Both the position numbers and the translations under genes were made by a program. From the NCBI GenBank assembly GCA_016182905.1, contig JACPFR010000005.1, forward strand, positions 76,185 through 140,184: a stretch of DNA of 64,000 nt, in the 5' to 3' direction. Source of the DNA: Elusimicrobiota bacterium (lineage in GTDB: Bacteria; Elusimicrobiota; Elusimicrobia; UBA1565; UBA9628). Of this stretch, positions 1 through 64,000 are shown piece by piece. Under the pieces are notes generated by a model, which did not search any database, had not been told where the DNA came from, and saw only the letters and a program-made list of their open reading frames with translations. Each line of letters begins with the position of its first letter. Position 1 is the first letter of the stretch.

Positions 1-61
1 GAGGTGTGAATCCTGACAGAGGAAATACGGTCATTCCCATCGAAGGTCGGAGACGAAATCC

Positions 62-775
62 ATGATGAGCAATATTCGGTCGCGTTGTCTTTGGGTCGGT
101 ATTCTTTTAGTACTCCCATACGGTGCGCATTCGAAGTGGATGTTCAAGAACTATGAAAAAAACGTACCCACGGAGGAACTGCGGGCGAGAGCTGATCGGC
201 TCGATTCCGAGGCAGTATTAGCCCTGGGATTGAGGAAAGACAAGGCATCTGCTGCGCTGTTGCGTAAGTTGGCGGGCACGCGTTTCAGGGAAAGTGAGAT
301 GCGCGAAAGGCTCAAACTCGACGAATCCGAATTCGAACAGAAAAAGAAAGTCTATGGCGCGCGCTGGACCGAGGAACATCGGGATGCTTCCTTTTCGGCG
401 AAAGCGGCTCTGACTAGGATGAAAGAGGCCGATTACTTGAACGACTTCATCGTCGAACTCTCAACGACGAACGACGAATGGAAGAAAGAAATCGTCGAAT
501 ATCTGGGCTATATCGGTGACTCGCGAGCCATCAAACATCTTGGCCCTTTACTTGGAGTCGACACCTGCACTCCGCCGCAGGCGCGAGTCAGGCGGCCTGG
601 AGCCGTAGGTGGCCTGATCATGTGCAAGACCCTGGGCTCAGTCGCTGCTGAGGCACTCGGGAACATCGTCCAACCTCCATTCATGGATATTCAGAAAAAG
701 GAACCCAACAAACAGCACTTCTTTTATACGGAATGGAAGCAATGGTGGCAAGATCATAAAGGGGAATATCGGTGA
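62..775 (+). CDS. secreted hypothetical protein with HEAT-like (PBS-lyase type) repeats
   Basis: N-terminal hydrophobic signal-like segment (LWVGILLVLPYGAHS). HEAT-like repeat signatures (EIVEYLGYIGDSRAIKHLGPLL; AAEALGNIV). Region GC is visibly lower than the rest of the window. Confidence 0.55.
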   Translation: MMSNIRSRCLWVGILLVLPYGAHSKWMFKNYEKNVPTEELRARADRLDSEAVLALGLRKDKASAALLRKLAGTRFRESEMRERLKLDESEFEQKKKVYGARWTEEHRDASFSAKAALTRMKEADYLNDFIVELSTTNDEWKKEIVEYLGYIGDSRAIKHLGPLLGVDTCTPPQARVRRPGAVGGLIMCKTLGSVAAEALGNIVQPPFMDIQKKEPNKQHFFYTEWKQWWQDHKGEYR

Positions 776-848
776 GCACATTGATTGTTTTGTTCGGGAT
801 ACTTCGAAAAGGCCACTCTCAGCAAGGAGCAATGTCAATCGAGGTCCT

Positions 849-1700
849 ATGAATACATATCCCGATCCAGTGAGTTTTCTGAGAGGTCCCGGTAAGGTTG
901 CGGCGTTCGCGACGCTCGTAGTTGGCCTCGCACACGGAGCACCTGTGGACAGCACAGATGAGCTGCAAAGCGACATGAATTTGATTACGACGGCCGGCCG
1001 GTCTGCGGGTGGGGCGGAGCTAGAGCGGGTTGGCGATCGTCTTCACGACAAATGGAAAGCTAGAGATAATTGGCGTCATGCTGACGTGATGCTGAAACTC
1101 TGTCAGGAGGTCGGTTCGGGACCGTATCCACGAGCGATGAAGCATAAGCTCCTGAGAAAGTACTCACTTGCGGGGCTGGCGGATCAGGCTCAAACGCCGA
1201 TTGAGACGTTGATGGGACTTGCGGATTATGTCGGTTCCGACTTAGCCGGTTCTCGAGCGGCTCAAACAAGCGATGAGTGGGCAGGTCAACGCCGAGCTGA
1301 TGCGATCCTTCGATTGCAGGTGTGGAAGCGGTTGCTGGCTTCTATCGATCCTACTTGGAACCCTAATGATAAGCCGTTGCTCAACGTCGCGCCACCCGCA
1401 TCCACTGGATTGCCTGCTGGGATCGGTCCGAGCGAGGTCAAGTCACCGCAGCTTCGCGCGCAGTACGAGGCTACAATCGACGCGAATAACCGGAAAGCGG
1501 CGAGATATCACGAGCAATACACTTTGAGAAACCGTCAGAAGGGTTTCGTGAGGAGAAATGAGGAGTTTCTTGTTGAAGCCTATTCAAAACCTCCGAGACG
1601 CATGGATGAGCTCGAAGGATTGCTGAAGGAGTATGTACCGAACGAGCAGACATCTATAACTCGAATATTGAAGGCCGTAGATGACCGGAGAGATCGCTAA
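849..1700 (+). CDS. hypothetical protein, probable signal peptide
   Basis: Long ORF in the low-GC block. N-terminus has a hydrophobic stretch (VAAFATLVVGLAHGAP). No recognisable catalytic motif. Confidence 0.5.
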   Translation: MNTYPDPVSFLRGPGKVAAFATLVVGLAHGAPVDSTDELQSDMNLITTAGRSAGGAELERVGDRLHDKWKARDNWRHADVMLKLCQEVGSGPYPRAMKHKLLRKYSLAGLADQAQTPIETLMGLADYVGSDLAGSRAAQTSDEWAGQRRADAILRLQVWKRLLASIDPTWNPNDKPLLNVAPPASTGLPAGIGPSEVKSPQLRAQYEATIDANNRKAARYHEQYTLRNRQKGFVRRNEEFLVEAYSKPPRRMDELEGLLKEYVPNEQTSITRILKAVDDRRDR

Positions 1701-1725
1701 TGTCCAATGATCCCGAGGACAAGAG

Positions 1726-2274
1726 ATGATTAGAAGAGACTGCGCAGGCGTTGCGGCGTTCCTGCTTATGCACTGCATTGGCATGGCGGCGGCGGCCGGA
1801 GGTGTGAATCCTGCTGCTCCTAAGCCGGAGATGCCGCGTATTTTGAAAACAAACAGGGCAGCGGTAGCGAACTTTAAACATTGGATCGCACTTCAGCATA
1901 TAGGAGTCAGTGATAAGCCGGTATCGGAATTCATTATTGCATTCTCGCCCGGTGCGTCGAATGGCGAACTGAAATATGCGCAACTCGCGAAAATCATCGT
2001 TCTAAGCGATACCGATTATGCGCCCATCTTGGATTTTATTCACGGGTCCGAAAACGCAGGTTCGACCGCGTCCGCTGATAGGGGCTCGTTCCAGATTTCC
2101 GTTTTTTCAATGCTCGATATGAACGAGGTTTTTTATATGGCACCTCTGCAATCGGAGGCTTTTTTCTCCTTTTTGTCCGCGCATTTGCAAAAGAATAAGA
2201 ACATCAAGGCCGACGTGAAGAAGACGGCGGCTGACATGAAGGAATTTTTGTCGCGTATCAAAGCCAAAAAATGA
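1726..2274 (+). CDS. secreted hypothetical protein (paralog of the next gene at the N-terminus)
   Basis: Signal peptide (AAFLLMHCIGMAAAAGGVNPAAP). Shares the AAA-GG-x-NPA-x-P N-terminal motif with ORF 2271..3080. Confidence 0.5.
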   Translation: MIRRDCAGVAAFLLMHCIGMAAAAGGVNPAAPKPEMPRILKTNRAAVANFKHWIALQHIGVSDKPVSEFIIAFSPGASNGELKYAQLAKIIVLSDTDYAPILDFIHGSENAGSTASADRGSFQISVFSMLDMNEVFYMAPLQSEAFFSFLSAHLQKNKNIKADVKKTAADMKEFLSRIKAKK

Positions 2275-3080
2275 GGCAGAAGGCCATAGCCGGCATGCTC
2301 TTTTCGCTTCCCGCGCTCGCGGCAGCCACCGCTTATGGCGGCGAGAATCCTGCGGTTCCGTTACAGCGAGATGACATCGTGAAGATGTCTCCGGCGAAGG
2401 CTGCCGCGATCTTGCGAAGCGACGCCAGGAATTATGACGGCTGGTGTGCCGTCGTCACGTATGCGCCTACTGCTCTATTTGCCGACGAGACCGTCAAATC
2501 TTCGTTGATCGGCCTTGTCGAGCGAATCAATAAGATCAATGAAGACTGGCGCCATGCCTATGATCGGGGCGAGAACCCTGCCGGTCTCAAGTCCCAAATT
2601 GGGGAAGGCTTCGGCGAGTGCCAAGGAGAACTCGCCACTCGTGCGGTCCCAGTCCTCAAAGGAGATAAGCGGGCGCTACGGGCCTTGGTCGAAGGACATC
2701 GAGATGCGGCTTTGGATTTCGGCGATGAGGCTGGTCGATTGGCCATTCAGGAGCGGGCCGATCCGAGCTCGTCTCTGGCACTGCGCGCCGAAATGATCGA
2801 TTTGCTCGGTCGACTGAAAGAAAAGGGAACGTTATCACCATCACTCCAGGAGCAAGCAGAGAAGACAGTGTTCGATGCCTCATCCGATGAGAACGACGGA
2901 ATCAAAAGAATCGCTATCAGGAACCTGCGGCACTTCTCGAAAGCTAAAGCACTAAAGAGGTTGAAGGAAATATCCGCGACGGACTCGCGGTCTTTCATCC
3001 GGAAGAGCGACCAGGAGCAAGTGTTCCCTATTCGAGAGGAAGCAAAAAAGGAACTTGATCGCCTGTTAAAAACGAAATGA
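2271..3080 (+). CDS. secreted hypothetical protein with HEAT-like repeat
   Basis: Signal peptide (MLFSLPALAAATAYGGENPAVP). HEAT-like segment (IKRIAIRNLRHFSKAKALKRLKEI). Overlaps the stop of the upstream gene, consistent with an operon. Confidence 0.5.
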   Translation: MRQKAIAGMLFSLPALAAATAYGGENPAVPLQRDDIVKMSPAKAAAILRSDARNYDGWCAVVTYAPTALFADETVKSSLIGLVERINKINEDWRHAYDRGENPAGLKSQIGEGFGECQGELATRAVPVLKGDKRALRALVEGHRDAALDFGDEAGRLAIQERADPSSSLALRAEMIDLLGRLKEKGTLSPSLQEQAEKTVFDASSDENDGIKRIAIRNLRHFSKAKALKRLKEISATDSRSFIRKSDQEQVFPIREEAKKELDRLLKTK

Positions 3081-3083
3081 ACC

Positions 3084-3821
3084 ATGAACACAATGAATAG
3101 GACTGTGCTCGGCGGCATGTTCATCGCGCTTCCTGCGCTTATGGGAGCCGCCGCTTTCGGCCAAGAGTTGGTCTTGCCGGAAAGACTACGGCAGTTGCAG
3201 GTCGACAAGGGCTCCTTCACTTTGGTCGACGTGCGCGACGTCGGTCAGTACCAGATCCGCCACATCGACGGCGCTATCAATATCCCGAAGGACGCGATTG
3301 GATCGGCTGACCTGCCCAAAGGCGGACGGATCATCCTCTACTGCGGCGACGCGCATTGCCCGCTCAGCCACGCGGCGGCCAAGACTTTGATGTCGAACGG
3401 CGTCGAGAACATCGGAGTGCTCTACGGCGGAATCGCCCAGTGGGAGAAGAGCGGCTATCCCGTGCTGCCTGTGCCCATCGAGAAGGAGAAGGTGAAGGGC
3501 GACATCGACGCGGGGGAACTGCAGGACCGTATTCACAAGACCGGTGCGGTCGTCGTCGTGGACGTGCGCTCTGCCGAGGATTTCACCGCCGGGCATCTTC
3601 CAGGAGCCCGCAGCATTCCGCTGGAAAACCTCTCGAAGTCGGTGAAGTCACTCCGAAAGCATTCGGATATCGTGGTCTACGATCGCGTCTCGCAGCGCAG
3701 CAAGACCGCAGTGCGGCAGCTGGCCGAGGCGGGCGTCGGCGCGCGTGCGCTGGCGGGCGGAGTCGGGGCGTGGGCGATGAAGGGCTTTCCTTTAGAAGCG
3801 GGGTCTCAGAAAGGCTCATAA
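3084..3821 (+). CDS. rhodanese-like domain protein (two rhodanese folds), secreted
   Basis: Signal peptide. First domain has the typical rhodanese pattern (LVDVRDVGQYQIRHIDGAINIP ... ILYCGDAHCP). A second rhodanese-like half (VVVDVRSAEDFTAGHLPGARSIP ... VVYDRVSQRS) lacks the cysteine. Confidence 0.7.
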   Translation: MNTMNRTVLGGMFIALPALMGAAAFGQELVLPERLRQLQVDKGSFTLVDVRDVGQYQIRHIDGAINIPKDAIGSADLPKGGRIILYCGDAHCPLSHAAAKTLMSNGVENIGVLYGGIAQWEKSGYPVLPVPIEKEKVKGDIDAGELQDRIHKTGAVVVVDVRSAEDFTAGHLPGARSIPLENLSKSVKSLRKHSDIVVYDRVSQRSKTAVRQLAEAGVGARALAGGVGAWAMKGFPLEAGSQKGS

Positions 3822-3822
3822 C

Positions 3823-6800
3823 ATGAACAGCGAACGGATTCGCCGCCTGGCGGTTCGGACAGCGCTCGGGTTGTCGCTCGTCGCGGCATCCTGGACCGGC
3901 TTCGTCCGTCCTCCGTTCGCCAGGGCCGCCTCCGTCTGCACCGTCGTGAAGCTCGAGCTGGAGCAGAAGGCCGCGCTCGAGCGCGAGGCGTTCAACGCGC
4001 ACCTCGTCCTGACGAACAACCAGGCGGACACGCCGCTGTCGAGCCTGCGCGTGACGATAAGCATCAAGGACTCGCTCGGCAACCCGGCCGACGCCCTCTT
4101 CTTCAATAAGGTGACGGACATCGCCGGCGTCTCCGCCGTCGACGGGACCGGCACGATGCAGCCGGCCGCCGTGGCGGACATCCGCTGGCTCATCATCCCG
4201 TCGCCGGGGGCGGGCGGCTCGCAGTACGACGGCACCCAGTACCAGGTCACGGCCCAGATCTCCTACGTCTCGGGAGAGACTCCCGGCCTGAACCCCACGC
4301 AGCCCGCGTACATCACGGTCTACCCGCAGCCGCTGCTGAGCCTGGAATACCTGATGCCCTTCGAGGTGTTCGGCGTCGATCCCTTCACCTTGACCGGCTC
4401 GACCGAGCCCTTCCCGCTCGGGCTGCGCGTGTCGAACGTGGGCGCCGGCACGGCGGTCAACTTCCAGATCGACTCCGCCCAGCCCGGTATCACGGACAAC
4501 AAGCAGGGCCTGCCGATCTCGTTCCAGATCGTCGGGGCGTTCCTGAACTCCAGCCCCCTGCCGGCCAACACCTTGACCGTCCCGTTCGGGAACATCCCGC
4601 CCGGCGGAAGCTCGCTCGCCTCCTGGCAGATGACCTCTTCCTTCTCCGGCCGCTTCACGGACTTCACCGTCACGGCCACCCACGACGCCTCGCTCGGCGG
4701 CGCCCTGACGTCGCTGATCCAGAGCGTGACGACCTACACCTTGATCAAGGACGTGCTCGACGACCAGCCCGGGCGCGACGCGCAGTACGACCTGCTGGTG
4801 AACGTGGGCACGCCGCGCAGCCGGATGGAGTCGGACTATCAGTCGGGCCTGGAACCCAAGCCGGACGCCCTCATCGACTCGGACCGCCCCGGCTTCACGC
4901 CGGTGCGCAACGTCCCCGCGCACCTGGGCGGGGGATTGTCCGGGTCAAACGGCGTCCTGAACGTCGTCTTCGATCAAGCGGTGCCGACCGGCACCTGGGT
5001 CCATACCTCGATCCCGTTCCCTCAGGGCGACTCGGTGCCGCTGACGTCCGTCAGCCGCTCCGACGGCAAACCCATCAACCCGCGCAACGCTTGGATCGCC
5101 AAGCACATCGACAAGCTGACGAACACCCGCACCTATTTCCTCCATCTGCTCGACTTCACGTCGTCGGAGCCGGTCGGCTACGCCATGACGTTCAACGCCG
5201 CGTCCTTGATCGTCCCGCCCGACCCGATCTCGAATTTGAGCGCGCTGGCGTCCGGACCTGGAGCTTTGTCCTTGAGTTGGAACGCGACGGGGGCGGAGGG
5301 CTCAAGCGGCACCATCGTGGGCGGACGCTACGCGATTTTCGCCTCGACCGATCCGTCCGCGGTCCCCGGCGTCGCGGGCGCCGCTGTGAGCTTCTCGACC
5401 GTGACGCAGGCCCTGGCCGGGCAGGACTACCTGCTCTCGGGCCTGCTCGGCAACGCCACCTATCAAATCGCGGTCTTCCTGGCCAACGCCGCCGGGCAGT
5501 TCTCCTCGGTCTCCAATATGGTCGTCGTTCAGACGTTGGCCAATCCGCCGACGGCCGTCCAGGTCACGTCAATCACGGCGTCCGGGTTCGCCTTGAGTTG
5601 GACCACTTCAGCCAACGGCGCCGGGACCGAGTATCAGGTCGCGCTTTCCAGCGGCGAGCAAACGGCCTTCACGGCCGATCAGTCCTCCGCCGTCTTCTCG
5701 GGCCTCAACGCCAATCAGACCTATTCCGTGACCTCGGTTGAGCGCAACGGCGCCCAGGCCCTCACGCCGGCCGTCGTCATCGCCGGCGTGACCACGTTGG
5801 CCCTCCCGCCGGCCACGACTTCGCCGGCCTTTGTGAGCATCACGACAGACTCGGCGCAGGCGCAATGGCTCCTCGACGGCAACCCGACCGATACGGAGTT
5901 CTTCAGCGAGCTTTCCACTTCCGCGTCCCGCGCGCCCGTCTTCGCCGCGAGCGGCTGGGTGCGCGCGCACGACTTCACCTTCGCGGGCCTACCCTCGGGG
6001 ACCACCTTCTACGGCCAGGTCAAGGCCCGCAACCGGGCCTTGACCGAGACGGCCTACGCCGATTTGGGCGCGATGCGGACCGCGCCCGTGGACAATCTGC
6101 CGCCGCTCACGTCGTTGGCGGTGGGCTTGCCGCAGTTTGGCGCGTCGCCGGTCTATATCGCCACCGGCACGATACTGAGCCTGTCCGCCGTGGATGACAA
6201 GGCCGTGGAAGGCGACGGCATAGGGCTGGGTGTGGCGCAAACGCTCTTCGCGATCGATTCCAGCAGCTTTACGGCCTACACCGGGACCTTCACGCTCGTC
6301 GCCCAAGGCACGCACACGATCCAGTTCTACAGCGTCGACGTGCTGGGCAACGCGGAGATCGCGCGCAGCGCTTTGGTCGCCGTGGCCGCGCCGCCGGCCG
6401 CCGTCGTCGATCTCGCCCTTGCCGCCGTCCACCCGTCCTCCGTCACGTTGCGCTGGACCGAGCCGGTCGGGGCCATACCTCAAGTCTCTTACGACTTGAG
6501 GCGCGCCACCTTCCCCATTACAACGGACAACTTCGACGCGGCGACGGCGATTCCGGCGCCCGCTCCGGCCTCGTCGGGCACCGTCTTGTCGATCGACGTC
6601 GCCGGCGTCACGGAACCCGGGTTCTACGCGGCGCTCGTGAGCCGGAACGCCCTCGGAGGCGTTTCGCCTCTGAGCAACGTGGCGGGGCTCATCCGCAGCA
6701 CGGTGACCGTGAACGGCTACCCGGAATTGGCGTTCTCGGCCAATCAATCCGTCACCGCGACGTTGCTCTCGCCGGCGGAGGGCAAAGGCGCCGTCGCGTT

Positions 6801-9800
6801 CGCGAGCGCGGCGCCCGTCGGGCTGATCTTGGTGAGTTCGATCTACGACCTGGGACCCGAGGGCGCCGTCTTTAATCCGTACGCGGCGCTGACCCTCCGC
6901 TACTCAGCCGCGACGCTCGCAGCCCTCGGCTTGGTCCCGAGCGATCTGGCGATCTATCAGTACGTCGCGGGCTCGGGCTGGGTGGCGGTCTCGGCCCAAA
7001 CGCTCAGCGTGGACGATCAGAACGTCATCGCGACCATACCCAGCCTCGCCTCGATCTTCGCCTTGCTCGGCAAGTCGCACGTGCCGCCGACCTTGGCGCT
7101 CACGCCGATCAATGGAAGCACGGTCACGACCCCGACGCCTCGAATCACCGCCGTTTATTCAGCAATCGGCCCCGGCGTCGCCCCCGCCACGGTGCGCCTG
7201 ACGCTCGACGGCGCGGACGCGACCGCGTCGGCGGTCGTGACCGCCTCCGAAGCGAGCTTCACGCCCGATGCGGCGCTCGCCCAGGGCAGCCACACGGTGA
7301 CGGCCGCGGTCGCCGACTACGCGGGCAACGTCGCGACGGCGAGTTCGACGTTCTTCCTCGACAGCGTCCCGCCGGAGACGACGTTGGTCGTCGGAGACCC
7401 TCTGTTCAGCTCGACGACGCTTTTCGTGACCGCCGCGACCCCGCTGGGCTTGACCGCCTCCGAGCCCGCGAGGACCTTCTACGCCGTGGGTTCAAGCACT
7501 TTCGCGGCTTACTCCGGGACCTTCACGCTCGTGGCCCTGGGCACTTACACCGTGCAGTTCTACAGCGTCGACCTGGCGGGCAACGTGGAGGCCACGCGCA
7601 GCGCGCAAGCGGCCGTGGACGGCCTGCCGCCGCGCACCGCCGCCGCTTTCGGGGAGCCGAAGTTCGCGGGGGACCGGCTCTACGTGAGTTCCACGACGCC
7701 GATCGAGTTCTCCGCGGCCGACGACCTGGCCTCCCTGGGCGACGGGAGCGGGGCGGGGGCGGCGCAAACGCTTCTGTCCGTCGATTCGGCCGCTTTCGCG
7801 GCAGCCGTCTCCGCGATCAGCCTGTCGTCCGAAGGCGAGCACGCCTTGAGCTGGTACAGCCGCGACTTGCTCGGCAACTCCGAGATTCCCGTGAGCACCT
7901 CGATCGTCGTGGACTTGACGCCTCCTCTCACCCAGCTTCTGATCTCCTCGCCGTCCATTACGCAGGCCTCGGGCACGGTGGTCGGACCGGCGACCATCCT
8001 GAGCCTTTCCGCCCAGGACCCGGTCTCGGGCGGCGTGGCCTCGGGCGTCAAGGACACGTTCCTCTCCGTTTCGACGAACGTCTTCGCGCCGGCCCCGGTC
8101 ACCTTCACCCTCTTCGGCGCGGATGGCCCGCGTACCGTTTCCTTCTACAGCCGCGACAACGTCCTCAACGCCGAGCCGCTCGCGAGCGCGACCGTCCTGC
8201 TCGACGCGACGCCGCCGGTCAGCGCCGCGACGATCGCTGTACCGCTTTATGTCGCCGCGGACGGCACGCGGTACGTCACCCCGGCCACGCCGATCTCCTT
8301 CTCGGCCCAGGACGCGGCCGTCGACGGGGTCGCATCCGGCGTGGGTCGCATCGAGGTCAGCGTGGACGGCGCGGCCTTCGCCGTTTACGCGGCCGGCTTG
8401 ACCTTCGCCGAAGGTCGGCACGTCGTGCGCTACCGAGCCGTGGACAACGTCGGCAACGTGGAGGCGGAACGCGAGCTCCTGCTCCGCTCGGACGCGACGC
8501 CCCCGCTCACGGTGTTCGCGCCTAGCGGGACGTTCTTCACCGCGGCCGACGGCGCGCGTTTCGCCCCGCTGAGCTTCTCTTATTCGCTCCCGGCCGCGGA
8601 CCCGGTCGTGGGCGACGTCGCCTCGGGCCTGGCCTTCACGCGCTACGCGCTCGATTCCGGGTCCTTCCAGGCCTACGCGACGACGTTCACTTTGACCGAG
8701 GGCGTGCGGCGCGTGGACTTCCAGAGCGAGGACAACCTGGGGCATCTCGAACTGCTTCAGAGCGCTACGGTCTTCGTGGACGCCGCGGCGCCTCTCACGG
8801 CGCTCGCCATCGGCGCTCCTCAGTTCATCTCCAGCGGCACCGTGTACGTGAGCACGGCGACGCCGTTCTCCTTGAACTCGCAAGACCCGACGGTCGCGGG
8901 GACCGCCTCGGGCGTGTCCGGGATTTCCTTCCGGCTTGACGCCGCCGCGTTCGGGCCTTATCTGTCCGTCTTCACGCTCCCCGCGCCGGACGGCCTGAGG
9001 AACGTGGCGTGGTCCGCCGCGGACAACGTGGGCAACGTCGAGGCGGAGAAGACCTCAAGCGTGGCGCTCGACGCCACCGCTCCGCAGAGTTCGCTGGTCG
9101 TCGTCGGCGGCCGCCAGGTCGCCGGTCCCGATGCCGCGAGCTTCTATGCCTCCTCGGACACTCGCGTGGCCTTCATGTCCTTCGATCCTGTAACGAGCGG
9201 AGTAGCGTCAGGCCTGGCCGCGGTCCGCTACCAGGATAACGGCGGGGCGTTCCAGAACTTCGCGGCTCCGCCGGCCCTGGGCGAGGGTCGGCACGCGCTG
9301 GGTTATCAGGCCCAGGATAACGTCCTAAACCTGGAGGTCCTGCGCTCGACGACCGTGCTGGTGGATGCGACGCCGCCGGTGACCGCGATTTCCATGGGTG
9401 CCCCGACCTTCACGGCCGCGGACGGGACGGTCTACGTCGCCCCGGCGTCGTCGATCTCCTTCTCCGCCGCCGATCCATCCCTGCCGTCGGGCGAGCCCGG
9501 CTCGGGGGCGGAGCGCGTCGAGGTCTCCGTCGACGCAGGCGTCTACGCCGCCTTCAACGCCCCGCTCACCTTCTCCGAGGGCCTCCACACGGTCCGCTAC
9601 CGGGCCTTGGACCGGGTGGGCAACGTGTCGGCGGAGCGCACGCTGGAGCTGCGGTCGGACGCCACGCCTCCGGCGAGCGAGCTGGCGATCGGCGAGCCGA
9701 GTTTCTCGCTTTCCAGCGCGACCGTCCTGGTCAGCTCGATGACGCCGTTGTCCATCGCGGCGCAGGACCCGACGGTCAACGCGGTCGCCTCAGGGGTGAA

Positions 9801-12111
9801 GGAGACGTTCTACCGTTTCGTCGACGTAATGCCTAGCACGGCTCCCTTCCTGGTTTACACGGCTTCATTCACATTCACGGGCGCCGATGGGGCCGGTACG
9901 GTCGAGTTCTACTCGCGCGATCAGGTGCTCAACACGGAGCCGGTGCGCTCCCGCGCGCTGCTGCTGGACTCCACGCGTCCCGTGGCCGTCATCGACTCGC
10001 CGCACGGCGGGCAGGGCATCTGCTCGGTGGTCAAGGGGATCATCCCGGTGCGGGGCACGGCGCGGGACCTGCATTTCGCGAGTTATCTCCTTGAGTCCGC
10101 TCCGGGACGCGACGCCGCCGCCGGCTTCGTGGCGGCGAGCTCCGGGACGGCCGCGGTGGACGCGGGCCTATTGGGGACCTGGGACGCTCGGTCGTTGTCG
10201 GGCTGGCAGACCTTGCGGCTGACCGTCTTGGATCAGGTGCGCAACGCCTCCGTCGCGACCCTCAGCGTCTTCGTGGGCGACCCCGGGCGGCTGCTGGTGT
10301 TGGGAAGTCACGAGACCTTCAACATGCCCCAGGGCGTGGCGGCCGGCGCGGACGGCCGGATCTACGTCGCCGAGACCAACGACGACCAAGTCCAGGTCTT
10401 CTCCGCCACCGGGACTGCGTTGGTTTCCTTCGGGCGCGGCCACGGGCGAGACAATGACGAGGACGCGGGCCTGCGGCTGAACAAGCCCAAGAGCGTGGCG
10501 GTGGATGCCGCGGGAGCCATATTCATAGCCGATACCCACAACGACCGGATCTTGAAACTCTCCGCCACGGGACAGGTGCTGCTCGAGGTAGGACGGCGCA
10601 AGCCCGGAAGGAAGGACGACGACAAAGACGGCAAGGACAAGGGGAAGAACGAATCTCAGGAGTTCCAGTCGGGGAAGGGGCCGGGAGAGTTCCGCAAGCC
10701 CTCAGGCGTCGCGGTCGACGGCGAGGGGAACATCTTCGTCGCGGACACCGACAACAACCGGGTCCAGAAGCTGGGGCCTGACGGTGCTCCTCTGCTCGCC
10801 TTCGACCTGCCCCCCGCCTCGGGCGATGGCGAGGACGAGGACCGCGACTGCGAGAGGCCCGAGCTCGGGCGTCCCGTCGGCATCGCCCTGGACGGCGCGG
10901 GCAACATCTACGTCGCCGACCCGCGCGGCGCGCGGGCGCTCAAGTTCAGCCCGGCCGGACAACTCCTAATGACTTTGCCCATCCATTCGGAGGGCGAGGG
11001 GGGCCGCGGCAAGCCCGGCCGTCCCGAGGGGGTCGCGGTCTCGCCGGACGGCAGCTGCGTGCTGGTCTCGGACCAAAGGTCCTCGCGCGTGATCAAGTTC
11101 GACGCGGCGGGCGTCCAGACGCTGGCGTTCGGGGAGCCGGGCAAGATCAAGGACAACAAGCCCCTGCCCAAGCGGCTGGTCCTGCGCAAGCCCGCGGGCT
11201 TGGCCCTGGACGCCGGCGGCAAACTCTACGTGGCCGACCGCAACAACGACCGCATCCAGGTGTTCGGGCTTTCGACCGGCGAACCTGCGCTGGTGGTCCC
11301 GCCGCCCGCGCATGACCACAACGACGAACATGTCGCCCGGGAGGTGGTGGACAGGGAGGAGGGCGGCAGCGTGGAGCGCGACGACCAGGCCGGGGTGAAC
11401 ATCCCGGCCGGAGCTTTGGCCGAGGACCTCAAGATCACCGTGTCCACGCCTTCCGTCTCCGTTGAGGGCGACCGGGACCGGAACAGGGATGAGCAGAACC
11501 TCAAGGTCGTCTCGGCGCCGGTCGAGTACGGCCCCGAAGGGACGAAATTCAAGGAGCCGGTGACCTTGATCCTGCCGTACACTCCCGACCTGATCGCCGC
11601 TCAGGGGGTCGCCGAGGACAGCCTCAAGATCCACTACTGGAACAAGGGAAAGGGCGAGTGGGAGGCCCTGGAGTCGGAGGTGGACAAGAAGAACGGCACC
11701 ATCAAGGCGAAGACCCCGCACTTCTCGCTCTACCAGGTCCTGGGCTCGACGGGACCCGGGACCGCCGCCGCCCCCCTGGCGGCCGACGCCTCCTTCGGCT
11801 TCAAGGACCTGTACGCATTCCCCAATCCCGTGCGTGGGCAGGGGCCGGTCACGATCCGCATCCAGCCGGGCCTGGCCGACTCAATCACAGTGAGGGTCTA
11901 CGACGTGTCGGGCCGTAAGGTCCACGAGTCGTCGAACTTCGTAAACCGCGGCGCCTTCGACGACGGGAACGGGAAAGGCCCGCAGTACACCTATGACCAC
12001 ATCTGGGATGTCTCCGGCGTCGGCTCGGGGGTCTACACCTTCGTCGTGACCGCGACCAAGAGCGGCGAACGGGACATCCATAAGACGGGGAAGGTCGGCC
12101 TCATAAAATGA
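3823..12111 (+). CDS. giant cell-surface protein: signal peptide, N-terminal domain, 3 FN3-like domains, more than 10 Ig-like repeats, 6 NHL repeats, T9SS-type C-terminal sorting domain
   Basis: 2762-aa ORF. FN3-like segments (LSLSWNATG.., FALSWTTSANGAGTEYQV..). Repeated roughly 95-aa units ending in Y-S-x-D-x-x-G-N-x-E (FYSVDVLGNAE, FYSVDLAGNVE, YRAVDNVGNVE ...). Six NHL repeats (IYVAETNDDQVQVF; IFIADTHNDRILKL; IFVADTDNNRVQKL; IYVADPRGARALKF; VLVSDQRSSRVIKF; LYVADRNNDRIQVF). C-terminus FPNPVRGQGPVTIRI...ITVRVYDVSGRKVHE...SGVYTFVVTATKSGERDIHKTGKVGLIK fits the T9SS CTD pattern (TIGR04183-like). Confidence 0.85.
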   Translation: MNSERIRRLAVRTALGLSLVAASWTGFVRPPFARAASVCTVVKLELEQKAALEREAFNAHLVLTNNQADTPLSSLRVTISIKDSLGNPADALFFNKVTDIAGVSAVDGTGTMQPAAVADIRWLIIPSPGAGGSQYDGTQYQVTAQISYVSGETPGLNPTQPAYITVYPQPLLSLEYLMPFEVFGVDPFTLTGSTEPFPLGLRVSNVGAGTAVNFQIDSAQPGITDNKQGLPISFQIVGAFLNSSPLPANTLTVPFGNIPPGGSSLASWQMTSSFSGRFTDFTVTATHDASLGGALTSLIQSVTTYTLIKDVLDDQPGRDAQYDLLVNVGTPRSRMESDYQSGLEPKPDALIDSDRPGFTPVRNVPAHLGGGLSGSNGVLNVVFDQAVPTGTWVHTSIPFPQGDSVPLTSVSRSDGKPINPRNAWIAKHIDKLTNTRTYFLHLLDFTSSEPVGYAMTFNAASLIVPPDPISNLSALASGPGALSLSWNATGAEGSSGTIVGGRYAIFASTDPSAVPGVAGAAVSFSTVTQALAGQDYLLSGLLGNATYQIAVFLANAAGQFSSVSNMVVVQTLANPPTAVQVTSITASGFALSWTTSANGAGTEYQVALSSGEQTAFTADQSSAVFSGLNANQTYSVTSVERNGAQALTPAVVIAGVTTLALPPATTSPAFVSITTDSAQAQWLLDGNPTDTEFFSELSTSASRAPVFAASGWVRAHDFTFAGLPSGTTFYGQVKARNRALTETAYADLGAMRTAPVDNLPPLTSLAVGLPQFGASPVYIATGTILSLSAVDDKAVEGDGIGLGVAQTLFAIDSSSFTAYTGTFTLVAQGTHTIQFYSVDVLGNAEIARSALVAVAAPPAAVVDLALAAVHPSSVTLRWTEPVGAIPQVSYDLRRATFPITTDNFDAATAIPAPAPASSGTVLSIDVAGVTEPGFYAALVSRNALGGVSPLSNVAGLIRSTVTVNGYPELAFSANQSVTATLLSPAEGKGAVAFASAAPVGLILVSSIYDLGPEGAVFNPYAALTLRYSAATLAALGLVPSDLAIYQYVAGSGWVAVSAQTLSVDDQNVIATIPSLASIFALLGKSHVPPTLALTPINGSTVTTPTPRITAVYSAIGPGVAPATVRLTLDGADATASAVVTASEASFTPDAALAQGSHTVTAAVADYAGNVATASSTFFLDSVPPETTLVVGDPLFSSTTLFVTAATPLGLTASEPARTFYAVGSSTFAAYSGTFTLVALGTYTVQFYSVDLAGNVEATRSAQAAVDGLPPRTAAAFGEPKFAGDRLYVSSTTPIEFSAADDLASLGDGSGAGAAQTLLSVDSAAFAAAVSAISLSSEGEHALSWYSRDLLGNSEIPVSTSIVVDLTPPLTQLLISSPSITQASGTVVGPATILSLSAQDPVSGGVASGVKDTFLSVSTNVFAPAPVTFTLFGADGPRTVSFYSRDNVLNAEPLASATVLLDATPPVSAATIAVPLYVAADGTRYVTPATPISFSAQDAAVDGVASGVGRIEVSVDGAAFAVYAAGLTFAEGRHVVRYRAVDNVGNVEAERELLLRSDATPPLTVFAPSGTFFTAADGARFAPLSFSYSLPAADPVVGDVASGLAFTRYALDSGSFQAYATTFTLTEGVRRVDFQSEDNLGHLELLQSATVFVDAAAPLTALAIGAPQFISSGTVYVSTATPFSLNSQDPTVAGTASGVSGISFRLDAAAFGPYLSVFTLPAPDGLRNVAWSAADNVGNVEAEKTSSVALDATAPQSSLVVVGGRQVAGPDAASFYASSDTRVAFMSFDPVTSGVASGLAAVRYQDNGGAFQNFAAPPALGEGRHALGYQAQDNVLNLEVLRSTTVLVDATPPVTAISMGAPTFTAADGTVYVAPASSISFSAADPSLPSGEPGSGAERVEVSVDAGVYAAFNAPLTFSEGLHTVRYRALDRVGNVSAERTLELRSDATPPASELAIGEPSFSLSSATVLVSSMTPLSIAAQDPTVNAVASGVKETFYRFVDVMPSTAPFLVYTASFTFTGADGAGTVEFYSRDQVLNTEPVRSRALLLDSTRPVAVIDSPHGGQGICSVVKGIIPVRGTARDLHFASYLLESAPGRDAAAGFVAASSGTAAVDAGLLGTWDARSLSGWQTLRLTVLDQVRNASVATLSVFVGDPGRLLVLGSHETFNMPQGVAAGADGRIYVAETNDDQVQVFSATGTALVSFGRGHGRDNDEDAGLRLNKPKSVAVDAAGAIFIADTHNDRILKLSATGQVLLEVGRRKPGRKDDDKDGKDKGKNESQEFQSGKGPGEFRKPSGVAVDGEGNIFVADTDNNRVQKLGPDGAPLLAFDLPPASGDGEDEDRDCERPELGRPVGIALDGAGNIYVADPRGARALKFSPAGQLLMTLPIHSEGEGGRGKPGRPEGVAVSPDGSCVLVSDQRSSRVIKFDAAGVQTLAFGEPGKIKDNKPLPKRLVLRKPAGLALDAGGKLYVADRNNDRIQVFGLSTGEPALVVPPPAHDHNDEHVAREVVDREEGGSVERDDQAGVNIPAGALAEDLKITVSTPSVSVEGDRDRNRDEQNLKVVSAPVEYGPEGTKFKEPVTLILPYTPDLIAAQGVAEDSLKIHYWNKGKGEWEALESEVDKKNGTIKAKTPHFSLYQVLGSTGPGTAAAPLAADASFGFKDLYAFPNPVRGQGPVTIRIQPGLADSITVRVYDVSGRKVHESSNFVNRGAFDDGNGKGPQYTYDHIWDVSGVGSGVYTFVVTATKSGERDIHKTGKVGLIK
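6100..10270 (+). repeat. tandem in-frame array of about 11-13 Ig-like domain repeats inside the giant surface-protein gene
   Basis: Protein-level periodicity of about 95 aa with recurring P-P-x-T..., SGV(A/K), and (F/Y)YS(V/R)D(x)(L/V)GN(x)E motifs. DNA-level identity between units appears low (diverged repeats). Confidence 0.7.
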
Positions 12112-12998
12112 GAGCACTCAAGGTCGCCGGACTGATCGTCCTCTCCGCCCAGGTCTCCTGGGCCGCGGAGACCGCGTCGTTTCTCGACATCGGCGTGGGC
12201 GGACGCGCGCTGGGCATGGGCGGCGCCTACACGGCCCTGGCCGACGACGCGAACGCCCTCTACTGGAACCCCGCGGGCTTGGCGCGCCTGGAGAAGCGCG
12301 AGGCGACGGCGAGCCATGCCGAGCTGTTCGAGAGCACGCGGCTCGACTTCCTGGCGTACGCGAATCCCACGACGCAGGGCGTCCTCTCGGCGGGGCTCAC
12401 CTACCTGAGCCAGCCTAAGATTCCGGGGCGCGACAGCCTTGGACGCCCGACGGGAGGATATGACGCCTCGGACGCCGCCGTGAGCCTCGGCTTCGCCCGC
12501 AAGCTCGACATGGCCGATTTCGGCGTCTCCGTGAAGTACGTCCGCAGCCACATCGGCTCCGTCGAGGCGCAGACCGTCGCCGTGGACGTGGGCGCCAAAC
12601 GAGCGCTGGGAAGCCTGGTGTTCGGCGCAGCGTTTCGCAACCTGGGGCCTGGGCTCAAGTACGACAACGAGCGCAACGACCTGCCCCTCAGGCTCGCCGT
12701 CGGCGCCGCCTACAAGTTCGCAGGAGGGCACGCGGCCGCAGTCGAGGCCGTCAACGGCCCGCGCGGCGCGGGAACGGACGGCTCCTTCGGCGGGGAGTTC
12801 CAGGCGCTCAAGAACGTCTATCTTCGTGCCGGCTACACCACCCAAAGCGCCGTCACCGGCGGCGCAGGCTTCGACGCGGCGCGCGGGTTGACCTTCGGCC
12901 TCGGCATGCGCAACGAGAAGTGGAGCATGGACTACGCGATCCTCCCGACCGGCGAGCTCGGGCGATCTCACCGGTTCAGCCTTGGTGCTCGATTTTAG
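12108..12998 (+). CDS. outer-membrane beta-barrel of the FadL/PorV-like group (possible T9SS PorV/PorQ or PorP/SprF-type partner)
   Basis: Signal peptide (LIVLSAQVSWAAETA). N-terminal motif GGRALGMGGAYTALADDANALYWNPAGLA matches the FadL/PorV-type start. Abundant alternating aromatic-rich strands and a C-terminal F. Start overlaps the stop of the CTD-bearing giant gene. Confidence 0.6.
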   Translation: MRALKVAGLIVLSAQVSWAAETASFLDIGVGGRALGMGGAYTALADDANALYWNPAGLARLEKREATASHAELFESTRLDFLAYANPTTQGVLSAGLTYLSQPKIPGRDSLGRPTGGYDASDAAVSLGFARKLDMADFGVSVKYVRSHIGSVEAQTVAVDVGAKRALGSLVFGAAFRNLGPGLKYDNERNDLPLRLAVGAAYKFAGGHAAAVEAVNGPRGAGTDGSFGGEFQALKNVYLRAGYTTQSAVTGGAGFDAARGLTFGLGMRNEKWSMDYAILPTGELGRSHRFSLGARF

Positions 12999-13150
12999 CA
13001 GTCGCCTCTATACGGCTAAACCGGAGCAAACTGGAATATGCCGACCAGCCTATCGAGCGGCCATTATCATGAATGAAGAGAAAAAGATGCCTACTTCAGT
13101 ACGCTACGACGCAGCTCTCCAGCTCGCGTCGCTGAAACGCCCCCGCGATA

Positions 13151-13789
13151 TTAGGCTCGTCGTTCCGCGTCGATGAAGTATGAGCGAACGCCCGCCGAAA
13201 CGGCGACGGCCATCACCAGACAGCCGATGACCTGGACGGCCGCGCCCAAGCCCACGTCGTGGGTGAGCAGGCCCGCGGTCTCAAGCAGGTAGGTCCAGTC
13301 GTGGACGCCGCCGGCCACGAGGTCCAACTGCTGAGCTCTCGCGTCCGCGACGTAGTGCCCGATGCCGAGAAAGTTCTGCCCGAGCCAGAACAGCGCGACG
13401 CAGGCGGAGAGCCTCTCCCCGCGCTTAAGGAAGTGGAGCATTGCCGCCCCGGGCAGGAGCAGCTGCATCAAGGTCCCGCCCGCGACCATGATGAAGCGCG
13501 CGCCCAACAGGCCGAAGACGACGTGGCCGCCCTCGTGGAAGGCCAAGTTCACGAAGTCCGGCAGCCAGAACGCGCGCATGAGCCACTGCCTGGCCGGGAC
13601 CATGACAGCGAAAAACAGGACGGCGCCGGCGATATAGGGCGGCGTCCAGAACGTCAGCGCGGCGGCATCGGCCGACTGTGAGGCGGCCATCGGCCTCGCG
13701 GACTGCGGCTTCTTGCTCAGCATCTCTGAGCAGACCTGGCAAAACAAGGCGTCGGCGGCATTGTCGTTCCGACAGGACGGGCAGTTCAT
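13151..13789 (-). CDS. zinc-ribbon membrane protein with HExxH motif (putative small membrane metallopeptidase, S2P/M50-like)
   Basis: N-terminal CPSC...CQVC zinc ribbon. Multiple TM segments. FHEGGHVVFG (HExxH inside a helix) plus downstream LDLVAGG/DW reminiscent of the S2P LDG motif. Confidence 0.45.
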   Translation of the reverse strand: MNCPSCRNDNAADALFCQVCSEMLSKKPQSARPMAASQSADAAALTFWTPPYIAGAVLFFAVMVPARQWLMRAFWLPDFVNLAFHEGGHVVFGLLGARFIMVAGGTLMQLLLPGAAMLHFLKRGERLSACVALFWLGQNFLGIGHYVADARAQQLDLVAGGVHDWTYLLETAGLLTHDVGLGAAVQVIGCLVMAVAVSAGVRSYFIDAERRA

Positions 13790-14025
13790 GTTCAGGAGAG
13801 CATGGCGTGTCCGGCGCTTCTTGTCAAGATGGCCGGACTTGGTGAGTTTGCGAACTTTGACGCCCTCGGGCCGCCCTCTCCGACGAGGATTAGGGCTAGA
13901 CCTGAGCGGTTGTCAGGCGGAGGCCTTTCACCTCACAGAAATAGCGACTGTGATCGTCGGGAAGTGAGAATTCGCATAGCCATCCTGAATGTCATTGAGT
14001 AACCCATAAAGCGGGCGTATTATTT

Positions 14026-14101
14026 AAAAATAGGCCTTTAAACATTATAGACTTGAAAAAATAGGCCTCTTCTGTTATATTAGAGTTAGATTATAGGCCT
14101 C
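14026..14101 (+). repeat. three direct copies of A-rich ATAGGCCT motif at about 30-bp spacing upstream of fic
   Basis: aaaaATAGGCCTtta / aaaaaATAGGCCTctt / attATAGGCCTcc within an AT-rich low-GC intergenic stretch directly 5' of the Fic gene. Confidence 0.6.
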
Positions 14102-14132
14102 CAAGTCATTCTCAGGCTCATAAGAGTGAAAA

Positions 14133-15605
14133 ATGACGCCCTTATCAGAACTCATCTTTGGGACATCAGAAAACAAGGAGGCCAAGCGCCTGCGCCGCTT
14201 ATTGCGTGCAGGACAGGCTAGAAAGATTGCGCCACGCCTATACACAACCAATCTTACGGACCTGCCCGAGAAGATAGTCCGAGATAACTACCACGAAATC
14301 CTTGGGAGGCTTTTTCCCAAAGCAGTCATCAGCCATCGGACCGCGCTGGAAGGAAAGCCTACAGCAAGCTGGGAAGTATTTCTTACCAGCTCTTATCCCC
14401 GAAAAGTCGTATTGCCGGGCCTTACAGTCAGAATCATGAAGGGTCCGCCCGCTGGAATTGCGGACAAGCCCTTCATGGTGGGGGACCTCTTCCTCGCATC
14501 GGAACCACGAGCATTCCTCGAGAACCTCCAGCCAAGTCGCCGAGGAGCGACCACGTCAAAGGCCATTTCCCGTCAAGAGCTAGAAGAACGTCTTGAAAGA
14601 ACCCTTCGCCTAAGGGGCGAGAAAGCCCTAAACAATCTACGTGATGAAGCTCGGCGCGTCGCTAACGAATCCGGCTTCCTCGAAGAGTTTAAGTCGCTGG
14701 ATGCGATCATCGGGGCAATGCTCAAGACAAAACCGGCTTCTGGACTGCAATCAGCATTGGCCAAGGCACGGGCAGCAGGAGAGGCGTTCGATCCGGAGCG
14801 GCTAAGAGTATTCGAGGCTCTTTTCTCTGCCCTAAAACAAACTCCGCTACGAGAGACTGCTGAGGCGCATACAAATTCAGAAGCTTTGCGAGTGCTCGCC
14901 TTCTTCGAGTCCTACTTTTCAAATTATATTGAAGGGACAAAATTCGAAGTTGATCAGGCGCATGAGATCGTATTTGAAGGGAGGATCCCAATCACGCGTC
15001 CAAAGGATGCGCATGATGTCTTAGGAACTTATCGAGTTGTCTCGAACATCGCAGGGCTGAGTGAACGGCCTCAAGCCATGGATTCGTTTTGGACGCTGCT
15101 CTCAACTCGCCATGAAGCTATGCTCGGCGCCAGGCCAGAAATTCGGCCAGGCGAGATGAAGATGGACGTCAACCGCGCCGGGGACACGGTATTTGTCGTG
15201 CCAGATCTCGTAAGAGGGACGCTGGCAAGAGGCCTTGAGTTTTATAAGGTCCTGGATTCTCCATCGGCTCGGGCGGCGTTCATGATGTTTCTGGTTTCCG
15301 AGGTTCACCCTTTTAACGATGGCAACGGCCGTATTGCTCGCGTGATGATGAATGCCGAGCTGGTCGCGGCAGGTTTACGACGGATCATCATCCCAACAGT
15401 ATTTCGCGACGATTACCTCGGCGCGCTTCGAGCTCTTAGCCGGAGAGGCGATCCTGGCGCTTATCTGCGCATGTTTGATTACGCCCAGTTATTTTCAGCA
15501 AGCATCGATTTCTCCGACTTTCCAACTGCGCGGCGGGCATTGGAAGCGGCGAACGCTTTCAAAGACCCCGGAGAAGCGAAGCTCGTCATCCGAAAGAGCG
15601 AGTAA
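14133..15605 (+). CDS. fic: Fic/Doc family protein (class II Fic with cis inhibitory motif), adenylyltransferase-type toxin-like
   Basis: Canonical Fic motif HPFNDGNGRIARVMMN. Upstream inhibitory-helix motif S-x-x-x-E-G (FSNYIEGT). Gene GC (about 50%) is far below the flanking sequence (about 70%). Confidence 0.85.
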   Translation: MTPLSELIFGTSENKEAKRLRRLLRAGQARKIAPRLYTTNLTDLPEKIVRDNYHEILGRLFPKAVISHRTALEGKPTASWEVFLTSSYPRKVVLPGLTVRIMKGPPAGIADKPFMVGDLFLASEPRAFLENLQPSRRGATTSKAISRQELEERLERTLRLRGEKALNNLRDEARRVANESGFLEEFKSLDAIIGAMLKTKPASGLQSALAKARAAGEAFDPERLRVFEALFSALKQTPLRETAEAHTNSEALRVLAFFESYFSNYIEGTKFEVDQAHEIVFEGRIPITRPKDAHDVLGTYRVVSNIAGLSERPQAMDSFWTLLSTRHEAMLGARPEIRPGEMKMDVNRAGDTVFVVPDLVRGTLARGLEFYKVLDSPSARAAFMMFLVSEVHPFNDGNGRIARVMMNAELVAAGLRRIIIPTVFRDDYLGALRALSRRGDPGAYLRMFDYAQLFSASIDFSDFPTARRALEAANAFKDPGEAKLVIRKSE

Positions 15606-15721
15606 GAGGAGTTTCCGTCTCTGGGACTAGTGCCTGAACTGCCGCTGATCCAGAGCCGGAGGTTGTCGCCGATCCGGCACCCGCACCAAAATCCTTGTCG
15701 AGATGCGTGTCGAGATGACGC

Positions 15722-15768
15722 CAAAAACCAACAAAAAACCGCAAACTCGAACAAACTCAAGTTTGCGG
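15722..15768 (-). terminator. rho-independent terminator (minus strand)
   Basis: Minus-strand sequence CCGCAAACTtgagtttgttcgAGTTTGCGG followed by TTTTTTGTTGGTTTTT. Confidence 0.7.
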
Positions 15769-15895
15769 TAATTGTCGATTTCTCGACGAGAACTCGATTC
15801 TGACAGCGGAACTGCTTCCTGCGCCGGGGGCACCCGTCAGTTTTACAGACCGGTGCTTTTGACCGCTCAGCCACCCTACCATTGCGGCTGCGACA
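15722..15895 (-). ncRNA. candidate small RNA with tRNA-like 5' domain (or decayed tRNA remnant) bounded by a promoter-like element and an intrinsic terminator
   Basis: Minus strand GGTAGGGTGGCTGAGCGGTCAAAAGCACCGGTCTGTAAAACTGACGGGTGCCCCCGG resembles the acceptor, D-arm and anticodon arm of class-II tRNAs (D-loop GAGCGGTCAAA, anticodon loop CTGTAAA, hairpin variable arm). No canonical T-arm or 3' acceptor strand follows. TTGCGG-N17-CATAAT lies upstream and the terminator lies downstream. Confidence 0.3.
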
Positions 15896-15928
15896 GGGCA
15901 TTATGGCATTTCAGGGTCGCAGCCGCAA
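15882..15928. repeat. perfect 13-bp inverted repeat (hairpin) immediately downstream of htpX
   Basis: TTGCGGCTGCGAC - 21 nt - GTCGCAGCCGCAA. Confidence 0.8.
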
Positions 15929-15948
15929 CGGTATCAATAAACGGCGGT

Positions 15949-16815
15949 CTAGGCCCTGCGCAGGGCCGCGATGCGGTCCGCCAGCGGCGGATGCGTCGAG
16001 ATCAGCGCCAGGAAGCCGCCGCGCCCGCCGGCGATCTTGAGCGTCGCCAGCGCCTCCTGCGTGTCGTGGGGCTCGAAGCGGCGCTGCAGGGCCTGCAGGG
16101 CGGCGATCATCTTCTCGCGGCCGCCGAGCTTGGCGCTGCCGGCGTCGGCGCGGAACTCCCGGTGGCGGGAGAACCAGGCGACGACGACCATGCCCAGTAT
16201 TCCGAGAGCGATCTCGAGCGCGAACACCGTCAGGCGGTCCATCCCCCGGTGGTCGCGGTCGGAGCCGCGGCTCAGCGCGAAGGCGATGACCCGGGCCAGG
16301 AACATGACGAAGGCGTTGACCACGCCCTGGATCAAGGTCATCGTGACCATGTCGCCGTTGGCGACGTGGGCGATCTCGTGGGCGAGCACGCCCTCGAGCT
16401 CGTCCTGGCTCATGCTCTCGAGCAGGCCGGTCGAGACGGCGACCAGCGCGCGGGACTTCGTCGGGCCCGTGGCGAAGGCGTTGGGCTCGGGGCTGTCGTA
16501 GATCCCGACCTCGGGCATCGCCGGCAGGCCCGCGCGGCGCGCGAGGCCGTGGACGGTCCCGACCAGCGGGTGGCCGGAGCGCGCGTCGAGGACCTTGACT
16601 CCCATGCTCCACTTGGCCATCACGCGCGACAGGGACAGCGAGACGAAGGCGCCGCCCATGCCCCACGCGAGGCAGAACGCGGCGAGCGAGCCGTAGTCGA
16701 TGCCCCTCGCGCTCAGGTACGGTCCCACGCCCAGCACCGACAGCAGGACGGAGATGGTGAGGACCACCAGCAGGTTCACGGCCATGAATAGGAACACGCG
16801 TTTCATCCAGGTCAT
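15949..16815 (-). CDS. htpX: protease HtpX (M48 family zinc metalloprotease)
   Basis: HEIAHV zinc motif, TM segments, and the overall HtpX pattern (GLPAMPEVGIYDSPEPNAFATG; LAHEIAHVANGDM). Confidence 0.9.
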   Translation of the reverse strand: MTWMKRVFLFMAVNLLVVLTISVLLSVLGVGPYLSARGIDYGSLAAFCLAWGMGGAFVSLSLSRVMAKWSMGVKVLDARSGHPLVGTVHGLARRAGLPAMPEVGIYDSPEPNAFATGPTKSRALVAVSTGLLESMSQDELEGVLAHEIAHVANGDMVTMTLIQGVVNAFVMFLARVIAFALSRGSDRDHRGMDRLTVFALEIALGILGMVVVAWFSRHREFRADAGSAKLGGREKMIAALQALQRRFEPHDTQEALATLKIAGGRGGFLALISTHPPLADRIAALRRA

Positions 16816-16820
16816 TTGAT

Positions 16821-17900
16821 TTACCTCTCCTTGATTTTAGGAAAAACCAGCGAGGCGATCACGCCGCCCGCCAGGATCGTCAGCACGAGCAGAAGGATCC
16901 AGAGGTTGAAGTTGCCGCCGAGGACGGCCTTCAGCCAGGTGTGCGCCATCATCTTGATCCCGACCAGGAGCAACACGAGGGCCAGGGCGGTCTTCAGGTG
17001 ATGGAAGCTGTCGATCATGCCCTCGAGCGCGAAGTACAGGCTGCGCAGGCCGAGGATCGCGAAGACGTTGCTCGTGAAGACGAGGAACGGGTCGGTCGTG
17101 ATCGCGAATATGGCCGGGATCGAGTCCACCGCGAACACCAGGTCGGTGAACTCGACGACGATGAGCGCCAGCAGCAGCGGCGTCATCATCCACGTCCCGT
17201 GCTTCGCCCGGTCCACGGCGTGGTCGACCTGCTCGTCGGCTCCGGGGACGGGGGCCTCGTGGGAGGCCTTGGTGCCCGCCTTCACGAAGAAATGCTCCCC
17301 GTGGAAGCGGTCGGTGACGGGGAGGACCTTGCGCGCCCATCGGATGAACGCGCTGCCCGCCGGGTCGGCCTCGTCCTCCTTGATGAGCATCATCTTCAGC
17401 GCGGTCAGGATCAGGATCCCGCCGAACAGGTAGATGGTCCAGGAGAAGCGCGCGATCATCTGCGCGCCGACGGCGATCATGACGCCGCGCATGAGCAGGG
17501 CGCCGAGGATGCCCCAGAACAGCACGCGGTGGCGGTACAGCGCCGGGACCTTGATCATGCCGAACACCATCGCGATCACGAAGATGTTGTCCACCGAGAG
17601 CGACTTCTCGATGAGGTAGCCGGTCAGGAACTTCAGGGCCGCCGCGCGGCCGTCGTTCTGTCCGAGAGGGTTCGCCGCGGACACCGACATCAGGTCCGCG
17701 GTCAGCCCGATGCCGTTCCAGTGGCTTTCATAAAGGAAGTAGACCACGGCGGTGAAGGCCAGGCCCAGCGTGATCCACGCCGCGGACCACTTCAGGGCCT
17801 CCTTGGTCTTGACCACGTGGGCCTCGCGGTGGAACACCCCGAGGTCGAGGGCCAGAAGGGCGAGGACGAAGGCGATGAACGAGGACCAGATCCAGATCAT
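16821..17900 (-). CDS. terC: TerC family integral membrane protein
   Basis: C-terminal 359 aa of the 621-aa ORF. TerC-type TM repeats (LSVDNIFVIAMVF ... FAVDSIPAIFAITTDPFLVFTSNVFAILGLRSLYF). Start MIWIWSS preceded by AAGGAG RBS. The upstream 262 codons are a GC-frame artefact overlapping the leader. Confidence 0.85.
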   Translation of the reverse strand: MIWIWSSFIAFVLALLALDLGVFHREAHVVKTKEALKWSAAWITLGLAFTAVVYFLYESHWNGIGLTADLMSVSAANPLGQNDGRAAALKFLTGYLIEKSLSVDNIFVIAMVFGMIKVPALYRHRVLFWGILGALLMRGVMIAVGAQMIARFSWTIYLFGGILILTALKMMLIKEDEADPAGSAFIRWARKVLPVTDRFHGEHFFVKAGTKASHEAPVPGADEQVDHAVDRAKHGTWMMTPLLLALIVVEFTDLVFAVDSIPAIFAITTDPFLVFTSNVFAILGLRSLYFALEGMIDSFHHLKTALALVLLLVGIKMMAHTWLKAVLGGNFNLWILLLVLTILAGGVIASLVFPKIKER

Positions 17901-17933
17901 GCGGCGCTCCTTTGCGACGGCGCCGCGCGAGCA

Positions 17934-17968
17934 CATAAAAAAAGACCTCGCGCGTGCGCGCAAGGTCT
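17934..17968 (-). terminator. intrinsic terminator hairpin in the terC leader (candidate riboswitch expression platform)
   Basis: Minus strand AGACCTTGCGCGCACGCGCGAGGTCT followed by TTTTTTTAT, 30 nt before the terC RBS. Confidence 0.7.
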
Positions 17969-18051
17969 TGATCGGCCCTTTCGGGACCCGCTGGACCGGC
18001 TCTTTCGAGCGTATTGACGGCCCAGCAGCCGAGGATCTACTCCCCTTACTG
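17934..18051 (-). ncRNA. probable yybP-ykoY (Mn2+-sensing) riboswitch in the 5' leader of terC
   Basis: The leader contains AAGGGGAGTAG (a hallmark loop sequence of yybP-ykoY as far as I recall) and a GATCAAGACC block, and ends in a terminator hairpin. yybP-ykoY riboswitches are characteristically found upstream of TerC-family genes. Confidence 0.55.
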
Positions 18052-18057
18052 AAAACG

Positions 18058-18086
18058 AGTATAGCATAGGTGACTGATTTTGTCAA
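18058..18086 (-). promoter_or_regulatory. sigma70-type promoter driving the terC leader
   Basis: Minus strand TTGACA - 17 nt - TATACT (perfect -35, near-perfect -10) about 150 nt upstream of the terC ATG. Confidence 0.65.
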
Positions 18087-18104
18087 GTATGGTATCCTGT
18101 ACGC

Positions 18105-18761
18105 ATGAGAAAGCTGGTCGAGGGCATCGTCAGGTTCCGCCGCGAGATGCGGCCAGAGTACCGCGCGCAGTTCGCCCACCTGGCACTCGACCAGAAGCCC
18201 GACACTTTGTTCGTCGCCTGCTCCGACAGCCGCGTCGTGCCCAACACCTTCGCCTCGACCGACCCCGGCGACCTCTTCGTCCTGCGCAACCCGGGCAACA
18301 TCATCCCGAGCGAGGCGGCCTCGCGCGCGCCCGCCGCGGCGGGCGCGGCCGCGGCCGTGGAGTTCGCGGTGCGCCGCCTCGGCGTCACCGACGCGGTCGT
18401 GTGCGGGCATTCCGACTGCGGCGCGATGAAGGCGCTGTCCTCGGGCACGGAGGCGAGCGGCGGCCCGTTGGCGGCCTGGCTCGAATCGGCGGGGGACTCG
18501 CTGCGCGAGCTGGAGCGGCGCCCGGAGCTCTCGCCGGAACGCCCGCTCCACGACCGCCTGGCCCAGGCCCACGCGCTCGTCCAACTCGAGCACCTGAAGA
18601 CGCACGGGCCGGTGCGGGAGGCGCTGGCCGCCGGACGCCTGCGCCTGCACGCCTGGTGGTTCGACCTCGCCGGCGCCGACGTCCACGCCTGGGAGCCGGA
18701 ACTGGGCCGGTTCACGCTCATCGACGAGAAGGAGGCGGAGCGCATACTCGCCCGCTCATGA
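18105..18761 (+). CDS. beta-class carbonic anhydrase
   Basis: CSDSRV ... HSDCGAM zinc-ligand motifs typical of beta-CA (CynT/Can-like). Confidence 0.85.
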   Translation: MRKLVEGIVRFRREMRPEYRAQFAHLALDQKPDTLFVACSDSRVVPNTFASTDPGDLFVLRNPGNIIPSEAASRAPAAAGAAAAVEFAVRRLGVTDAVVCGHSDCGAMKALSSGTEASGGPLAAWLESAGDSLRELERRPELSPERPLHDRLAQAHALVQLEHLKTHGPVREALAAGRLRLHAWWFDLAGADVHAWEPELGRFTLIDEKEAERILARS

Positions 18762-19522
18762 GCGCGCTCACCGTCGTCGTCCCCGCGCACGACGCCGGCC
18801 CCTTCCTCCGGGAGGCGGTCGACAGCCTTCTGGCCGAGCGCCTGCCCGGCCTCGAGATCGTCGTCGTCGACGACGGCTCCACCGACGGAAGCCTCCGGTC
18901 CGTCGAGCGCCTTCCCATCCGGCTCGTGCGGCAGAAGAACAGGGGCGAGGCGGCGGCGCGCAACGCGGGCGTGCGGGTCGCGACGGCCCCGTTCGTGACC
19001 TTCCTCGACGCCGACGACGTCCTGGCCCCGGGGGCGCTCGCCTCCCGGCTCGAGTTCCTGTCGGCTCATCCGGAGGAATGCGCCGTCGGAGGCCTGCCCT
19101 CGCGCCTCATCGACGAGAGCGGCCGGACCGCGGCCGAGGTGTTCGCGCGGATGTCGGCGAAGCTCGTTTTCCCTTTCCGGTTGAACGACGCGTTCTATCG
19201 CGCCGGGAATTTCTTCCCCGTGTCCTGCTCCCTCTATCTCTACCGGCGCGAGGCGTTCGACCGCGTCGGCCCTTACGACGAGGCCTTGCCGGCCGCGCCC
19301 GACTGCGACTTCCATTTCCGGCTCCTGAAGTCCGTCGAGATCCCGGTCCTGCGGGTGCCGGTCTTCGACCGCCGCCTCCACGGGGGCAACCTGTCCTTGA
19401 CGGGCGCGGGGGCGAAGGCGCCGTCGTTCCGCCCCGAGATCCTCGACGCGGTGCGCCTGATCAACCGCCGCCACGGCTTCGACCCGAAGGAGATCTCCCC
19501 GTGGGAGAACGAGTATCTATGA
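18757..19522 (+). CDS. family 2 glycosyltransferase
   Basis: LTVVVPAHDAGPFLREAVDSLL ... VVVDDGSTDGS ... FLDADD (DxD) pattern of GT2. ATGA overlap with the upstream carbonic anhydrase stop. Confidence 0.8.
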
Positions 19523-20199
19523 ATGAAGGCGCGGTCCTGATCACCGGCGGGGGGAGCGGCATCGGCGCGGCCTGCGCCGCGGAGTTCCTGCGCCGCGGAC
19601 GCTCCGTCGCCGTCGTCGGCCGCACGGCGAGCCGCCTGAGGGCCGTGAAGGGCGCGCTGGCGCTGGCGGGAGACGTCGGCGACGAGGCCTTCGCGCGCCG
19701 CGCCTTCGCGGCGGCGCGCAGGCGCTTCGGCTCCGTGGACGTCCTCGTCAACAACGCGGCCTGGCTCGTCAAGAAGAGCCTCGTCGACACCACGGCCGCG
19801 GAGTGGGACGAGACCATGCGCACGAACCTGCGCGGGCCTTTCCTGTTCAGCCGCGAGTTCCTCCGCGCCGCGAGGCCCGGCCGGGCGATCGTCAACATCG
19901 GCTCGCTCGGCGGCGTCCAGGGGACCGCGAAGTTCCCCGGCCTCTCGGCCTACACGGTCAGCAAGTACGGGATCACGGGGCTGACCGCGGCGCTCGCCGT
20001 CGAGGCGCGGCCGCGGGGCGTCGCGGTGTTCTGCGTCGCCCCGGGCGCCGTGGACACGGCGATGCTCCGCAAGGCGGCGCCGGGCCTGAAGGCCGGGGCC
20101 CTTCCCCCGGACGTCGCCCGCGTCGTGGCGGACCTGGCCCTCTCCGACCGCCCCGACCTGCTGTCGGGCGCCGTGATCCCGCTGGACACCAACCGATGA
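19519..20199 (+). CDS. short-chain dehydrogenase/reductase (SDR family; sepiapterin-reductase-like candidate)
   Basis: TGGGSGIG Rossmann motif, NNAA, and the catalytic YxxxK (YTVSK). Start overlaps the GT2 stop. Confidence 0.8.
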   Translation: MNEGAVLITGGGSGIGAACAAEFLRRGRSVAVVGRTASRLRAVKGALALAGDVGDEAFARRAFAAARRRFGSVDVLVNNAAWLVKKSLVDTTAAEWDETMRTNLRGPFLFSREFLRAARPGRAIVNIGSLGGVQGTAKFPGLSAYTVSKYGITGLTAALAVEARPRGVAVFCVAPGAVDTAMLRKAAPGLKAGALPPDVARVVADLALSDRPDLLSGAVIPLDTNR

Positions 20200-20609
20200 G
20201 CGCCAAGGCCTTCGTCACCCGCCGCATGACCTTCTCCGCGGGCCACCGCCTGCACAACGACGCCCTGTCCGCCGAGGAGAACCGCCTCCTCTACGGCAAG
20301 TGCGACAACCCCAACGGCCACGGCCACAACTTCACCGTCGAGGTCACGGTCGCCGGCGAGATCGATCCCCGCAGCGGCATGGTGTTCAACCTCCGCGACC
20401 TGAAGAAGGTCATGGTCGAGGTCGTCGAGGACGGTCTCGACCACAAGAACCTCAACCTCGACGTCCCCGTGTTCAAGGGCGTGATCCCGACGGCGGAGAA
20501 CATCGCCGTCGTGATCTGGGACCTGCTCGCCGCGCGCCTGCCGAAGGGCGCCCTCCACGAGGTGAGGCTCGTCGAGACCGAGAACAACTTCGTCTCCTAC
20601 CGCGGCTAA
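20196..20609 (+). CDS. 6-pyruvoyl-tetrahydropterin synthase / QueD family protein
   Basis: 137 aa. CDNPNGHGHNF (C-x5-HGH) signature. Start overlaps the SDR stop (ATGA). Confidence 0.8.
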   Translation: MSAKAFVTRRMTFSAGHRLHNDALSAEENRLLYGKCDNPNGHGHNFTVEVTVAGEIDPRSGMVFNLRDLKKVMVEVVEDGLDHKNLNLDVPVFKGVIPTAENIAVVIWDLLAARLPKGALHEVRLVETENNFVSYRG

Positions 20610-22288
20610 AGCCGTCCGTGGCGCAGGATGGCCAGCAGGAGCCAGAACGCCATCACGGCCGACAGCAGGAAGCCGCCCAGGCCGAACACCGGGATGCCGC
20701 GCCAGTGCGGCGGGATGCCGGCGTGCACGAGCAGCGCCGAGCCGATGACGAGCGCGCCCAGCAGCAGGGCGTAGGCGAGGCGGTTGCTGGCCTGGTCGAG
20801 CCCGGTCAGGACCGGCTCGAGGCCCTTGTGCTCGAACTCGATGAGCAGGCGCCCGCGGCGGGCCTGGCGGATGAGCTCCCGCAGCTCGGAGGGCGCCGAG
20901 GCCAGCAGGTCCAAGGTCTCGCGTCCGGCGTCCGCGAGGCGCTCGGCGAAGCGGCCGGACGACGCGCGCTCCTCGTGCACGCGGCGCACGAACGGGGCGC
21001 AGGCCGTGATCGCGTCGAACCGGGGGTCCAGCCTCAGCGCGAGGCTCTCGAGCTCGGTCAGCGCCTTGACCATCAGGTAGAGCTCGGGCGGGATGCGCAC
21101 GCCGTGCCGGGCCGTGATCTGGAAGAGCTGCTCGAGCATCCGTCCCAGGCGCCACTCGGCGAGGGGACGGTAGGCGTACTGGTCCATCAGCTCGCCCATG
21201 TCGTCCACGAACAAGCGGGGGTCGGGCTCCTCGTCGTAGTCCGCGAGAGAGAGGAGGGCCCGGCCCAGCAGGGCCTCGTCGCGCTCCGTGACGGCGAAGA
21301 AGACGTCGGCCAGGCCCTCGCGCGTCGCGCGGTCGAGCCGGCCGGTCATGCCGAAGTCCACGTAGGCGACGACGTGGTCCGCCTGGACGAACAGGTTCCC
21401 CGGGTGCGGGTCGGCGTGGAAGAAGCCGTGGTCGAAGATCATCGCGAGGTACTGGCGGCCGAGGTTCTCGGCGACGATCCGGGGATCGAGGCCGGCGCGC
21501 TCGATCGCCGCGACGTCCCCGGCCTTGATCCCGCCGACGCGCTCCAAGGTCAGCACGCGCGAGGAGCTCAGGGCCCGGTGCGCCTCGGGGACGCGGACCG
21601 TGGGATCGTCCTCGAACTGGCGGGCGAAGCGCTCGGTGTGCGCGGCCTCGAGCGCGAAGTCCATCTCCCGGTCGAGGGAGCGGGAGATCTCGGAGATCAC
21701 GCGCGTCGGCTTGCGCCGGCTCCACTCGGGGGAGTGCTTCTCGGCCATGGCCGCGAGATGCGACATGATCTCGAGATCCACGGCGACGACGCGCCGGATG
21801 TCGGGCCGCTCGATCTTGACGACGACCTCGCGCCCGTCCGCCAGGCGGGCCGCGTGGATCTGCGCGATCGAGGCCGCCGCGAGCGGGCGGGCGTCGAAGC
21901 GCGTGAAGAGCTTGGAGACGGGCCGGCCGAGGTCCTCCTCGACGATGCGCCGCGCCTCCTCCTCGGGGAACGGCGGGACGCTGTCCTGGAGCTTGGACAG
22001 CTCGCGGAGATACTCGGCGGAGAACAGGTCGGCGCGCGTGGACAGGTACTGCCCGGCCTTGACGAAGGTCGGGCCGAGCTCCTGCAGGGCCAGGCGCACG
22101 CGCTCGGCGCGCGACGCCGTCTCCACCGGCGGACGGCTCATGAAGCCGCGCAGGCCGGCCTCGAGATGGGAATCGAGGCGCATCATGTGCAGCAGGTCGC
22201 CGAAGCCGTGCTTGGCGAGGACCGCGGCCACCTCACGATAGCGGTTCAGGTGGCGGTACGTCCGCCCCAGGACCTGCAGGCCGCCCAT
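20606..22288 (-). CDS. ubiB: ABC1/UbiB family atypical protein kinase
   Basis: Conserved ABC1 pattern (VKAGQYLSTRADLFSAEYLRELSKLQD ... VAVKIERPDI ... FFHADPHPGN) and C-terminal TM helices. Confidence 0.8.
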   Translation of the reverse strand: MGGLQVLGRTYRHLNRYREVAAVLAKHGFGDLLHMMRLDSHLEAGLRGFMSRPPVETASRAERVRLALQELGPTFVKAGQYLSTRADLFSAEYLRELSKLQDSVPPFPEEEARRIVEEDLGRPVSKLFTRFDARPLAAASIAQIHAARLADGREVVVKIERPDIRRVVAVDLEIMSHLAAMAEKHSPEWSRRKPTRVISEISRSLDREMDFALEAAHTERFARQFEDDPTVRVPEAHRALSSSRVLTLERVGGIKAGDVAAIERAGLDPRIVAENLGRQYLAMIFDHGFFHADPHPGNLFVQADHVVAYVDFGMTGRLDRATREGLADVFFAVTERDEALLGRALLSLADYDEEPDPRLFVDDMGELMDQYAYRPLAEWRLGRMLEQLFQITARHGVRIPPELYLMVKALTELESLALRLDPRFDAITACAPFVRRVHEERASSGRFAERLADAGRETLDLLASAPSELRELIRQARRGRLLIEFEHKGLEPVLTGLDQASNRLAYALLLGALVIGSALLVHAGIPPHWRGIPVFGLGGFLLSAVMAFWLLLAILRHGRL

Positions 22289-22301
22289 GGCTCCTCCCGC
22301 G

Positions 22302-22781
22302 CTATTCGACTTTGACGCTCCGGCCGGCGTGGACGCGGGACCGGGACAAGGTCACGCGCAGGATCCCGTTGCGGCACGCCGCTCTCGCCGTGGACGGCTT
22401 GACCTGGTCGGGCAGGCGCACCCGGCGCAGGAACTCGCCCCGCGGCAGCTCGCGCCGCCCCGCCCCGTGCGCGCGTCCCTCCTCGCGCCGGCGGCCGCTG
22501 ACGGTGAGCATGTCCTCGGTGACGCTGACCTTCATGTCGGCCTTGTCCACGCCGGGGAGGGCGAAGCAGACCGTGATCTCGTCGGCGCGCTCCTCCACGT
22601 CGGCTTCCGGGACCCAGAGCGCGAGCTGGGAGGGCGCCGCCTCGGCCAGCCGGGACATCAGCATGCGGCGCGCCGGGTACCAGCCCCCGGCCACGGCCTG
22701 CTCCACGCCTTCCAGGATGTCGTGCACCGGCTCCCAGCCGGAGCCGTCGGTCTCTCGCGGCGAGCGCTTGTTCGTGGTCAT
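22302..22781 (-). CDS. Hsp20/alpha-crystallin family small heat-shock protein
   Basis: ACD pattern (DVEERADEITVCFALPGVDKADMKVSVTEDMLTVSGRR ... GEFLRRVRLP ... NGILRVTL). Confidence 0.8.
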   Translation of the reverse strand: MTTNKRSPRETDGSGWEPVHDILEGVEQAVAGGWYPARRMLMSRLAEAAPSQLALWVPEADVEERADEITVCFALPGVDKADMKVSVTEDMLTVSGRRREEGRAHGAGRRELPRGEFLRRVRLPDQVKPSTARAACRNGILRVTLSRSRVHAGRSVKVE

Positions 22782-23716
22782 GGCGTCCTCCTGCTCCCTG
22801 ACGGCTTACGACGCAACGAAACGGCGCGGCCCCAGAACCGCAGGTCGTTGCGGCCCAGCTTCTTGACCGCGTACATCGCCCGGTCGGCCTTGGCGAGCAG
22901 TCGTTCCGGCGTGGTCCGGCCTTCGATCATGCAGCCCCCGATGCTGACCGAGGTCCGGACCCGGCGGCCGCGCAAGGTGAACGGCCGCCTCATGACGTGC
23001 AGGATCTTGCGGGCCACCCGGGCGGCGTCCTGCCGGCCCGAGACCGGGTCGAGGAGCAGGGCGAACTCGTCGCCCGCCCAGCGGGCCACGACGTCGGTCC
23101 GCCGGACGCAGCCGCGCAGGCGCGCCGCCACCGCCATCAGGAAGGCGTCGCCCGCGGCGTGGCCCCAGCGGTCGTTGACGTCCTTGAAGTAGTCGAGGTC
23201 GAGGAAGAGGACGCAGAGCTGGTCGCGGGAGGGGCGGCCGGCCAGCGCGCGCCGCAGTCGCTCGTTGAAGAGGCGGCGGTTGGGGAGGCCCGTCAGGGGG
23301 TCGTACTGGGCGAGATGCGTGAGGCGCTCCTCGTTGAGCTTCGGGCTCGTGATGTCGCGCGAGATGCCGATGTAGCAGCGCGTGTGGCCCCAGGCGTCGG
23401 TGATCGCGCTGATCGTGAGCCATTCGAGGTAGACCGCGCCGTTCTTGCGCCGGTTCCAGATCTCGCCCTGCCAGCAGCCGGCGCGGCGGATGTCGCTCCA
23501 CATCCGGCGGAAGAACGCGCGGTCGTGCTTGCCGGAGTGTAGGATGCGCGGATTCCGGCCGATCAGCTCCTCGCGCGGGTAGCCGGTGACGGAGCAGAAG
23601 GCGTCGTTGGCCGCCATGATCGAGCCGTGGGGGTCGGTGATGACGACGCCGTCGTGCATGGATTGGATGACCTGCCATGCCGTGATGGACAGCGCCGGCT
23701 CGCGCGACCTGGCCAT
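22778..23716 (-). CDS. PAS-GGDEF diguanylate cyclase
   Basis: PAS-like N-terminus followed by a GGDEF domain (RWGHAAGDAFL ... ARWAGDEFALLL). Start set at MARSREP; alternative starts up to 23860 are possible. Confidence 0.75.
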   Translation of the reverse strand: MARSREPALSITAWQVIQSMHDGVVITDPHGSIMAANDAFCSVTGYPREELIGRNPRILHSGKHDRAFFRRMWSDIRRAGCWQGEIWNRRKNGAVYLEWLTISAITDAWGHTRCYIGISRDITSPKLNEERLTHLAQYDPLTGLPNRRLFNERLRRALAGRPSRDQLCVLFLDLDYFKDVNDRWGHAAGDAFLMAVAARLRGCVRRTDVVARWAGDEFALLLDPVSGRQDAARVARKILHVMRRPFTLRGRRVRTSVSIGGCMIEGRTTPERLLAKADRAMYAVKKLGRNDLRFWGRAVSLRRKPSGSRRTP

Positions 23717-24113
23717 ATCGTCGGGTCGTGCAATGGACCGGCCAAGGGGGGGAAAAGCATGCCCGGGGAGCGGGCACGGTCGACGCGACGTACGCGTCCG
23801 AGCTCGCTGCTCCCGGGGGAGGTGACGGGTCATCCCGGCCTCCGCATAAGGGAGGTGCAATGGAACGGCCAGGGCGGGCCGAGTCGTAGCGTTGCACCAG
23901 GGTTTTCGACGCAGGAGGGTCTATGCCGCGGACCATCGAGTTCGGCCGGCGGCGGGACGAGTGCGCCGCATGACCGCCCCGCACGAGCCCGCCAAGGCGG
24001 TATCCCGCATCCTCGAGGCGCTGTCCCGCTTCGAGCCCGCTCCCCGTCCCGTCTCCCTGCTCCTCAAATAACGCGGTCGCCCACCCGGTGGAGCATTCGT
24101 TGCTGGCGAGGGA

Positions 24114-26652
<2,539 letters not shown>

Positions 26653-26678
<26 letters not shown>

Positions 26679-27693
26679 TGTCGTAGAAGCCGAAGGCGAG
26701 CGCGATCGCGAGCGGGCCGATGAACAGGCCGGCGATCCCGAAGGCCTTCAGCGCCCCGATCACCGCGACGAACACCAGCGGGATCGGGAGCTTCGTCTGG
26801 GCGCCGAGGAGGATGGGGCGCACGACGTTGTCCGACAGGCTCACGACGAGCACGAACCAGAGGGCGAGCGCCGCCGCCTTCGCCGCGGCCCCCTGGAGCG
26901 CCGTATAGGCCACGACCGGCACCCAGATCACCGCGGAGCCGACGAAGGGGATCGGCGAGAGCAGGACGCAGGCGGAGCCGAGGAGGAAGGCGAAAGGCAC
27001 CCCGAACAGCGCGAAGCCCGCCCAGGCGAGCGTTCCCTGGAGAAGGGCGACCGCGAATATGCCGTTGGCGACGGCGAGCAGGACGCCGCGGATCCGCGTC
27101 AGCAGCCGGGCCTTGTCCGCCTCCGGGAGCGGGATCAGCTCGCTGGCGCGGCGGACGACGTCCTCCCCGTCGCGCAGGAACAGGAACAGCGCCGCGGCGA
27201 ACACGGCGAAGTTGAGGAAGACGACCGCCGCGTTCTTGGCCAAGGCCCGCGCCGCGCCGCCCGCCCAGGCGCCGACCTGGTCGAGGTTCTCGAGCACGGC
27301 CTGACGCGGCTTGAGGTTCAGCGCCGCGGCCAGGTCGCGGCCCGTCGCGACGACGCCCGCGAGCCTCTGCGGCGGCTTCCAGCCGGCCCCGCCGTTCTCC
27401 GACAGCACGGCCAGCCGGTAGCGGGCCGCCGGATAGGCCTCCTCGGCCTCGCGCAGGAGGGCCCAGCCGCCGAAGAAGAACGGCACGGCCCCGGTCAGGC
27501 ACACCAGCGCCGTCAGCGCGGCGGCCGCCGCCCCGGGACGGCGCGGCGCGCGGCCCGCGCAGGACTTGTGCAGGGGGGCGAGGACGAGCGCGACCGAGGC
27601 GGCTGCGAGCAGCGCGCCGAGGAACGGGGCGAAGAGGCGCGCCGCGAGCAGGGCCAGCAGCAGGCCGGCGACGGCGAGGAAGCGGGTCTCCAT
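26653..27693 (-). CDS. AI-2E family transporter (PerM/UPF0118)
   Basis: 8-TM protein with a C-terminal conserved block (PIPFVGSAVIWVPV ... LVVSLSDNVVRPILLG ... HPLVFVAVIGALKAFGIAGLFIGP). Confidence 0.75.
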
Positions 27694-27733
27694 ACCGGGT
27701 GAGCCAGCAACGTTCCTGCCCGCCTCGCGCCGG

Positions 27734-27952
27734 TCATCGCGTATCCGCGGGGTCGCGGGGGGCCGTCCCGAGCCTGCGCAGGACGTCCTCCATCAGGCAC
27801 CAGCGCGTGAACGCGGACTGGAGGAGGTTCGCCCCGACGAAGGCGGTGAACCAGAGGAACCGCGCGTCGACCCAGTGGGCCAGCGCGAGGCTCGCGAGGA
27901 TGAAGCTCCCCGCGATGGCGCGTATCTGTCGTTCGATCGTCATCGGTCTTCC
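27734..27952 (-). CDS. DUF2892 (YgaP-like) small membrane protein
   Basis: 72 aa. IRAIAGSFILASLALAHW ... FVGANLLQSAFTRWC pattern typical of DUF2892. Overlaps the RND gene stop by 13 nt. Confidence 0.5.
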   Translation of the reverse strand, partial: GRPMTIERQIRAIAGSFILASLALAHWVDARFLWFTAFVGANLLQSAFTRWCLMEDVLRRLGTAPRDPADTR

Positions 27953-30900
27953 TCCATCATGAAGTAGAGTACGGGCACGGCGATGCGCGAGAGCACGGTG
28001 GAAGCGACCTCGCCCGCCATCAACGCCACCGCCAGGCCCTGGAAGATGGGGTCGAACAGGATCACGCCCGCGCCCGCGACGACGGCCGCCGCGGTCAGGA
28101 GCATGGGCCGGAAGCGCACCGCGCCCGCGTCGATCACCGCGTCGCGCAGAGTCATGCCCTCGCGGCGGCGCAGCTCGATGAAGTCGACGAGGATGATCGA
28201 GTTGCGCACGACGATGCCCGCGCCCGCGATGAAGCCGATCATCGAGGTGGCGGTGAAGAAGGCGCCCATCGCCCAGTGCGCGGGCAGGATGCCGACCAAG
28301 GTCAGCGGGATCGGCGCCATGATGACGAGCGGGACGGTGAAGGACTCGAACCAGGCCACGACGAGGCCGTAGATGAGGAGGAGCACCAGGGCGAAGGCGA
28401 CGCCCATGTCGCGGAACACCTCGTAGGTGATCTGCCACTCGCCGTCCCATTTCAGCGCGAGCTTGGAGCGGTCGTCGGGCAGGCGCGTGTACCAGGTCTC
28501 GAGGTCGACGCCGGCGTCCCTCGCCAGCCTCTCGATGCGCGGCTTCAAGTCGAGCAAGGCGTAGACCGGACTCTCCGTGCGGCCCCCGACCTCGGCGATC
28601 ACGTAGGACACGGGCCGCAGGTTCTTGTGGTAGACCGGGCCGTCCGCGTCGAGCCTCGATTCCCGCGTGAGCGCGCCGACCGTGATGGGCGCGCCGGAAC
28701 GGGCGATCAACGACACCGCGCGCGCCCCGTCGAGGGAGCGGCGGCGGTCCTCCGGAAGGCGCAGGGCGATCTCGACGGGCTCGAGCTCGCCGTCCATGTG
28801 CGCCAGGTCCAAGGTCTCCCCGGCGAGGCCCAGGCGCGCGGCGGCGGCGACCGAGGCTGGCGCGATGCCGTTGAGCGTCGCCTTCTCCCGGTCGACGACG
28901 AGGCGGCTCAGCGGCTCCGGCGAGGGGACATAGGTGTCCACGTCGGTGACGTCCGGGGTCATCTCGAGCAGAGCCTTCAGCCGCCGGGCGAAATCGTCGC
29001 GCTTGGCGGCATCGGGCCCGTACACCTCGAACACCAAAGTCGACAGCACGGGCGGGCCCGGCGGGACCTCGGCCACCTGCACGCGCGCGCCGTATTTCCG
29101 GGCGATCTCGGTGACGGCCGGCCTCACTCCGCGGGCGATCGGGTGGCTCTGCCGCCGCTTGCCCTTCGGCGTCAGCCGCACGACGAGGTCGGCCTGATCG
29201 GGATTCGTCCGCAGGAAGTAGTGACGCACGAGGCCGTTGAAGTTGTGCGGCGCGCCCACGCCGAGGTAGGCGATGACTCTCTCGACCTCGGGGACAGCCC
29301 GCAGGACCGCGGAGAGCTCCGCCACCGCGCCCTTCGTCGCGGTCAAGGACGAGCCCTCGGGCATATTGAGCACGACCTCGAAGTCGTCCTTATCGTCGAA
29401 CGGGAGCATCTTGATGACGACGGCCTTCAGCGGCACGAGCGCGGCCGCGGCCAGGAGCATCAGCGCGGTCGCGGCCAGGTACCAGGCCCGCGCCTTGCGG
29501 TCGTCGAGAAGGCGGCCCATCACGCGGCGGTACAGGCGGTCGAGTGCGCCTTCCTCCGCGTGCGCCTTGGCCGGGCTCGGCTTCCAATAGGTCAGGATCT
29601 TCACGAACGCCCAGGGAGACACGACGAAGGCGATGAAGGCCGAGAACAGCATCGCGAACGAGGCGCCGACCGGGATCGGGCGCATGTACGGCCCCATGAG
29701 GCCGCCGACGAAGGCCATGGGCAGGATCGCGGCGATCACGGCCCAGGTGGCGAGCAAGGTGGGGTTGCCCACCTCGTCGGTGGCGTCCACCGCGAGCTTC
29801 CACAGAGGCCGTCCGTCGCCCATCGCGAAGTGACGGTGGATGTTCTCCACGACGACGATCGCGTCATCCACTAGGATCCCTATTGAAAAAATGAGCGCGA
29901 ACAAGGTGATCCGGTTGAGCGTGTAGCCCACCATCCAGTACACCAGCAAGGTGAGCGCGAGCGTGACCGGCACGGCGATCAGCACCACCAGCGCCTCGCG
30001 CAGACCGAGGGCGAGGGCCACCAGCACGGTGACCGAGAGCGTGGCGAGCAGCATGTGATAGAGGAGCTCGTCGGACTTGTGCTTCGCGGTCTCGCCGTAG
30101 TCGCGCGTGACCGTGACGGTCAGCGCGCCCGGAAGGGACTCGCGGGCCTTCTCCACCCGGGCCAAAGCGGCGCGGGTGACGGTGGTCGCGTTGGCGCCGC
30201 GGCGCTTGGACACCTGGAGCGTCACCGCGGGGACCGCCGCGCCGGAGGGCCCTTCGTAGACGGCGACTTCCCGCTCGTCCTCGTCGGGGCCGTCGACGAC
30301 CTTGGCCACGTCGGCGACGCGCACCGGCCGCCCGTCGGAGACGCCCAGCACCACGGCCCGCAGATCGTCCGCGCCGCGGATGAAGGCGTCCGTCTCCACC
30401 TTCACCGCGCGCCCGCCCGCGTCCACGGTGCCGGACGGAAGGCGGCGGTTCGAGGCTCTCAAGAGCCCCGCCAGATCGAGCGGGGACAGACGGCGGCGCG
30501 CCAGCGCCGCCGGGTCGAAGAACACCGACAGGCGCCGGCGCCGGCCGCCCAGGATCTCGACGTCGGCCACGTTCTCGACGGTGGTCACCACGCGGCGCAG
30601 CTCGGCGGCGGCGCGGCGCAGCTGGAGCGGGGAAAGTCCGGCGCCCGTGAGGGTCAGGGCCAGGACCGGCACGTCGTCGATCGAGCGGGGCTTGATCAGG
30701 GGCTGCCCCGCGCCCGGAGGGAGCAGGTCGAGGTTGGCGAAGGTCTTGGTGTAGACGCGCGTCATCGCGTCGTCGGGGTCGGTGCCGACCTTGAAGCGCA
30801 CGATGAAGAAGGCGCCGTTGTTCTGGGCGGTCGCGTACACGTACTCGACGCCGGGGATCTCCATGAGGCGGCGCTCGCCGACGGCGACGACGCGCTCCGA

Positions 30901-31104
30901 CACCTCGGCCGCGCTCGAGCCGGGCATCGGCACCATGACGTCGAACATCGGCACGTTGATCTGCGGCTCCTCCTCTCGCGGCAGGCGGGCGGTCGCCATC
31001 GCGCCCAGCGCGATCGCGCCGAGCACGATCAGGGCCGTCAGCTTGGAGCGGACGAAGGACTGGGCCAGGCGCCCGGCGGGTCCGAGGGGGGGGTGGGCGT
31101 TCAT
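27940..31104 (-). CDS. RND efflux transporter permease (AcrB/CzcA superfamily)
   Basis: About 1055 aa, 12 TM with two large periplasmic loops. N-terminus FVRSKLTALIVLGAIALGAMATARLPREEEPQINVPMFDVMVPMPGSSAAEVSERV is typical of HAE/HME RND pumps. Start set at MNAHPP. Confidence 0.85.
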   Translation of the reverse strand: MNAHPPLGPAGRLAQSFVRSKLTALIVLGAIALGAMATARLPREEEPQINVPMFDVMVPMPGSSAAEVSERVVAVGERRLMEIPGVEYVYATAQNNGAFFIVRFKVGTDPDDAMTRVYTKTFANLDLLPPGAGQPLIKPRSIDDVPVLALTLTGAGLSPLQLRRAAAELRRVVTTVENVADVEILGGRRRRLSVFFDPAALARRRLSPLDLAGLLRASNRRLPSGTVDAGGRAVKVETDAFIRGADDLRAVVLGVSDGRPVRVADVAKVVDGPDEDEREVAVYEGPSGAAVPAVTLQVSKRRGANATTVTRAALARVEKARESLPGALTVTVTRDYGETAKHKSDELLYHMLLATLSVTVLVALALGLREALVVLIAVPVTLALTLLVYWMVGYTLNRITLFALIFSIGILVDDAIVVVENIHRHFAMGDGRPLWKLAVDATDEVGNPTLLATWAVIAAILPMAFVGGLMGPYMRPIPVGASFAMLFSAFIAFVVSPWAFVKILTYWKPSPAKAHAEEGALDRLYRRVMGRLLDDRKARAWYLAATALMLLAAAALVPLKAVVIKMLPFDDKDDFEVVLNMPEGSSLTATKGAVAELSAVLRAVPEVERVIAYLGVGAPHNFNGLVRHYFLRTNPDQADLVVRLTPKGKRRQSHPIARGVRPAVTEIARKYGARVQVAEVPPGPPVLSTLVFEVYGPDAAKRDDFARRLKALLEMTPDVTDVDTYVPSPEPLSRLVVDREKATLNGIAPASVAAAARLGLAGETLDLAHMDGELEPVEIALRLPEDRRRSLDGARAVSLIARSGAPITVGALTRESRLDADGPVYHKNLRPVSYVIAEVGGRTESPVYALLDLKPRIERLARDAGVDLETWYTRLPDDRSKLALKWDGEWQITYEVFRDMGVAFALVLLLIYGLVVAWFESFTVPLVIMAPIPLTLVGILPAHWAMGAFFTATSMIGFIAGAGIVVRNSIILVDFIELRRREGMTLRDAVIDAGAVRFRPMLLTAAAVVAGAGVILFDPIFQGLAVALMAGEVASTVLSRIAVPVLYFMMEEDR

Positions 31105-32438
31105 CGCGGGACCTCCAGGCTGCGGCCGAGCACGGCCACGGCGTCCGGGTCGAAGCGCCCCTGCGCGGCGCGCAGGGCCGCCCATTCGGAGCGCTGGCGG
31201 CAGACGGCCTCCAGCCGCGCCTCCTCGAGGCGGGCGACGGCTTCCTCCGCGCGCAGGACCTCGAGCACGCTTTGTCGGCCTTCCCGATAGAGGGGGCGGA
31301 CCTGCTCGAGCGACTCTCGCGCCCGGGACAGGGCCTCGCGCAGCTCCGGGAGCGCGGCGGCCAGGCCCCGGAGGCCCGCGGCGCGGGCCAGGACCTCTCC
31401 GCGGGCCGCGTCCTCGGCGCTCATCCGCGCCGCGCCGGCCGCGGCTTCATCGGCCGCGGCGCGCGCGCGCCGCGAGGCGTACGCGGGGTCGCCGAACAGC
31501 ACGCTCGCGCGCACGCCCACGAGGCGGCTCGCGGCGCCGGAGTTGAAGCCGTCGGCGGAGTTATTCACCGCGGCGAAGGCGTCGACCGTCGGCAGCAGGC
31601 TGTGCCTGGCGCCGTCGCGGCGCACGCCGGCCGCCCGCTCGCGCAGGCCGGCCGCGCGCAGGTCGGGGCGCGCGGCCAGGGCCGCGGCGACGAGGGCCTC
31701 GTCGCTCTCCAGAGGGGCCGCCCAATCGAGCAAAGCCCCGGTCGTCTCGGGCGCGGGCCCGCCGAGCAGGACGCCCAGCTCGGAGCGGCTCGCCTCGCGC
31801 TCGGCCGCGGCGCGCGCGCGCCAGGCCTTGAGGCCCGACAGGACGGCGAGCGCGGCCTGGTGATCGGAGCCGAGCACGAGGCCCTGCTTCTTGAGGCGCT
31901 CCGCGCTGTCGACCGCGGCGCGCGCCGTGGCCAGGCGGGCGTCGAGCTCCTCGAGGACGCCCTCCGACTTCAGGGCGCGCAGATAGGCGCCGGCCGTCCG
32001 CAGGCGCACGGCCTGGGCGGCCGCGCCGCCCATGACCTCCGCCTCGTCGGCCGACAGCGCCGCGAGCCTCCCCGCCCGCGTCAGCTCGAAGCCGGTGAAC
32101 AGCGGCACGCCCAGCTCCAGGCTCCCGTGCACGGCGGTGCGGTAGCCGGGATGATTGAGCGTGTCGGGGTTGAAGTCGGGGGCCGTGACGGCGCGCCGCG
32201 TCATCAGCTCGCCGAAGGCGTACAGCGGGTCGTCGCCGCGCATCGCCGACGCGCGGGCGCTCAGGCGAGGCCAGCGGGTCCAGAACGCCTCGCGTCCGGC
32301 GGCCTCGGCCTGGGCCCGGCGGGCCTTCGCCTCGGCGGCCGCCGGCGAACGCAGGACGGCCGCCTCCGACGCGGCCGACAGGTCCAGCGCCGCGGCGGGC
32401 GCGGCGGCCAGGATCAGGAACAGCGGGAAGACTCTCAT
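31101..32438 (-). CDS. TolC-family outer-membrane efflux protein
   Basis: Signal peptide, 445 aa, two alpha-helical coiled-coil repeat halves rich in A/R/E, typical of OMF proteins. Stop overlaps the RND start. Confidence 0.7.
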   Translation of the reverse strand: MRVFPLFLILAAAPAAALDLSAASEAAVLRSPAAAEAKARRAQAEAAGREAFWTRWPRLSARASAMRGDDPLYAFGELMTRRAVTAPDFNPDTLNHPGYRTAVHGSLELGVPLFTGFELTRAGRLAALSADEAEVMGGAAAQAVRLRTAGAYLRALKSEGVLEELDARLATARAAVDSAERLKKQGLVLGSDHQAALAVLSGLKAWRARAAAEREASRSELGVLLGGPAPETTGALLDWAAPLESDEALVAAALAARPDLRAAGLRERAAGVRRDGARHSLLPTVDAFAAVNNSADGFNSGAASRLVGVRASVLFGDPAYASRRARAAADEAAAGAARMSAEDAARGEVLARAAGLRGLAAALPELREALSRARESLEQVRPLYREGRQSVLEVLRAEEAVARLEEARLEAVCRQRSEWAALRAAQGRFDPDAVAVLGRSLEVPR

Positions 32439-32496
32439 GGTTCGATACCCCTCACCTGTTGGATGCGGGCCGATCCAAAAGGATTCAGGGATCGCG

Positions 32497-32736
32497 CTAT
32501 CGGCGGCGCAACGCGGCGGCCAGGGCGCGGCGGGCCGAGGCGGGGGGAGGGGAGGCGCGCTTGAGCGCGCGCAAGGTCAGGACGGTGTGCTCCAAGGTCT
32601 TGAGCAAGGAGGCGCAGGAGCGGCACGAGGCGCGGTGGCGGGCGAGGAGCTTGCGCTGCGGCGCGGGTAGCTCCTGGTCGAGGTAATCGAGCAGGAGGCC
32701 CACGCGCCGGCGGCAGGACATCTTCTCGAGCTTCAT
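32497..32736 (-). CDS. anti-sigma factor (zf-HC2 family)
   Basis: 79 aa. CRRRVGLLLDYLDQEL ... HRASCRSCAS matches the zinc-finger anti-sigma motif (H-x3-C-x2-C). Start overlaps the ECF sigma stop. Confidence 0.7.
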   Translation of the reverse strand: MKLEKMSCRRRVGLLLDYLDQELPAPQRKLLARHRASCRSCASLLKTLEHTVLTLRALKRASPPPASARRALAAALRRR

Positions 32737-33320
32737 AGGGAGCGCTCGAACTCGTCGCGGAGGAACAGCCGCCCGCGATGGAGGCGGGATTTGACCGCGG
32801 GGATGCTCAGCTTCAGGATCTTCGCCGTCTCCGCCGCGGAGAGCCCCTCGACGTCGCGCAAAGTCAGCACGAGCCGGTACTCCATCGGCAGCTTGGCCAA
32901 CGCCCCGGAGACTTTTCCGATGAGCTCCTTCTTGTTGGCGGCCTCCTCCGGGGTGGGGGCCCAGTCCCGGAATTGATGCGACGGGGCGTCCTCGTGGTCG
33001 TGCGGGCGGTCGAGGAGCGGCACGAACGGCTCGCCGCGCTTCTTGCGCCGCTTCATCAGGCACAGGTTCGAGGCGATGCGGTACAGCCAGGTGCCCAGCT
33101 CCGAATCGCCGCGGAAGGCCTTGAGCTTCTTGAAGGCGGTGATGAAGGTGTCCTGGTAGACGTCGTCGGCCTCGGCGGAGAGGCCCGCGCAGACGGTCTT
33201 CGCCAACCGGTAGATGCGGTCCTCGTAGCGGCCGACGAGGCTCGAGAAAGCCTCGGTGTCCCCGTTGCGGCTGCGTTCGATGAGTTCTTTTTCCGCCTGC
33301 ACGCGCTGATTATAGTGCAT
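32733..33320 (-). CDS. ECF-type RNA polymerase sigma factor (sigma-70 family)
   Basis: Region 2 (DVYQDTFITAFKKLKAFRGDSELGTWLYRIASNLCL) and region 4 HTH (LSAAETAKILKLSIPAVKSRLHRGR). Confidence 0.85.
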   Translation of the reverse strand: MHYNQRVQAEKELIERSRNGDTEAFSSLVGRYEDRIYRLAKTVCAGLSAEADDVYQDTFITAFKKLKAFRGDSELGTWLYRIASNLCLMKRRKKRGEPFVPLLDRPHDHEDAPSHQFRDWAPTPEEAANKKELIGKVSGALAKLPMEYRLVLTLRDVEGLSAAETAKILKLSIPAVKSRLHRGRLFLRDEFERSL

Positions 33321-33395
33321 CCGGCCCGCCGGGCATGCGCCTTTTTTTATTTTTCATTTCTCCCTCAGGGGTTTTGAGCAGAAATCTGCGCAAAA

Positions 33396-33450
33396 CCAAA
33401 CACGCGGGTTTTGAGCTGGGATTCGATCAAAACCCTCTTCGAGAAAATCA
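33396..33450. repeat. GGGTTTTGA repeats (two direct, one inverted forming a 9-bp stem hairpin) upstream of the ECF sigma gene and IS fragment
   Basis: aGGGGTTTTGAgcag ... cGGGTTTTGAgctgggattcgaTCAAAACCC. Confidence 0.55.
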
Positions 33451-33495
33451 AATAGGGCCGAGGGAACAATTCGGGGGGCTCGATCGTATGAGAGG

Positions 33496-33930
33496 ATGCG
33501 ATTTCGCAGATACCCGTATGAATGGCCGGGAATCCCGGCGTGGTGCTGGCCGCGCGTCGCGCGCGAGCTTCCGTCGATCAGGAAACAGCCGTTCCTGAAG
33601 GCTCTGCGAAAGGGCGGGCGGCCCCGCTGCGACGACCGGTTGGCTCTCGGGGCGATCCTCTGGCGACTGCGCTGCGGCGGCACCTGGAGCGAGCTTCCGG
33701 AGCGGTTCGGCTCCGCCGCCACGGCGCGCCGGCGCCTGGCGAAATGGCAAAGGGGGTGCATTTTGGAGCGGGCCTGGCGCGCGTATCTTTATCAGCAAAG
33801 CAGGGGCGAGCTGGAGCGCTGGCGGGACTGCTTCGAGGCTGGCGCCTTCCGGGGCGAGTCGTTCTGGCGCTACGATCTAGACCGCGTCTGGAGGACGGAG
33901 TTCGCGCCGATCGTGGCGGAAAAACTATGA
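33496..33930 (+). pseudogene. IS5-family transposase N-terminal (DUF4096-type) fragment; the DDE catalytic half is absent
   Basis: WPRVARELP ... GRPRCDDRLALGAILWRLRCGGTWSELPERFGSAATARRRLAKWQ matches the N-terminal domain of IS5/IS427-group transposases. The ORF stops after 144 aa and the next gene is unrelated. Confidence 0.6.
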
Positions 33931-33937
33931 TGGACGG

Positions 33938-34735
33938 GTGAGCCAGCCCTACGCCGACTTCGTGCGGGAGTTCGAGTCGCTTCTCGAGCGGGCCGTGCGC
34001 CTGCCGCGCGGGGGCCTGCGCCCCGCGCCCCGTCCCGCGCCGAAGCCGGACGCTCCCCTGGCGCTCATCCTCGCGCCGCATCCCGACGACGAGTGCATCG
34101 TCGGCGCCCTGCCCCTGCGCCTCCAGCGCGAGGGAGGTTGGCGCGTCGCCGTCGCGCCGGTCACCTTGGGCTCGCGCCCGGAGCGCCGGGAGGCGCGCCT
34201 GGCCGAGTTCCGCGACGCCTGCGCCTTCCTCGGCTGGGACGCTCTGTCCCTGCAGGACGGCGGCCTGGCCGACCTCCTGCGCCGCGAGAGCCCTCGTCTC
34301 GTGCTGATCCCGCACGCCGAGGACGCGAACTCCACTCACCGCCGCGTCCACGGCCTCGCCGTGTCGGCGATGCGCTCGCTCGGGTCGGGCTTCCGATGCG
34401 CCGTCGCGGAGACCGAGTACTGGTCGACCATGCCCGACCCGAACCTGATGGTCGAGACGCCGGCCGAGGCCGCGGGCGACCTCGTCGCCGCGCTCTCGTT
34501 CCATAAGGGCGAGATCGAGCGCAACCCCTACCACGTCCTCCTGCCGTGCTGGCTCGCCGACGGCGCGCGCCGCGGCGCGGAGCTCGTCGGCGGCCAGGGC
34601 GCGTCCGCGCCCGCATTCCGGCTCGCCGCGCTCTACCGCCTCTCGGCGTGGAACGGCTCCGCGCTCGCGCGCGCGGCGGGTCCGGGCCGCGTCGCGGCCG
34701 CCGGCGCGGACCTCGCGGTCATCGTCGGCCCGTGA
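33938..34735 (+). CDS. PIG-L/LmbE family N-acetylglucosaminyl deacetylase
   Basis: ILAPHPDDECIVGALPL (HPDDE motif) and downstream His-rich catalytic pattern. Confidence 0.75.
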   Translation: MSQPYADFVREFESLLERAVRLPRGGLRPAPRPAPKPDAPLALILAPHPDDECIVGALPLRLQREGGWRVAVAPVTLGSRPERREARLAEFRDACAFLGWDALSLQDGGLADLLRRESPRLVLIPHAEDANSTHRRVHGLAVSAMRSLGSGFRCAVAETEYWSTMPDPNLMVETPAEAAGDLVAALSFHKGEIERNPYHVLLPCWLADGARRGAELVGGQGASAPAFRLAALYRLSAWNGSALARAAGPGRVAAAGADLAVIVGP

Positions 34736-34901
34736 GGACGAAGCCCAGCACCGCCCCGTAGAGCGTGCTGACGTAGGGGTTCGACGTCAGCGGGCAGGTC
34801 CCCGTGACGCAGCCCACGAAGCGGTAGTAGGCGTAGCCGGCGATGGCTCCGAGCAAGGCGCCCCAGGCCTCCTGGGGCAGGGCGGCGAAAAGCATCTTCA
34901 T
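34719..34901 (-). CDS. small membrane protein with CxxxxC motif (hypothetical)
   Basis: 60 aa, two hydrophobic helices, GCVTGTC motif. Located immediately downstream of trxA on the same strand. Confidence 0.3.
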   Translation of the reverse strand: MKMLFAALPQEAWGALLGAIAGYAYYRFVGCVTGTCPLTSNPYVSTLYGAVLGFVLTGRR

Positions 34902-34911
34902 CGGGGGCCTC

Positions 34912-35232
34912 TCACAGGATCCGGTCGATGTGCGACTTCAGCGCCGCCTTAGGCATCACGCCCGTGGCGCGGTCCACCAGCGCGCCGCCCTTGAAGAACA
35001 TCATCGTCGGGATCGCCGAGATGCCGAGTGCCTCGGTCGCCGCCGGGTTCTCGTCGGTGTTGAGTTTGCCGATCTTGACCCGGCCCTCGTATTCGGCGGC
35101 CAGCTCCTCGACGATCGGGCCGAGCATCCGGCACGGCCCGCACCAGGGCGCCCAGAAGTCGACGACGACGGGGATCGGGCTGTTGAGGACCTCCGTCTTG
35201 AAGTTCGCGTCCGTGATCTCGATATGGCTCAT
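34912..35232 (-). CDS. trxA: thioredoxin
   Basis: WCGPC active site (VVDFWAPWCGPCRMLGPI), 106 aa. Confidence 0.95.
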   Translation of the reverse strand: MSHIEITDANFKTEVLNSPIPVVVDFWAPWCGPCRMLGPIVEELAAEYEGRVKIGKLNTDENPAATEALGISAIPTMMFFKGGALVDRATGVMPKAALKSHIDRIL

Positions 35233-35294
35233 GTGCGCACCTCCTCTCTCCTGTTTGGATGCGCGCCGGTCGAAAAGGATTCGCGAAGAAAACC

Positions 35295-35981
35295 CTAGGG
35301 CGGGCTGGCGATCCGGCCGTCGTGGACCTCGAAGATCCGGTCGAAGCCCTCGACCATGCGGCGGTCGTGGGTGACGACGAGGATCGCGGAGCGGTTCTCC
35401 ACCGCGAGCTTCTTGAGGAGAGCCATCACATTCCGCCCGTTCTCGGTGTCGAGGGCGGCCGTCGGCTCATCGGCCAGGATCACCTTGGGGCGGTTGGCGA
35501 GCGCGCGGGCGATGGCCACCCGCTGGCACTCCCCGCCGGACAGGGCCGAGGGGTGGTTGCTCAGGCGATGCCCCAGGTTCAGGGCTTCGAGCAGCGCGGT
35601 CGCCCGCTCCTTGGCCGCGCGCTGCGGCACGCCGTTGATCTGCAGGGCGATCATCACGTTCTCGAGGGCGGTGAGGAAGGGGATGAGGTTGTGCGCCTGG
35701 AAGATGAAGCCGAGCTTCTCGCGGCGGATCTTCTTGAGGTCGATCCCCGGCCGCCAGCCATCCTCGGCCACGGTCATGCCGTCGATGACGACCTTCCCGC
35801 GGGTGGGCTCGTTGATCAGTCCGATGGCGGTCAGAAGGGTCGTCTTTCCCGACCCGGAGGGTCCGAGGATGGCGACGAGCTCGCCGGGCTCGACCCGCAG
35901 CGACGCGTCCTCGATGGCGCGCACCGCGGTATGCCCCTGGCCGTAGATCTTCGTCAGCTTCTCGACTTCGACCGCGTACAT
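35295..35981 (-). CDS. ABC transporter ATP-binding protein (MacB/LolD-type)
   Basis: Walker A (GPSGSGKTT), LSGGECQRVAIARAL signature, Walker B (ILADEPT). Confidence 0.9.
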   Translation of the reverse strand: MYAVEVEKLTKIYGQGHTAVRAIEDASLRVEPGELVAILGPSGSGKTTLLTAIGLINEPTRGKVVIDGMTVAEDGWRPGIDLKKIRREKLGFIFQAHNLIPFLTALENVMIALQINGVPQRAAKERATALLEALNLGHRLSNHPSALSGGECQRVAIARALANRPKVILADEPTAALDTENGRNVMALLKKLAVENRSAILVVTHDRRMVEGFDRIFEVHDGRIASPP

Positions 35982-35990
35982 GGGATTCCC

Positions 35991-37142
35991 TCAGCCTCCG
36001 AGCGCCTCGGCCGGCTCGACCTTGAGCGCCTTGCGGATGCCGGCGAAGCTCGCCAGCGCGCAGATGGCCATGATGACGACGAAGAGCAGCCGCAGATCGA
36101 AGGGCTCCAGCACGACGCGGCGCGGGAACTTCTCGTAGGTCAGCGCGATCAGGAGCCAGCCGAGCCCGTAGGCGATGAGCCCCATCATCAGCGACTGCTG
36201 GAGGATCATGCCGACGATCAGCGAATCGGGGGAGCCGATCAGCTTGAGCGTGGCGATGACCCGGATCTTGTCGAGGGTCGAGGTGTAGATGATCAGCGAG
36301 ATGATCACGGCCGAGATCACGAGCAGGATGACGCGGAACAGGCCGAGCTGCATGCGCGCCTTCTCGATCATCCCCTTGGTGATGATCCGGTTCTGCTCGT
36401 CGTCGGTGACGGCGCGGAAATGGCTCCAGCGGCCGATGCGCGCCGCGACCTCCGCGGGATCGGCGCCCGGCGCGAGGCGCGCGATCACGGCGTTGACGAC
36501 GTGCGTCGACGGGGCTCCGGCCGCGCCGAGCCCGGCGGCGGCGCGCCGCCGCTCGTTGCGGATCGCGTCGTTGTCGCTCTTGAACTGGATGTCCTGGGCG
36601 TCGGGAAGGCTCACGAAGGCGGCGGGATCGCCGCCGGAGGAGACGATCTTGCCGGTGACGCCGACCACGGTATACTCGTGGAGGCCGAGCCGGAGGGTTT
36701 CGCCGACCTCCAGGTTCATGCCCTGCCCGGCCACCAGCTCGTAGCGCTTGCGGCGGATCGGGCGTCCGGCGACGATCTCCGTCGGACCTCCGAAGGAGCC
36801 CAGGTCGTAGCCGACGAGGAAGAAACGGAACGGCTTCCCGTGACGGTCGAACTGGATCGTCTGGAACGAGAGGGGCGCGGCCTCGAGCACGCCGGGAACG
36901 GCGGCGACGCGGTAGCGGACGTCCTCCGGTATGCGGGACACCGCGGCGAAGGGGCCGTTCGTGTCCTGCTGCACCACCCAGAGGTCCGCCTCGGCGGCGC
37001 GGCTGAAGGAGAGGGCGTCCGCCACCAGGCCCCGGTAGATCCCGCCCATGCTCATCACCACGCCGACGAGGAGGCCCAGGCCGACGGACGTGAGCGCGAA
37101 CCGCGCCCGATGATAGTCGACGTCGCGCAGGGCGAGGTTCAT
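35991..37142 (-). CDS. ABC transporter permease (FtsX/MacB-like)
   Basis: 383 aa from MNLALRDV. N-terminal TM, large periplasmic domain, C-terminal 3-TM FtsX-type block. The upstream part of the 538-aa ORF is an Arg/Gly-rich frame artefact. ATGA overlap with the adaptor gene. Confidence 0.8.
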   Translation of the reverse strand: MNLALRDVDYHRARFALTSVGLGLLVGVVMSMGGIYRGLVADALSFSRAAEADLWVVQQDTNGPFAAVSRIPEDVRYRVAAVPGVLEAAPLSFQTIQFDRHGKPFRFFLVGYDLGSFGGPTEIVAGRPIRRKRYELVAGQGMNLEVGETLRLGLHEYTVVGVTGKIVSSGGDPAAFVSLPDAQDIQFKSDNDAIRNERRRAAAGLGAAGAPSTHVVNAVIARLAPGADPAEVAARIGRWSHFRAVTDDEQNRIITKGMIEKARMQLGLFRVILLVISAVIISLIIYTSTLDKIRVIATLKLIGSPDSLIVGMILQQSLMMGLIAYGLGWLLIALTYEKFPRRVVLEPFDLRLLFVVIMAICALASFAGIRKALKVEPAEALGG

Positions 37143-38173
37143 CGGGCCGCCCGGACCTTCATCCCGCTCGACAGCTTGCCGAGCACGGGAGGCGCGGCGA
37201 GGGCGACGCGGTCGCCGTCCGCGAGGCCCGAGACGATCTCCGTGAAGCCCCGGCCGTCCTCGGCGCCCGCGACGACCGGGCGGAACTCCAGGCGCTTGCC
37301 GGCGATGACCCAGACGCCGCGGCTCGAGCCCCGGGAGACGACCGCGGCCGAAGGCAAAGAAGGCGCGTTCGTCCGGGTCTCGTCGGTGATGAGGACGTCG
37401 GCCTGCTCGCCGAGGTGGAAGTCCTTGAGCGGGGGGGTGAACGCGACGTCGACGACGAGCTCCTCGGTCACGCGGTCGCTCTCGCGCCCCACCCGGACGA
37501 CCTCGCCCGGGAACGCCGCGCCGGGCGCGGAGCGCAGGCTGATGACCGCCTTCCGGCCCACGGCGACCCCGCGCAGCAGGGATTCGTCCACGTTGGCCTT
37601 CACCCACACGGTCCTCGCGTCGACGAGGCTGAAGATGGCCTGTCCCGGGGTGACGATCGCTCCCTTCTCTAGATGGCGCGAGATGATCAGCCCGTCCTCG
37701 GGAGCGGCGATGAGCGTGTCGTCGAGCCGGGCGCGCGCCGCGGCCTCCTCCGCCGCGGCCACCCGGTCGGCCGTCTCGTACTGCTCGGCCTCCAGACGGG
37801 AGACCAGGTCCTTGTCCGCGAGGCTCCGGTAGCGCCGGGCGTTGCGGCTCGCCAGCTCGAGGGTCGCGCGGGCCTTGCGCAGCTGCCCGGCGAGGTCGTC
37901 GTTCTCCAGCCTCGCCAGGAGACGGCCGCGCTTGACCCGGTCCCCCTGGTCGGCGTAAAGCTCGACGATCCGGCCGGTGAGCTTGCTGGACACGCCCACG
38001 ACCACCTTGGCCTCCACGGTGCCGTTGCCGTAGACCTGGGCCGTGAGGTCGCGCTTCTCGAGCCGGACCTCCTTGACCTTCGGCGCGGAGAAAAAGGCCG
38101 CCTTCAGCAGGACGAGCAGGGCCAAAGCGCCCGCCGACGCGATCGCCGTCTTTCGTTTCGAGTCCATAGTCAC
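37139..38173 (-). CDS. efflux periplasmic adaptor subunit (HlyD/MacA family)
   Basis: Signal anchor, coiled-coil (LAGQLRKARATLELASRNARRYRSLADKDLVSRLEAEQ), lipoyl and beta-barrel segments. Confidence 0.85.
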   Translation of the reverse strand: MTMDSKRKTAIASAGALALLVLLKAAFFSAPKVKEVRLEKRDLTAQVYGNGTVEAKVVVGVSSKLTGRIVELYADQGDRVKRGRLLARLENDDLAGQLRKARATLELASRNARRYRSLADKDLVSRLEAEQYETADRVAAAEEAAARARLDDTLIAAPEDGLIISRHLEKGAIVTPGQAIFSLVDARTVWVKANVDESLLRGVAVGRKAVISLRSAPGAAFPGEVVRVGRESDRVTEELVVDVAFTPPLKDFHLGEQADVLITDETRTNAPSLPSAAVVSRGSSRGVWVIAGKRLEFRPVVAGAEDGRGFTEIVSGLADGDRVALAAPPVLGKLSSGMKVRAAR

Positions 38174-39429
38174 TCCTTCCCGAGCGCGCGCTCGAGCCGG
38201 GCTCGCGCGATCATGGCGTCATAGGTCGCCTGGATGCGGGCCGTTTCCGCGTCGATGGCCGAGGACTGGGCGTCGGTCACCTCGATGATGCTCCCGACTC
38301 CCTCCCGGTAGCGCGCGCCCGCCAGAGTCCGGCTCTCCCGGGCGGCTTCCTCCTGCTTCCCGGCCGACTCGACGCGCGCGGCCGCCTCGCGGACGGCGAG
38401 CCACGCGGCGTCGGCTCGCTTCCCGACGGCGAGCGCCGTGTCCTCCCGCTCGGCCGCGACCGCCCGCAGGGCCGCGTCGGCCTCCCGGGCCTTCTCGCGC
38501 GTGGAGAATCCGCTGAACACGGGGACGGAGAGGCCGATCCCGGCGCTCCAGACGTTCCCGTGAGGGGGGAACGTGCCGTCCGCCCGGCCCGCGCTCGCCG
38601 CGCCGGAGAGGACGGGGAGGTAGTCGCTTCGCGCGGCGCTCGCGTCCGCCCGGGCGGCGCCCAGCAGGGAATCGAGCCGCCGGACGTCCGCGCTGCCGGC
38701 CAGGGCGAGCCGCCGCGCCTCCTCCCGGTCCGGGACCTCCGCGAGAGCCGCCGCGGGCTCGGCGAGGGCGCGCGTCTCGGAGCCCGGCCTTCCCATCGAG
38801 CCGGCGAGCTCGACGCGCGCGAGGTCCCGGTTGTTCTCCGCCCGGATGAGCGCGGCCCGCGCGGCGTGGAGCTCGGCCTCCGCCCGGCTGACGTCGAGCT
38901 TCGAGCGGACGCCCTCGTCGAAGTACCCCCGGGCCTGCCGGAAGACCTCCTCCTTCGCCGCCGCCGCCTCGCGCTCGGCGGCGACTTGACGCTCGGCGGC
39001 CAGGACGAGGTAGTAGGCCTCCCGGACCCGGAGCGCGGCGTCCTGGCGGGCGGCCGCGCGGGCCTGCTCGGCCGCGGCGCGATTGAGCCGCGCCGCCTTC
39101 GCCGCGCCCGAGGTCCGGCCGAAATCGTAGAGGGTCTGCTTCAACTGCGCCGACGCGGAGTGGACCTCCGTCTCCTTCAGCGAGCCGGAGCCCAGGATCG
39201 GATAGAACGCGCGGCTCCGGGTCCAATCGGCGGCGATGGAGATCTGAGGATAGTAGGCGGCGTAGGCCCGCGCGCCGCGCGCCGCCGCGGCGTCAGCCTC
39301 CGCTCTCGCCGCGACCGCCCGCGGGTGATCCTCGAGCCCGGCGGCGACCGCCTCCTCCAGCGTGAGGACACCCGCCGCGCGCACGGCCGCGGCGGGCAGA
39401 GCCAGGAGGAGGAGGAGTGCCAGATTCAT
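38170..39429 (-). CDS. TolC-family outer-membrane efflux protein
   Basis: Signal peptide, 419 aa, duplicated coiled-coil OMF repeats. Confidence 0.8.
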   Translation of the reverse strand: MNLALLLLLALPAAAVRAAGVLTLEEAVAAGLEDHPRAVAARAEADAAAARGARAYAAYYPQISIAADWTRSRAFYPILGSGSLKETEVHSASAQLKQTLYDFGRTSGAAKAARLNRAAAEQARAAARQDAALRVREAYYLVLAAERQVAAEREAAAAKEEVFRQARGYFDEGVRSKLDVSRAEAELHAARAALIRAENNRDLARVELAGSMGRPGSETRALAEPAAALAEVPDREEARRLALAGSADVRRLDSLLGAARADASAARSDYLPVLSGAASAGRADGTFPPHGNVWSAGIGLSVPVFSGFSTREKAREADAALRAVAAEREDTALAVGKRADAAWLAVREAAARVESAGKQEEAARESRTLAGARYREGVGSIIEVTDAQSSAIDAETARIQATYDAMIARARLERALGKE

Positions 39430-40064
39430 GTCCGTTCCCGCGTCAGGGCGGAGAGGGCCAGGTCCACCCGGATCGCGATGGACTTATCGGAACTGAAGAG
39501 CGGGAAGAGCGCGGCCGGCGCCAGGCCGAAGGGTTTTTTCGCGGAGGACCTCTCGATGACGCCCATGGCCACGTTGGGCATGGCCGCGGCGCCCAGGAGG
39601 AACGACATGGCGAGGGGCAGCGGGATGTCCTTGAGCTCGCCCCGGCGCTGGCATTCCTTGACCAAGCCGGCGATGATCTCCATGTGGCGGGGGATGTTGG
39701 CCTTGGCGAACTCCGTGGCCACCGCGTCGCCTTCCATCACGTCCCGGACTATGGCCAGGATGATCTTGCGGTTGTCCCGGGCGAAGCGCGCGAGCGCGGC
39801 GAGGGCGCCGCGCAGGCGCTCCTTGGGCGGGGCGTCGAGGCCCGTCTCCATGCTGAAGCCGCGGAAGAACTCCTCGTAGATCTCGGTCAGGACCCGGCGC
39901 GCGAACTCGCGCTTGCTGCCGAAGTGATAGTGGAACATGCCGAGATTGACCTTGGCCGCGGCGGCCACGCGGCGGAGCGTCAGGCCGGAGACGCCGGTCT
40001 CGGGGAGGAGCTTGCGGCCGGCCTGGATGAGGAGCGTGTCGGTGCTGCGGGACGGTCTGGGCAT
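39426..40064 (-). CDS. TetR/AcrR family transcriptional regulator
   Basis: N-terminal HTH (GLTLRRVAAAAKVNLGMFHYHFGSKREF). First gene of the efflux operon. Confidence 0.85.
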   Translation of the reverse strand: MPRPSRSTDTLLIQAGRKLLPETGVSGLTLRRVAAAAKVNLGMFHYHFGSKREFARRVLTEIYEEFFRGFSMETGLDAPPKERLRGALAALARFARDNRKIILAIVRDVMEGDAVATEFAKANIPRHMEIIAGLVKECQRRGELKDIPLPLAMSFLLGAAAMPNVAMGVIERSSAKKPFGLAPAALFPLFSSDKSIAIRVDLALSALTRERT

Positions 40065-40073
40065 GCGGCCTCC

Positions 40074-40109
40074 GTATTATACGGCTGTATAATTATACAC
40101 CCGTATAAC
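40074..40109. promoter_or_regulatory. candidate TetR operator: nested palindromes immediately upstream of the tetR-efflux operon
   Basis: CCGTATtATACGG, TGTATAATTATACA and the outer pair TTATACGG - N16 - CCGTATAA. Includes a TATAAT -10-like element. Confidence 0.55.
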
Positions 40110-40116
40110 AACGGCG

Positions 40117-41292
40117 TCAAGACCCGCGTCCCGCGGCGGACGGCTCCGCCGCGGGGGCGAGCGCCGGCTGCAGCTCCAGCGTGATCCAGTAGAGCAGGAC
40201 CCAGCTCACGCGCCTGCGGTACTCCGCGTCGTAGAGCGGGCTGTAGGCGTCCTCGCCGTAGAAGAACATCCACGAGTCGCAGGCGTAGTACAGGACGCGA
40301 TGGACGACGTGAGGATCGAGCAGGAGGAGCAGGGCCGCGTAGCCGAGCTTGCGCGGGGTCAGGCGGAAGGACACCGCCTGGAAGTGCCGGCGGTCGCGCA
40401 CGCCGGTGAGGCGGTAATCCTCGGTGCGGTCCTCGACGCTGCGGACGCCGAACCACCGGCGGCACTGCGCCAGCGGCCCCTCGTCGACGAAGGGGTAATA
40501 GCCCGAGTACATCTTGTCCATGAAGTAGGCGTGCCAATAGAACTTCCAGTCCCGCGGCTTGCGGGTCTGGTGCAGGCAGGACAGGAAGACGCGCCGGGCC
40601 GGCGAGGCCTCATTGAGGAGGCGGGCGGCGAACAGGCACATGTCGGAGTAGATCCTGTTCTGCTTCTCGAGGTCGTTGCGGTCCTCCATGCTGACGTAAT
40701 GCTCGACGGTGTCCATGAAGGTGACGGCGTCGAAGCGGCCGTACAGGCGCCGCTGGAGAGCCGGGTCCGTGAGGATATCCTTCCAGTTCGTCGCGTGCAC
40801 CTCGAGGCCGTATTCGCGGCGGGCGTACTCGGCCTGCTCCGGCGTCATGTTGATGCCCACGGCCTCGCAGCCGAGCTCGTCGCGGCAGTAGCGCAGCCAG
40901 TCGCCGTAGCCGCAGCCCACGTCGCACACCGCCATCCCCCTTCTCAGGCCGAGCTTGCGCGCCATGTGCTCGTATTTCGCGCGCTGGGAAAGCCCGCCGT
41001 CGACGACGAGGTTGAAGCCGAGGTCCCGGCCGCTGCCGGCGGTCCCGTCGTACATGTTGTGGATCCACTGATAGCTGCGCCGCACGCGCAGCTGGGAGTC
41101 GAACAGCAGGGAGCGGCCGAAGACCCAGAAGAGGATATCGTCCAAGGCGAGGGCCGCCGGCGCGAACAGCGCGCCCCAAGGCCCGAGCGTCCAGGCCAGG
41201 CCGCCCGCGGCGGCGAGCAGCCCCCACCAAACGACGGTGTTCCGGTCGACGGCGACGAGCATCGCGGCGGAGCGCGTGTTGTCCTTGGTCAT
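40117..41292 (-). CDS. class I SAM-dependent methyltransferase (cyclopropane-fatty-acyl-phospholipid synthase-like)
   Basis: VCDVGCGYGDW SAM-binding motif and CFA-synthase-like context (SYQWIHNMYDG ...). Start set at MTKDNT; the upstream 124 codons of the ORF are an artefact. Confidence 0.65.
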   Translation of the reverse strand: MTKDNTRSAAMLVAVDRNTVVWWGLLAAAGGLAWTLGPWGALFAPAALALDDILFWVFGRSLLFDSQLRVRRSYQWIHNMYDGTAGSGRDLGFNLVVDGGLSQRAKYEHMARKLGLRRGMAVCDVGCGYGDWLRYCRDELGCEAVGINMTPEQAEYARREYGLEVHATNWKDILTDPALQRRLYGRFDAVTFMDTVEHYVSMEDRNDLEKQNRIYSDMCLFAARLLNEASPARRVFLSCLHQTRKPRDWKFYWHAYFMDKMYSGYYPFVDEGPLAQCRRWFGVRSVEDRTEDYRLTGVRDRRHFQAVSFRLTPRKLGYAALLLLLDPHVVHRVLYYACDSWMFFYGEDAYSPLYDAEYRRRVSWVLLYWITLELQPALAPAAEPSAAGRGS

Positions 41293-41404
41293 GGAGGGAC
41301 GCGCCGCAACGCTGCGGCCAAGGCGGGCGCGCCGTGGCCGGATTGATGCGATCGTCAAAAAAAGGAGACCGGACGAAGACGGCGGACGAGGGAGGGCGGC
41401 GACC

Positions 41405-42094
41405 ATGGCGAAGACGACGACGAGACCGGCACCCGTGAGCATCCCCGCGCGGGGCGTGGAGGTGAAGGGGGACCTGGTCGTGCCGGCGGACGCGACGGGC
41501 GTCGTGCTGTTCGCGCACGGCAGCGGGAGCAGCCGTCTGAGCCCGCGCAACCGCTTCGTGGCGGAGGCGCTGAACCGGCGCGGCCTGGCCACCTTGCTCG
41601 CCGACCTGCTGACCGCGTCCGAGGAGGAGGCCGACGCCGCGACGGCCGAGCTGCGCTTCGACATCCCGTTCCTGGCCGGGCGCCTCGACGCGGTCTCGAG
41701 CTGGCTGCGGGACCGCCCGGAGACCCGGGGGCTCCCTTTAGGCTACTTCGGCGCCAGCACCGGGGCGGCGGCCGCGCTCCTGGCCGCGGCGGCCCGCCCC
41801 TCGGAGGTCTTCGCCGTGGTGTCGCGAGGCGGCCGGCCCGACCTGGCCGTCGAGGCGCTCGCGCTGGTCAAGGCCCCGACCTTGCTGCTCGTCGGCGGCG
41901 AGGACCGCGAGGTCCTCGCGATGAACGAGGTCGCCGCGAGCCTGATGACGGCGGAGCGGCGCCTCGAGGTCGTGCCGGGCGCGACGCATCTCTTCGAGGA
42001 GCGCGGGGCGCTGGAGTCGGTCGCGCGCCTGGCCGGCGACTGGTTCCTCGCGCATCTCCCGGGGGTCGTATCGTTGCGTCCGAGAAGGGCATGA
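41405..42094 (+). CDS. alpha/beta hydrolase (dienelactone hydrolase-like)
   Basis: VLFAHGSGSS ... GYFGASTGAAAAL (nucleophile elbow G-x-S-x-G) ... C-terminal His. Confidence 0.65.
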   Translation: MAKTTTRPAPVSIPARGVEVKGDLVVPADATGVVLFAHGSGSSRLSPRNRFVAEALNRRGLATLLADLLTASEEEADAATAELRFDIPFLAGRLDAVSSWLRDRPETRGLPLGYFGASTGAAAALLAAAARPSEVFAVVSRGGRPDLAVEALALVKAPTLLLVGGEDREVLAMNEVAASLMTAERRLEVVPGATHLFEERGALESVARLAGDWFLAHLPGVVSLRPRRA

Positions 42095-42987
42095 ACCGCT
42101 TCCCGCCGAGACGCATACTCGTGGCCGCGGACCTGTCGGCGCCGTCGCTGTCCGCGGTCGGCGCCGCGCGCTCCCTGGCGCTGCGCTGGGGCGCGGCGCT
42201 CGAGATCGTGCACGTCCAGCACCCTCCGGTGCTCGCGGGCTGGGTCGGCCTCGCCGGCATGCCGGGGAGCGTCTCGACCGCGGCGGTGGAGCCGCGCCGC
42301 AAGGTGGAGGAGCGCCTGCGCCGCGCGGCGGCCGGGTTCCCCGAGGAGCGGCTCAAGCTCCGGACGGTGCACGGGTGGCCGACGGCGGCGATCATGGAGC
42401 TGGCGCGCCCGGAACGCGCGGACCTGATGGTCATGGGCACGCACGGCCACGCCGGCCTCGACCGGCTGCTCGCGGGCTCGGTCGCGGAGGCGGTCATACG
42501 GCGCGCGCACATCCCCGTGCTCGTGGTGCCGGAGAGGAGGAGCGTCGCGGGGGGCGGGCGCGTGCTGGCTCCGTGGAACGGGCGCCCTTACGCGACGCGG
42601 GCGCTGCGCTGGGCGCGGGAGGTCGCGCGCGGCCTCGGCTCGGCCCTGGACGTGCTCCACGTCGACGAGGGCGGACGGCCCCTCGGCGGGAACGCGGCGC
42701 TGGGGCGGCGGCTCCTGTCGTCGCTGGGCACGGGCCCGGATTGGACCATGATCGAGCGCTCCGGCGACGCGCGGGCGCGCATCGTCGCAGAGGCGAACTC
42801 CGGACGCTATGAGCTGGTGGTCCTGTCCGCCCACCGCCGCGCCTTCGCCTCGGACTTCGTGCTCGGCTCGACGGCGGAGCGCGTGCTGCGTCACGCGGCG
42901 GTGCCCGTCCTGGCGGTGCCCTCGGGACGCGCGCGCGCGCGGCTCGTCCGGCGCCTGCGCGCGCGCGCCGGCGCCCGCCTCTACTAG
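42091..42987 (+). CDS. universal stress protein (tandem UspA domains)
   Basis: Two Usp domains, each ending in the G-x-H-G ... GS motif (MVMGTHGHAGLDRLLAGSVAE; HRRAFASDFVLGSTAERVL). Confidence 0.8.
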   Translation: MNRFPPRRILVAADLSAPSLSAVGAARSLALRWGAALEIVHVQHPPVLAGWVGLAGMPGSVSTAAVEPRRKVEERLRRAAAGFPEERLKLRTVHGWPTAAIMELARPERADLMVMGTHGHAGLDRLLAGSVAEAVIRRAHIPVLVVPERRSVAGGGRVLAPWNGRPYATRALRWAREVARGLGSALDVLHVDEGGRPLGGNAALGRRLLSSLGTGPDWTMIERSGDARARIVAEANSGRYELVVLSAHRRAFASDFVLGSTAERVLRHAAVPVLAVPSGRARARLVRRLRARAGARLY

Positions 42988-43052
42988 CCGGAGGCCGTAG
43001 CGTTGCAACATTCATAATATTCCGCTTCAGGTGGACCAAGGAGATCAGACTA

Positions 43053-43375
43053 TGGCGACGATGATGAGACGCAAGCACCAAAAGACGGCGATGCTGGCCG
43101 TCGAGTATCCGCGGCAGAGCGAGAAGATCACCTCCTCCGATTACACCGTCCGCGTGTTCGCGCCGGAGTCGGCGAAGAAGGTCGGCATCTCGATCGATCA
43201 GGGCCCCTGGAAGTCCTGCCGGTCCGCCGTCGGCTATTGGTGGTTCGACTGGACGGGCTACGAGAACGGCGAGCATCAGATCGTCGTCTCCATGGAGACC
43301 GCGGAAGGCACGCGGATCATCTCGGAGCCGCACGAGTTCTTCGTCGAGCGCGCGCCGAGCCTCATCGCGCGCTAG
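43053..43375 (+). CDS. small Ig-like (E-set-like) protein, paralog family member 1 (GYWWFDW motif)
   Basis: YTVRVFAPESAKKVGISIDQGPWKSCRSAVGYWWFDWTGYENGEHQIVV. AAGGAG RBS 8 nt upstream of the ATG at 43053. Confidence 0.6.
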
Positions 43376-43383
43376 GAGGGCCC

Positions 43384-45753
<2,370 letters not shown>

Positions 45754-45834
45754 GCGTCACCTCGCCTCAATTGTGACGAACGACATTACCTCCTAAAATC
45801 AGCAAGGGCAGTCCGATGCAAAGGGAGGTTGTGA

Positions 45835-47364
45835 ATGCTGGTCCAGGATCTTCTGCGGAGGAGCGCCGCGCGGCTGCCGGACAAGACCGCGCTGGTCTGC
45901 GGCGAACGGCGCTTCACCTACGAGCGGCTCGACGCCATGTCGAACCGCCTGGCCAACGCCCTCCTCGCGCGAGGCGTGCGAAGGGGAGACCGGGTCGCGC
46001 TGTACCTCGACAACTCCCTCGAGGCCGTCGTCGCGATCTTCGCCGTCCTCAAGGCCGGGGCCGCGTTCGCCTCGATCGGCCGCGGGACCAAGCCGGACAA
46101 GCTCCTCGCCATCCTGAACGACTGCGCCGCGTCGGCGATCGTCCTGGACGTCGCCGCCCTGGGCCAGGGGCTCCTCGAGCGCCTGGCCGAGGAGGCGTCC
46201 TCGCTGCGCTGCGCCGTCGCCTGCGGGGGCGCCCCGCGTCCGGTGCATCCTCTGCTGGCCGATTTCGCCGAGATCCAGGCCACGGCTCCGGAGTCGGCGC
46301 CGGAGCCCGCGAGCATCGACCTCGACCTGGCCTGCCTCATCTACACGTCGGGGACCACGGGCGAGGCGAAAGGCGTCATGTGCGACCACGCCGGGATGAT
46401 CTTCGTCGTCGAGGCGGTCGCGCGCTACCTTAAGAACTCGGAGCGGGACGTGGTCCTGAGCGTCCTGCCCCTGGCGTTCAGCTACGGCCTCTACCAGCTC
46501 CTCGCCATGGTCTGCTGCGGCGGGACTTTGGTGCTCGAGGAGTCGTTCGCGTTCCCCGACCTCGTGATGCGCAAGGCGGCGGCGGAACGGGTGACCGGCT
46601 TCGCCGCGGTGCCCTCGATCTACGCCCGGCTGCTGAGCATGGACCTGGGCGGCATCGACCTCTCGTCCCTGCGCTACCTCACCAACGCCGCGGCGGGGCT
46701 CCCGGTCGAGCAGGTCAAGCGGGTCCGGCTCCTCTTCCCCCGGACGGAGCTCTACCTGATGCACGGCCTCACCGAGACGGCCCGGACGATGTACCTGCCG
46801 CCGGAGCAGGTCGACGCGCGGCCGGGCTCGTCCGGACGGGCGCTCGAGGGCACCGAGCTCTGGCTCGAGGACGAGGACGGCGGACGGCTCGGCCCGGGAG
46901 AGGTGGGCGAGCTGATCGTGCGCGGCCGGCACGTGATGCGCGGCTACTGGGGCGCGCCGGAGGAGACCGCGCGGCGGTTCCGCGCCGGGCCGCTCCCGGG
47001 CGAGCGGGTGTGCTGCAGCGGCGACCTGTTCCGCATGGACGAAGCGGGCTATTTCTACTTCGTCAGCCGCAAGGACGACATCATCAAGAGCCTCGGCCGG
47101 AAGGTGGCGCCGCGCGAGACCGAGGACGTGCTGTACCGCCTTCCCGGCGTCCTGGAGGCGGCGGTCGTCGGCGTCCCGCACCCCGAGCTGGGCCAGGCGG
47201 TGAAGGCGTTCATCGTCGCGCCGGGCGCCGGCCTGCTCGAGGCCGCGGTGATCGCCCATTGCCGCAAGCACCTCGAGGACTTCATGGTCCCGCGCACGGT
47301 GGTGTTCGTCGCCGAGCTACCCAAGACGCCCTCGGGCAAGCTCCGGCGCAAGGACCTCGTCTGA
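45835..47364 (+). CDS. AMP-dependent synthetase/ligase (fatty acyl-AMP or acyl-ACP/CoA ligase)
   Basis: AMP-binding signature IYTSGTTGEAKGV, TE hinge motif, and C-terminal lysine (PKTPSGKLRRKDL). Confidence 0.85.
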   Translation: MLVQDLLRRSAARLPDKTALVCGERRFTYERLDAMSNRLANALLARGVRRGDRVALYLDNSLEAVVAIFAVLKAGAAFASIGRGTKPDKLLAILNDCAASAIVLDVAALGQGLLERLAEEASSLRCAVACGGAPRPVHPLLADFAEIQATAPESAPEPASIDLDLACLIYTSGTTGEAKGVMCDHAGMIFVVEAVARYLKNSERDVVLSVLPLAFSYGLYQLLAMVCCGGTLVLEESFAFPDLVMRKAAAERVTGFAAVPSIYARLLSMDLGGIDLSSLRYLTNAAAGLPVEQVKRVRLLFPRTELYLMHGLTETARTMYLPPEQVDARPGSSGRALEGTELWLEDEDGGRLGPGEVGELIVRGRHVMRGYWGAPEETARRFRAGPLPGERVCCSGDLFRMDEAGYFYFVSRKDDIIKSLGRKVAPRETEDVLYRLPGVLEAAVVGVPHPELGQAVKAFIVAPGAGLLEAAVIAHCRKHLEDFMVPRTVVFVAELPKTPSGKLRRKDLV

Positions 47365-49343
47365 TGTGCGGCATCGCGGGCGTCTTCGACCGGTCGCGGC
47401 GGGAGCCGGCCGCCGAGGAGGGGCTGCGGCGGATGCTGGGCGCGCTGCGCCATCGCGGGCCCGACGAGTTCGGCGTCCTGATCGACCGCGAGGCGGGGCT
47501 CGGCAGCGCGCGCTTGAGCATCATCGACCTCGCCGGCGGCGGGCAGCCGATCGCCAACGAGGACGGCACCCTCTGGATCGTCTTCAACGGCGAGGTCTTC
47601 AACTACGTCGAGCTGCGCGCGGAGCTCGAAGCGCAGGGCCACCGTTTCCGGACGCGGACGGACACCGAGGTCGTGCTCCATCTGTACGAGCGGCACGGGC
47701 CGCGCTGCCTGGAGCGCCTGAACGGCCAGTTCGCCATCGCGATCTGGGACGCGAGACGGCGCCGCCTCTTCCTCGGCCGCGACCGCCTCGGCGTGCGGCC
47801 GTTGTTCTACGCCGAGACGCCCGGCGGGACCCTCCTGTTCGCCTCCGAGGTCAAATCCATCCTGAGCGACCCCCGCGCGCGGGCGGAGATCGACCCGGAG
47901 GTCGTCCGGCAGGTCTTCCTGTTCTGGGCCCCGACCGCGCCGCACACGGCGTTCAAGGGGGTCCTCGAGCTGCCTCCCGGGCATTTCCTGCTGGCGGACG
48001 AGCGCGGTCTTCGCGTCGAACGCTACTGGGAGAACGCCTTCCCCGAGGACGGGGGCGCCGCCGCGGCGGGGCGCCCGTTCGAGGAGGTCGTCGAGGAGTT
48101 CCGGGCGCTGCTGACCGACGCCTGCCGCATACGGCTGCGCGCCGACGTCCCGGTCGGCGCCTACCTCAGCGGCGGCCTCGATTCCTCGGCCATCGCCGCG
48201 ATCGTGCGGCGGAGCACGACGAACCGTCTCGTGACCTTCTCCATCGCGTTCGACGACGCGCGCTTCGACGAGAGCTCGTATCAGCGGGAGATGGCGGCGC
48301 ATCTGGGCACCGAGCATCACGTCGTCCAGGCGACGTACGAGGACATCGGCCGGGTCTTCCCCGAGGTGGTGTGGCACGCCGAGTCTCCGATGATGCGCAC
48401 GGCCCCGGCCCCGATGTTCCTCCTCTCCCGGCTCGTGCGCGACCGGGGCTTCAAGGTGGTGCTGACCGGAGAGGGCTCGGACGAGTTCCTGGCCGGGTAC
48501 GACATCTTCAAGGAGGCGAAGGTGCGCCGCTTCTGGGCGCGCGAGCCCCGCGGGAAGGGGCGGCCGATGCTGCTCAAGCGGCTCTATCCCGACATCGGAG
48601 GGCTCGGGGAGAGCCATCACGAGACGCTCGCCGCGTTCTTCGGGGAGGGGCTCGGCGACACGGAGTCCCCGTGGTACTCCCACGCGGTGCGCTGGCGCAA
48701 CAACCTGCGCACCTGGCGCTTCCTCGCCGGCGAGGCCGCGGCGCAGCCGCACTTCGCCCGGCTCGCCGCCGCCCTGCCCCTTTCGTTCGGGCGCTGGGGG
48801 CCGCTGGCGCGGGCGCAGCATCTGGAGATCAGCATCTTCCTGTCGCACTACCTGCTCTCCTCCCAGGGCGACCGGATGGGGATGGCGAACTCCATCGAGG
48901 GACGCTTCCCGTTCCTCGACGTCCGGCTGACCGAGTTCTGCAACCGCCTCCCGCCGCGCCTCAAGATGCGCGTCCTGCGCGAGAAGCACCTGCTCAAGGC
49001 GGCCGCGGGCCCCTGGCTGCCCGCCCGGATCAGCGGCCGCCCCAAGCGGCCGTACCGGGCGCCGATCCACCGCAGCTTCTTCCACGCGGGCGCCCCGGAC
49101 TACGTCCGCGAGCTCCTCGGCGAGAGGGCGCTGGCGGGCTCCGGCCTGTTCCGGCCCGCGGCGGTGGCGCGGCTGGTGGGAAAGATCGAGGCCGGGGCGC
49201 CGATCGGGGAGACGGACGACATGGCGGTGGCCGGGATCCTCTCGACGCAGCTGCTGCATCATCAGTTCGTGAAGAGCGCCCGGCGGACGTCCCCGCTGGG
49301 CGCGACGGACCCGGTGAAGGTCTGCCGGCTGAACGCCAACTAA
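47364..49343 (+). CDS. asparagine synthetase family amidotransferase (glutamine-hydrolysing, AsnB-like)
   Basis: N-terminal Ntn Cys (MCGIAGVF). PP-loop (AYLSGGLDSSAIAA). 659 aa. ATG overlaps the ligase stop. Confidence 0.85.
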   Translation: MCGIAGVFDRSRREPAAEEGLRRMLGALRHRGPDEFGVLIDREAGLGSARLSIIDLAGGGQPIANEDGTLWIVFNGEVFNYVELRAELEAQGHRFRTRTDTEVVLHLYERHGPRCLERLNGQFAIAIWDARRRRLFLGRDRLGVRPLFYAETPGGTLLFASEVKSILSDPRARAEIDPEVVRQVFLFWAPTAPHTAFKGVLELPPGHFLLADERGLRVERYWENAFPEDGGAAAAGRPFEEVVEEFRALLTDACRIRLRADVPVGAYLSGGLDSSAIAAIVRRSTTNRLVTFSIAFDDARFDESSYQREMAAHLGTEHHVVQATYEDIGRVFPEVVWHAESPMMRTAPAPMFLLSRLVRDRGFKVVLTGEGSDEFLAGYDIFKEAKVRRFWAREPRGKGRPMLLKRLYPDIGGLGESHHETLAAFFGEGLGDTESPWYSHAVRWRNNLRTWRFLAGEAAAQPHFARLAAALPLSFGRWGPLARAQHLEISIFLSHYLLSSQGDRMGMANSIEGRFPFLDVRLTEFCNRLPPRLKMRVLREKHLLKAAAGPWLPARISGRPKRPYRAPIHRSFFHAGAPDYVRELLGERALAGSGLFRPAAVARLVGKIEAGAPIGETDDMAVAGILSTQLLHHQFVKSARRTSPLGATDPVKVCRLNAN

Positions 49344-49359
49344 CCTGGAGGACACTATC

Positions 49360-50355
49360 ATGACGCGCTTCAACCGGAACCAAGTGGACATCGACCCGGC
49401 CGCGGAGACGGCCCGCATCGTGGATTTCCTGCGGCGGAACGTCCGCCGGGAGATGAAGCGCAGGGGGGCCGTGGTGGGGATCAGCGGCGGCATCGACTCG
49501 GCCGTCGTGCTGGCCCTGTCCGTGCGCGCCTTCGGCGCGGGCAACGTCACCGCGGTGATGATGCCCGATCGCGATTCCGACTCCCTCAGCGAGAAGCTCG
49601 GGCGCGAGCTGGCCGCCGCCTACGGCGTCGAGCCGCTCCTGGAGGACATCACCAAGGCCCTGGACGGCTTCGACTGCTACCGGCGCCGGGACGACGCGAT
49701 CCGCCGGGTCTGCCCGGGATACGACGCCGACGCGGGCTGGAAGGCCAAGATCGTCCTCCCTCAGGACCTCCTCGAGTCCGGCTCGTTCAACGTCTACTCC
49801 GTCACCGTCATCGCCCCGGACGGCCGGGAGGAGACCCTCCCGCTGGGGGCGCGCGAGATGCTGGAGATAGTCGCCGCGTCGAACCTCAAGCAGCGCTCGC
49901 GCATGAGCATGCTGTATTTCCACGCCGAGGCGCGGCAGTTCGCCGTGATCGGCACGTCGAACAAGAACGAGCACGCCCAGGGCTTCTTCGTCAAGCACGG
50001 GGACGGGGGGGTGGACATCCAGGCGATCGCGCATCTGTTCAAGACCCAGGTCTATCAGCTCGCGCGGCACCTCGGCGTGCCGGAGAGCATCCAGCGGCGC
50101 ACGCCCACGACCGACACCTACAGCGCTCCCTGCGACCAGGCCGAGTTCTTCTTCCGGCTGCCTTTCTCGACCTTGGACCCGATCTGGTTCGCGCGGGAGA
50201 ACGACGTCCCCGTGCCCGAGGTCGCGAGCGGCATGGGCCTGCCCGAGGTGCAGGTCCAGCGGGTCTTCGACGACATCGCGGGCAAGCAGCGAGCCACCGA
50301 GTACCTGCGGCTCAGCCCGCCGATCCTCGAGCCGGCCAAGACGGCCTACGCGTGA
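49360..50355 (+). CDS. NAD+ synthetase (NadE) family PP-loop amidoligase
   Basis: GISGGIDSAV PP-loop and the NadE C-terminal pattern (FFVKHGDGGVDIQAI ... TPTTDTY). Confidence 0.75.
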   Translation: MTRFNRNQVDIDPAAETARIVDFLRRNVRREMKRRGAVVGISGGIDSAVVLALSVRAFGAGNVTAVMMPDRDSDSLSEKLGRELAAAYGVEPLLEDITKALDGFDCYRRRDDAIRRVCPGYDADAGWKAKIVLPQDLLESGSFNVYSVTVIAPDGREETLPLGAREMLEIVAASNLKQRSRMSMLYFHAEARQFAVIGTSNKNEHAQGFFVKHGDGGVDIQAIAHLFKTQVYQLARHLGVPESIQRRTPTTDTYSAPCDQAEFFFRLPFSTLDPIWFARENDVPVPEVASGMGLPEVQVQRVFDDIAGKQRATEYLRLSPPILEPAKTAYA

Positions 50356-50370
50356 ACGGAGGAGACATCA

Positions 50371-50667
50371 ATGGATAAGAACGCGAACGATCAGCACATC
50401 GAGACGGCGATACGGGGCTTCATCGCGACCGATCTCCTGTACAGCGAGGAGGGCTTCACCTATTCCGACGACGTCTCCTTGATCCGCGAGCGGATCATCG
50501 ATTCTCTCGGGGTCGTGGAGCTGGCGGCCTTCCTGTCCCGGCGCTTCGGCGTGCGCGTCGAGCAGTCGGAGGTCCGGCCGGAGAACTTCGACACGGTGAC
50601 GCGGCTGGCGGCCTTCGTGCGCCTCAAGCAGGCCGCGGCGCGCCCCGAAACGCTCGCGGCGGCCTGA
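50371..50667 (+). CDS. acyl carrier protein-like
   Basis: 98 aa with a phosphopantetheine attachment motif (IIDSLGVVELAAFLS). Confidence 0.7.
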   Translation: MDKNANDQHIETAIRGFIATDLLYSEEGFTYSDDVSLIRERIIDSLGVVELAAFLSRRFGVRVEQSEVRPENFDTVTRLAAFVRLKQAAARPETLAAA

Positions 50668-50680
50668 GAGGAGAGCCTTC

Positions 50681-51592
50681 ATGGGAAAGAACCTGCTCAG
50701 CCCGGTCCGGGCCTCGCACCTGAGCCGGGCGCTGGGGCTCGAGCTCCTCGGCGAGGACCGCGAGATCCGGGAGCTGTGCGGCCTGGAGGCTCTCTCGGGC
50801 CACGGGCTGTCCTTCTCGCTGGACCGCAGCCCCGGGGCGGCCAGCTCCGGGACGGTCTTCGCCTCCGAGCCGTCGGCGTCGAGCTCCCTGACCGTCCTGC
50901 GCGCGGACAAGCCGAGGCTGGAGTTCATCCGCGCCCAGCACCTGCTCCAGGAGTCCCCGGGCTTCGAGGAGGACTCGGCGCCGCCCGACATCCATCCCAC
51001 CGCGCGGATCGGCCTCCACGCGGTCATCGAGAGCGGGGTGCGCATCGGGGAGGGGACCCGCGTCGGCAGCCTGGCGGTGATCAAGAGCGGCACGCGCATC
51101 GGCCGCCGCTGCGACATCAAGTCGGGGGCCGTGATCGGGGAGTCCGGGTTCGGCTTCGAGCGCGACGGCGCCAACCGGGCGCTGCGCATGATCCACATCG
51201 GGCGGGTGGTCATCGGCGACCACGTGGAGATCGGGAGCCTGACGACCGTCTGCCGCGGGGCCCTGGGGGACACGGTCATCGAGGATCACGTCAAGATCGA
51301 CGACCACTGCCACATCTCCCACAATTGCCGCATCGGCGAGGGCGCGATGATCACGGCCTGCGTAGCGGTCAGCGGCTCGGTCGCGATCGGCCGCGACGCC
51401 TGGCTCGCTCCGGGCTGCGCGCTCGTGCAGAAGTTATCCGTCGGCGCGGGCGCCTTCATCGGCATCGGCGCGGTGGTGACGCGCAGCGTCCCGGCCCGGG
51501 CCCGCGTCTTCGGCAACCCCGCGAAGCCCATTCCCGTGCTGGGCGCGCCCGCCGAGGGCCGCCGGCACGGGTCGCGGCGGAAGGACCGCTGA
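50681..51592 (+). CDS. LpxD-like left-handed beta-helix (hexapeptide repeat) N-acyltransferase
   Basis: Successive [LIV]-G-x-x-x-x hexapeptide repeats (IESGVRIGEGTRVGSLAVIKSGTRIGRRCDIKSGAVIGESGFGFER ... VIGDHVEIGSLTTV ... IEDHVKIDDHCHISHNCRIGEGAMI) with a His typical of LpxD catalysis. Confidence 0.75.
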   Translation: MGKNLLSPVRASHLSRALGLELLGEDREIRELCGLEALSGHGLSFSLDRSPGAASSGTVFASEPSASSSLTVLRADKPRLEFIRAQHLLQESPGFEEDSAPPDIHPTARIGLHAVIESGVRIGEGTRVGSLAVIKSGTRIGRRCDIKSGAVIGESGFGFERDGANRALRMIHIGRVVIGDHVEIGSLTTVCRGALGDTVIEDHVKIDDHCHISHNCRIGEGAMITACVAVSGSVAIGRDAWLAPGCALVQKLSVGAGAFIGIGAVVTRSVPARARVFGNPAKPIPVLGAPAEGRRHGSRRKDR

Positions 51593-51618
51593 CGGCACCG
51601 GCTCGTCCGCCGCCGCCG

Positions 51619-52113
51619 TCAGCGGTGGCGGCGGTCGCGCGCGGTGCCGCGCGGCGGCTTCCTCCGATCCTTATCCCGATCCCGCTCCTGCTCCCCCGCG
51701 CCGCCGGCGGCGACCGTCTCCGGGGGCCGGGAGGTCCCCGTCACGGAGCGCAGGACGGAGAGCAGCTCGTCGTCGTCGGCCGGCTTGAGCAGCACCTTCG
51801 AGACGCCTTCCTCGTCCGCCCGGCGATGAAGGTCCTCGGTGGACCACGCGGTCATGACCACGATCGGCGTGCTTCGGGTCTCCGGGTCGTCGCGCAGCCG
51901 GCGGCACATCTCCCAGCCGTCCACGCGCGGCATCGCGATGTCGAGCAGGATGACCTCGGGCTTGAAGGCGGAGGCCTTCCTCAGCCCCTCGTCGCCGTCA
52001 TGGGCGACGGCAACCGTGAACCCCCAGCCCGACGATAGGCGTATCGCGAGCGCCTCGGTCAGGTCGCTCTCGTCGTCGACGATGAGCACTCGTCTACTTT
52101 TCAGATGCGTCAT
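51619..52113 (-). CDS. response regulator receiver protein (CheY-like, stand-alone)
   Basis: RVLIVDDE ... LLDIAMPRVDGWEM ... VVMTA ... K pattern. Confidence 0.8.
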   Translation of the reverse strand: MTHLKSRRVLIVDDESDLTEALAIRLSSGWGFTVAVAHDGDEGLRKASAFKPEVILLDIAMPRVDGWEMCRRLRDDPETRSTPIVVMTAWSTEDLHRRADEEGVSKVLLKPADDDELLSVLRSVTGTSRPPETVAAGGAGEQERDRDKDRRKPPRGTARDRRHR

Positions 52114-53554
52114 GGCGTCCTCCGGCCGCGGCCGCCGCGGCCTGCGCGGCGACCGGCAGCGCGATGTTGAAGCCCGCTCCCCGGCCCGCGACGTTCTCCG
52201 CCCAGATGCGGCCGCCGTTGATGGTCATGATCTCCCGGCAGATGGCCAGGCCCAATCCCGTTCCTTTGTAGCCCTCGCCGCCCTTCGGGCGGTCGAGCTG
52301 GACGAACTTGTTGAAGAGGTCCGCGCTCCGTCCCTCGGGGATGCCCTTGCCGTCGTCGATGACGCTGATGACGACCTCCTCGGCGACGCGCTTGACCCGG
52401 ATCTCGACGCGCTCCCGCGCGTAGCGCAGGGCGTTGTCGAGCAGGTTCGACAGGACCTGCGAGATCATGTCCCGGTCGGCCTTCACGCGCGGCAGGCCCT
52501 TCGCCGCGTCCACCGTCAGGGAGACGCTCCGGCTCCGGTAGGTCATGCGCAGGTCGTCGGCGATCTCCCGCACCAGCTCCCCGGGGTCGAGCGGGGCGAG
52601 GTCGGCCAGCGCGTTCCCGGACTCGAGGCGCGACAGGTCGAGGAAGTTCGAGAGGATGCGCGCCAGCCGGGAGACGTTCCGGTCGGCCATGCGGATCATC
52701 TTCTCCTGGTCCTCGGTCAGCGGGCCGGCGAGGCGGTCGCGGATCGTGCCGACGGCCATCTTGATGATGCTCAGCGGCGTGCGCAGCTCGTGCGAGACCG
52801 TGCTGAGCAGCTTGTCCTTGAGCTGATCCATGCGCCGGCGCTCCTTGACCTCGGCCCGGACCTGCTCGAGCTTGCGCAGCTCGGTGATGTCCCGGATCGA
52901 GACCAGGCGCGCCGGGGCGCCCCGCCATTCGACCGGGGCGGCGCGAAGCTCGGCCGTGACCGGCCCCTTCGCCCCGCGCAGCTCGATCTCGGTCGCGCCT
53001 TCGCCCCGGATGGGATGCTCGAAGAGCCGCCCCTGCACCTGCTCGGCCTTGCGGTCGAGCAGGGCCAGCGCGGCGGGGTTGGCGTACCGGACCATGCGCT
53101 CCGAGTCGACGATGACGATGCCGTCCGGCGACGCGGCGACGAGGCTCTCCATCTGCCGGAACAGCCGGCTGCGCTCGAGCGCGAAGCCGACCGCGCGGCT
53201 CAGCTGCTGCTGGTCGACCTTGCTCTTGATCAGGAAGTCCTGAGCGCCCTCGCCGATGGCCTTGAGCCCCGTTTCCTCCAGCGCGAGGTTGGTCAGCACG
53301 ACGACCGGGACCCCGGGCGCGCGCCGGCGCAGCGCGGCCAAGGTCTCCAGCCCCTGGCTGTCCGGGAGCATCAGGTCGAGCAGGACGATGTCGAACTCGC
53401 GGCGGGCGAGCAGGTCGAGTCCCTGGGCGAGGCTGACGGCGCTCTCCACCTCGTGCTTCATGGACCCGCCGCACGCCTCGTCGATGTACAGGTTCATCAG
53501 CAAAGTGTAGTCGGGATCGTCCTCGATCAGCAGGATCCTTATGTTTTTGTCCAT
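52094..53554 (-). CDS. hybrid response-regulator receiver / PAS / histidine kinase
   Basis: N-terminal receiver (ILLIEDDPDY ... LLDLMLPDSQG), PAS-like middle, H-box (SHELRTPLS), HATPase (GTGLGLAICREIMTINGGRI). GGAGGA RBS before MDKNIRILL. Confidence 0.8.
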   Translation of the reverse strand: MDKNIRILLIEDDPDYTLLMNLYIDEACGGSMKHEVESAVSLAQGLDLLARREFDIVLLDLMLPDSQGLETLAALRRRAPGVPVVVLTNLALEETGLKAIGEGAQDFLIKSKVDQQQLSRAVGFALERSRLFRQMESLVAASPDGIVIVDSERMVRYANPAALALLDRKAEQVQGRLFEHPIRGEGATEIELRGAKGPVTAELRAAPVEWRGAPARLVSIRDITELRKLEQVRAEVKERRRMDQLKDKLLSTVSHELRTPLSIIKMAVGTIRDRLAGPLTEDQEKMIRMADRNVSRLARILSNFLDLSRLESGNALADLAPLDPGELVREIADDLRMTYRSRSVSLTVDAAKGLPRVKADRDMISQVLSNLLDNALRYARERVEIRVKRVAEEVVISVIDDGKGIPEGRSADLFNKFVQLDRPKGGEGYKGTGLGLAICREIMTINGGRIWAENVAGRGAGFNIALPVAAQAAAAAAGGRHDASEK

Positions 53555-54012
53555 GTCGCTCCTCCGCCGCCCGGAAGCTCGACCATCTCGAGCCAGTAGC
53601 ATCTGAGTAGATTGGCCGCCGACACGAAATCGGCGAACGTCACCGGCTTATGGATGAAGGAGCAGGCTCCGAGGTCGTACGAGCGGATGACGTCCTCCTC
53701 GGCGCTCGAGGTGGTCATCACGATGATCGGTATCCGCCTCAGCTCCGGGTCGGCCTTGATCCTCGCGAGCGCCTCGCGGCCGTCCATGCGCGGCATGTTG
53801 AGGTCCAGGATCACGAGGCGCGCCCCGCTCGGGGAGGCGGCGCCGTCCTTCGCCGGGCTCCGCTTCAGCGTCTCGAGCAGCTCCTCGCCGTTCTTGACCC
53901 AGACGAGCTCGTTGCGCAGGCCGGCTTTCTCGAACGCGCTCTTGGTCAGGAAATAGTCGTCCTCGTCGTCCTCGGCGATGATCAGCTGAACGCTTTTTCT
54001 TGGGGCTGCCAT
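53539..54012 (-). CDS. response regulator receiver protein
   Basis: 157 aa (QLIIAEDDEDDYFL ... VILDLNMPRMDGREAL ... IIVMTTS ... K). C-terminal part of the long 723-aa ORF, whose upstream portion is an alternate frame of the kinase gene. Confidence 0.75.
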   Translation of the reverse strand: MAAPRKSVQLIIAEDDEDDYFLTKSAFEKAGLRNELVWVKNGEELLETLKRSPAKDGAASPSGARLVILDLNMPRMDGREALARIKADPELRRIPIIVMTTSSAEEDVIRSYDLGACSFIHKPVTFADFVSAANLLRCYWLEMVELPGGGGATWTKT

Positions 54013-55703
54013 GCCATCCTCCCTTCCTGCGAGACGGGCAGGACCACCTTGAACTCGGCGCCGCGCCCCGGAGCGCTCGCCGCGCCGATCGTCCCGCCGT
54101 GGCGGGAGACGATCTTCCGGCAGATCGCCAGGCCCATCCCGGTGCCTTGGTATTCGGCGCTGGACTGCAGCCGCTGGAACGGCTGGAAGATCCGCTCCGC
54201 GAACTTCATGTCGAAGCCGACGCCGTTGTCGGAGACGACGAGCTCGCACAGCCCGTCCTCCGTCGCCTTCCCGCTCACGCGCACGCGGGGCGCCGCGCCG
54301 GGCGCGTGGAATTTGACGGCGTTGGACAGGAGGTTCTGGAGCAGCTGGCGCATCTGCAGGGGATCGGCGCTGATCCGCGGGAGGTCTCCGATCTCGACGC
54401 GGGCCCGCGCGCGGGAGATCTCGTGGTCGAGGCTCTCCACGACGTCCCGGGTCAGCGCCCCCAGGTCCACGACCTCCGCCGGGGCGCCGCGCGTCGACAC
54501 CCGCGAGAGCGCCAGGAGCGCGTCGATGAGGCTCTGCATCCCGTCGACGGCGCGGAGCATGCGGCGAAGATAATCGCGGCCCTCCTCGTCGAGCTTTCCT
54601 TCGACCTTCTCCTGGAGCCGGCTGCCGAAGGCCTTGACCTTGTGCAGGGGCGCGCTGAGGTCGTGCGAGGCCACGTAGGCGAACTGGCTGAGCTCCTGGT
54701 TCGAGCGGCTCAGCTCGGCCGTGCGCCGCTCGAGCTCCTGCGCCCGGGCGCGGCGCTGCTCGTTCCTCCGCTCGGTGACGTTCTCGAAGGCGACGCCGAC
54801 CTCGGGACCGCCGAGCGGGAAGACGTTCACGTTGAAATAGGCTCCCGGAGCGTGCCGGCTCGTGAACTCGTGGAGGACGCGGCTCTCCCCGGTCTTGAGC
54901 GCCGACACGCAGGCCGCGGGGAGCTCGGTCGCGAAGGACTCGGGGGAGAACTCGCTCAGCAGGGCCCCCGCCGCGCGCGCGCCTTCGGCCCCGGCCAGGG
55001 ACCGCCCCGCCGCGTTCAGGCTGACGACGCGCAGCGACGCGGCCTTTTCGGGCTCGTCGAGGCGCAGGATCAGGAGGCCGATCGGCAGGCGGTCGAACAG
55101 CCGTCCGCTGAACTCCGGCGGAGCGGCCGCCGAGCGGCGCGCGCCGAAGGGCGGCGGCCGGGCGCCGGCCAGGAGCAGCGGCGCGACGACGAGAAGGCCC
55201 GAGGCGTTGCCGATCCACCAGATCGCGGCGGCCCGCGCCCAATCGAGGCCCGGGGGCGCGCCGGCGGCGGCGAGCGCGAGCAGCTCGAAGCCCGGGCTGA
55301 CCAAGGCGATCAGCGCCGCCGCGGCCCATAAGAACGCCGCCGATCCCGCGCGGCGGAAGACGGCCGCTCCCATCAGGGCCTGCGCGGCGGCTCCCAGCCC
55401 GGCCAAGGCCATCGCCGTCAGGCCGGGGACGAGGGCCGCGCCGGCGCCGGCGGACGAGGGCCGCTCGTAGGCCAGCGCGGCGCCGAAGAAGACGCCGAAG
55501 GCGGCGCCCGGCCCCCACAGCGCCGTCGCCGCGAGCGCGAATCCGGCCGCGGGCCAGAAGGGGGCGGCGTCGGCGGGGCCGGTCGAGAGGTTCAGGCCCG
55601 CGCGGGAGAGCGCATAGACGCCGACGGCCGAGGCGCACGCCAAGAGCCACTGCTCCAACGCCTCCCGGCCGCGGAACGCCGGCCGGGACTCTTGACCCCC
55701 CAT
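53982..55703 (-). CDS. sensor histidine kinase with N-terminal multi-TM (MASE1-like) sensing domain
   Basis: N-terminal about 200 aa of hydrophobic helices. H-box (ASHDLSAPLHKV), N/G boxes (LLSNAVKFHAP ... VSDNGVGFD ... GTGMGLAICRKIV). Confidence 0.8.
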   Translation of the reverse strand: MGGQESRPAFRGREALEQWLLACASAVGVYALSRAGLNLSTGPADAAPFWPAAGFALAATALWGPGAAFGVFFGAALAYERPSSAGAGAALVPGLTAMALAGLGAAAQALMGAAVFRRAGSAAFLWAAAALIALVSPGFELLALAAAGAPPGLDWARAAAIWWIGNASGLLVVAPLLLAGARPPPFGARRSAAAPPEFSGRLFDRLPIGLLILRLDEPEKAASLRVVSLNAAGRSLAGAEGARAAGALLSEFSPESFATELPAACVSALKTGESRVLHEFTSRHAPGAYFNVNVFPLGGPEVGVAFENVTERRNEQRRARAQELERRTAELSRSNQELSQFAYVASHDLSAPLHKVKAFGSRLQEKVEGKLDEEGRDYLRRMLRAVDGMQSLIDALLALSRVSTRGAPAEVVDLGALTRDVVESLDHEISRARARVEIGDLPRISADPLQMRQLLQNLLSNAVKFHAPGAAPRVRVSGKATEDGLCELVVSDNGVGFDMKFAERIFQPFQRLQSSAEYQGTGMGLAICRKIVSRHGGTIGAASAPGRGAEFKVVLPVSQEGRMAWQPQEKAFS

Positions 55704-55808
55704 GGTCCACCTCCCGATGATCCCCTAATACGAGGTTACTCGGAATGAAGGCGCAAGCCCATGGATGGCGTGTAAAGCTATTGCGCTCGGCCCGTCACAC
55801 GCGGCCCG

Positions 55809-56414
55809 TCAGGACGCGCCGAGGGCGAGGCAGACCCGCTCGCCGGACGGCAAGCGGACGTCGATGGGCGACTTGCCGGGCTGCGGCGCGGGGGGAGCGG
55901 CGCAGTCCACGCGGGTGAACACCAGCTGCAGGCTTTCCGACGTCTCCGCGCCGAGCCGCGCCGGGTCGAGCATCTTGTCCACGATGGTGTGATAGCGCTT
56001 CAGGATCGGAACGCGCTCTTCCTTGAACCAGCGCCAGTAGGCCGAGTCGGGGAATTCCCGCCGCTGATAGAGGTCCGCGCTCTCGATCGCGCCCCGATCC
56101 ACCCACTGGATCCAGTTCCGGGCTCCGGCGTCGAGGTAGCCGAACTCGCTGCCCGCCGGCTCGTCCTGAGCCAGCTCCTGGGTGTGATAGAGGATGGCCA
56201 CCGGCGTCTTCGTGCCGGGGGCGTAAAGGACGTGGCCGTGGTCGAAATCACGCTCGTCGCCGAGATGGCGGAACGCCTTCATGTAGAGCTTGTCGACGAA
56301 CCCCTGGAGAAGGGTCTGCATCCGGGCGGGCTCGATGCCTCCGGCGGGAGAGGCGGCGCGCGAGGGGGCGGCGATCGCGAAGGACAATATGAGGAACAGG
56401 AGTCGTATCGGCAT
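55809..56414 (-). CDS. secreted hypothetical protein
   Basis: Signal peptide (LLFLILSFAIAAPSRAAS), 201 aa, no recognisable motif. Confidence 0.5.
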   Translation of the reverse strand: MPIRLLFLILSFAIAAPSRAASPAGGIEPARMQTLLQGFVDKLYMKAFRHLGDERDFDHGHVLYAPGTKTPVAILYHTQELAQDEPAGSEFGYLDAGARNWIQWVDRGAIESADLYQRREFPDSAYWRWFKEERVPILKRYHTIVDKMLDPARLGAETSESLQLVFTRVDCAAPPAPQPGKSPIDVRLPSGERVCLALGAS

Positions 56415-56553
56415 TGTTGAAAGGATATGTTTTTCATGTTACAGCCGTATTGCTTCATCCGCCGATCAAAATACCGTCACCCGGCCGCCATGGCCAAGGC
56501 GGGGGAGGCCTTGTATATTGCCCTCAGGCTCGACGATGGGCAAGGAGGCGGCC

Positions 56554-57678
56554 ATGCTGGAGACGAACATCGGCGCATTGGCGTTATTCGTTCTGCTGGG
56601 CGGCGCGCGCGCGCAGATCCAAGCGGCGCCGGAGGAGGCCGCGCCCCGGCTCCAGATCACGCGCATGGGCGGACGCGTCGAGGTCGAGCCCGGGAGCTCC
56701 GGCGAGAGCGCCGCGCCGAGCCTTCCCTACCTTCCTTCGGGCTCGATCGTCCGGGTGCGCTCGGGCTTCGCCGTGCTGGACTCCGACTACCACGCGAGCG
56801 TGCGCGCCGCGGAGGGCGACGTCTTCCAGTTCCTGGCCATACGGCCGGAGGGAAGCCGGTCGGGGACCATGCGGATCGCCGCGGTCGAGAAGGAGCCCCG
56901 GTCGCTCGAGGTCAGCGTCGGCGACCGCAAGTTCCGCCTCCGGAAGGGCGGGGCGATCTCGGTCACCTCGGTCTGGGCGGGCGAGATGCTCGTCCGCAGC
57001 GAGGGCGCCGGGGCCTTCCTCGCGCCGGGGAGCCTGGCCAACGACGGCTCGATCCTCTCCGAGGTGCGCCGGATGCCCCCCGGGGACGCCGTCACCGTGA
57101 TCGTGCCGGAGGCGGCCGGATTCGAGCATCCCGCGATCGAGCGCTCGAAGCTCGACGTCTCGGGCGGCGGCGGCCGGACCCTCGTCGTCGAGGCGGCCCG
57201 GCCCGCGGAGCCCGCGCTGCGCGCCCGGGAGGCCGAGGCCCGGCGCATCCTCACCGGCTGGCCCGTGACGGCGCAGAGGACCGCGGAGGTCATCATGGAG
57301 AAGTACGGGCCGCCGGACCTGGCCATCTCGGACCGCCTCTCCTGGTACGACAACGCCCCGTGGAAGATCACCACCGTCTATCGCGATCCCAACGAGCACA
57401 TCGACGTCCTCGAGCAGACGATCGGCTACTCGGTGCCTCGGGACAAGGTGCAGGCGCTGGCCGAGCTCGACGTCGCGCTGCGGCTGAGCCGGGACGGCCG
57501 GGAACTGTCGGCGACCAGCGAGTCGGAGGAGACGAACTTCCTGGCCTTGAACCTCGCCGACGACGTCGTCCGGGAGCGGCGGTCGCCCGGCGAGGCGCGC
57601 GGGTTCTACCTCAAGACCGTCATCCAGATGAACGCCGGGAGATCCTCACCGTACCTCAAGGGCCTGCGCTTCCGCTGA
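56554..57678 (+). CDS. secreted hypothetical protein
   Basis: AAGGAGG RBS before MLETNIGALALFVLLGGARAQ (signal peptide). About 374 aa. The longer upstream extension of the ORF is rejected. Confidence 0.5.
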   Translation: MLETNIGALALFVLLGGARAQIQAAPEEAAPRLQITRMGGRVEVEPGSSGESAAPSLPYLPSGSIVRVRSGFAVLDSDYHASVRAAEGDVFQFLAIRPEGSRSGTMRIAAVEKEPRSLEVSVGDRKFRLRKGGAISVTSVWAGEMLVRSEGAGAFLAPGSLANDGSILSEVRRMPPGDAVTVIVPEAAGFEHPAIERSKLDVSGGGGRTLVVEAARPAEPALRAREAEARRILTGWPVTAQRTAEVIMEKYGPPDLAISDRLSWYDNAPWKITTVYRDPNEHIDVLEQTIGYSVPRDKVQALAELDVALRLSRDGRELSATSESEETNFLALNLADDVVRERRSPGEARGFYLKTVIQMNAGRSSPYLKGLRFR

Positions 57679-57733
57679 GGCGCGGCCGCCCCGAGTGGGC
57701 CCGGGCGCGCGAGCGCGCCCGGGCCTCGCGGCG

Positions 57734-58021
57734 CTAGCCCCGGACCGTGAACAGCCGCGGCTGGGTGACGAGCATCGAGCCGTCGGCTTCGATCACGCGC
57801 GACACCGCGATGTGGTCGCCCTCGTCCTGCGGGGTCCAATCGAACCACCAGTAGCCGGCGTCCATGCGGCAGGGCTTCCATTCCCCGTCGTCGATGGAGA
57901 GGCGGACCTCCTTCGCGTCGGACGGGGCCGTGACGCGGAAGCTGTAGTCCTGGCCGGGAGCGAGCGTCTCTCCCGCGCGCGGATAATCGACGCCGACGGT
58001 CTTCAGCGGAGCTTGGATCAT
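57734..58021 (-). CDS. small Ig-like protein, paralog family member 2 (GYWWFDW motif)
   Basis: YSFRVTAPSDAKEVRLSIDDGEWKPCRMDAGYWWFDWTPQDEGDHIAV. AGGAGA RBS before MIQAPL. Confidence 0.6.
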   Translation of the reverse strand: MIQAPLKTVGVDYPRAGETLAPGQDYSFRVTAPSDAKEVRLSIDDGEWKPCRMDAGYWWFDWTPQDEGDHIAVSRVIEADGSMLVTQPRLFTVRG

Positions 58022-58105
58022 GGGGTGTCTCCTGTGCGAGGTTGATTTGCGAGCGGTCATTCTAAGGATGCCGGCTGCCGGCCGGGCGGTCTCCGCCCTC
58101 CTGCC

Positions 58106-58651
58106 TTAATTCGCGACCGGCACGCGCGTCCGAGGGAAATCCATCTTCGTCGCCGCCACGTGGTTGGTGTAGTTGGTGAAGATGTTCATGACGGTCGAGG
58201 CGACGATCTCGAGGACGGCGGCGTTGCCGAAGCCGGCGGCCTTGAGCGCGGCGACCTCCGAGTCGCTGACCCGGCCGCGCTTCTGCACGAGCGCCTTCGC
58301 GAAGCGGAGAGCCGCGAGGGTCTTGGGATCGGCGGAGTCCCCCGCCTGGGCGCGCAGCAGCTCCGCTTCGTCCACCTTGAGGTTCTTGCCGGCCTCCGTG
58401 TGGACGGCCAGGCAGTACTCGCTCTCGTTCTCCGAGGCCACCGCCACGGCCAGCAGCTCCCGCAGCCGGGTGTCGAGGGACGTCTGGGAGAGCGCGTCGT
58501 GCAGGCGCATGTACGCGTTCAGCACCGCGGGCGAGTTCGCCATCGTCGCGTGCAGGTTCGGCACGCGTCCCATCTTCCGCTGCACCGCGTCGAGCTGCTC
58601 CCTCGTCCTCCCCGCCGCCTTCGACAAGTCCGCCGCCGGAATCCTCTGCAT
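58106..58651 (-). CDS. carboxymuconolactone decarboxylase (CMD/AhpD-like) family protein
   Basis: CMD core (LRELLAVAVASENESEYCLAVHTEAG). Start set at MQRIPAADL; the upstream part of the 257-aa ORF is rejected. Confidence 0.65.
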   Translation of the reverse strand: MQRIPAADLSKAAGRTREQLDAVQRKMGRVPNLHATMANSPAVLNAYMRLHDALSQTSLDTRLRELLAVAVASENESEYCLAVHTEAGKNLKVDEAELLRAQAGDSADPKTLAALRFAKALVQKRGRVSDSEVAALKAAGFGNAAVLEIVASTVMNIFTNYTNHVAATKMDFPRTRVPVAN

Positions 58652-58847
58652 GGCCGCCTCCTGGTTCGATGTTCGTGCGCGTCGGGATGATTCTAGCGCA
58701 GCCGCCGTTGACGGTTCCGTACCAATCCATTGACGGCCGCGCCCCGCGCTCCGGCGACGTCCTCCCAACGAAAGGGTTACATCCCGGCCATGGCCTCCCC
58801 GCGCGGCGGCTCCTATAATCTTCGCGACGGCGGCGCCCGGAGGACGT

Positions 58848-59582
58848 ATGACCAGGCATGCGGACGAGTCGCACCACAAGAAGGCGCGGCGGCACGAGGA
58901 TTACGACGCGGCCACGCGCATGGGCTTCCTCGTCCACGAGCTGCGCAACGCCCTGGCCTGCGTCTTCGTGGCCCACGCCATGATCAAGAAGTCTCCCGAC
59001 GCCGGCGCCGCCGCCGCCCTGCTGGAGCGCAACCTGCGGCACATGCGCGTCCTCCTCGACCGCGCCGACGCCGAGGTCCGCCTTCATAAGGAACCGCCGG
59101 CGCACCGCCGCCTGATGACCTTGACCGAGGCGGTCCGGGACGTCGTCGCCACGGCGGCCGAGCAGGCCCGCGTCAAGGGCGTGGAACTCTCGGTCCGCGT
59201 CGACCCGCGCCTGACGGTCAACGCGGACGGGCCCTACCTCTCGTCCGCCCTGTCGAACCTGGTGCGCAACGCGATCAAGTTCACCCCGGCGGGCGGCACC
59301 GTGCGGGTCCGCGGCCTGGAGAAGGAGCACTCCGCGGCGCTCGAGGTGGAGGACCAGTGCGGTGGGCTGCCTCCCGGCGGGATCGCGGAGCTTTTCGAGC
59401 CGTTCACGCAGAAGGGGACCGACCGCTCGGGCCTCGGGCTCGGCCTGGCGATCAGCCGCCGCGCCGTCGCGCTCAACGGGGGCACCCTCGGCGCGCGGGA
59501 CCTGCCCGGGAAGGGCTGCGTGTTCACGATCACTTTGCCGAAGGCCAGGGCCGGCCGTCATGGAACCGTCACAATAGCCTGA
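58848..59582 (+). CDS. short cytoplasmic histidine kinase (HisKA + HATPase_c, no sensor domain)
   Basis: H-box VHELRNALA, N-box LVRNAIKFTP, G-boxes (DQCGGLPP ... GLGLGLAI). Confidence 0.75.
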   Translation: MTRHADESHHKKARRHEDYDAATRMGFLVHELRNALACVFVAHAMIKKSPDAGAAAALLERNLRHMRVLLDRADAEVRLHKEPPAHRRLMTLTEAVRDVVATAAEQARVKGVELSVRVDPRLTVNADGPYLSSALSNLVRNAIKFTPAGGTVRVRGLEKEHSAALEVEDQCGGLPPGGIAELFEPFTQKGTDRSGLGLGLAISRRAVALNGGTLGARDLPGKGCVFTITLPKARAGRHGTVTIA

Positions 59583-59651
59583 CGCGGCCATGATTGCTTC
59601 CGGCGGACGTCCGGGAATATGCTCTTGGCACGGCGCGTGCGGGAGGGTCAC

Positions 59652-60038
59652 ATGAGACGAGCGGTCAGATCGCGAGGCGCGGGCGGCACGGCGGTCCTGG
59701 AGGCGCCTCGCCGCGCGCGCACGCCGATGAGCTTCAAGCTGTGGGACACGTTCGGCGCGGACGACGTGGCGCCGGAGATCTCCGTGGAGCATCCGCAGAT
59801 CGGTCAGCGCAGCTATTTCCCGGAGAGCGAGTACCAGGTCCTGGACTCCTCGATCGAGGGGCTGGAGATCTCCATCGACGACGACGAGTGGCGCCCGTGC
59901 CGCCGCGGCGAAGGGTGCTGGTCGTACGAATGGACGGAGTATCAGCCCGGACGCCGGCAGGCCGTCGTCCGCGTCCGTCCGCACCGCAGGGAGAAGGAGC
60001 CGCGCCAGACCTGCCTGTTCCTGGTGGACCTGCCGTGA
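59652..60038 (+). CDS. small Ig-like protein, paralog family member 3 (divergent: GCWSYEW)
   Basis: LEISIDDDEWRPCRRGEGCWSYEWTEYQPGRRQAVV. GGGAGGG RBS before MRRAV. Confidence 0.5.
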   Translation: MRRAVRSRGAGGTAVLEAPRRARTPMSFKLWDTFGADDVAPEISVEHPQIGQRSYFPESEYQVLDSSIEGLEISIDDDEWRPCRRGEGCWSYEWTEYQPGRRQAVVRVRPHRREKEPRQTCLFLVDLP

Positions 60039-60325
60039 CGCGGCTCTCACCGGCCGGCTCGGAAGGCTTCGCCGTGCTCTACCCCGGAGAGGGGGAGGTC
60101 GTCGACGCGTCCCGCTGCCGCTTCCTCATCGACGCGCCGGACCGCCGCGTGGAGATCGCCATCGACGGCGAGCATTGGGACGCCTGCCGCCTGGGCGGCG
60201 GCTACTGGTGGTTCGAGCGGTCCGGCCTCGCGCCCGGGCGGCATCAGGCGCTCGTCCGCTGCGAGGGGACGTCCGGACGGCCCCCGGTCCAGCGCGCCGT
60301 GCGCTTCCTCGTCGCGGCGAGCTGA
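60035..60325 (+). CDS. small Ig-like protein, paralog family member 4 (GYWWFERS)
   Basis: VEIAIDGEHWDACRLGGGYWWFERSGLAPGRHQALV. GTG start overlapping the member-3 TGA stop (GTGA), suggesting translational coupling. Confidence 0.5.
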   Translation: MTRLSPAGSEGFAVLYPGEGEVVDASRCRFLIDAPDRRVEIAIDGEHWDACRLGGGYWWFERSGLAPGRHQALVRCEGTSGRPPVQRAVRFLVAAS

Positions 60326-60410
60326 CGAGGCGTTCGCCGTCACGAGGCGGTCAGAAAACCGTGACTCCGCCGCCGTAGCCGGGTACCGGCCGTTTCCCTA
60401 TCATAGTCCC

Positions 60411-60911
60411 ATGAACAACGAATCCCGACGGTCCGTCGCCTCCCTTTCCGCCGCGCTCCTCGTCGCCGCCGCGCTCCCCGCCTACGCCGCCGTTCCCGAT
60501 CCGGCCCTGGATTACCCGCTCGAGCGCGGCGTCGCCGCCGGCGAGCAGTGGCGGAAGATGCTGGGCCTCAGCGCCGAGCAGGCCCGCAAGTTCACGGCGC
60601 TGGAGAACGAGAAGGCCGCGAGGCTCAAGCCCCTGAGGGAGCTGCTGCGCCATGAGATGGTGAAGCTGCAGTCGCTGCTGGCCGACAACGGCAGCGAGCG
60701 CGACGTGGAGGACTCCCTCGAGCAGGTGAACCAGATCAACCGCGCCATCGCGGAGCGCAGCGAGCGCGTCGACGCCGGCCTGAACGCCTTCCTGTCGGCC
60801 TCGCAGCGCGCCCGCCTGCTCGTCTGGCGCTCCTTGGGAGGGGCGGACGGCTACGCCGCGCGCCGCCTCGAGGCCGCGACCCGCCACGACGAGGAATCCG
60901 AGAGCGAGTAG
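60411..60911 (+). CDS. periplasmic Spy/CpxP-family (LTxxQ motif) stress protein
   Basis: Signal peptide. LSAEQARKF and LSASQRARL LTxxQ-type motifs in a helical hairpin-sized protein (166 aa). Confidence 0.65.
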   Translation: MNNESRRSVASLSAALLVAAALPAYAAVPDPALDYPLERGVAAGEQWRKMLGLSAEQARKFTALENEKAARLKPLRELLRHEMVKLQSLLADNGSERDVEDSLEQVNQINRAIAERSERVDAGLNAFLSASQRARLLVWRSLGGADGYAARRLEAATRHDEESESE

Positions 60912-60916
60912 CCGCG

Positions 60917-62782
<1,866 letters not shown>

Positions 62783-62914
62783 GGGACGGATTATATCGGC
62801 GCGCGCCGCGCGCGGCCATGGAGCGGGCGTAAAGCCTGCGCTTTCGAATCGTGACGCGGACGTTCGCAAGATCGTTACTCGCCCGTCCAGCGGATCAGAT
62901 ATCAGGATGCTAGC

Positions 62915-62928
62915 ATCCGTGCTCAAGA
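62915..62928. promoter_or_regulatory. perfect 14-bp palindrome in the glmS / nucleotide-sugar dehydrogenase divergent intergenic region
   Basis: GGATGCTAGCATCC. Confidence 0.5.
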
Positions 62929-62961
62929 CCGCAGAGGAGAGAGCAATCATGACACCGAAGA

Positions 62962-64000
62962 CCACGACCTTGACGAGAGGGCCCGCCGCCGCCGCCGAAG
63001 CCGGCCGGGACGCGGACGCCCTCGGATCGCTGCTGAAGAAGTTCCCGACCCGCGACGCGCGCGTCGCCGTCATGGGGCTCGGCTACGTCGGGCTGCCGCT
63101 GCTCCGCTTGTTCGCCTCGAAGGGCTTCCGCGTCATCGGCTGCGACACGGACCAGTCGAAGATCGACTCGCTCAACCGCGGGCGTTCCTATATAAGGTCG
63201 GTCCCGTCCGAGGACATCTCCCGCCACCTCGCGGCCAAGCAGCTGCTGGCGACGTCCGACTTCCGCAGCCTCGCCGGGGCGGACGCGATCTTCGTCTGCG
63301 TCCCGACGCCGCTGACGATGGACGGCAAGCCCGACGTCTCCGCCATCCGCCAGACCGCGAAGGCCATCGGCGCCACCCTGCGCAAGGGACAGCTGATCAT
63401 CCTGGAGAGCACGAGCTATCCGGGGACGACGCGGGAGGTCATGAAGCCCGAGCTCGAGAAGCGCGGCCTGAAGTGCGGGAAGGACTTCTTCCTCGCCTTC
63501 TCGCCGGAGCGCGAGGATCCCGGCAACAAGGATTTCTCGATCGAGCAGATCCCGAAGATCGTCGGCGGGATCGACGAGCCCTCGCGCACGGCCGCGGCCG
63601 CGCTGTACCGCGAGGCGGTGGCCCGCGTGGTCGAGGTCTCCTCTTGCGAGGCGGCCGAGGCCGCGAAGCTCCTCGAGAACATCTATCGCTGCGTGAACAT
63701 CGCCCTCGTCAACGAGCTGAAGATGTGCTTCGATCGCATGGACATCGACGTGTGGGAGGTCATCGGCGCGGCGGCGACCAAGCCGTTCGGCTTCCAGGCG
63801 TTCTACCCGGGCCCCGGCCTGGGCGGCCACTGCATCCCGATCGATCCGTTCTACCTGTCGTGGAAGGCCCGCGAGTTCCAGTTCAACACCCGATTCATCG
63901 ACCTCGCCGGCGAGATCAACATCCAGATGCCCTACTACGTGATGGCGAAGCTGGAGGAGGGACTGAGGGCGCAGGGCAAGAAGCTCGAGGGAGCGCGGGT
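62962..64000 (+). CDS. UDP-glucose/GDP-mannose dehydrogenase family protein (UDP-N-acetyl-hexosamine dehydrogenase-like), 3'-truncated by the window end
   Basis: GAGGAGAG RBS. NAD-binding GLGYVGLPL, catalytic Cys region (GPGLGGHCIPIDP). The ORF runs off the window. Confidence 0.8.

Follow-up and report, generated by a model that had tools for sequence, protein, structure and literature searches.

How did a low-GC fic gene come to lie between high-GC genes, beside a piece of a tRNA gene, and what do the repeated boxes upstream of it do? The window, here the whole stretch of DNA that was analysed (64,000 nucleotides), indeed dips in GC content at this point, as an earlier note had reported: values of 0.43 to 0.56 were measured over positions 13850 to 15950, compared to 0.65 to 0.77 in the flanks. 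The fic gene itself has a GC content of 0.536 and a GC3 of 0.544, whereas the GC3 of four neighbouring genes ranges from 0.875 to 0.972. The locus is composed as follows.

13151 to 13789, minus strand: zinc-ribbon membrane protein gene, native left flank (GC3 0.892)
13842 to 14001, no strand: 160-bp junction segment, found only in same-genome Logan contigs
14002 to 15839, plus strand: transferred cassette of promoter with boxes, fic and 3' region with terminator (91% DNA identity to L009)
14133 to 15605, plus strand: fic gene, 490 aa (open reading frame, Fic profile match, AlphaFold2 model)
15949 to 16815, minus strand: htpX, native right flank (NCBIfam HtpX 355 bits; GC3 0.972)

The copy in L009 belongs to a 57%-GC organism, in which the cassette adjoins different genes; its left flank there carries a histidine kinase gene (GC 0.57) and is unrelated to that of the window. 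Homologues with 70 to 80% identity were likewise found in unrelated contexts, with promoter and boxes kept. The cassette is of foreign origin and moves together with its promoter and boxes. In combination with the GC3 gap, these copies strongly support the horizontal acquisition that had been suggested from composition. The comparison with related genomes that had been proposed as a check revealed the empty site: relatives on the htpX side possess an intact tRNA-Tyr and no Fic gene there. Orthologues of similar GC at the same locus would have argued against recent acquisition; the outcome favours acquisition, as the relatives lacked Fic at the site. Intergenic and tRNA regions of high-GC genomes normally have a lower GC content than coding sequence, and in this respect the segment could be taken for a long-established gene that owes its unusual composition to functional constraints. 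We regard this as very improbable, and it is contradicted by three observations: protein function cannot explain a GC3 of 0.54 next to values of about 0.9 in the neighbours, the relatives lack the gene at this site, and an almost identical copy is found in the context of another host.

The right end of the cassette coincides with a break in a tRNA-Tyr gene.

15797 to 15839, minus strand: cassette sequence in place of the tRNA 3' half, unrelated to the tRNA-Tyr 3' half
15840 to 15880, minus strand: first 41 nt of the native tRNA-Tyr(GTA), comprising the acceptor 5' strand, the D arm and the anticodon 5' stem and loop
15877 to 15933, minus strand: conserved native hairpin between the htpX stop and tRNA-Tyr (18-nt arms, 94% complementary)

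The tRNA-like remnant described previously is therefore real, but it had been considered decayed, and what we found is a clean truncation after the anticodon loop. The intact tRNA-Tyr genes of L002, L003, L097, L098 and L099 share these 41 nt without a mismatch. ARAGORN called no tRNA at the fragment, and the Rfam tRNA model matched positions 15880 to 15801 on the minus strand with 20.6 bits, short of the gathering score (29). The hybrid of tRNA and cassette sequence showed no cloverleaf fold (z of -0.14), whereas the tRNA of a relative folds (z of -2.47), and no tRNA-Tyr 3' half was detected within the 64-kb window. L097, L098 and L099 are about 90% identical to the window over htpX and the genes beyond and carry the intact tRNA-Tyr directly after htpX; the homology of the relatives runs from the htpX side to position 15834 and then stops. 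The gene order htpX-TerC-carbonic anhydrase is kept in relatives, and the hairpin between htpX and tRNA-Tyr shows compensatory changes in them. Synteny breaks at the tRNA, and the genes that follow tRNA-Tyr in the relatives are missing from the window.

The earlier proposal of integration at a tRNA gene is supported on the right side, where the boundary lies inside a tRNA that is intact and unoccupied in relatives; it needs amending in that the tRNA is cut, not decayed, and that the site is also a synteny break. The locus shares with tRNA-targeted genomic islands an atypical composition, a boundary within the tRNA at the anticodon-loop sublocation, an intact tRNA in relatives and a position of the island 3' of the tRNA. 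It differs from them in being 1.8 kb long with one gene: no integrase or recombinase was found among the cassette or adjacent genes, no flanking att direct repeat was detected, and the tRNA was not regenerated. A simple insertion is therefore a candidate route.

The truncation next to htpX could also have been produced during assembly, if the 41-nt part was left behind by a previous integration and now moves along with the cassette, and if the MAG was misjoined via this short repeat. The join of island, tRNA and htpX is present in the MAG contig alone, and each of the three Logan contigs breaks off within the portion derived from the tRNA. L009, L263 and L264 all end at 15869/15870 within it, which points to an assembly-graph branch, and L009 has the identical junction in spite of its different host. 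The absence from the window of the genes that follow tRNA-Tyr in relatives would fit a misjoin as well. However, typical reads, and also the large k-mers used in metagenome assembly, should be longer than a repeat of 41 nt; the two flanks agree in composition and have homologues in the same lineage, and the relatives L100 to L102 show that the site after htpX is truly variable. We consider an artefact distinctly unlikely and retain a true truncation of the native tRNA-Tyr as the preferred reading.

On the left side, the zinc-ribbon membrane protein has homologues with 81 to 85% identity in related Elusimicrobia, and the DNA homology of these relatives ends at about 13836 to 13841. The junction segment that follows (13842 to 14001) is found neither in them nor in L009 and includes one further AGGCCT at 13921. 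The left junction of the cassette was reproduced by two independent Logan assemblies with 99.95% identity. The region 3' of fic contains two further elements.

15697 to 15717, plus strand: tandem pair of GTCGAGATG with 12-bp spacing
15728 to 15769, minus strand: intrinsic terminator, a 14-pair stem followed by TTTTTTGTTGG, identical in L009

The direct repeats GTCGAGATG noticed downstream of the gene are present at 15697 and 15709, but their count does not exceed chance (at least two copies in 33 of 100 shuffles); L009 has one copy exact and the second with one substitution. The TCTCGAC copy was located at 15781, and TTGTCGAGATGC occurs also beside the tRNA-Tyr of L002 and L003. The minus-strand terminator would prevent transcripts that come from the tRNA/htpX side from extending into the cassette.

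The encoded protein of 490 aa consists of an N-terminal module, a helical linker and a Fic core.

14133 to 14537, plus strand: N-terminal module resembling AbiEi, aa 1 to about 135 (Foldseek and PADLOC matches)
14571 to 14840, plus strand: helical linker or bundle, aa 147-236 (from the modelled secondary structure)
14919 to 14936, plus strand: inhibitory motif SNYIEG with Glu267, aa 263-268, of the (S/T)xxxE(G/N) type
15306 to 15332, plus strand: catalytic motif HPFNDGNGR, aa 392-400, within the longer motif HxFx(D/E)GNGRxxR

The C-terminal module is predicted to be a Fic AMP-transferase of class II; its catalytic motif is canonical, and an inhibitory glutamate is present in cis. Pfam Fic (PF02661) matched aa 332-409 with 39.4 bits (cutoff of 24), the full catalytic motif reads HPFNDGNGRIAR (aa 392-403), and both the catalytic and the inhibitory motif are invariant among 62 homologues. 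SNYIEG aligns with the IEG of Caenorhabditis elegans Fic-1; in the AlphaFold2 model (mean pLDDT of 93.5), it is found where helix 249-266 ends, ahead of the Fic core and on one chain with it. The best fold matches of the model in the PDB were FICD, Fic-1, BT_2513 and SoFic (Foldseek E value of 2e-9 for FICD; probability of 1.0 for BT_2513, SoFic and CdFic). With these class II proteins (FICD/HYPE, Fic-1, BT_2513 and SoFic), it shares the HPFx(D/E)GNGRxxR motif, the (S/T)xxxE(G/N) helix just N-terminal to the core and the fold. It differs from them by an N-terminal extension of about 240 aa, made up of the AbiEi-like domain and the helical linker, whereas FICD has TPR repeats and SoFic a C-terminal wHTH. 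Like the SoFic defence system (PADLOC PDLC03963), the cassette is a single-gene Fic module, and the SoFic model matched the Fic core with an E value of 1.6e-14, but over aa 242-440 only. The window protein has an AbiEi-like N terminus instead of the SoFic arrangement of a Fic core with a C-terminal wHTH and a full-length match, and the NCBIfam SoFic equivalog scored 16 bits against a cutoff of 550.

The region in front of the inhibitory helix comprises about 250 to 260 aa and not the roughly 130 aa estimated before. Its function had been left blank; the first 135 aa or so can now be provisionally assigned as AbiEi-like by Foldseek and PADLOC, while the helical linker (aa 147-236) received no family assignment. 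A Foldseek search with the N-terminal 142 aa returned AbiEi (6y8q_A) as the top match, followed by nucleotidyltransferase folds; the structural likeness is modest (E value of 0.011, probability of 0.95, TM of 0.44). The PADLOC AbiEi models matched 25 of 27 family members (best E value of 8e-7), and all matching models were AbiEi; the window protein itself matched with an E value of 4e-4 over profile positions of about 24 to 90 only. Pfam searches, including the AbiEi families, and PDB sequence searches of the N terminus gave no match. The complete AbiEi wHTH (H1-S1-H2-H3-S2-W-S3) is not present: the model shows S(7-9)-H(14-25)-S(30-33)-S(36-38) within aa 7-38, and H1 and H2 are absent in comparison to the published topology (PMC3985639). 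The N-terminal module resembles the AbiEi type IV antitoxin and autorepressor (AbiEi/Rv2827c, COG5340), with weak but consistent HMM matches across the family. In contrast to AbiEi, it is fused to Fic, and no gene for a DUF1814 (AbiEii) nucleotidyltransferase toxin was found in the cassette or its flanks.

AbiEi represses its own expression via repeats that overlap its promoter (PMC3985639, PMC7319586), and repeats also overlap the promoter of fic.

14024 to 14038, plus strand: box 0 (TTTAAAAATAGGCCT), an extra upstream copy found only in the window and L009
14053 to 14081, plus strand: sigma-70-type promoter TTGAAA-N17-TATATT with TG extension (consensus matched at 10 of 12 positions)
14055 to 14069, plus strand: box 1 (GAAAAAATAGGCCTC) within the promoter spacer, kept in L001, L003, L007, L009 and L010
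14091 to 14099, plus strand: box 2 (TTATAGGCC) just after the -10 element, at a distance of 32 bp from box 1
14115 to 14123, plus strand: degenerate inverted box (AGGCTCATA) beside the ribosome-binding site

The three evenly spaced upstream repeats of the initial description were recovered, with ATAGGCCT at 14030, 14061 and 14093 and spacings of 31 and 32 bp; the window contains four copies of ATAGGCCT (0.49 expected; at least four in 1 of 100 shuffles). The promoter is kept upstream of all close homologues, whose genomic contexts differ, and box 2 has a conserved position in them at about -48 from the ATG. Direct repeats 31 to 32 bp apart were detected upstream of the gene in 18 family loci from many phyla. 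In the discovery set (the window and nine distant loci, with 100 shuffles as the null), the sums at lags 31 and 32 were 89 and 82, compared to a shuffle maximum of 78; an independent validation set of eight loci gave a lag-31 sum of 79, compared to a null maximum of 65. The peak was absent upstream of 37 Fic genes without this N terminus. The box sequence varies by lineage; in most family loci, the boxes lie at about -80 and -49 relative to the ATG. Joint inheritance could by itself account for the similarity of box and protein between lineages.

The binding of a regulator to the boxes, as suggested in the earlier note, is strengthened, since the boxes travel with the gene and lineage-specific repeats recur at 31 to 32 bp throughout the family. 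From these patterns, the evenly spaced boxes probably let the Fic protein switch off its own gene. They could instead be duplicated promoter modules, sites for host factors or an RNA element, in which a 5'-UTR hairpin of box 2 and the inverted box acts on translation or on the stability of the mRNA; the task of the N-terminal module would in that case lie outside DNA binding, for example in target recognition or Fic regulation. The upstream copy in the window resembles a duplicated promoter segment, and the 9-bp hairpin is predicted in the consensus structure of six out of six close homologues. Moreover, the wHTH is truncated, and AbiEi operators are inverted repeats (23 bp, placed 3 or 13 bp apart), whereas the repeats here are mainly direct at 31 to 32 bp. 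A role apart from the protein is nonetheless difficult to reconcile with a direct-repeat spacing that persists in 18 loci with differing box sequences, is absent upstream of the 37 other Fic genes and has the AbiEi-like-Fic gene as its sole co-traveller. The RNA hairpin shows almost no covariation and is not conserved in distant lineages, where the third box copy is direct instead of inverted. We judge such non-operator roles unlikely and continue with the boxes as a candidate operator of the Fic protein.

We infer the following sequence of events. The AbiEi-like module would bind the ATAGGCCT boxes and would thereby repress transcription of fic; the boxes are separated by three helical turns and overlap with the spacer of the promoter, with the region where transcription starts and with that of the ribosome-binding site. 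Glu267 would hold the Fic active site off. Displacement of the inhibitory helix, triggered for instance by phage infection or a different stress, would lead to AMPylation of a cellular target and to growth arrest. The whole cassette would then act as a toxin-antitoxin or abortive-infection-like module made of one polypeptide. On balance, we consider a mobile, self-repressing and auto-inhibited Fic toxin-like module the probable identity of the cassette, with predicted autoregulation and toxicity.

The Fic protein might act in neither toxicity nor defence but as a regulatory AMPylase/de-AMPylase on a specific client, like FICD and EfFic, with the cassette being an ordinary accessory gene. We hold this to be rather unlikely, although FICD and Fic-1 are its best matches in sequence and fold, and the corresponding glutamate of these two enzymes serves as a switch between AMPylation and de-AMPylation. 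The gene is also close to its flanks in GC content in most other genomes. On the other side, the gene moves as a tRNA-associated single-gene cassette, carries a module related to an abortive-infection antitoxin, is present on three IMG/VR viral contigs and matches the SoFic defence model with its Fic core.

For a toxin-like module that represses itself, a close precedent is CccR of Yersinia pseudotuberculosis, in which one polypeptide unites a Fic AMPylase and a DNA-binding module. CccR represses its own promoter by means of its HTH domain and AMPylates FtsZ (PMC9755527); the equivalent functions are putative here. The paired sites of CccR, 10-bp repeats separated by 26 bp, also lie far from each other (PMC9755527). 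In CccR, however, the HTH is C-terminal and unrelated to AbiEi, the operator is an inverted repeat and the protein is a T6SS effector, whereas nothing in the window cassette points to secretion. Autoregulation by Fic-HTH fusions was proposed in 2009 (PMC2686095).

AbiEi-like-Fic proteins might form a very large, uncharacterised class of single-polypeptide toxin-antitoxin or abortive-infection modules, in which an antitoxin-derived domain with a cut-down wHTH reads a co-evolving direct-repeat operator of exactly three helical turns and gates a cis-inhibited Fic AMPylase, and which would spread into tRNA-proximal hotspots as a self-contained unit of promoter, operator and gene; we offer this wider reading tentatively, as possible rather than probable. 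The family of proteins of about 490 aa yielded more than 6,900 matches at about 50% identity and extends over Elusimicrobiota, Bacteroidota, Proteobacteria, Verrucomicrobiota, Actinomycetota and some viral contigs. In 5 of about 25 family loci, Fic is located on the 3' side of a tRNA gene and no more than 700 bp away from it (rough binomial P of about 1e-4).

The locus is a horizontally acquired, self-contained single-gene Fic cassette at a truncated tRNA-Tyr gene, and the N-terminal module of its product is AbiEi-like. The low-GC Fic island with upstream boxes described in an earlier note proved to be real: the open reading frame, a Pfam Fic match above threshold, the motifs (catalytic HPFNDGNGR, aa 392-400; inhibitory SNYIEG, aa 263-268), the GC dip, and the box copies were all recovered. 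GC content is 0.43 to 0.56 across ~13850-15950 compared to 0.65 to 0.77 on either flank, and GC3 is 0.544 for fic compared to 0.875 to 0.972 for four neighbor genes. The gene already carries a Fic family protein annotation. The cassette comprises the following features, with boxes 0, 1, and 2 being ATAGGCCT copies:

14133-15605, plus strand: fic, 490 aa, the sole long open reading frame of the low-GC segment
14053-14081: near-consensus promoter, TTGAAA-N17-TATATT
14030: box 0, 31 bp upstream of box 1
14061: box 1, within the 17-nt promoter spacer
14093: box 2, 32 bp downstream of box 1, immediately beyond the -10 element
Beside the ribosome-binding site: degenerate inverted box copy

More than 6,900 proteins from many phyla were matched, with about 50% identity over the full 490 aa. 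In an AlphaFold2 model of the fic product (mean pLDDT, 93.5), aa ~240 to 490 resemble FICD, Fic-1, BT_2513, and SoFic. The catalytic and inhibitory motifs are both invariant among 62 homologs, and the protein is a class II, cis-inhibited Fic. The stretch before the inhibitory helix, given as ~130 aa in the earlier note, actually spans about 250 to 260 aa. Pfam, NCBIfam, and PDB sequence searches with the N terminus found nothing. When the N-terminal 142 aa were modeled on their own (pLDDT, 85.5), the top PDB match was the AbiEi antitoxin 6Y8Q (E value, 0.011; probability, 0.95; TM score, 0.44), followed by nucleotidyltransferase folds; the same pattern of structural matches has been reported for AbiEi itself (PMC7319586). 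PADLOC AbiEi models matched 25 of 27 family members (best E value, 8e-7), and no model other than AbiEi matched. The similarity begins at the recognition helix, and the predicted N-terminal elements are a strand (7-9), a helix (14-25), and a hairpin (30-38). The AbiEi winged helix-turn-helix has helices H1 and H2 (topology from PMC3985639), whereas the N-terminal module of the fic product lacks both. Because of this late start of the similarity and the missing H1 and H2, we termed the module AbiEi-like rather than a member of the AbiEi family. In one lineage (loci L005 to L008, 7535/7568-8071/8197), a DUF6088/AbiEi_4 gene lies ~100 bp downstream of the Fic homolog, and a free-standing AbiEi-type protein thus adjoins a Fic protein already bearing an AbiEi-like domain. 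Alignment of the N terminus with a neighboring DUF6088 protein by hhalign covered 26 columns only, at 45% probability.

The ATAGGCCT box occurs four times in the 64 kb versus 0.49 expected; the fourth exact copy (27433-27440) is distant from the cassette and probably due to chance. All close homologs retain the promoter together with boxes 1 and 2, although their contexts differ. Distant family members carry two to four direct repeats upstream of the gene, and their sequences differ from those of the window boxes:

L184: ATTAACAAAAGTTTGCA, four copies
L105: TTATYCGAYAAAACTTCA, four copies
L026 and L103: AATGGAAAA-type boxes
L018: ATAAAATTTGT
L019 and L020: AAAAGTC

The spacing was quantified by a lag analysis, which recorded the best 12-mer self-match at every offset from 12 to 60. 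The discovery set (the window and nine distant loci) showed a sharp peak, with sums of 89 at lag 31 and 82 at lag 32 and a maximum of 78 in 100 shuffles. A validation set of eight independent loci, fetched later, gave a sum of 79 at lag 31 compared to a null maximum of 65. Upstream of 37 Fic genes without this N terminus, no lag peak was found (mean best matches of 6.65 and 6.95 versus 6.57 ± 0.26 overall). In most loci, paired boxes lie at about -80 and -49 relative to the ATG. A per-locus shuffle test had given a mixed outcome at individual distant loci and was superseded by the pooled analysis with its validation set and negative control. The promoter-embedded repeat array is a family-wide feature. 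An imperfect inverted repeat of 25 nt (13919-13943 and 14078-14102; 72% complementarity) joins box 2 to a GGAGGCCT site at 13919. This site, a fourth AGGCCT, lies 110 bp upstream from box 0 and could represent either a distal operator or a chance match.

The repeats hold their position and a spacing of three helical turns while their sequence varies by lineage, and the gene alone travels with them. They could serve at the RNA level or for a host factor; however, because the spacing is kept, the sequence is lineage specific, and only this gene co-travels, the simplest explanation is that the fic product itself recognizes the boxes via its AbiEi-like module. Such binding would repress fic's own promoter. 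AbiEi represses its own promoter by recognizing repeats (PMC3985639, PMC7319586), the Fic protein CccR is likewise an autorepressor (PMC9755527), and autoregulation was proposed for Fic-HTH domain fusions in 2009 (PMC2686095). In the self-recognition model, Glu267 would keep the Fic site shut pending release by a trigger, and the freed enzyme would AMPylate a target and thereby cause growth arrest; alternatively, the Fic protein could be regulatory instead of toxic.

The locus falls among known kinds (Fic-HTH autoregulators, AbiE-type modules, and tRNA-linked islands) and does not constitute a new category. What appears to be new is the AbiEi-like domain assignment together with the 31-bp predicted operator architecture, both seemingly undescribed; no description of an AbiEi-Fic fusion was found in the literature searched, which, given its incomplete coverage, is weak evidence of novelty. 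Fic enzymes are widespread, and the role or control logic is known for few bacterial ones; the locus supplies a concrete model, open to testing, of a protein family with thousands of members, one that connects AbiE-type type IV antitoxins with Fic toxins. The candidate operator consists of two to four boxes spaced 31 to 32 bp before the gene, and the box sequence varies with the putative recognition helix, providing a natural series of specificities in which to study how a minimal winged helix recognizes DNA. If the cassette is a one-gene abortive-infection or addiction module, it would add a new architecture to defense system catalogs.

The same segment was present with 91% DNA identity in L009, a Logan contig from another sample, from window 14002 to the end of L009 at 15870. 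Left of 14002, L009 is unrelated and carries a histidine kinase/response regulator gene (GC of ~0.57). Homologs with 70 to 80% protein identity occupy five further unrelated contexts. Their DNA homology extends from the -35 element to the stop codon, and the moving unit therefore consists of the promoter, the boxes, and the gene. Five of ~25 family loci have a tRNA gene no more than 700 bp away, with Fic on the tRNA 3′ side (P of ~1e-4 by a rough binomial estimate), and three family members are found on IMG/VR viral contigs. Neither an integrase nor an att duplication was detected at the window locus. In a Holosporaceae MAG (L020, 4525-6829), a family member has tRNA genes on both sides, tRNA-Met at 349 bp upstream and tRNA-Gln at 363 bp downstream.

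Related Elusimicrobia keep the gene order carbonic anhydrase, TerC, htpX, and three of them (L097, L098, and L099; ~90% DNA identity) have an intact tRNA-Tyr directly after htpX. Their homology to the window is unbroken from the htpX side up to 15834 and ends there; therefore, the tRNA 5′ part is native, and everything left of it is not. This comparison, which the earlier note had itself named as a check, favors the horizontal acquisition it proposed. The genes following tRNA-Tyr in the relatives (methyltransferase, CorA, and ETF) are absent from the window, and the left-flank genes (giant adhesin-like protein, PorV-like protein, and zinc-ribbon membrane protein) are syntenic with another region in relatives. 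Three further relatives (L100 to L102) lack a tRNA after htpX and carry unrelated genes there. The locus is therefore more complex than a simple insertion, the tRNA site being a hotspot of rearrangement. L100 to L102 are 88% identical on the htpX side, with homology to the window ending at 15955, and their genes directly past htpX encode unknown proteins of 193, 375, 153, 171, and >620 aa. No clean empty site was found from the zinc-ribbon gene side, where neighbors vary among relatives. In the relative L013, an island (1-6000) that encodes a large serine recombinase along with several small unknown genes adjoins the zinc-ribbon membrane gene at the position that the Fic cassette has in the window. 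At 3823-12998, the window encodes a giant secreted protein of 2,762 aa, which has NHL repeats and repeated Ig-like modules, and after it a PorV/UPF0164-like outer-membrane protein; L013 shows partial synteny for the pair.

ARAGORN found no tRNA in the window, and the Rfam tRNA match (15880..15801, minus strand) scored 20.6 bits, below the gathering score of 29. The first 41 nt of the fragment, covering the acceptor 5′ strand, the D arm, and the anticodon 5′ stem and loop, align identically with real tRNA-Tyr(GTA) genes, after which similarity is lost abruptly. The fragment is thus a breakpoint and not, as first supposed, a remnant produced by decay. The hybrid failed to fold into a cloverleaf (z = -0.14), whereas the tRNA-Tyr of the relatives did so (z = -2.47); an unusual functional tRNA was ruled out by ARAGORN, Rfam, and folding. 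The tRNA 3′ half was absent from the 64-kb window by mismatch search and local alignment, in which the best hits were chance matches of 11 to 16 nt, one of them within fic. An assembly artifact at the tRNA is a less likely alternative. The left junction was independently confirmed (99.95% identity); the join of the cassette to htpX is carried by the MAG contig alone, because all three Logan contigs with the cassette (L009, L263, and L264) end at the same base in the tRNA 5′ part (window 15869/15870). This shared end indicates that the assembly graph branches there, implying another tRNA-Tyr copy in those samples, which may be in the same genome. Taken as genuine, the junction is a clean genome evolution case from a poorly studied phylum, with a single-gene cassette exactly at a tRNA anticodon-loop breakpoint.

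TCTCGAC is located at 15781, and GTCGAGATG forms two tandem copies (15697 and 15709), a count at chance level; it is rare overall (32 matches in the 1.77 Mb of sequence fetched). The flanks share an imperfect match of 18 nt (13759-13776 and 15880-15897), which lies within native sequence at both ends and was judged coincidental. The 12-mer TTGTCGAGATGC (15695-15706, in the cassette 3′ region) also occurs at a distance of 78 nt from the intact tRNA-Tyr in L002 (~824) and L003 (2838-2897), accompanied there by an inverted copy. The sequence separating the htpX stop codon from the start of tRNA-Tyr contains a hairpin (15877-15933; arms of 18 nt) that related genomes keep with compensatory changes (GCGGCTGCGAC/GTCGCAGCCGC versus GCGGCTACGAC/GTCGTAGCCGC); it probably serves either as a terminator for htpX or in tRNA processing.

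Follow-up and report, generated by a model that had tools for sequence, protein, structure and literature searches.

The 64-kb stretch of DNA analysed here (the window) harbors five genes, G1 to G5, which lie in the same direction and are separated by -1, 16, 15 and 13 nt (Table 1), in keeping with the tightly spaced set (17 nt or less) that the initial annotation had described. Pfam and NCBIfam searches confirm the domain calls for all five, and the gene identities and operon structure proposed there are upheld. The ATG of G2 overlaps the TGA stop codon of G1 (TGATG), and its product begins with MCGIAG, the MCG Ntn start that had been read for this AsnB homolog; a listed GTG open reading frame at 47366-49363 is in a different frame from G2 and is spurious. 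GGAGG-type ribosome-binding sites precede G1, G3, G4 and G5, and GC3 ranges from 0.87 to 0.97 across the five genes. This translationally coupled arrangement supports the view that the operon contains a portable module. The 81 nt that separate ppsA from G1 contain one σ70-like site, against 0.2 expected from shuffled sequences, while beyond G5 there is a hairpin with 18-nt arms (89% complementary) and a 6-nt loop. It has no T-run and was not called by the terminator scan, and could possibly act as a bidirectional terminator. The surroundings are those first noted, with ppsA and an ORF carrying a GYWWFDW motif (43031-43375) upstream and signalling genes downstream; Rfam and tRNA scans of the 64-kb window gave no matches.

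Table 1. Genes and candidate regulatory features of the operon, in window coordinates
Feature	Position	Strand	Basis or remark
Promoter-like, σ70-like site TTGTGA-17-TAAAAT	45771-45799	+	Consensus match only; ppsA-G1 gap
G1, adenylate-forming ligase, predicted carrier-protein loader, 509 aa	45835-47364	+	AMP-binding and AMP-binding_C domains
G2, AsnB-type glutamine-dependent amidotransferase, 659 aa, MCG start	47364-49343	+	GATase_7 and Asn_synthase
G3, NadE-family PP-loop ATP-dependent amidoligase, module-specific subfamily, 331 aa	49360-50355	+	NF002048, SGGIDS
G4, dedicated carrier protein, 98 aa	50371-50667	+	Predicted phosphopantetheine attachment at Ser45 in IDSLG
G5, LpxD-like LbH N-acyltransferase, 303 aa, lineage-specific accessory	50681-51592	+	LpxD models, PDB, Foldseek
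GC-rich hairpin	51585-51626	.	Between G5 and convergent response-regulator gene

The best NCBIfam match of G1 is TIGR03098, at 438.5 bits and thus below the cut-off of 592.35, and its best matches in the PDB are the A-domains of NRPSs and MatB. The A4 position that binds the alpha-amino group carries no Asp (the motif is AFSYG), and this replacement rules out an alpha-amino acid of the DltA/NRPS type as substrate. G1 is also unlikely to be a MatB, as its MHGLTE stands in place of the MatB motif ERYGMTE (PMC7232532). It had been proposed that the ligase loads a fatty acid onto the ACP; loading is supported by the 50%-identical orthologue of Sinorhizobium meliloti (PMC7232532), but the nature of the acid as a fatty acid is not established. 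G4 shows weak matches to PP-binding, AmcB, OlsHI-ACP and DltC. Its D-S pair is invariant in all 39 module carrier proteins compared, and its helix II is of the peptidyl-carrier/DltC kind and not AcpP-like. A lead towards OlsHI ornithine lipids was abandoned: the score of G4 is 43.5 bits, the cut-off being 130, and no GH3-like gene for OlsH is present.

G2 displays the features of class II (Ntn) amidotransferases, namely a Cys after the initial Met, a GATase domain and an Asn_synthase domain with SGGLDS, and the MCG start is retained in 43 of its 47 module homologues. It passes the cut-off of TIGR01536, and it matches TIGR03108 (the WbpS family) over its full length, with 423.3 bits against 816.9 required; its best PDB match is 7YLZ, a hydroxyamidotransferase. 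The two profiles suggested in the initial annotation, TIGR03098 and TIGR03108, are therefore the best specific matches of the ligase and the amidotransferase, but both fall short of the curated cut-offs (592 and 817). No TIGR03099 decarboxylase, exosortase or PEP-CTERM gene is present in the window neighborhood, the lack of an exosortase having already been noticed. Sub-cut-off scores and missing partner genes rule out membership of the exosortase A-associated set, and the operon is a sister set to it.

G3 passes NF002048, an 'NAD(+) synthase' subfamily, with 436 bits against a cut-off of 313. Its AF2 model (pTM 0.85) matches the NadE fold in Foldseek with a target-normalised TM (TMt) of about 0.8, and the protein keeps the PP-loop (SGGIDS) and most of the catalytic residues of NadE. 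These properties make the amidation of NaAD biochemically possible and count against the explanation preferred below. G3 also has a family-specific insertion of about 55 aa (a helix and three strands) and an altered P2 loop, which reads 'TPTTDTYSAP..QEEFFF' instead of 'PSAGLW.GQTDE', the canonical motif being absent. Both traits are common to the proteins of the window, S. meliloti (L087), Acidobacteriota, Bacteroidota, Planctomycetota and Methanoregula, and they were not found in the unlinked NadEs.

The partner genes of NadE-like genes were counted within 8 kb and on the same strand, at 61 loci whose NadE-like protein is at least 40% identical and at 19 loci with a more distant NadE. A ligase is present at 45 of the 61 loci (1 of the 19 distant ones), an AsnB-like gene at 49 (none of the 19) and a carrier gene at 34 (again none), a clustering that is far beyond chance and gives a positive answer to the suggestion that neighborhood conservation be checked. 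The scan of genome contigs gave at least 600 matches, and the closest relatives among the matches listed (70-94% identity) came only from a metagenome protein search. The linkage of NadE-like genes to ligase, ACP and AsnB-like genes spans more than 10 phyla, the order of the genes being permuted between phyla in at least six different ways. It is found in Acidobacteriota, Bacteroidota, Chloroflexota, Ignavibacteria, Cyanobacteria, Verrucomicrobiota and Planctomycetota, in MAGs labelled as Elusimicrobia, in rhizobia and in methanogens. The conserved unit is thus made up of four genes, encoding the ligase, the AsnB-like protein, the NadE-like protein and the carrier protein; of the five genes first grouped together, this core is co-conserved, whereas the LpxD-like gene is a variable addition. 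The AsnB-like gene is missing at some loci (e.g. L042, L052, L062 and L066), so that two amidations are not universal, and the extra genes at these four loci offer no consistent clue. An exception among these extra genes is a WbuX-like PP-loop amidotransferase.

Natural fusions lend further support to a single functional module. A ligase::NadE fusion (P0263), part of an AsnB-ACP-[LIG::NadE]-GNAT locus, recurs in three independent assemblies, and NadE is elsewhere fused to AMP-binding_C and PP-binding (NadE::AMP-binding_C::PP-binding, an A-subdomain and a carrier) or to a PPTase (NadE::PPTase). It could be argued that G3 is simply the NAD synthetase of the cell and G2 its asparagine synthetase, next to ligase and ACP genes by accident, given that both pass the corresponding models (NF002048 and TIGR01536) and that the fold and catalytic motifs of NadE are retained in G3. 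This is highly improbable, as the linkage recurs across the phyla in permuted order, while the distant NadE homologues are unlinked, like an ordinary nadE. The insertion and altered P2 loop, the fusions to ligase, carrier protein and PPTase, and the embedding of the module in EPS, PKS and NRPS loci point the same way. Moreover, the rhizobial copies reside on megaplasmids and accessory plasmids, and the name nadE1 of the S. meliloti gene implies a second nadE. The concern that the NadE homolog might be a stray housekeeping gene is therefore answered by its co-conservation with, and fusion to, the module genes. In the fusion of NadE to an A-subdomain and a carrier, NadE occupies the usual place of the adenylation core. 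It is tentatively proposed, with somewhat less than even confidence, that instead of being an NAD synthetase the NadE-like protein founds a class of PP-loop enzymes that act on, or load, a carrier-tethered acyl group and, together with the AsnB-like protein, give a hitherto undescribed nitrogen-rich acyl unit (a diamide, or an amide converted further to an amidine or nitrile). If this were true, bacteria of more than 10 phyla and some methanogens would decorate their surface glycans with a nitrogen-rich acyl group or start PKS/NRPS products with it.

The fifth gene shows the architecture of LpxD, with an N-terminal domain predicted to be of the UDP-binding type followed by an LbH domain with a putative catalytic His in an (I/S)HN motif, and its designation as LpxD-like stands. 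Its best PDB sequence match is Pseudomonas aeruginosa LpxD, with ISHN aligned to IAHN, and full-length LpxDs are the best Foldseek matches of its AF2 model, whose N-terminal domain also resembles that of MurF. However, G5 is below the cut-offs of both LpxD models (182.6 against 207 bits for NF002060; 172.6 against 242.5 for TIGR01853). The quality of its model is moderate (pLDDT 77) and the TM-score to LpxD is low (0.27), and both values count against the explanation preferred below. G5 is about 40 aa shorter than LpxD and devoid of the C-terminal helical domain that recognizes ACP; in the model no helix is predicted after residue 91, and residues 277-303 have a pLDDT below 50. Around G5 the window contains no lpxA, fabZ or lpxB, and this is not a lipid A cluster. 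In the relative L090, whose NadE-like protein is 82% identical and which shares the downstream response-regulator and kinase genes with the window, G5 is absent and the carrier gene is followed by the response regulator, while in L092 (94% identical) G5 is present. This presence and absence between close relatives places G5 outside the conserved set, as a lineage-specific add-on. Although NCBI annotates it as LpxD, its scores, its absence in L090 and the missing C-terminal domain rule out that it is the true LpxD of the genome. Homologues of G5 are found in polysaccharide loci along with genes for PIG-L deacetylase, UDP-sugar dehydrogenase, glycosyltransferases, Wzy and AsnB-like proteins. One G5 paralogue adjoins a PPTase and a small carrier protein. 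By analogy with LpxD, the donor of G5 is probably an acyl-carrier protein.

Most module loci are polysaccharide loci. A Wza/Wzc/WbaP context is seen at about 17-20 of them, others have Wzx, DegT, FdtA or UDP-sugar dehydrogenase nearby, and in Bacteroidota EPS loci the module is embedded after Wzc. MBOAT and its partner proteins lie downstream of the module in eight loci, Acyl_transf_3 in three, and LbH and GNAT transferases in yet others, whereas a C-T-TE protein of the NRPS type (L008) or a KS-AT-DH-KR-ACP PKS module (L021) follows it directly elsewhere. These interchangeable downstream partners support a role of the carrier protein as acyl donor. Inside the module, HemK/PrmC-like methyltransferases occur in three loci, two of them with an NPPY motif; PrmC, the archetype, methylates the amide nitrogen of glutamine, and such enzymes would be in line with a carboxamide product.

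The explanation we favor, with slightly more than even confidence, is that a portable module builds an amide-bearing acyl group on G4 and that G5 transfers it to a UDP-amino sugar. G1 would adenylate a carboxylic acid and attach it to the phosphopantetheine arm of G4 through a thioester, a step demonstrated for the S. meliloti orthologues; this acid would not be an alpha-amino acid but most likely a di- or polycarboxylic acid, or another acid with a free carboxylate. While tethered, or just before loading, the free carboxylate would be converted into a carboxamide in two ATP-dependent steps, by G2 (AsnB-type) with glutamine through its Cys1 glutaminase and by G3 (NadE-type, PP-loop) with ammonia, although one of the two may act on the sugar acceptor in a WbpS-like manner. 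Finally, G5 would take the completed acyl group off G4 and attach it to the free amine of a UDP-amino sugar that is to be built into LPS or exopolysaccharide. Elsewhere, the four-gene module would hand its product to GNAT, NeuD-like LbH, MBOAT or Acyl_transf_3 proteins in polysaccharide loci; a PKS module or a C-T-TE protein of the NRPS type may also receive this product. The conserved catalytic Cys1, the PP-loops and the D-S motif support the carboxamide product, and there is precedent for the scheme in the uronamides made by WbpS-family AsnB homologues and in the Wbp/Vim systems, where a deacetylase/transferase pair swaps the N-acyl group of a sugar (PMC7468200). Two observations count against glycan decoration: the window has no flippase, glycosyltransferase or sugar-nucleotide gene close to the operon, and the rhizobial copies stand alone.

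In a membrane-lipid pathway, G4 would be charged by G1 with a long-chain fatty acid, which G5, as a paralogue of LpxD, would transfer to an amino-acid head group or to a precursor of lipid A, while G2 and G3 would amidate carboxylates on the head group; such a pathway is considered fairly unlikely. The LpxD likeness of G5 and its NCBI name speak for it, as does the weak resemblance of G4 to the OlsHI ornithine-lipid ACP. In addition, the ligase SMb20650 of S. meliloti acylates its own carrier, holo-SMb20651, when the two are co-expressed in Escherichia coli, but it does not replace FadD (PMC7232532). A lipid pathway is further opposed by the features that set G5 apart from LpxD (its absence in the syntenic L090, sub-cut-off scores, no ACP-docking domain, no lpxA, fabZ or lpxB), by the missing OlsH gene and the OlsHI ACP score (43 against 130), by the helix II of G4, and by the polysaccharide loci in which G5 homologues and, in Bacteroidota, the module itself are found. 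In E. coli, the S. meliloti carrier reportedly bore ordinary fatty acids, with C12/C18 chains, in an abstract from 2009, which also speaks for a lipid; an ordinary fatty acyl group would leave no free carboxylate to amidate, and this argues against an amide-bearing acyl on G4. The lipid product first envisaged has lost ground, since the context at about 60 loci favors glycan decoration or a PKS/NRPS starter unit.

The starter unit leads to another alternative, namely that an amidated starter or acyl unit made by the module goes into a diffusible small molecule and that G5 acylates a small amine instead of a sugar nucleotide. The direct coupling to NRPS and PKS proteins in L008 and L021 fits such a role, and so does L098, where an A-T protein, a NadE-A_sub-T fusion, hydrolases and a PPTase are encoded together. 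The PDB matches agree, G1 being closest to NRPS A-domains and G2 to an enzyme that forms a hydroxamate as a tailoring step in polyketide synthesis. A precedent is the AsnB homologue OxyD, which acts on a thioester-bound dicarboxylate and, by amidating it, gives the malonamyl starter unit of oxytetracycline. Nevertheless, no PKS, NRPS, exporter or further tailoring gene lies beside the operon in the window, the majority of module loci are polysaccharide loci, and the N-domain of G5 is of the predicted UDP-binding type, all of which makes a small molecule quite unlikely here.

The four-gene module is among the more widespread uncharacterised carrier-protein modules; known in S. meliloti since 2009, it still lacks an assigned function there. 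Thousands of genomes probably carry wrong annotations for its members, named 'NAD synthase' and 'asparagine synthase', and here also for 'LpxD'. Working out what the module makes would reveal a new kind of surface-glycan decoration, a new starter unit for PKS/NRPS products and a new substrate class for the NadE family. The version in the window, with its LpxD-like transferase, is compact (five genes) and suited to heterologous reconstitution.

Several known systems resemble parts of the operon. In the Dlt D-alanylation system, the adenylating ligase stands alone and charges a small carrier protein, as proposed for G1 and G4, and G4 resembles carriers of the DltC type. Dlt, however, has no amidating enzymes and relies on the MBOAT protein DltB and on DltD, whereas the window has no MBOAT, and hence no Dlt-like set of ligase, carrier, MBOAT and DltD, and G1 lacks the alpha-amino-binding Asp; MBOAT and its partners at the eight other module loci do recall Dlt. 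In Vibrio cholerae O1, the rfbK-L-M-N-O tetronate pathway builds an unusual acyl group on a ligase-loaded carrier, and an LbH transferase then N-acylates an amino sugar. To our knowledge, a NadE-type enzyme is found neither in this pathway nor in the OxyD system, and their acyl units are chemically distinct. The ligase-carrier-amidotransferase set associated with exosortase A and PEP-CTERM is likewise tied to exopolysaccharide loci, but has no NadE-like member. WbpS, WbqG and PGN_1234 carry out AsnB-type amidation of a sugar carboxylate in surface glycans, while the Wbp/Vim systems are devoid of carrier protein, ligase and NadE-like enzyme, and their transferase VimA is FemAB/GNAT-like and not LpxD-like. 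G3 has the fold, the PP-loop and the carboxylate-adenylating residues in common with the NAD synthetase NadE, from which its subfamily departs by the insertion, the altered loop and the linkage and fusion to ligase and carrier proteins. That the NadE family can change its substrate is illustrated by the NMN synthetase variant of Francisella (PMC3376133).

The closest system is the tight pSymB operon asnB-smb20651-smb20650-nadE1 of S. meliloti, which shares four families with the window, the identities being 51% for G2, 36% for G4 (SMb20651), 50% for G1 (SMb20650) and 48% for G3. Experiments have demonstrated the ACP function of SMb20651 and that its acylation depends on the ligase. This operon was reported in 2009 (Ramos-Vega et al., Microbiology 155:257), with PMC7232532 as a follow-up, and the initial view that the combination did not correspond to a described one has to be revised. 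Its function still 'needs further investigation' according to a paper from 2017; literature searches found no papers linking NAD synthetase, asparagine synthetase and ACP with polysaccharide or O-antigen, and those on 'NadE-like' returned nothing on the module NadE subfamily. The two operons differ in their order, which is AsnB-ACP-LIG-NadE in S. meliloti and LIG-AsnB-NadE-ACP in the window, and in that the rhizobial one has no adjacent acyltransferase, whereas the window adds the LpxD-like gene.

The five genes form an unambiguous series on the forward strand, defined by an ORF filter on third-position GC. They carry GGAGG-type ribosome-binding sites and are separated, in order, by -1, 16, 15 and 13 nt. 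The identities proposed in the initial annotation, namely a ligase (G1), an AsnB-like amidotransferase (G2), a NadE-like protein (G3), a carrier protein (G4) and an LpxD-like left-handed beta-helix (LbH) protein (G5), are upheld by Pfam and NCBIfam matches. The public MAG proteins MBI2384731, MBI2384733 and MBI2384735 also match, and are annotated as AMP-binding protein, NAD(+) synthase and LpxD. An 81-nt gap downstream of ppsA holds a promoter-like site, and a GC-rich hairpin lies between G5 and the convergent response-regulator gene, which is accompanied on the opposite strand by PAS histidine kinases. The upstream neighbours are ppsA, a small GYWWFDW-motif ORF, Usp, an alpha/beta hydrolase, a CMAS-like methyltransferase, TetR and an OEP gene.

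Coordinates of the features discussed, in the window and in homologous loci (L-numbers)
Sequence	Feature	Position	Strand	Remark
Window	G1, ligase	45835-47364	+	
Window	G2, AsnB-like amidotransferase	47364-49343	+	protein start MCGIAG; ATG overlaps G1 stop codon
Window	G3, NadE-family protein	49360-50355	+	
Window	G4, small carrier protein	50371-50667	+	
Window	G5, LpxD-like LbH protein	50681-51592	+	
Window	GYWWF ORF	43031-43375	+	
Window	GYWWF ORF	57734-58060	-	
Window	GYWWF ORF	about 60200	+	
Window	CMAS-like SAM methyltransferase	40117-41664	-	515 aa
L090	CMAS-like SAM methyltransferase	4659-5843		394 aa
Window	giant surface-type protein	3823-12111	+	2762 aa
Window	PorV/UPF0164-like outer-membrane protein	12108-12998	+	overlaps 3' end of giant gene
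Window	low-G+C stretch	1-4000		
Window	low-G+C stretch	14001-16000		
L097	P0263, ligase::NadE-like fusion	8001-10550		849 aa
L098	P0270, NadE::AMP-binding_C::PP-binding fusion	8001-9533		
L008 (Bryobacteraceae)	NRPS C-T-TE protein	10981-13614		overlaps NadE stop codon
L021 (Caldilineaceae)	KS-AT-DH-KR-ACP PKS module	12511-18135		7 nt past ligase
L028	HemK/PrmC-family methyltransferase	14902-15834		
L063	HemK/PrmC-family methyltransferase	2254-3153		
L065	HemK/PrmC-family methyltransferase	12601-13503		
L095	locus of G5 paralogue	439-4042		

The small GYWWFDW-motif ORF is one of three paralogues of about 110 aa sharing the motif '...CR...GYWWF(D/E)(W/R)...G.H...', whose sole Pfam match is a sub-threshold one to the Ig-like Big_7; since the upstream copy overlaps the start of ppsA at its annotated length, ppsA probably begins further downstream. 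The CMAS-like gene lies upstream of the four-gene module in two genomes, separated from it by ppsA, Usp and the hydrolase in the window versus a PEBP-family gene in L090. Elsewhere in the window, the giant surface-type protein, with fn3, Big_13, NHL repeats and ZU5, and the adjacent PorV/UPF0164-like protein form a possible T9SS-like cargo/shuttle pair in this Elusimicrobia-labelled MAG. Two stretches have a G+C content of 53-58%, against about 70% in the rest of the window; tRNA and Rfam searches gave no match in these stretches, which may represent foreign or non-coding sequence.

The conserved unit comprises four genes, and G5 is outside it. MAGs with the labels Elusimicrobia, Binatia, Verrucomicrobia and Dormibacteraeota encode homologues 70-94% identical to G3, and all of the contigs concerned carry ligase, AsnB, NadE and carrier genes in identical order. 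Culturable organisms with the module include Geothrix limicola (L009) and Ancylomarina euxinus (L043). G5 is present next to a 94% identical NadE-like gene (L092), but in L090, whose NadE-like protein is 82% identical and whose downstream response-regulator and kinase genes match those of the window, the carrier gene is followed directly by the response regulator, without G5. The wider census was a one-genome-per-species scan of at least 80 loci, in which partners were scored by tblastn and counted if they lay within 8 kb on the same strand as the NadE-like gene. Among the matches listed, NadE-like genes at least 40% identical to G3 are accompanied by a ligase in 45 of 61 loci, an AsnB-like gene in 49 and a carrier in 34, many of the missing partners being due to contig ends or frameshifts, whereas the listed NadEs below 40% identity have a ligase in 1 of 19 loci and neither of the other partners in any. 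Gene order is permuted among clades (LIG-AsnB-NadE-ACP; ACP-LIG-AsnB-NadE; ACP-AsnB-NadE-LIG; ACP-AsnB-LIG-NadE; AsnB-ACP-LIG-NadE; NadE-ACP-LIG-AsnB), which argues for selection on co-expression and not for inherited synteny.

The module has been reported before, with its function unassigned. By tblastn of plasmids, the NadE-like gene is found on Sinorhizobium megaplasmids, and a pSymB-type replicon of S. meliloti GR4 carries consecutive AsnB (51% identical to G2), ACP (36% to G4), ligase (50% to G1) and NadE (48% to G3) genes; in S. medicae, the annotation of the copy runs from asnB through an acyl carrier protein and an AMP-binding protein to nadE. This set is the smb20651 operon, whose NAD synthetase gene was reportedly named nadE1 by Ramos-Vega et al. 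in 2009, who are also said to have described C12/C18 acylation. The ligase gene smb20650 and the ACP gene smb20651 share a transcript, and expression of the ligase in E. coli making holo-SMb20651 leads to acylation of SMb20651; SMb20650 is unable to take the place of FadD when cells grow on oleate (PMC7232532). The function of SMb20651 still 'needs further investigation' (PMC5686131).

G3 scores 436 bits against NF002048 (cut-off 313), and its AF2 model (pTM 0.85) has a target-normalised TM-score of about 0.8 to H. pylori NadE and Francisella NMN synthetase. On this otherwise NadE fold, a helix and three strands are formed by an insertion of about 55 residues that is common to module-type NadEs from the window, Acidobacteriota, Bacteroidota, Planctomycetota, S. 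meliloti and Methanoregula, which also show a loop 'TPTTDTYSAP..QEEFFF' versus 'PSAGLW.GQTDE' at the matching site of unlinked NadEs. Rosetta-stone fusions were sought among 50%-identity cluster representatives. P0263, found in three independent assemblies, is a complete ligase::NadE-like fusion placed after AsnB and ACP genes and before an Eis-like GNAT; P0405 is a partial copy of this type, and P0269 joins NadE to a phosphopantetheinyl transferase (PPTase). In P0270, encoded 3' of an A-T didomain gene and followed by a GDSL hydrolase, two alpha/beta hydrolases and a PPTase, the NadE-like domain is joined to an adenylation C-terminal subdomain and a carrier, and thus fills the position of the A-core domain. 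Census, sequence features and fusions are evidence that the NadE-like protein is part of a carrier-protein pathway; therefore, the lone housekeeping NadE without co-conserved partners, named in the initial annotation as the outcome that would overturn its proposal, is not what is found. G3 retains most NadE catalytic residues, which counts against the overall scheme proposed below. Housekeeping synthesis of Asn and NAD by these enzymes is very improbable.

G1 is an AMP-binding ligase whose best NCBIfam match is TIGR03098 (438 bits, below the cut-off of 592), and it is nearest to NRPS-type adenylation domains and MatB. Its motif AFSYG stands in place of the FDxS of amino-acid-activating domains, making an alpha-amino acid substrate unlikely. 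G2 is above the cut-off of TIGR01536 and closer to the WbpS-type TIGR03108 (423 bits, cut-off 817) than to E. coli-type AsnB (338 bits). It keeps Cys1, as do 43 of 47 homologues, and its best solved relative is 7YLZ, a hydroxamate-forming tailoring amidotransferase. Experiments link WbpS, WbqG and PGN_1234 to the making of uronamides in surface glycans (PMC7468200). G4 weakly matches AmcB, OlsHI-ACP and DltC, its helix II is DltC/PCP-like, and its D-S attachment motif is invariant in 39 of 39 module carrier proteins.

Neighbours of about 60 loci were clustered and annotated. In Bacteroidota, the module lies directly 3' of WbaP-Wza-Wzc in about 17 loci among the matches listed, and in Verrucomicrobia-like and related contigs it accompanies Wzx, UDP-sugar dehydrogenase, DegT, FdtA, GNAT and NeuD-like LbH genes. 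Directly 3' of the module stands one acyl-transfer partner, whose type is interchangeable between loci: MBOAT with partner proteins (8 loci) or Acyl_transf_3 (3 Chloroflexota loci), both among the matches listed, GNATs, small LbH transferases, NRPS or PKS proteins, or, in the window, G5. This is the pattern expected if the output of the module is an acyl-S-carrier donor. Where the module is translationally coupled to the C-T-TE protein or the PKS, its product may also be an assembly-line starter unit; a diffusible small molecule as the general product is improbable. PrmC, the archetype of its family, methylates the carboxamide nitrogen of glutamine, and the HemK/PrmC-family methyltransferases inside three Bacteroidota modules (NPPY in two, APPY in one) lend circumstantial backing to the view that the product bears a carboxamide. 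A WbuX-like PP-loop 'N-acetyl sugar amidotransferase' (cluster c19) accompanies the NadE-like gene in L052, L057, L062 and L066, three of which are without an AsnB-like gene, and might act as a different second amidotransferase or catalyse the formation of an amidine.

G5 falls below both LpxD model cut-offs (183 bits versus 207; 173 versus 242). Its alignment to LpxD extends along the LbH domain and places ISHN opposite IAHN, and H211, H214 and N215 are invariant across its family. For its AF2 model (pLDDT 77), the top structural matches are full-length LpxD, with a low TM-score (0.27); a further match of the N-domain is to the UDP-binding N-domain of MurF, and the model has no C-terminal helical domain. 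Because both cut-offs are missed and this domain is absent, the label UDP-3-O-(3-hydroxymyristoyl)glucosamine N-acyltransferase on MBI2384735.1 is probably an over-annotation. Polysaccharide loci harbour homologues of 54-57% identity, alongside PIG-L deacetylase, DUF2332, WbqC, Wzy, glycosyltransferase, UDP-sugar dehydrogenase and AsnB-like genes. A 64% identical paralogue from the same metagenome (L095) has as neighbours a PPTase, a class II aaRS-like protein, an AurF-like N-oxygenase and an 89-aa putative carrier protein, in what looks like a second carrier-protein pathway employing this family.

The proposed model is that G1 loads a carboxylic acid on G4, as shown for orthologues, that G2 (with glutamine) and G3 (with ammonia) would convert free carboxylates of either the tethered unit or the acceptor to amides, and that G5 would attach the unit to the amino group of a UDP-amino sugar destined for a surface glycan. 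Taken as a whole, this scheme is on balance probable. Against it, no sugar or polysaccharide genes are found near the operon in the window or adjoining the rhizobial copies; a membrane-lipid pathway, the other kind of product first suggested, is unlikely, if somewhat less so than the small molecule. What is new here is the breadth of the module over bacterial phyla and some methanogens, its LpxD-like variant in the window, and the evidence that the 'NAD synthase' is a part dedicated to it and in some cases fused. The kind of system is known, an acyl unit borne by a carrier protein being passed to glycans or assembly lines, and the pairing of deacetylase and N-acyltransferase at the loci of G5 homologues mirrors that of LpxC/LpxD and VimE/VimA.
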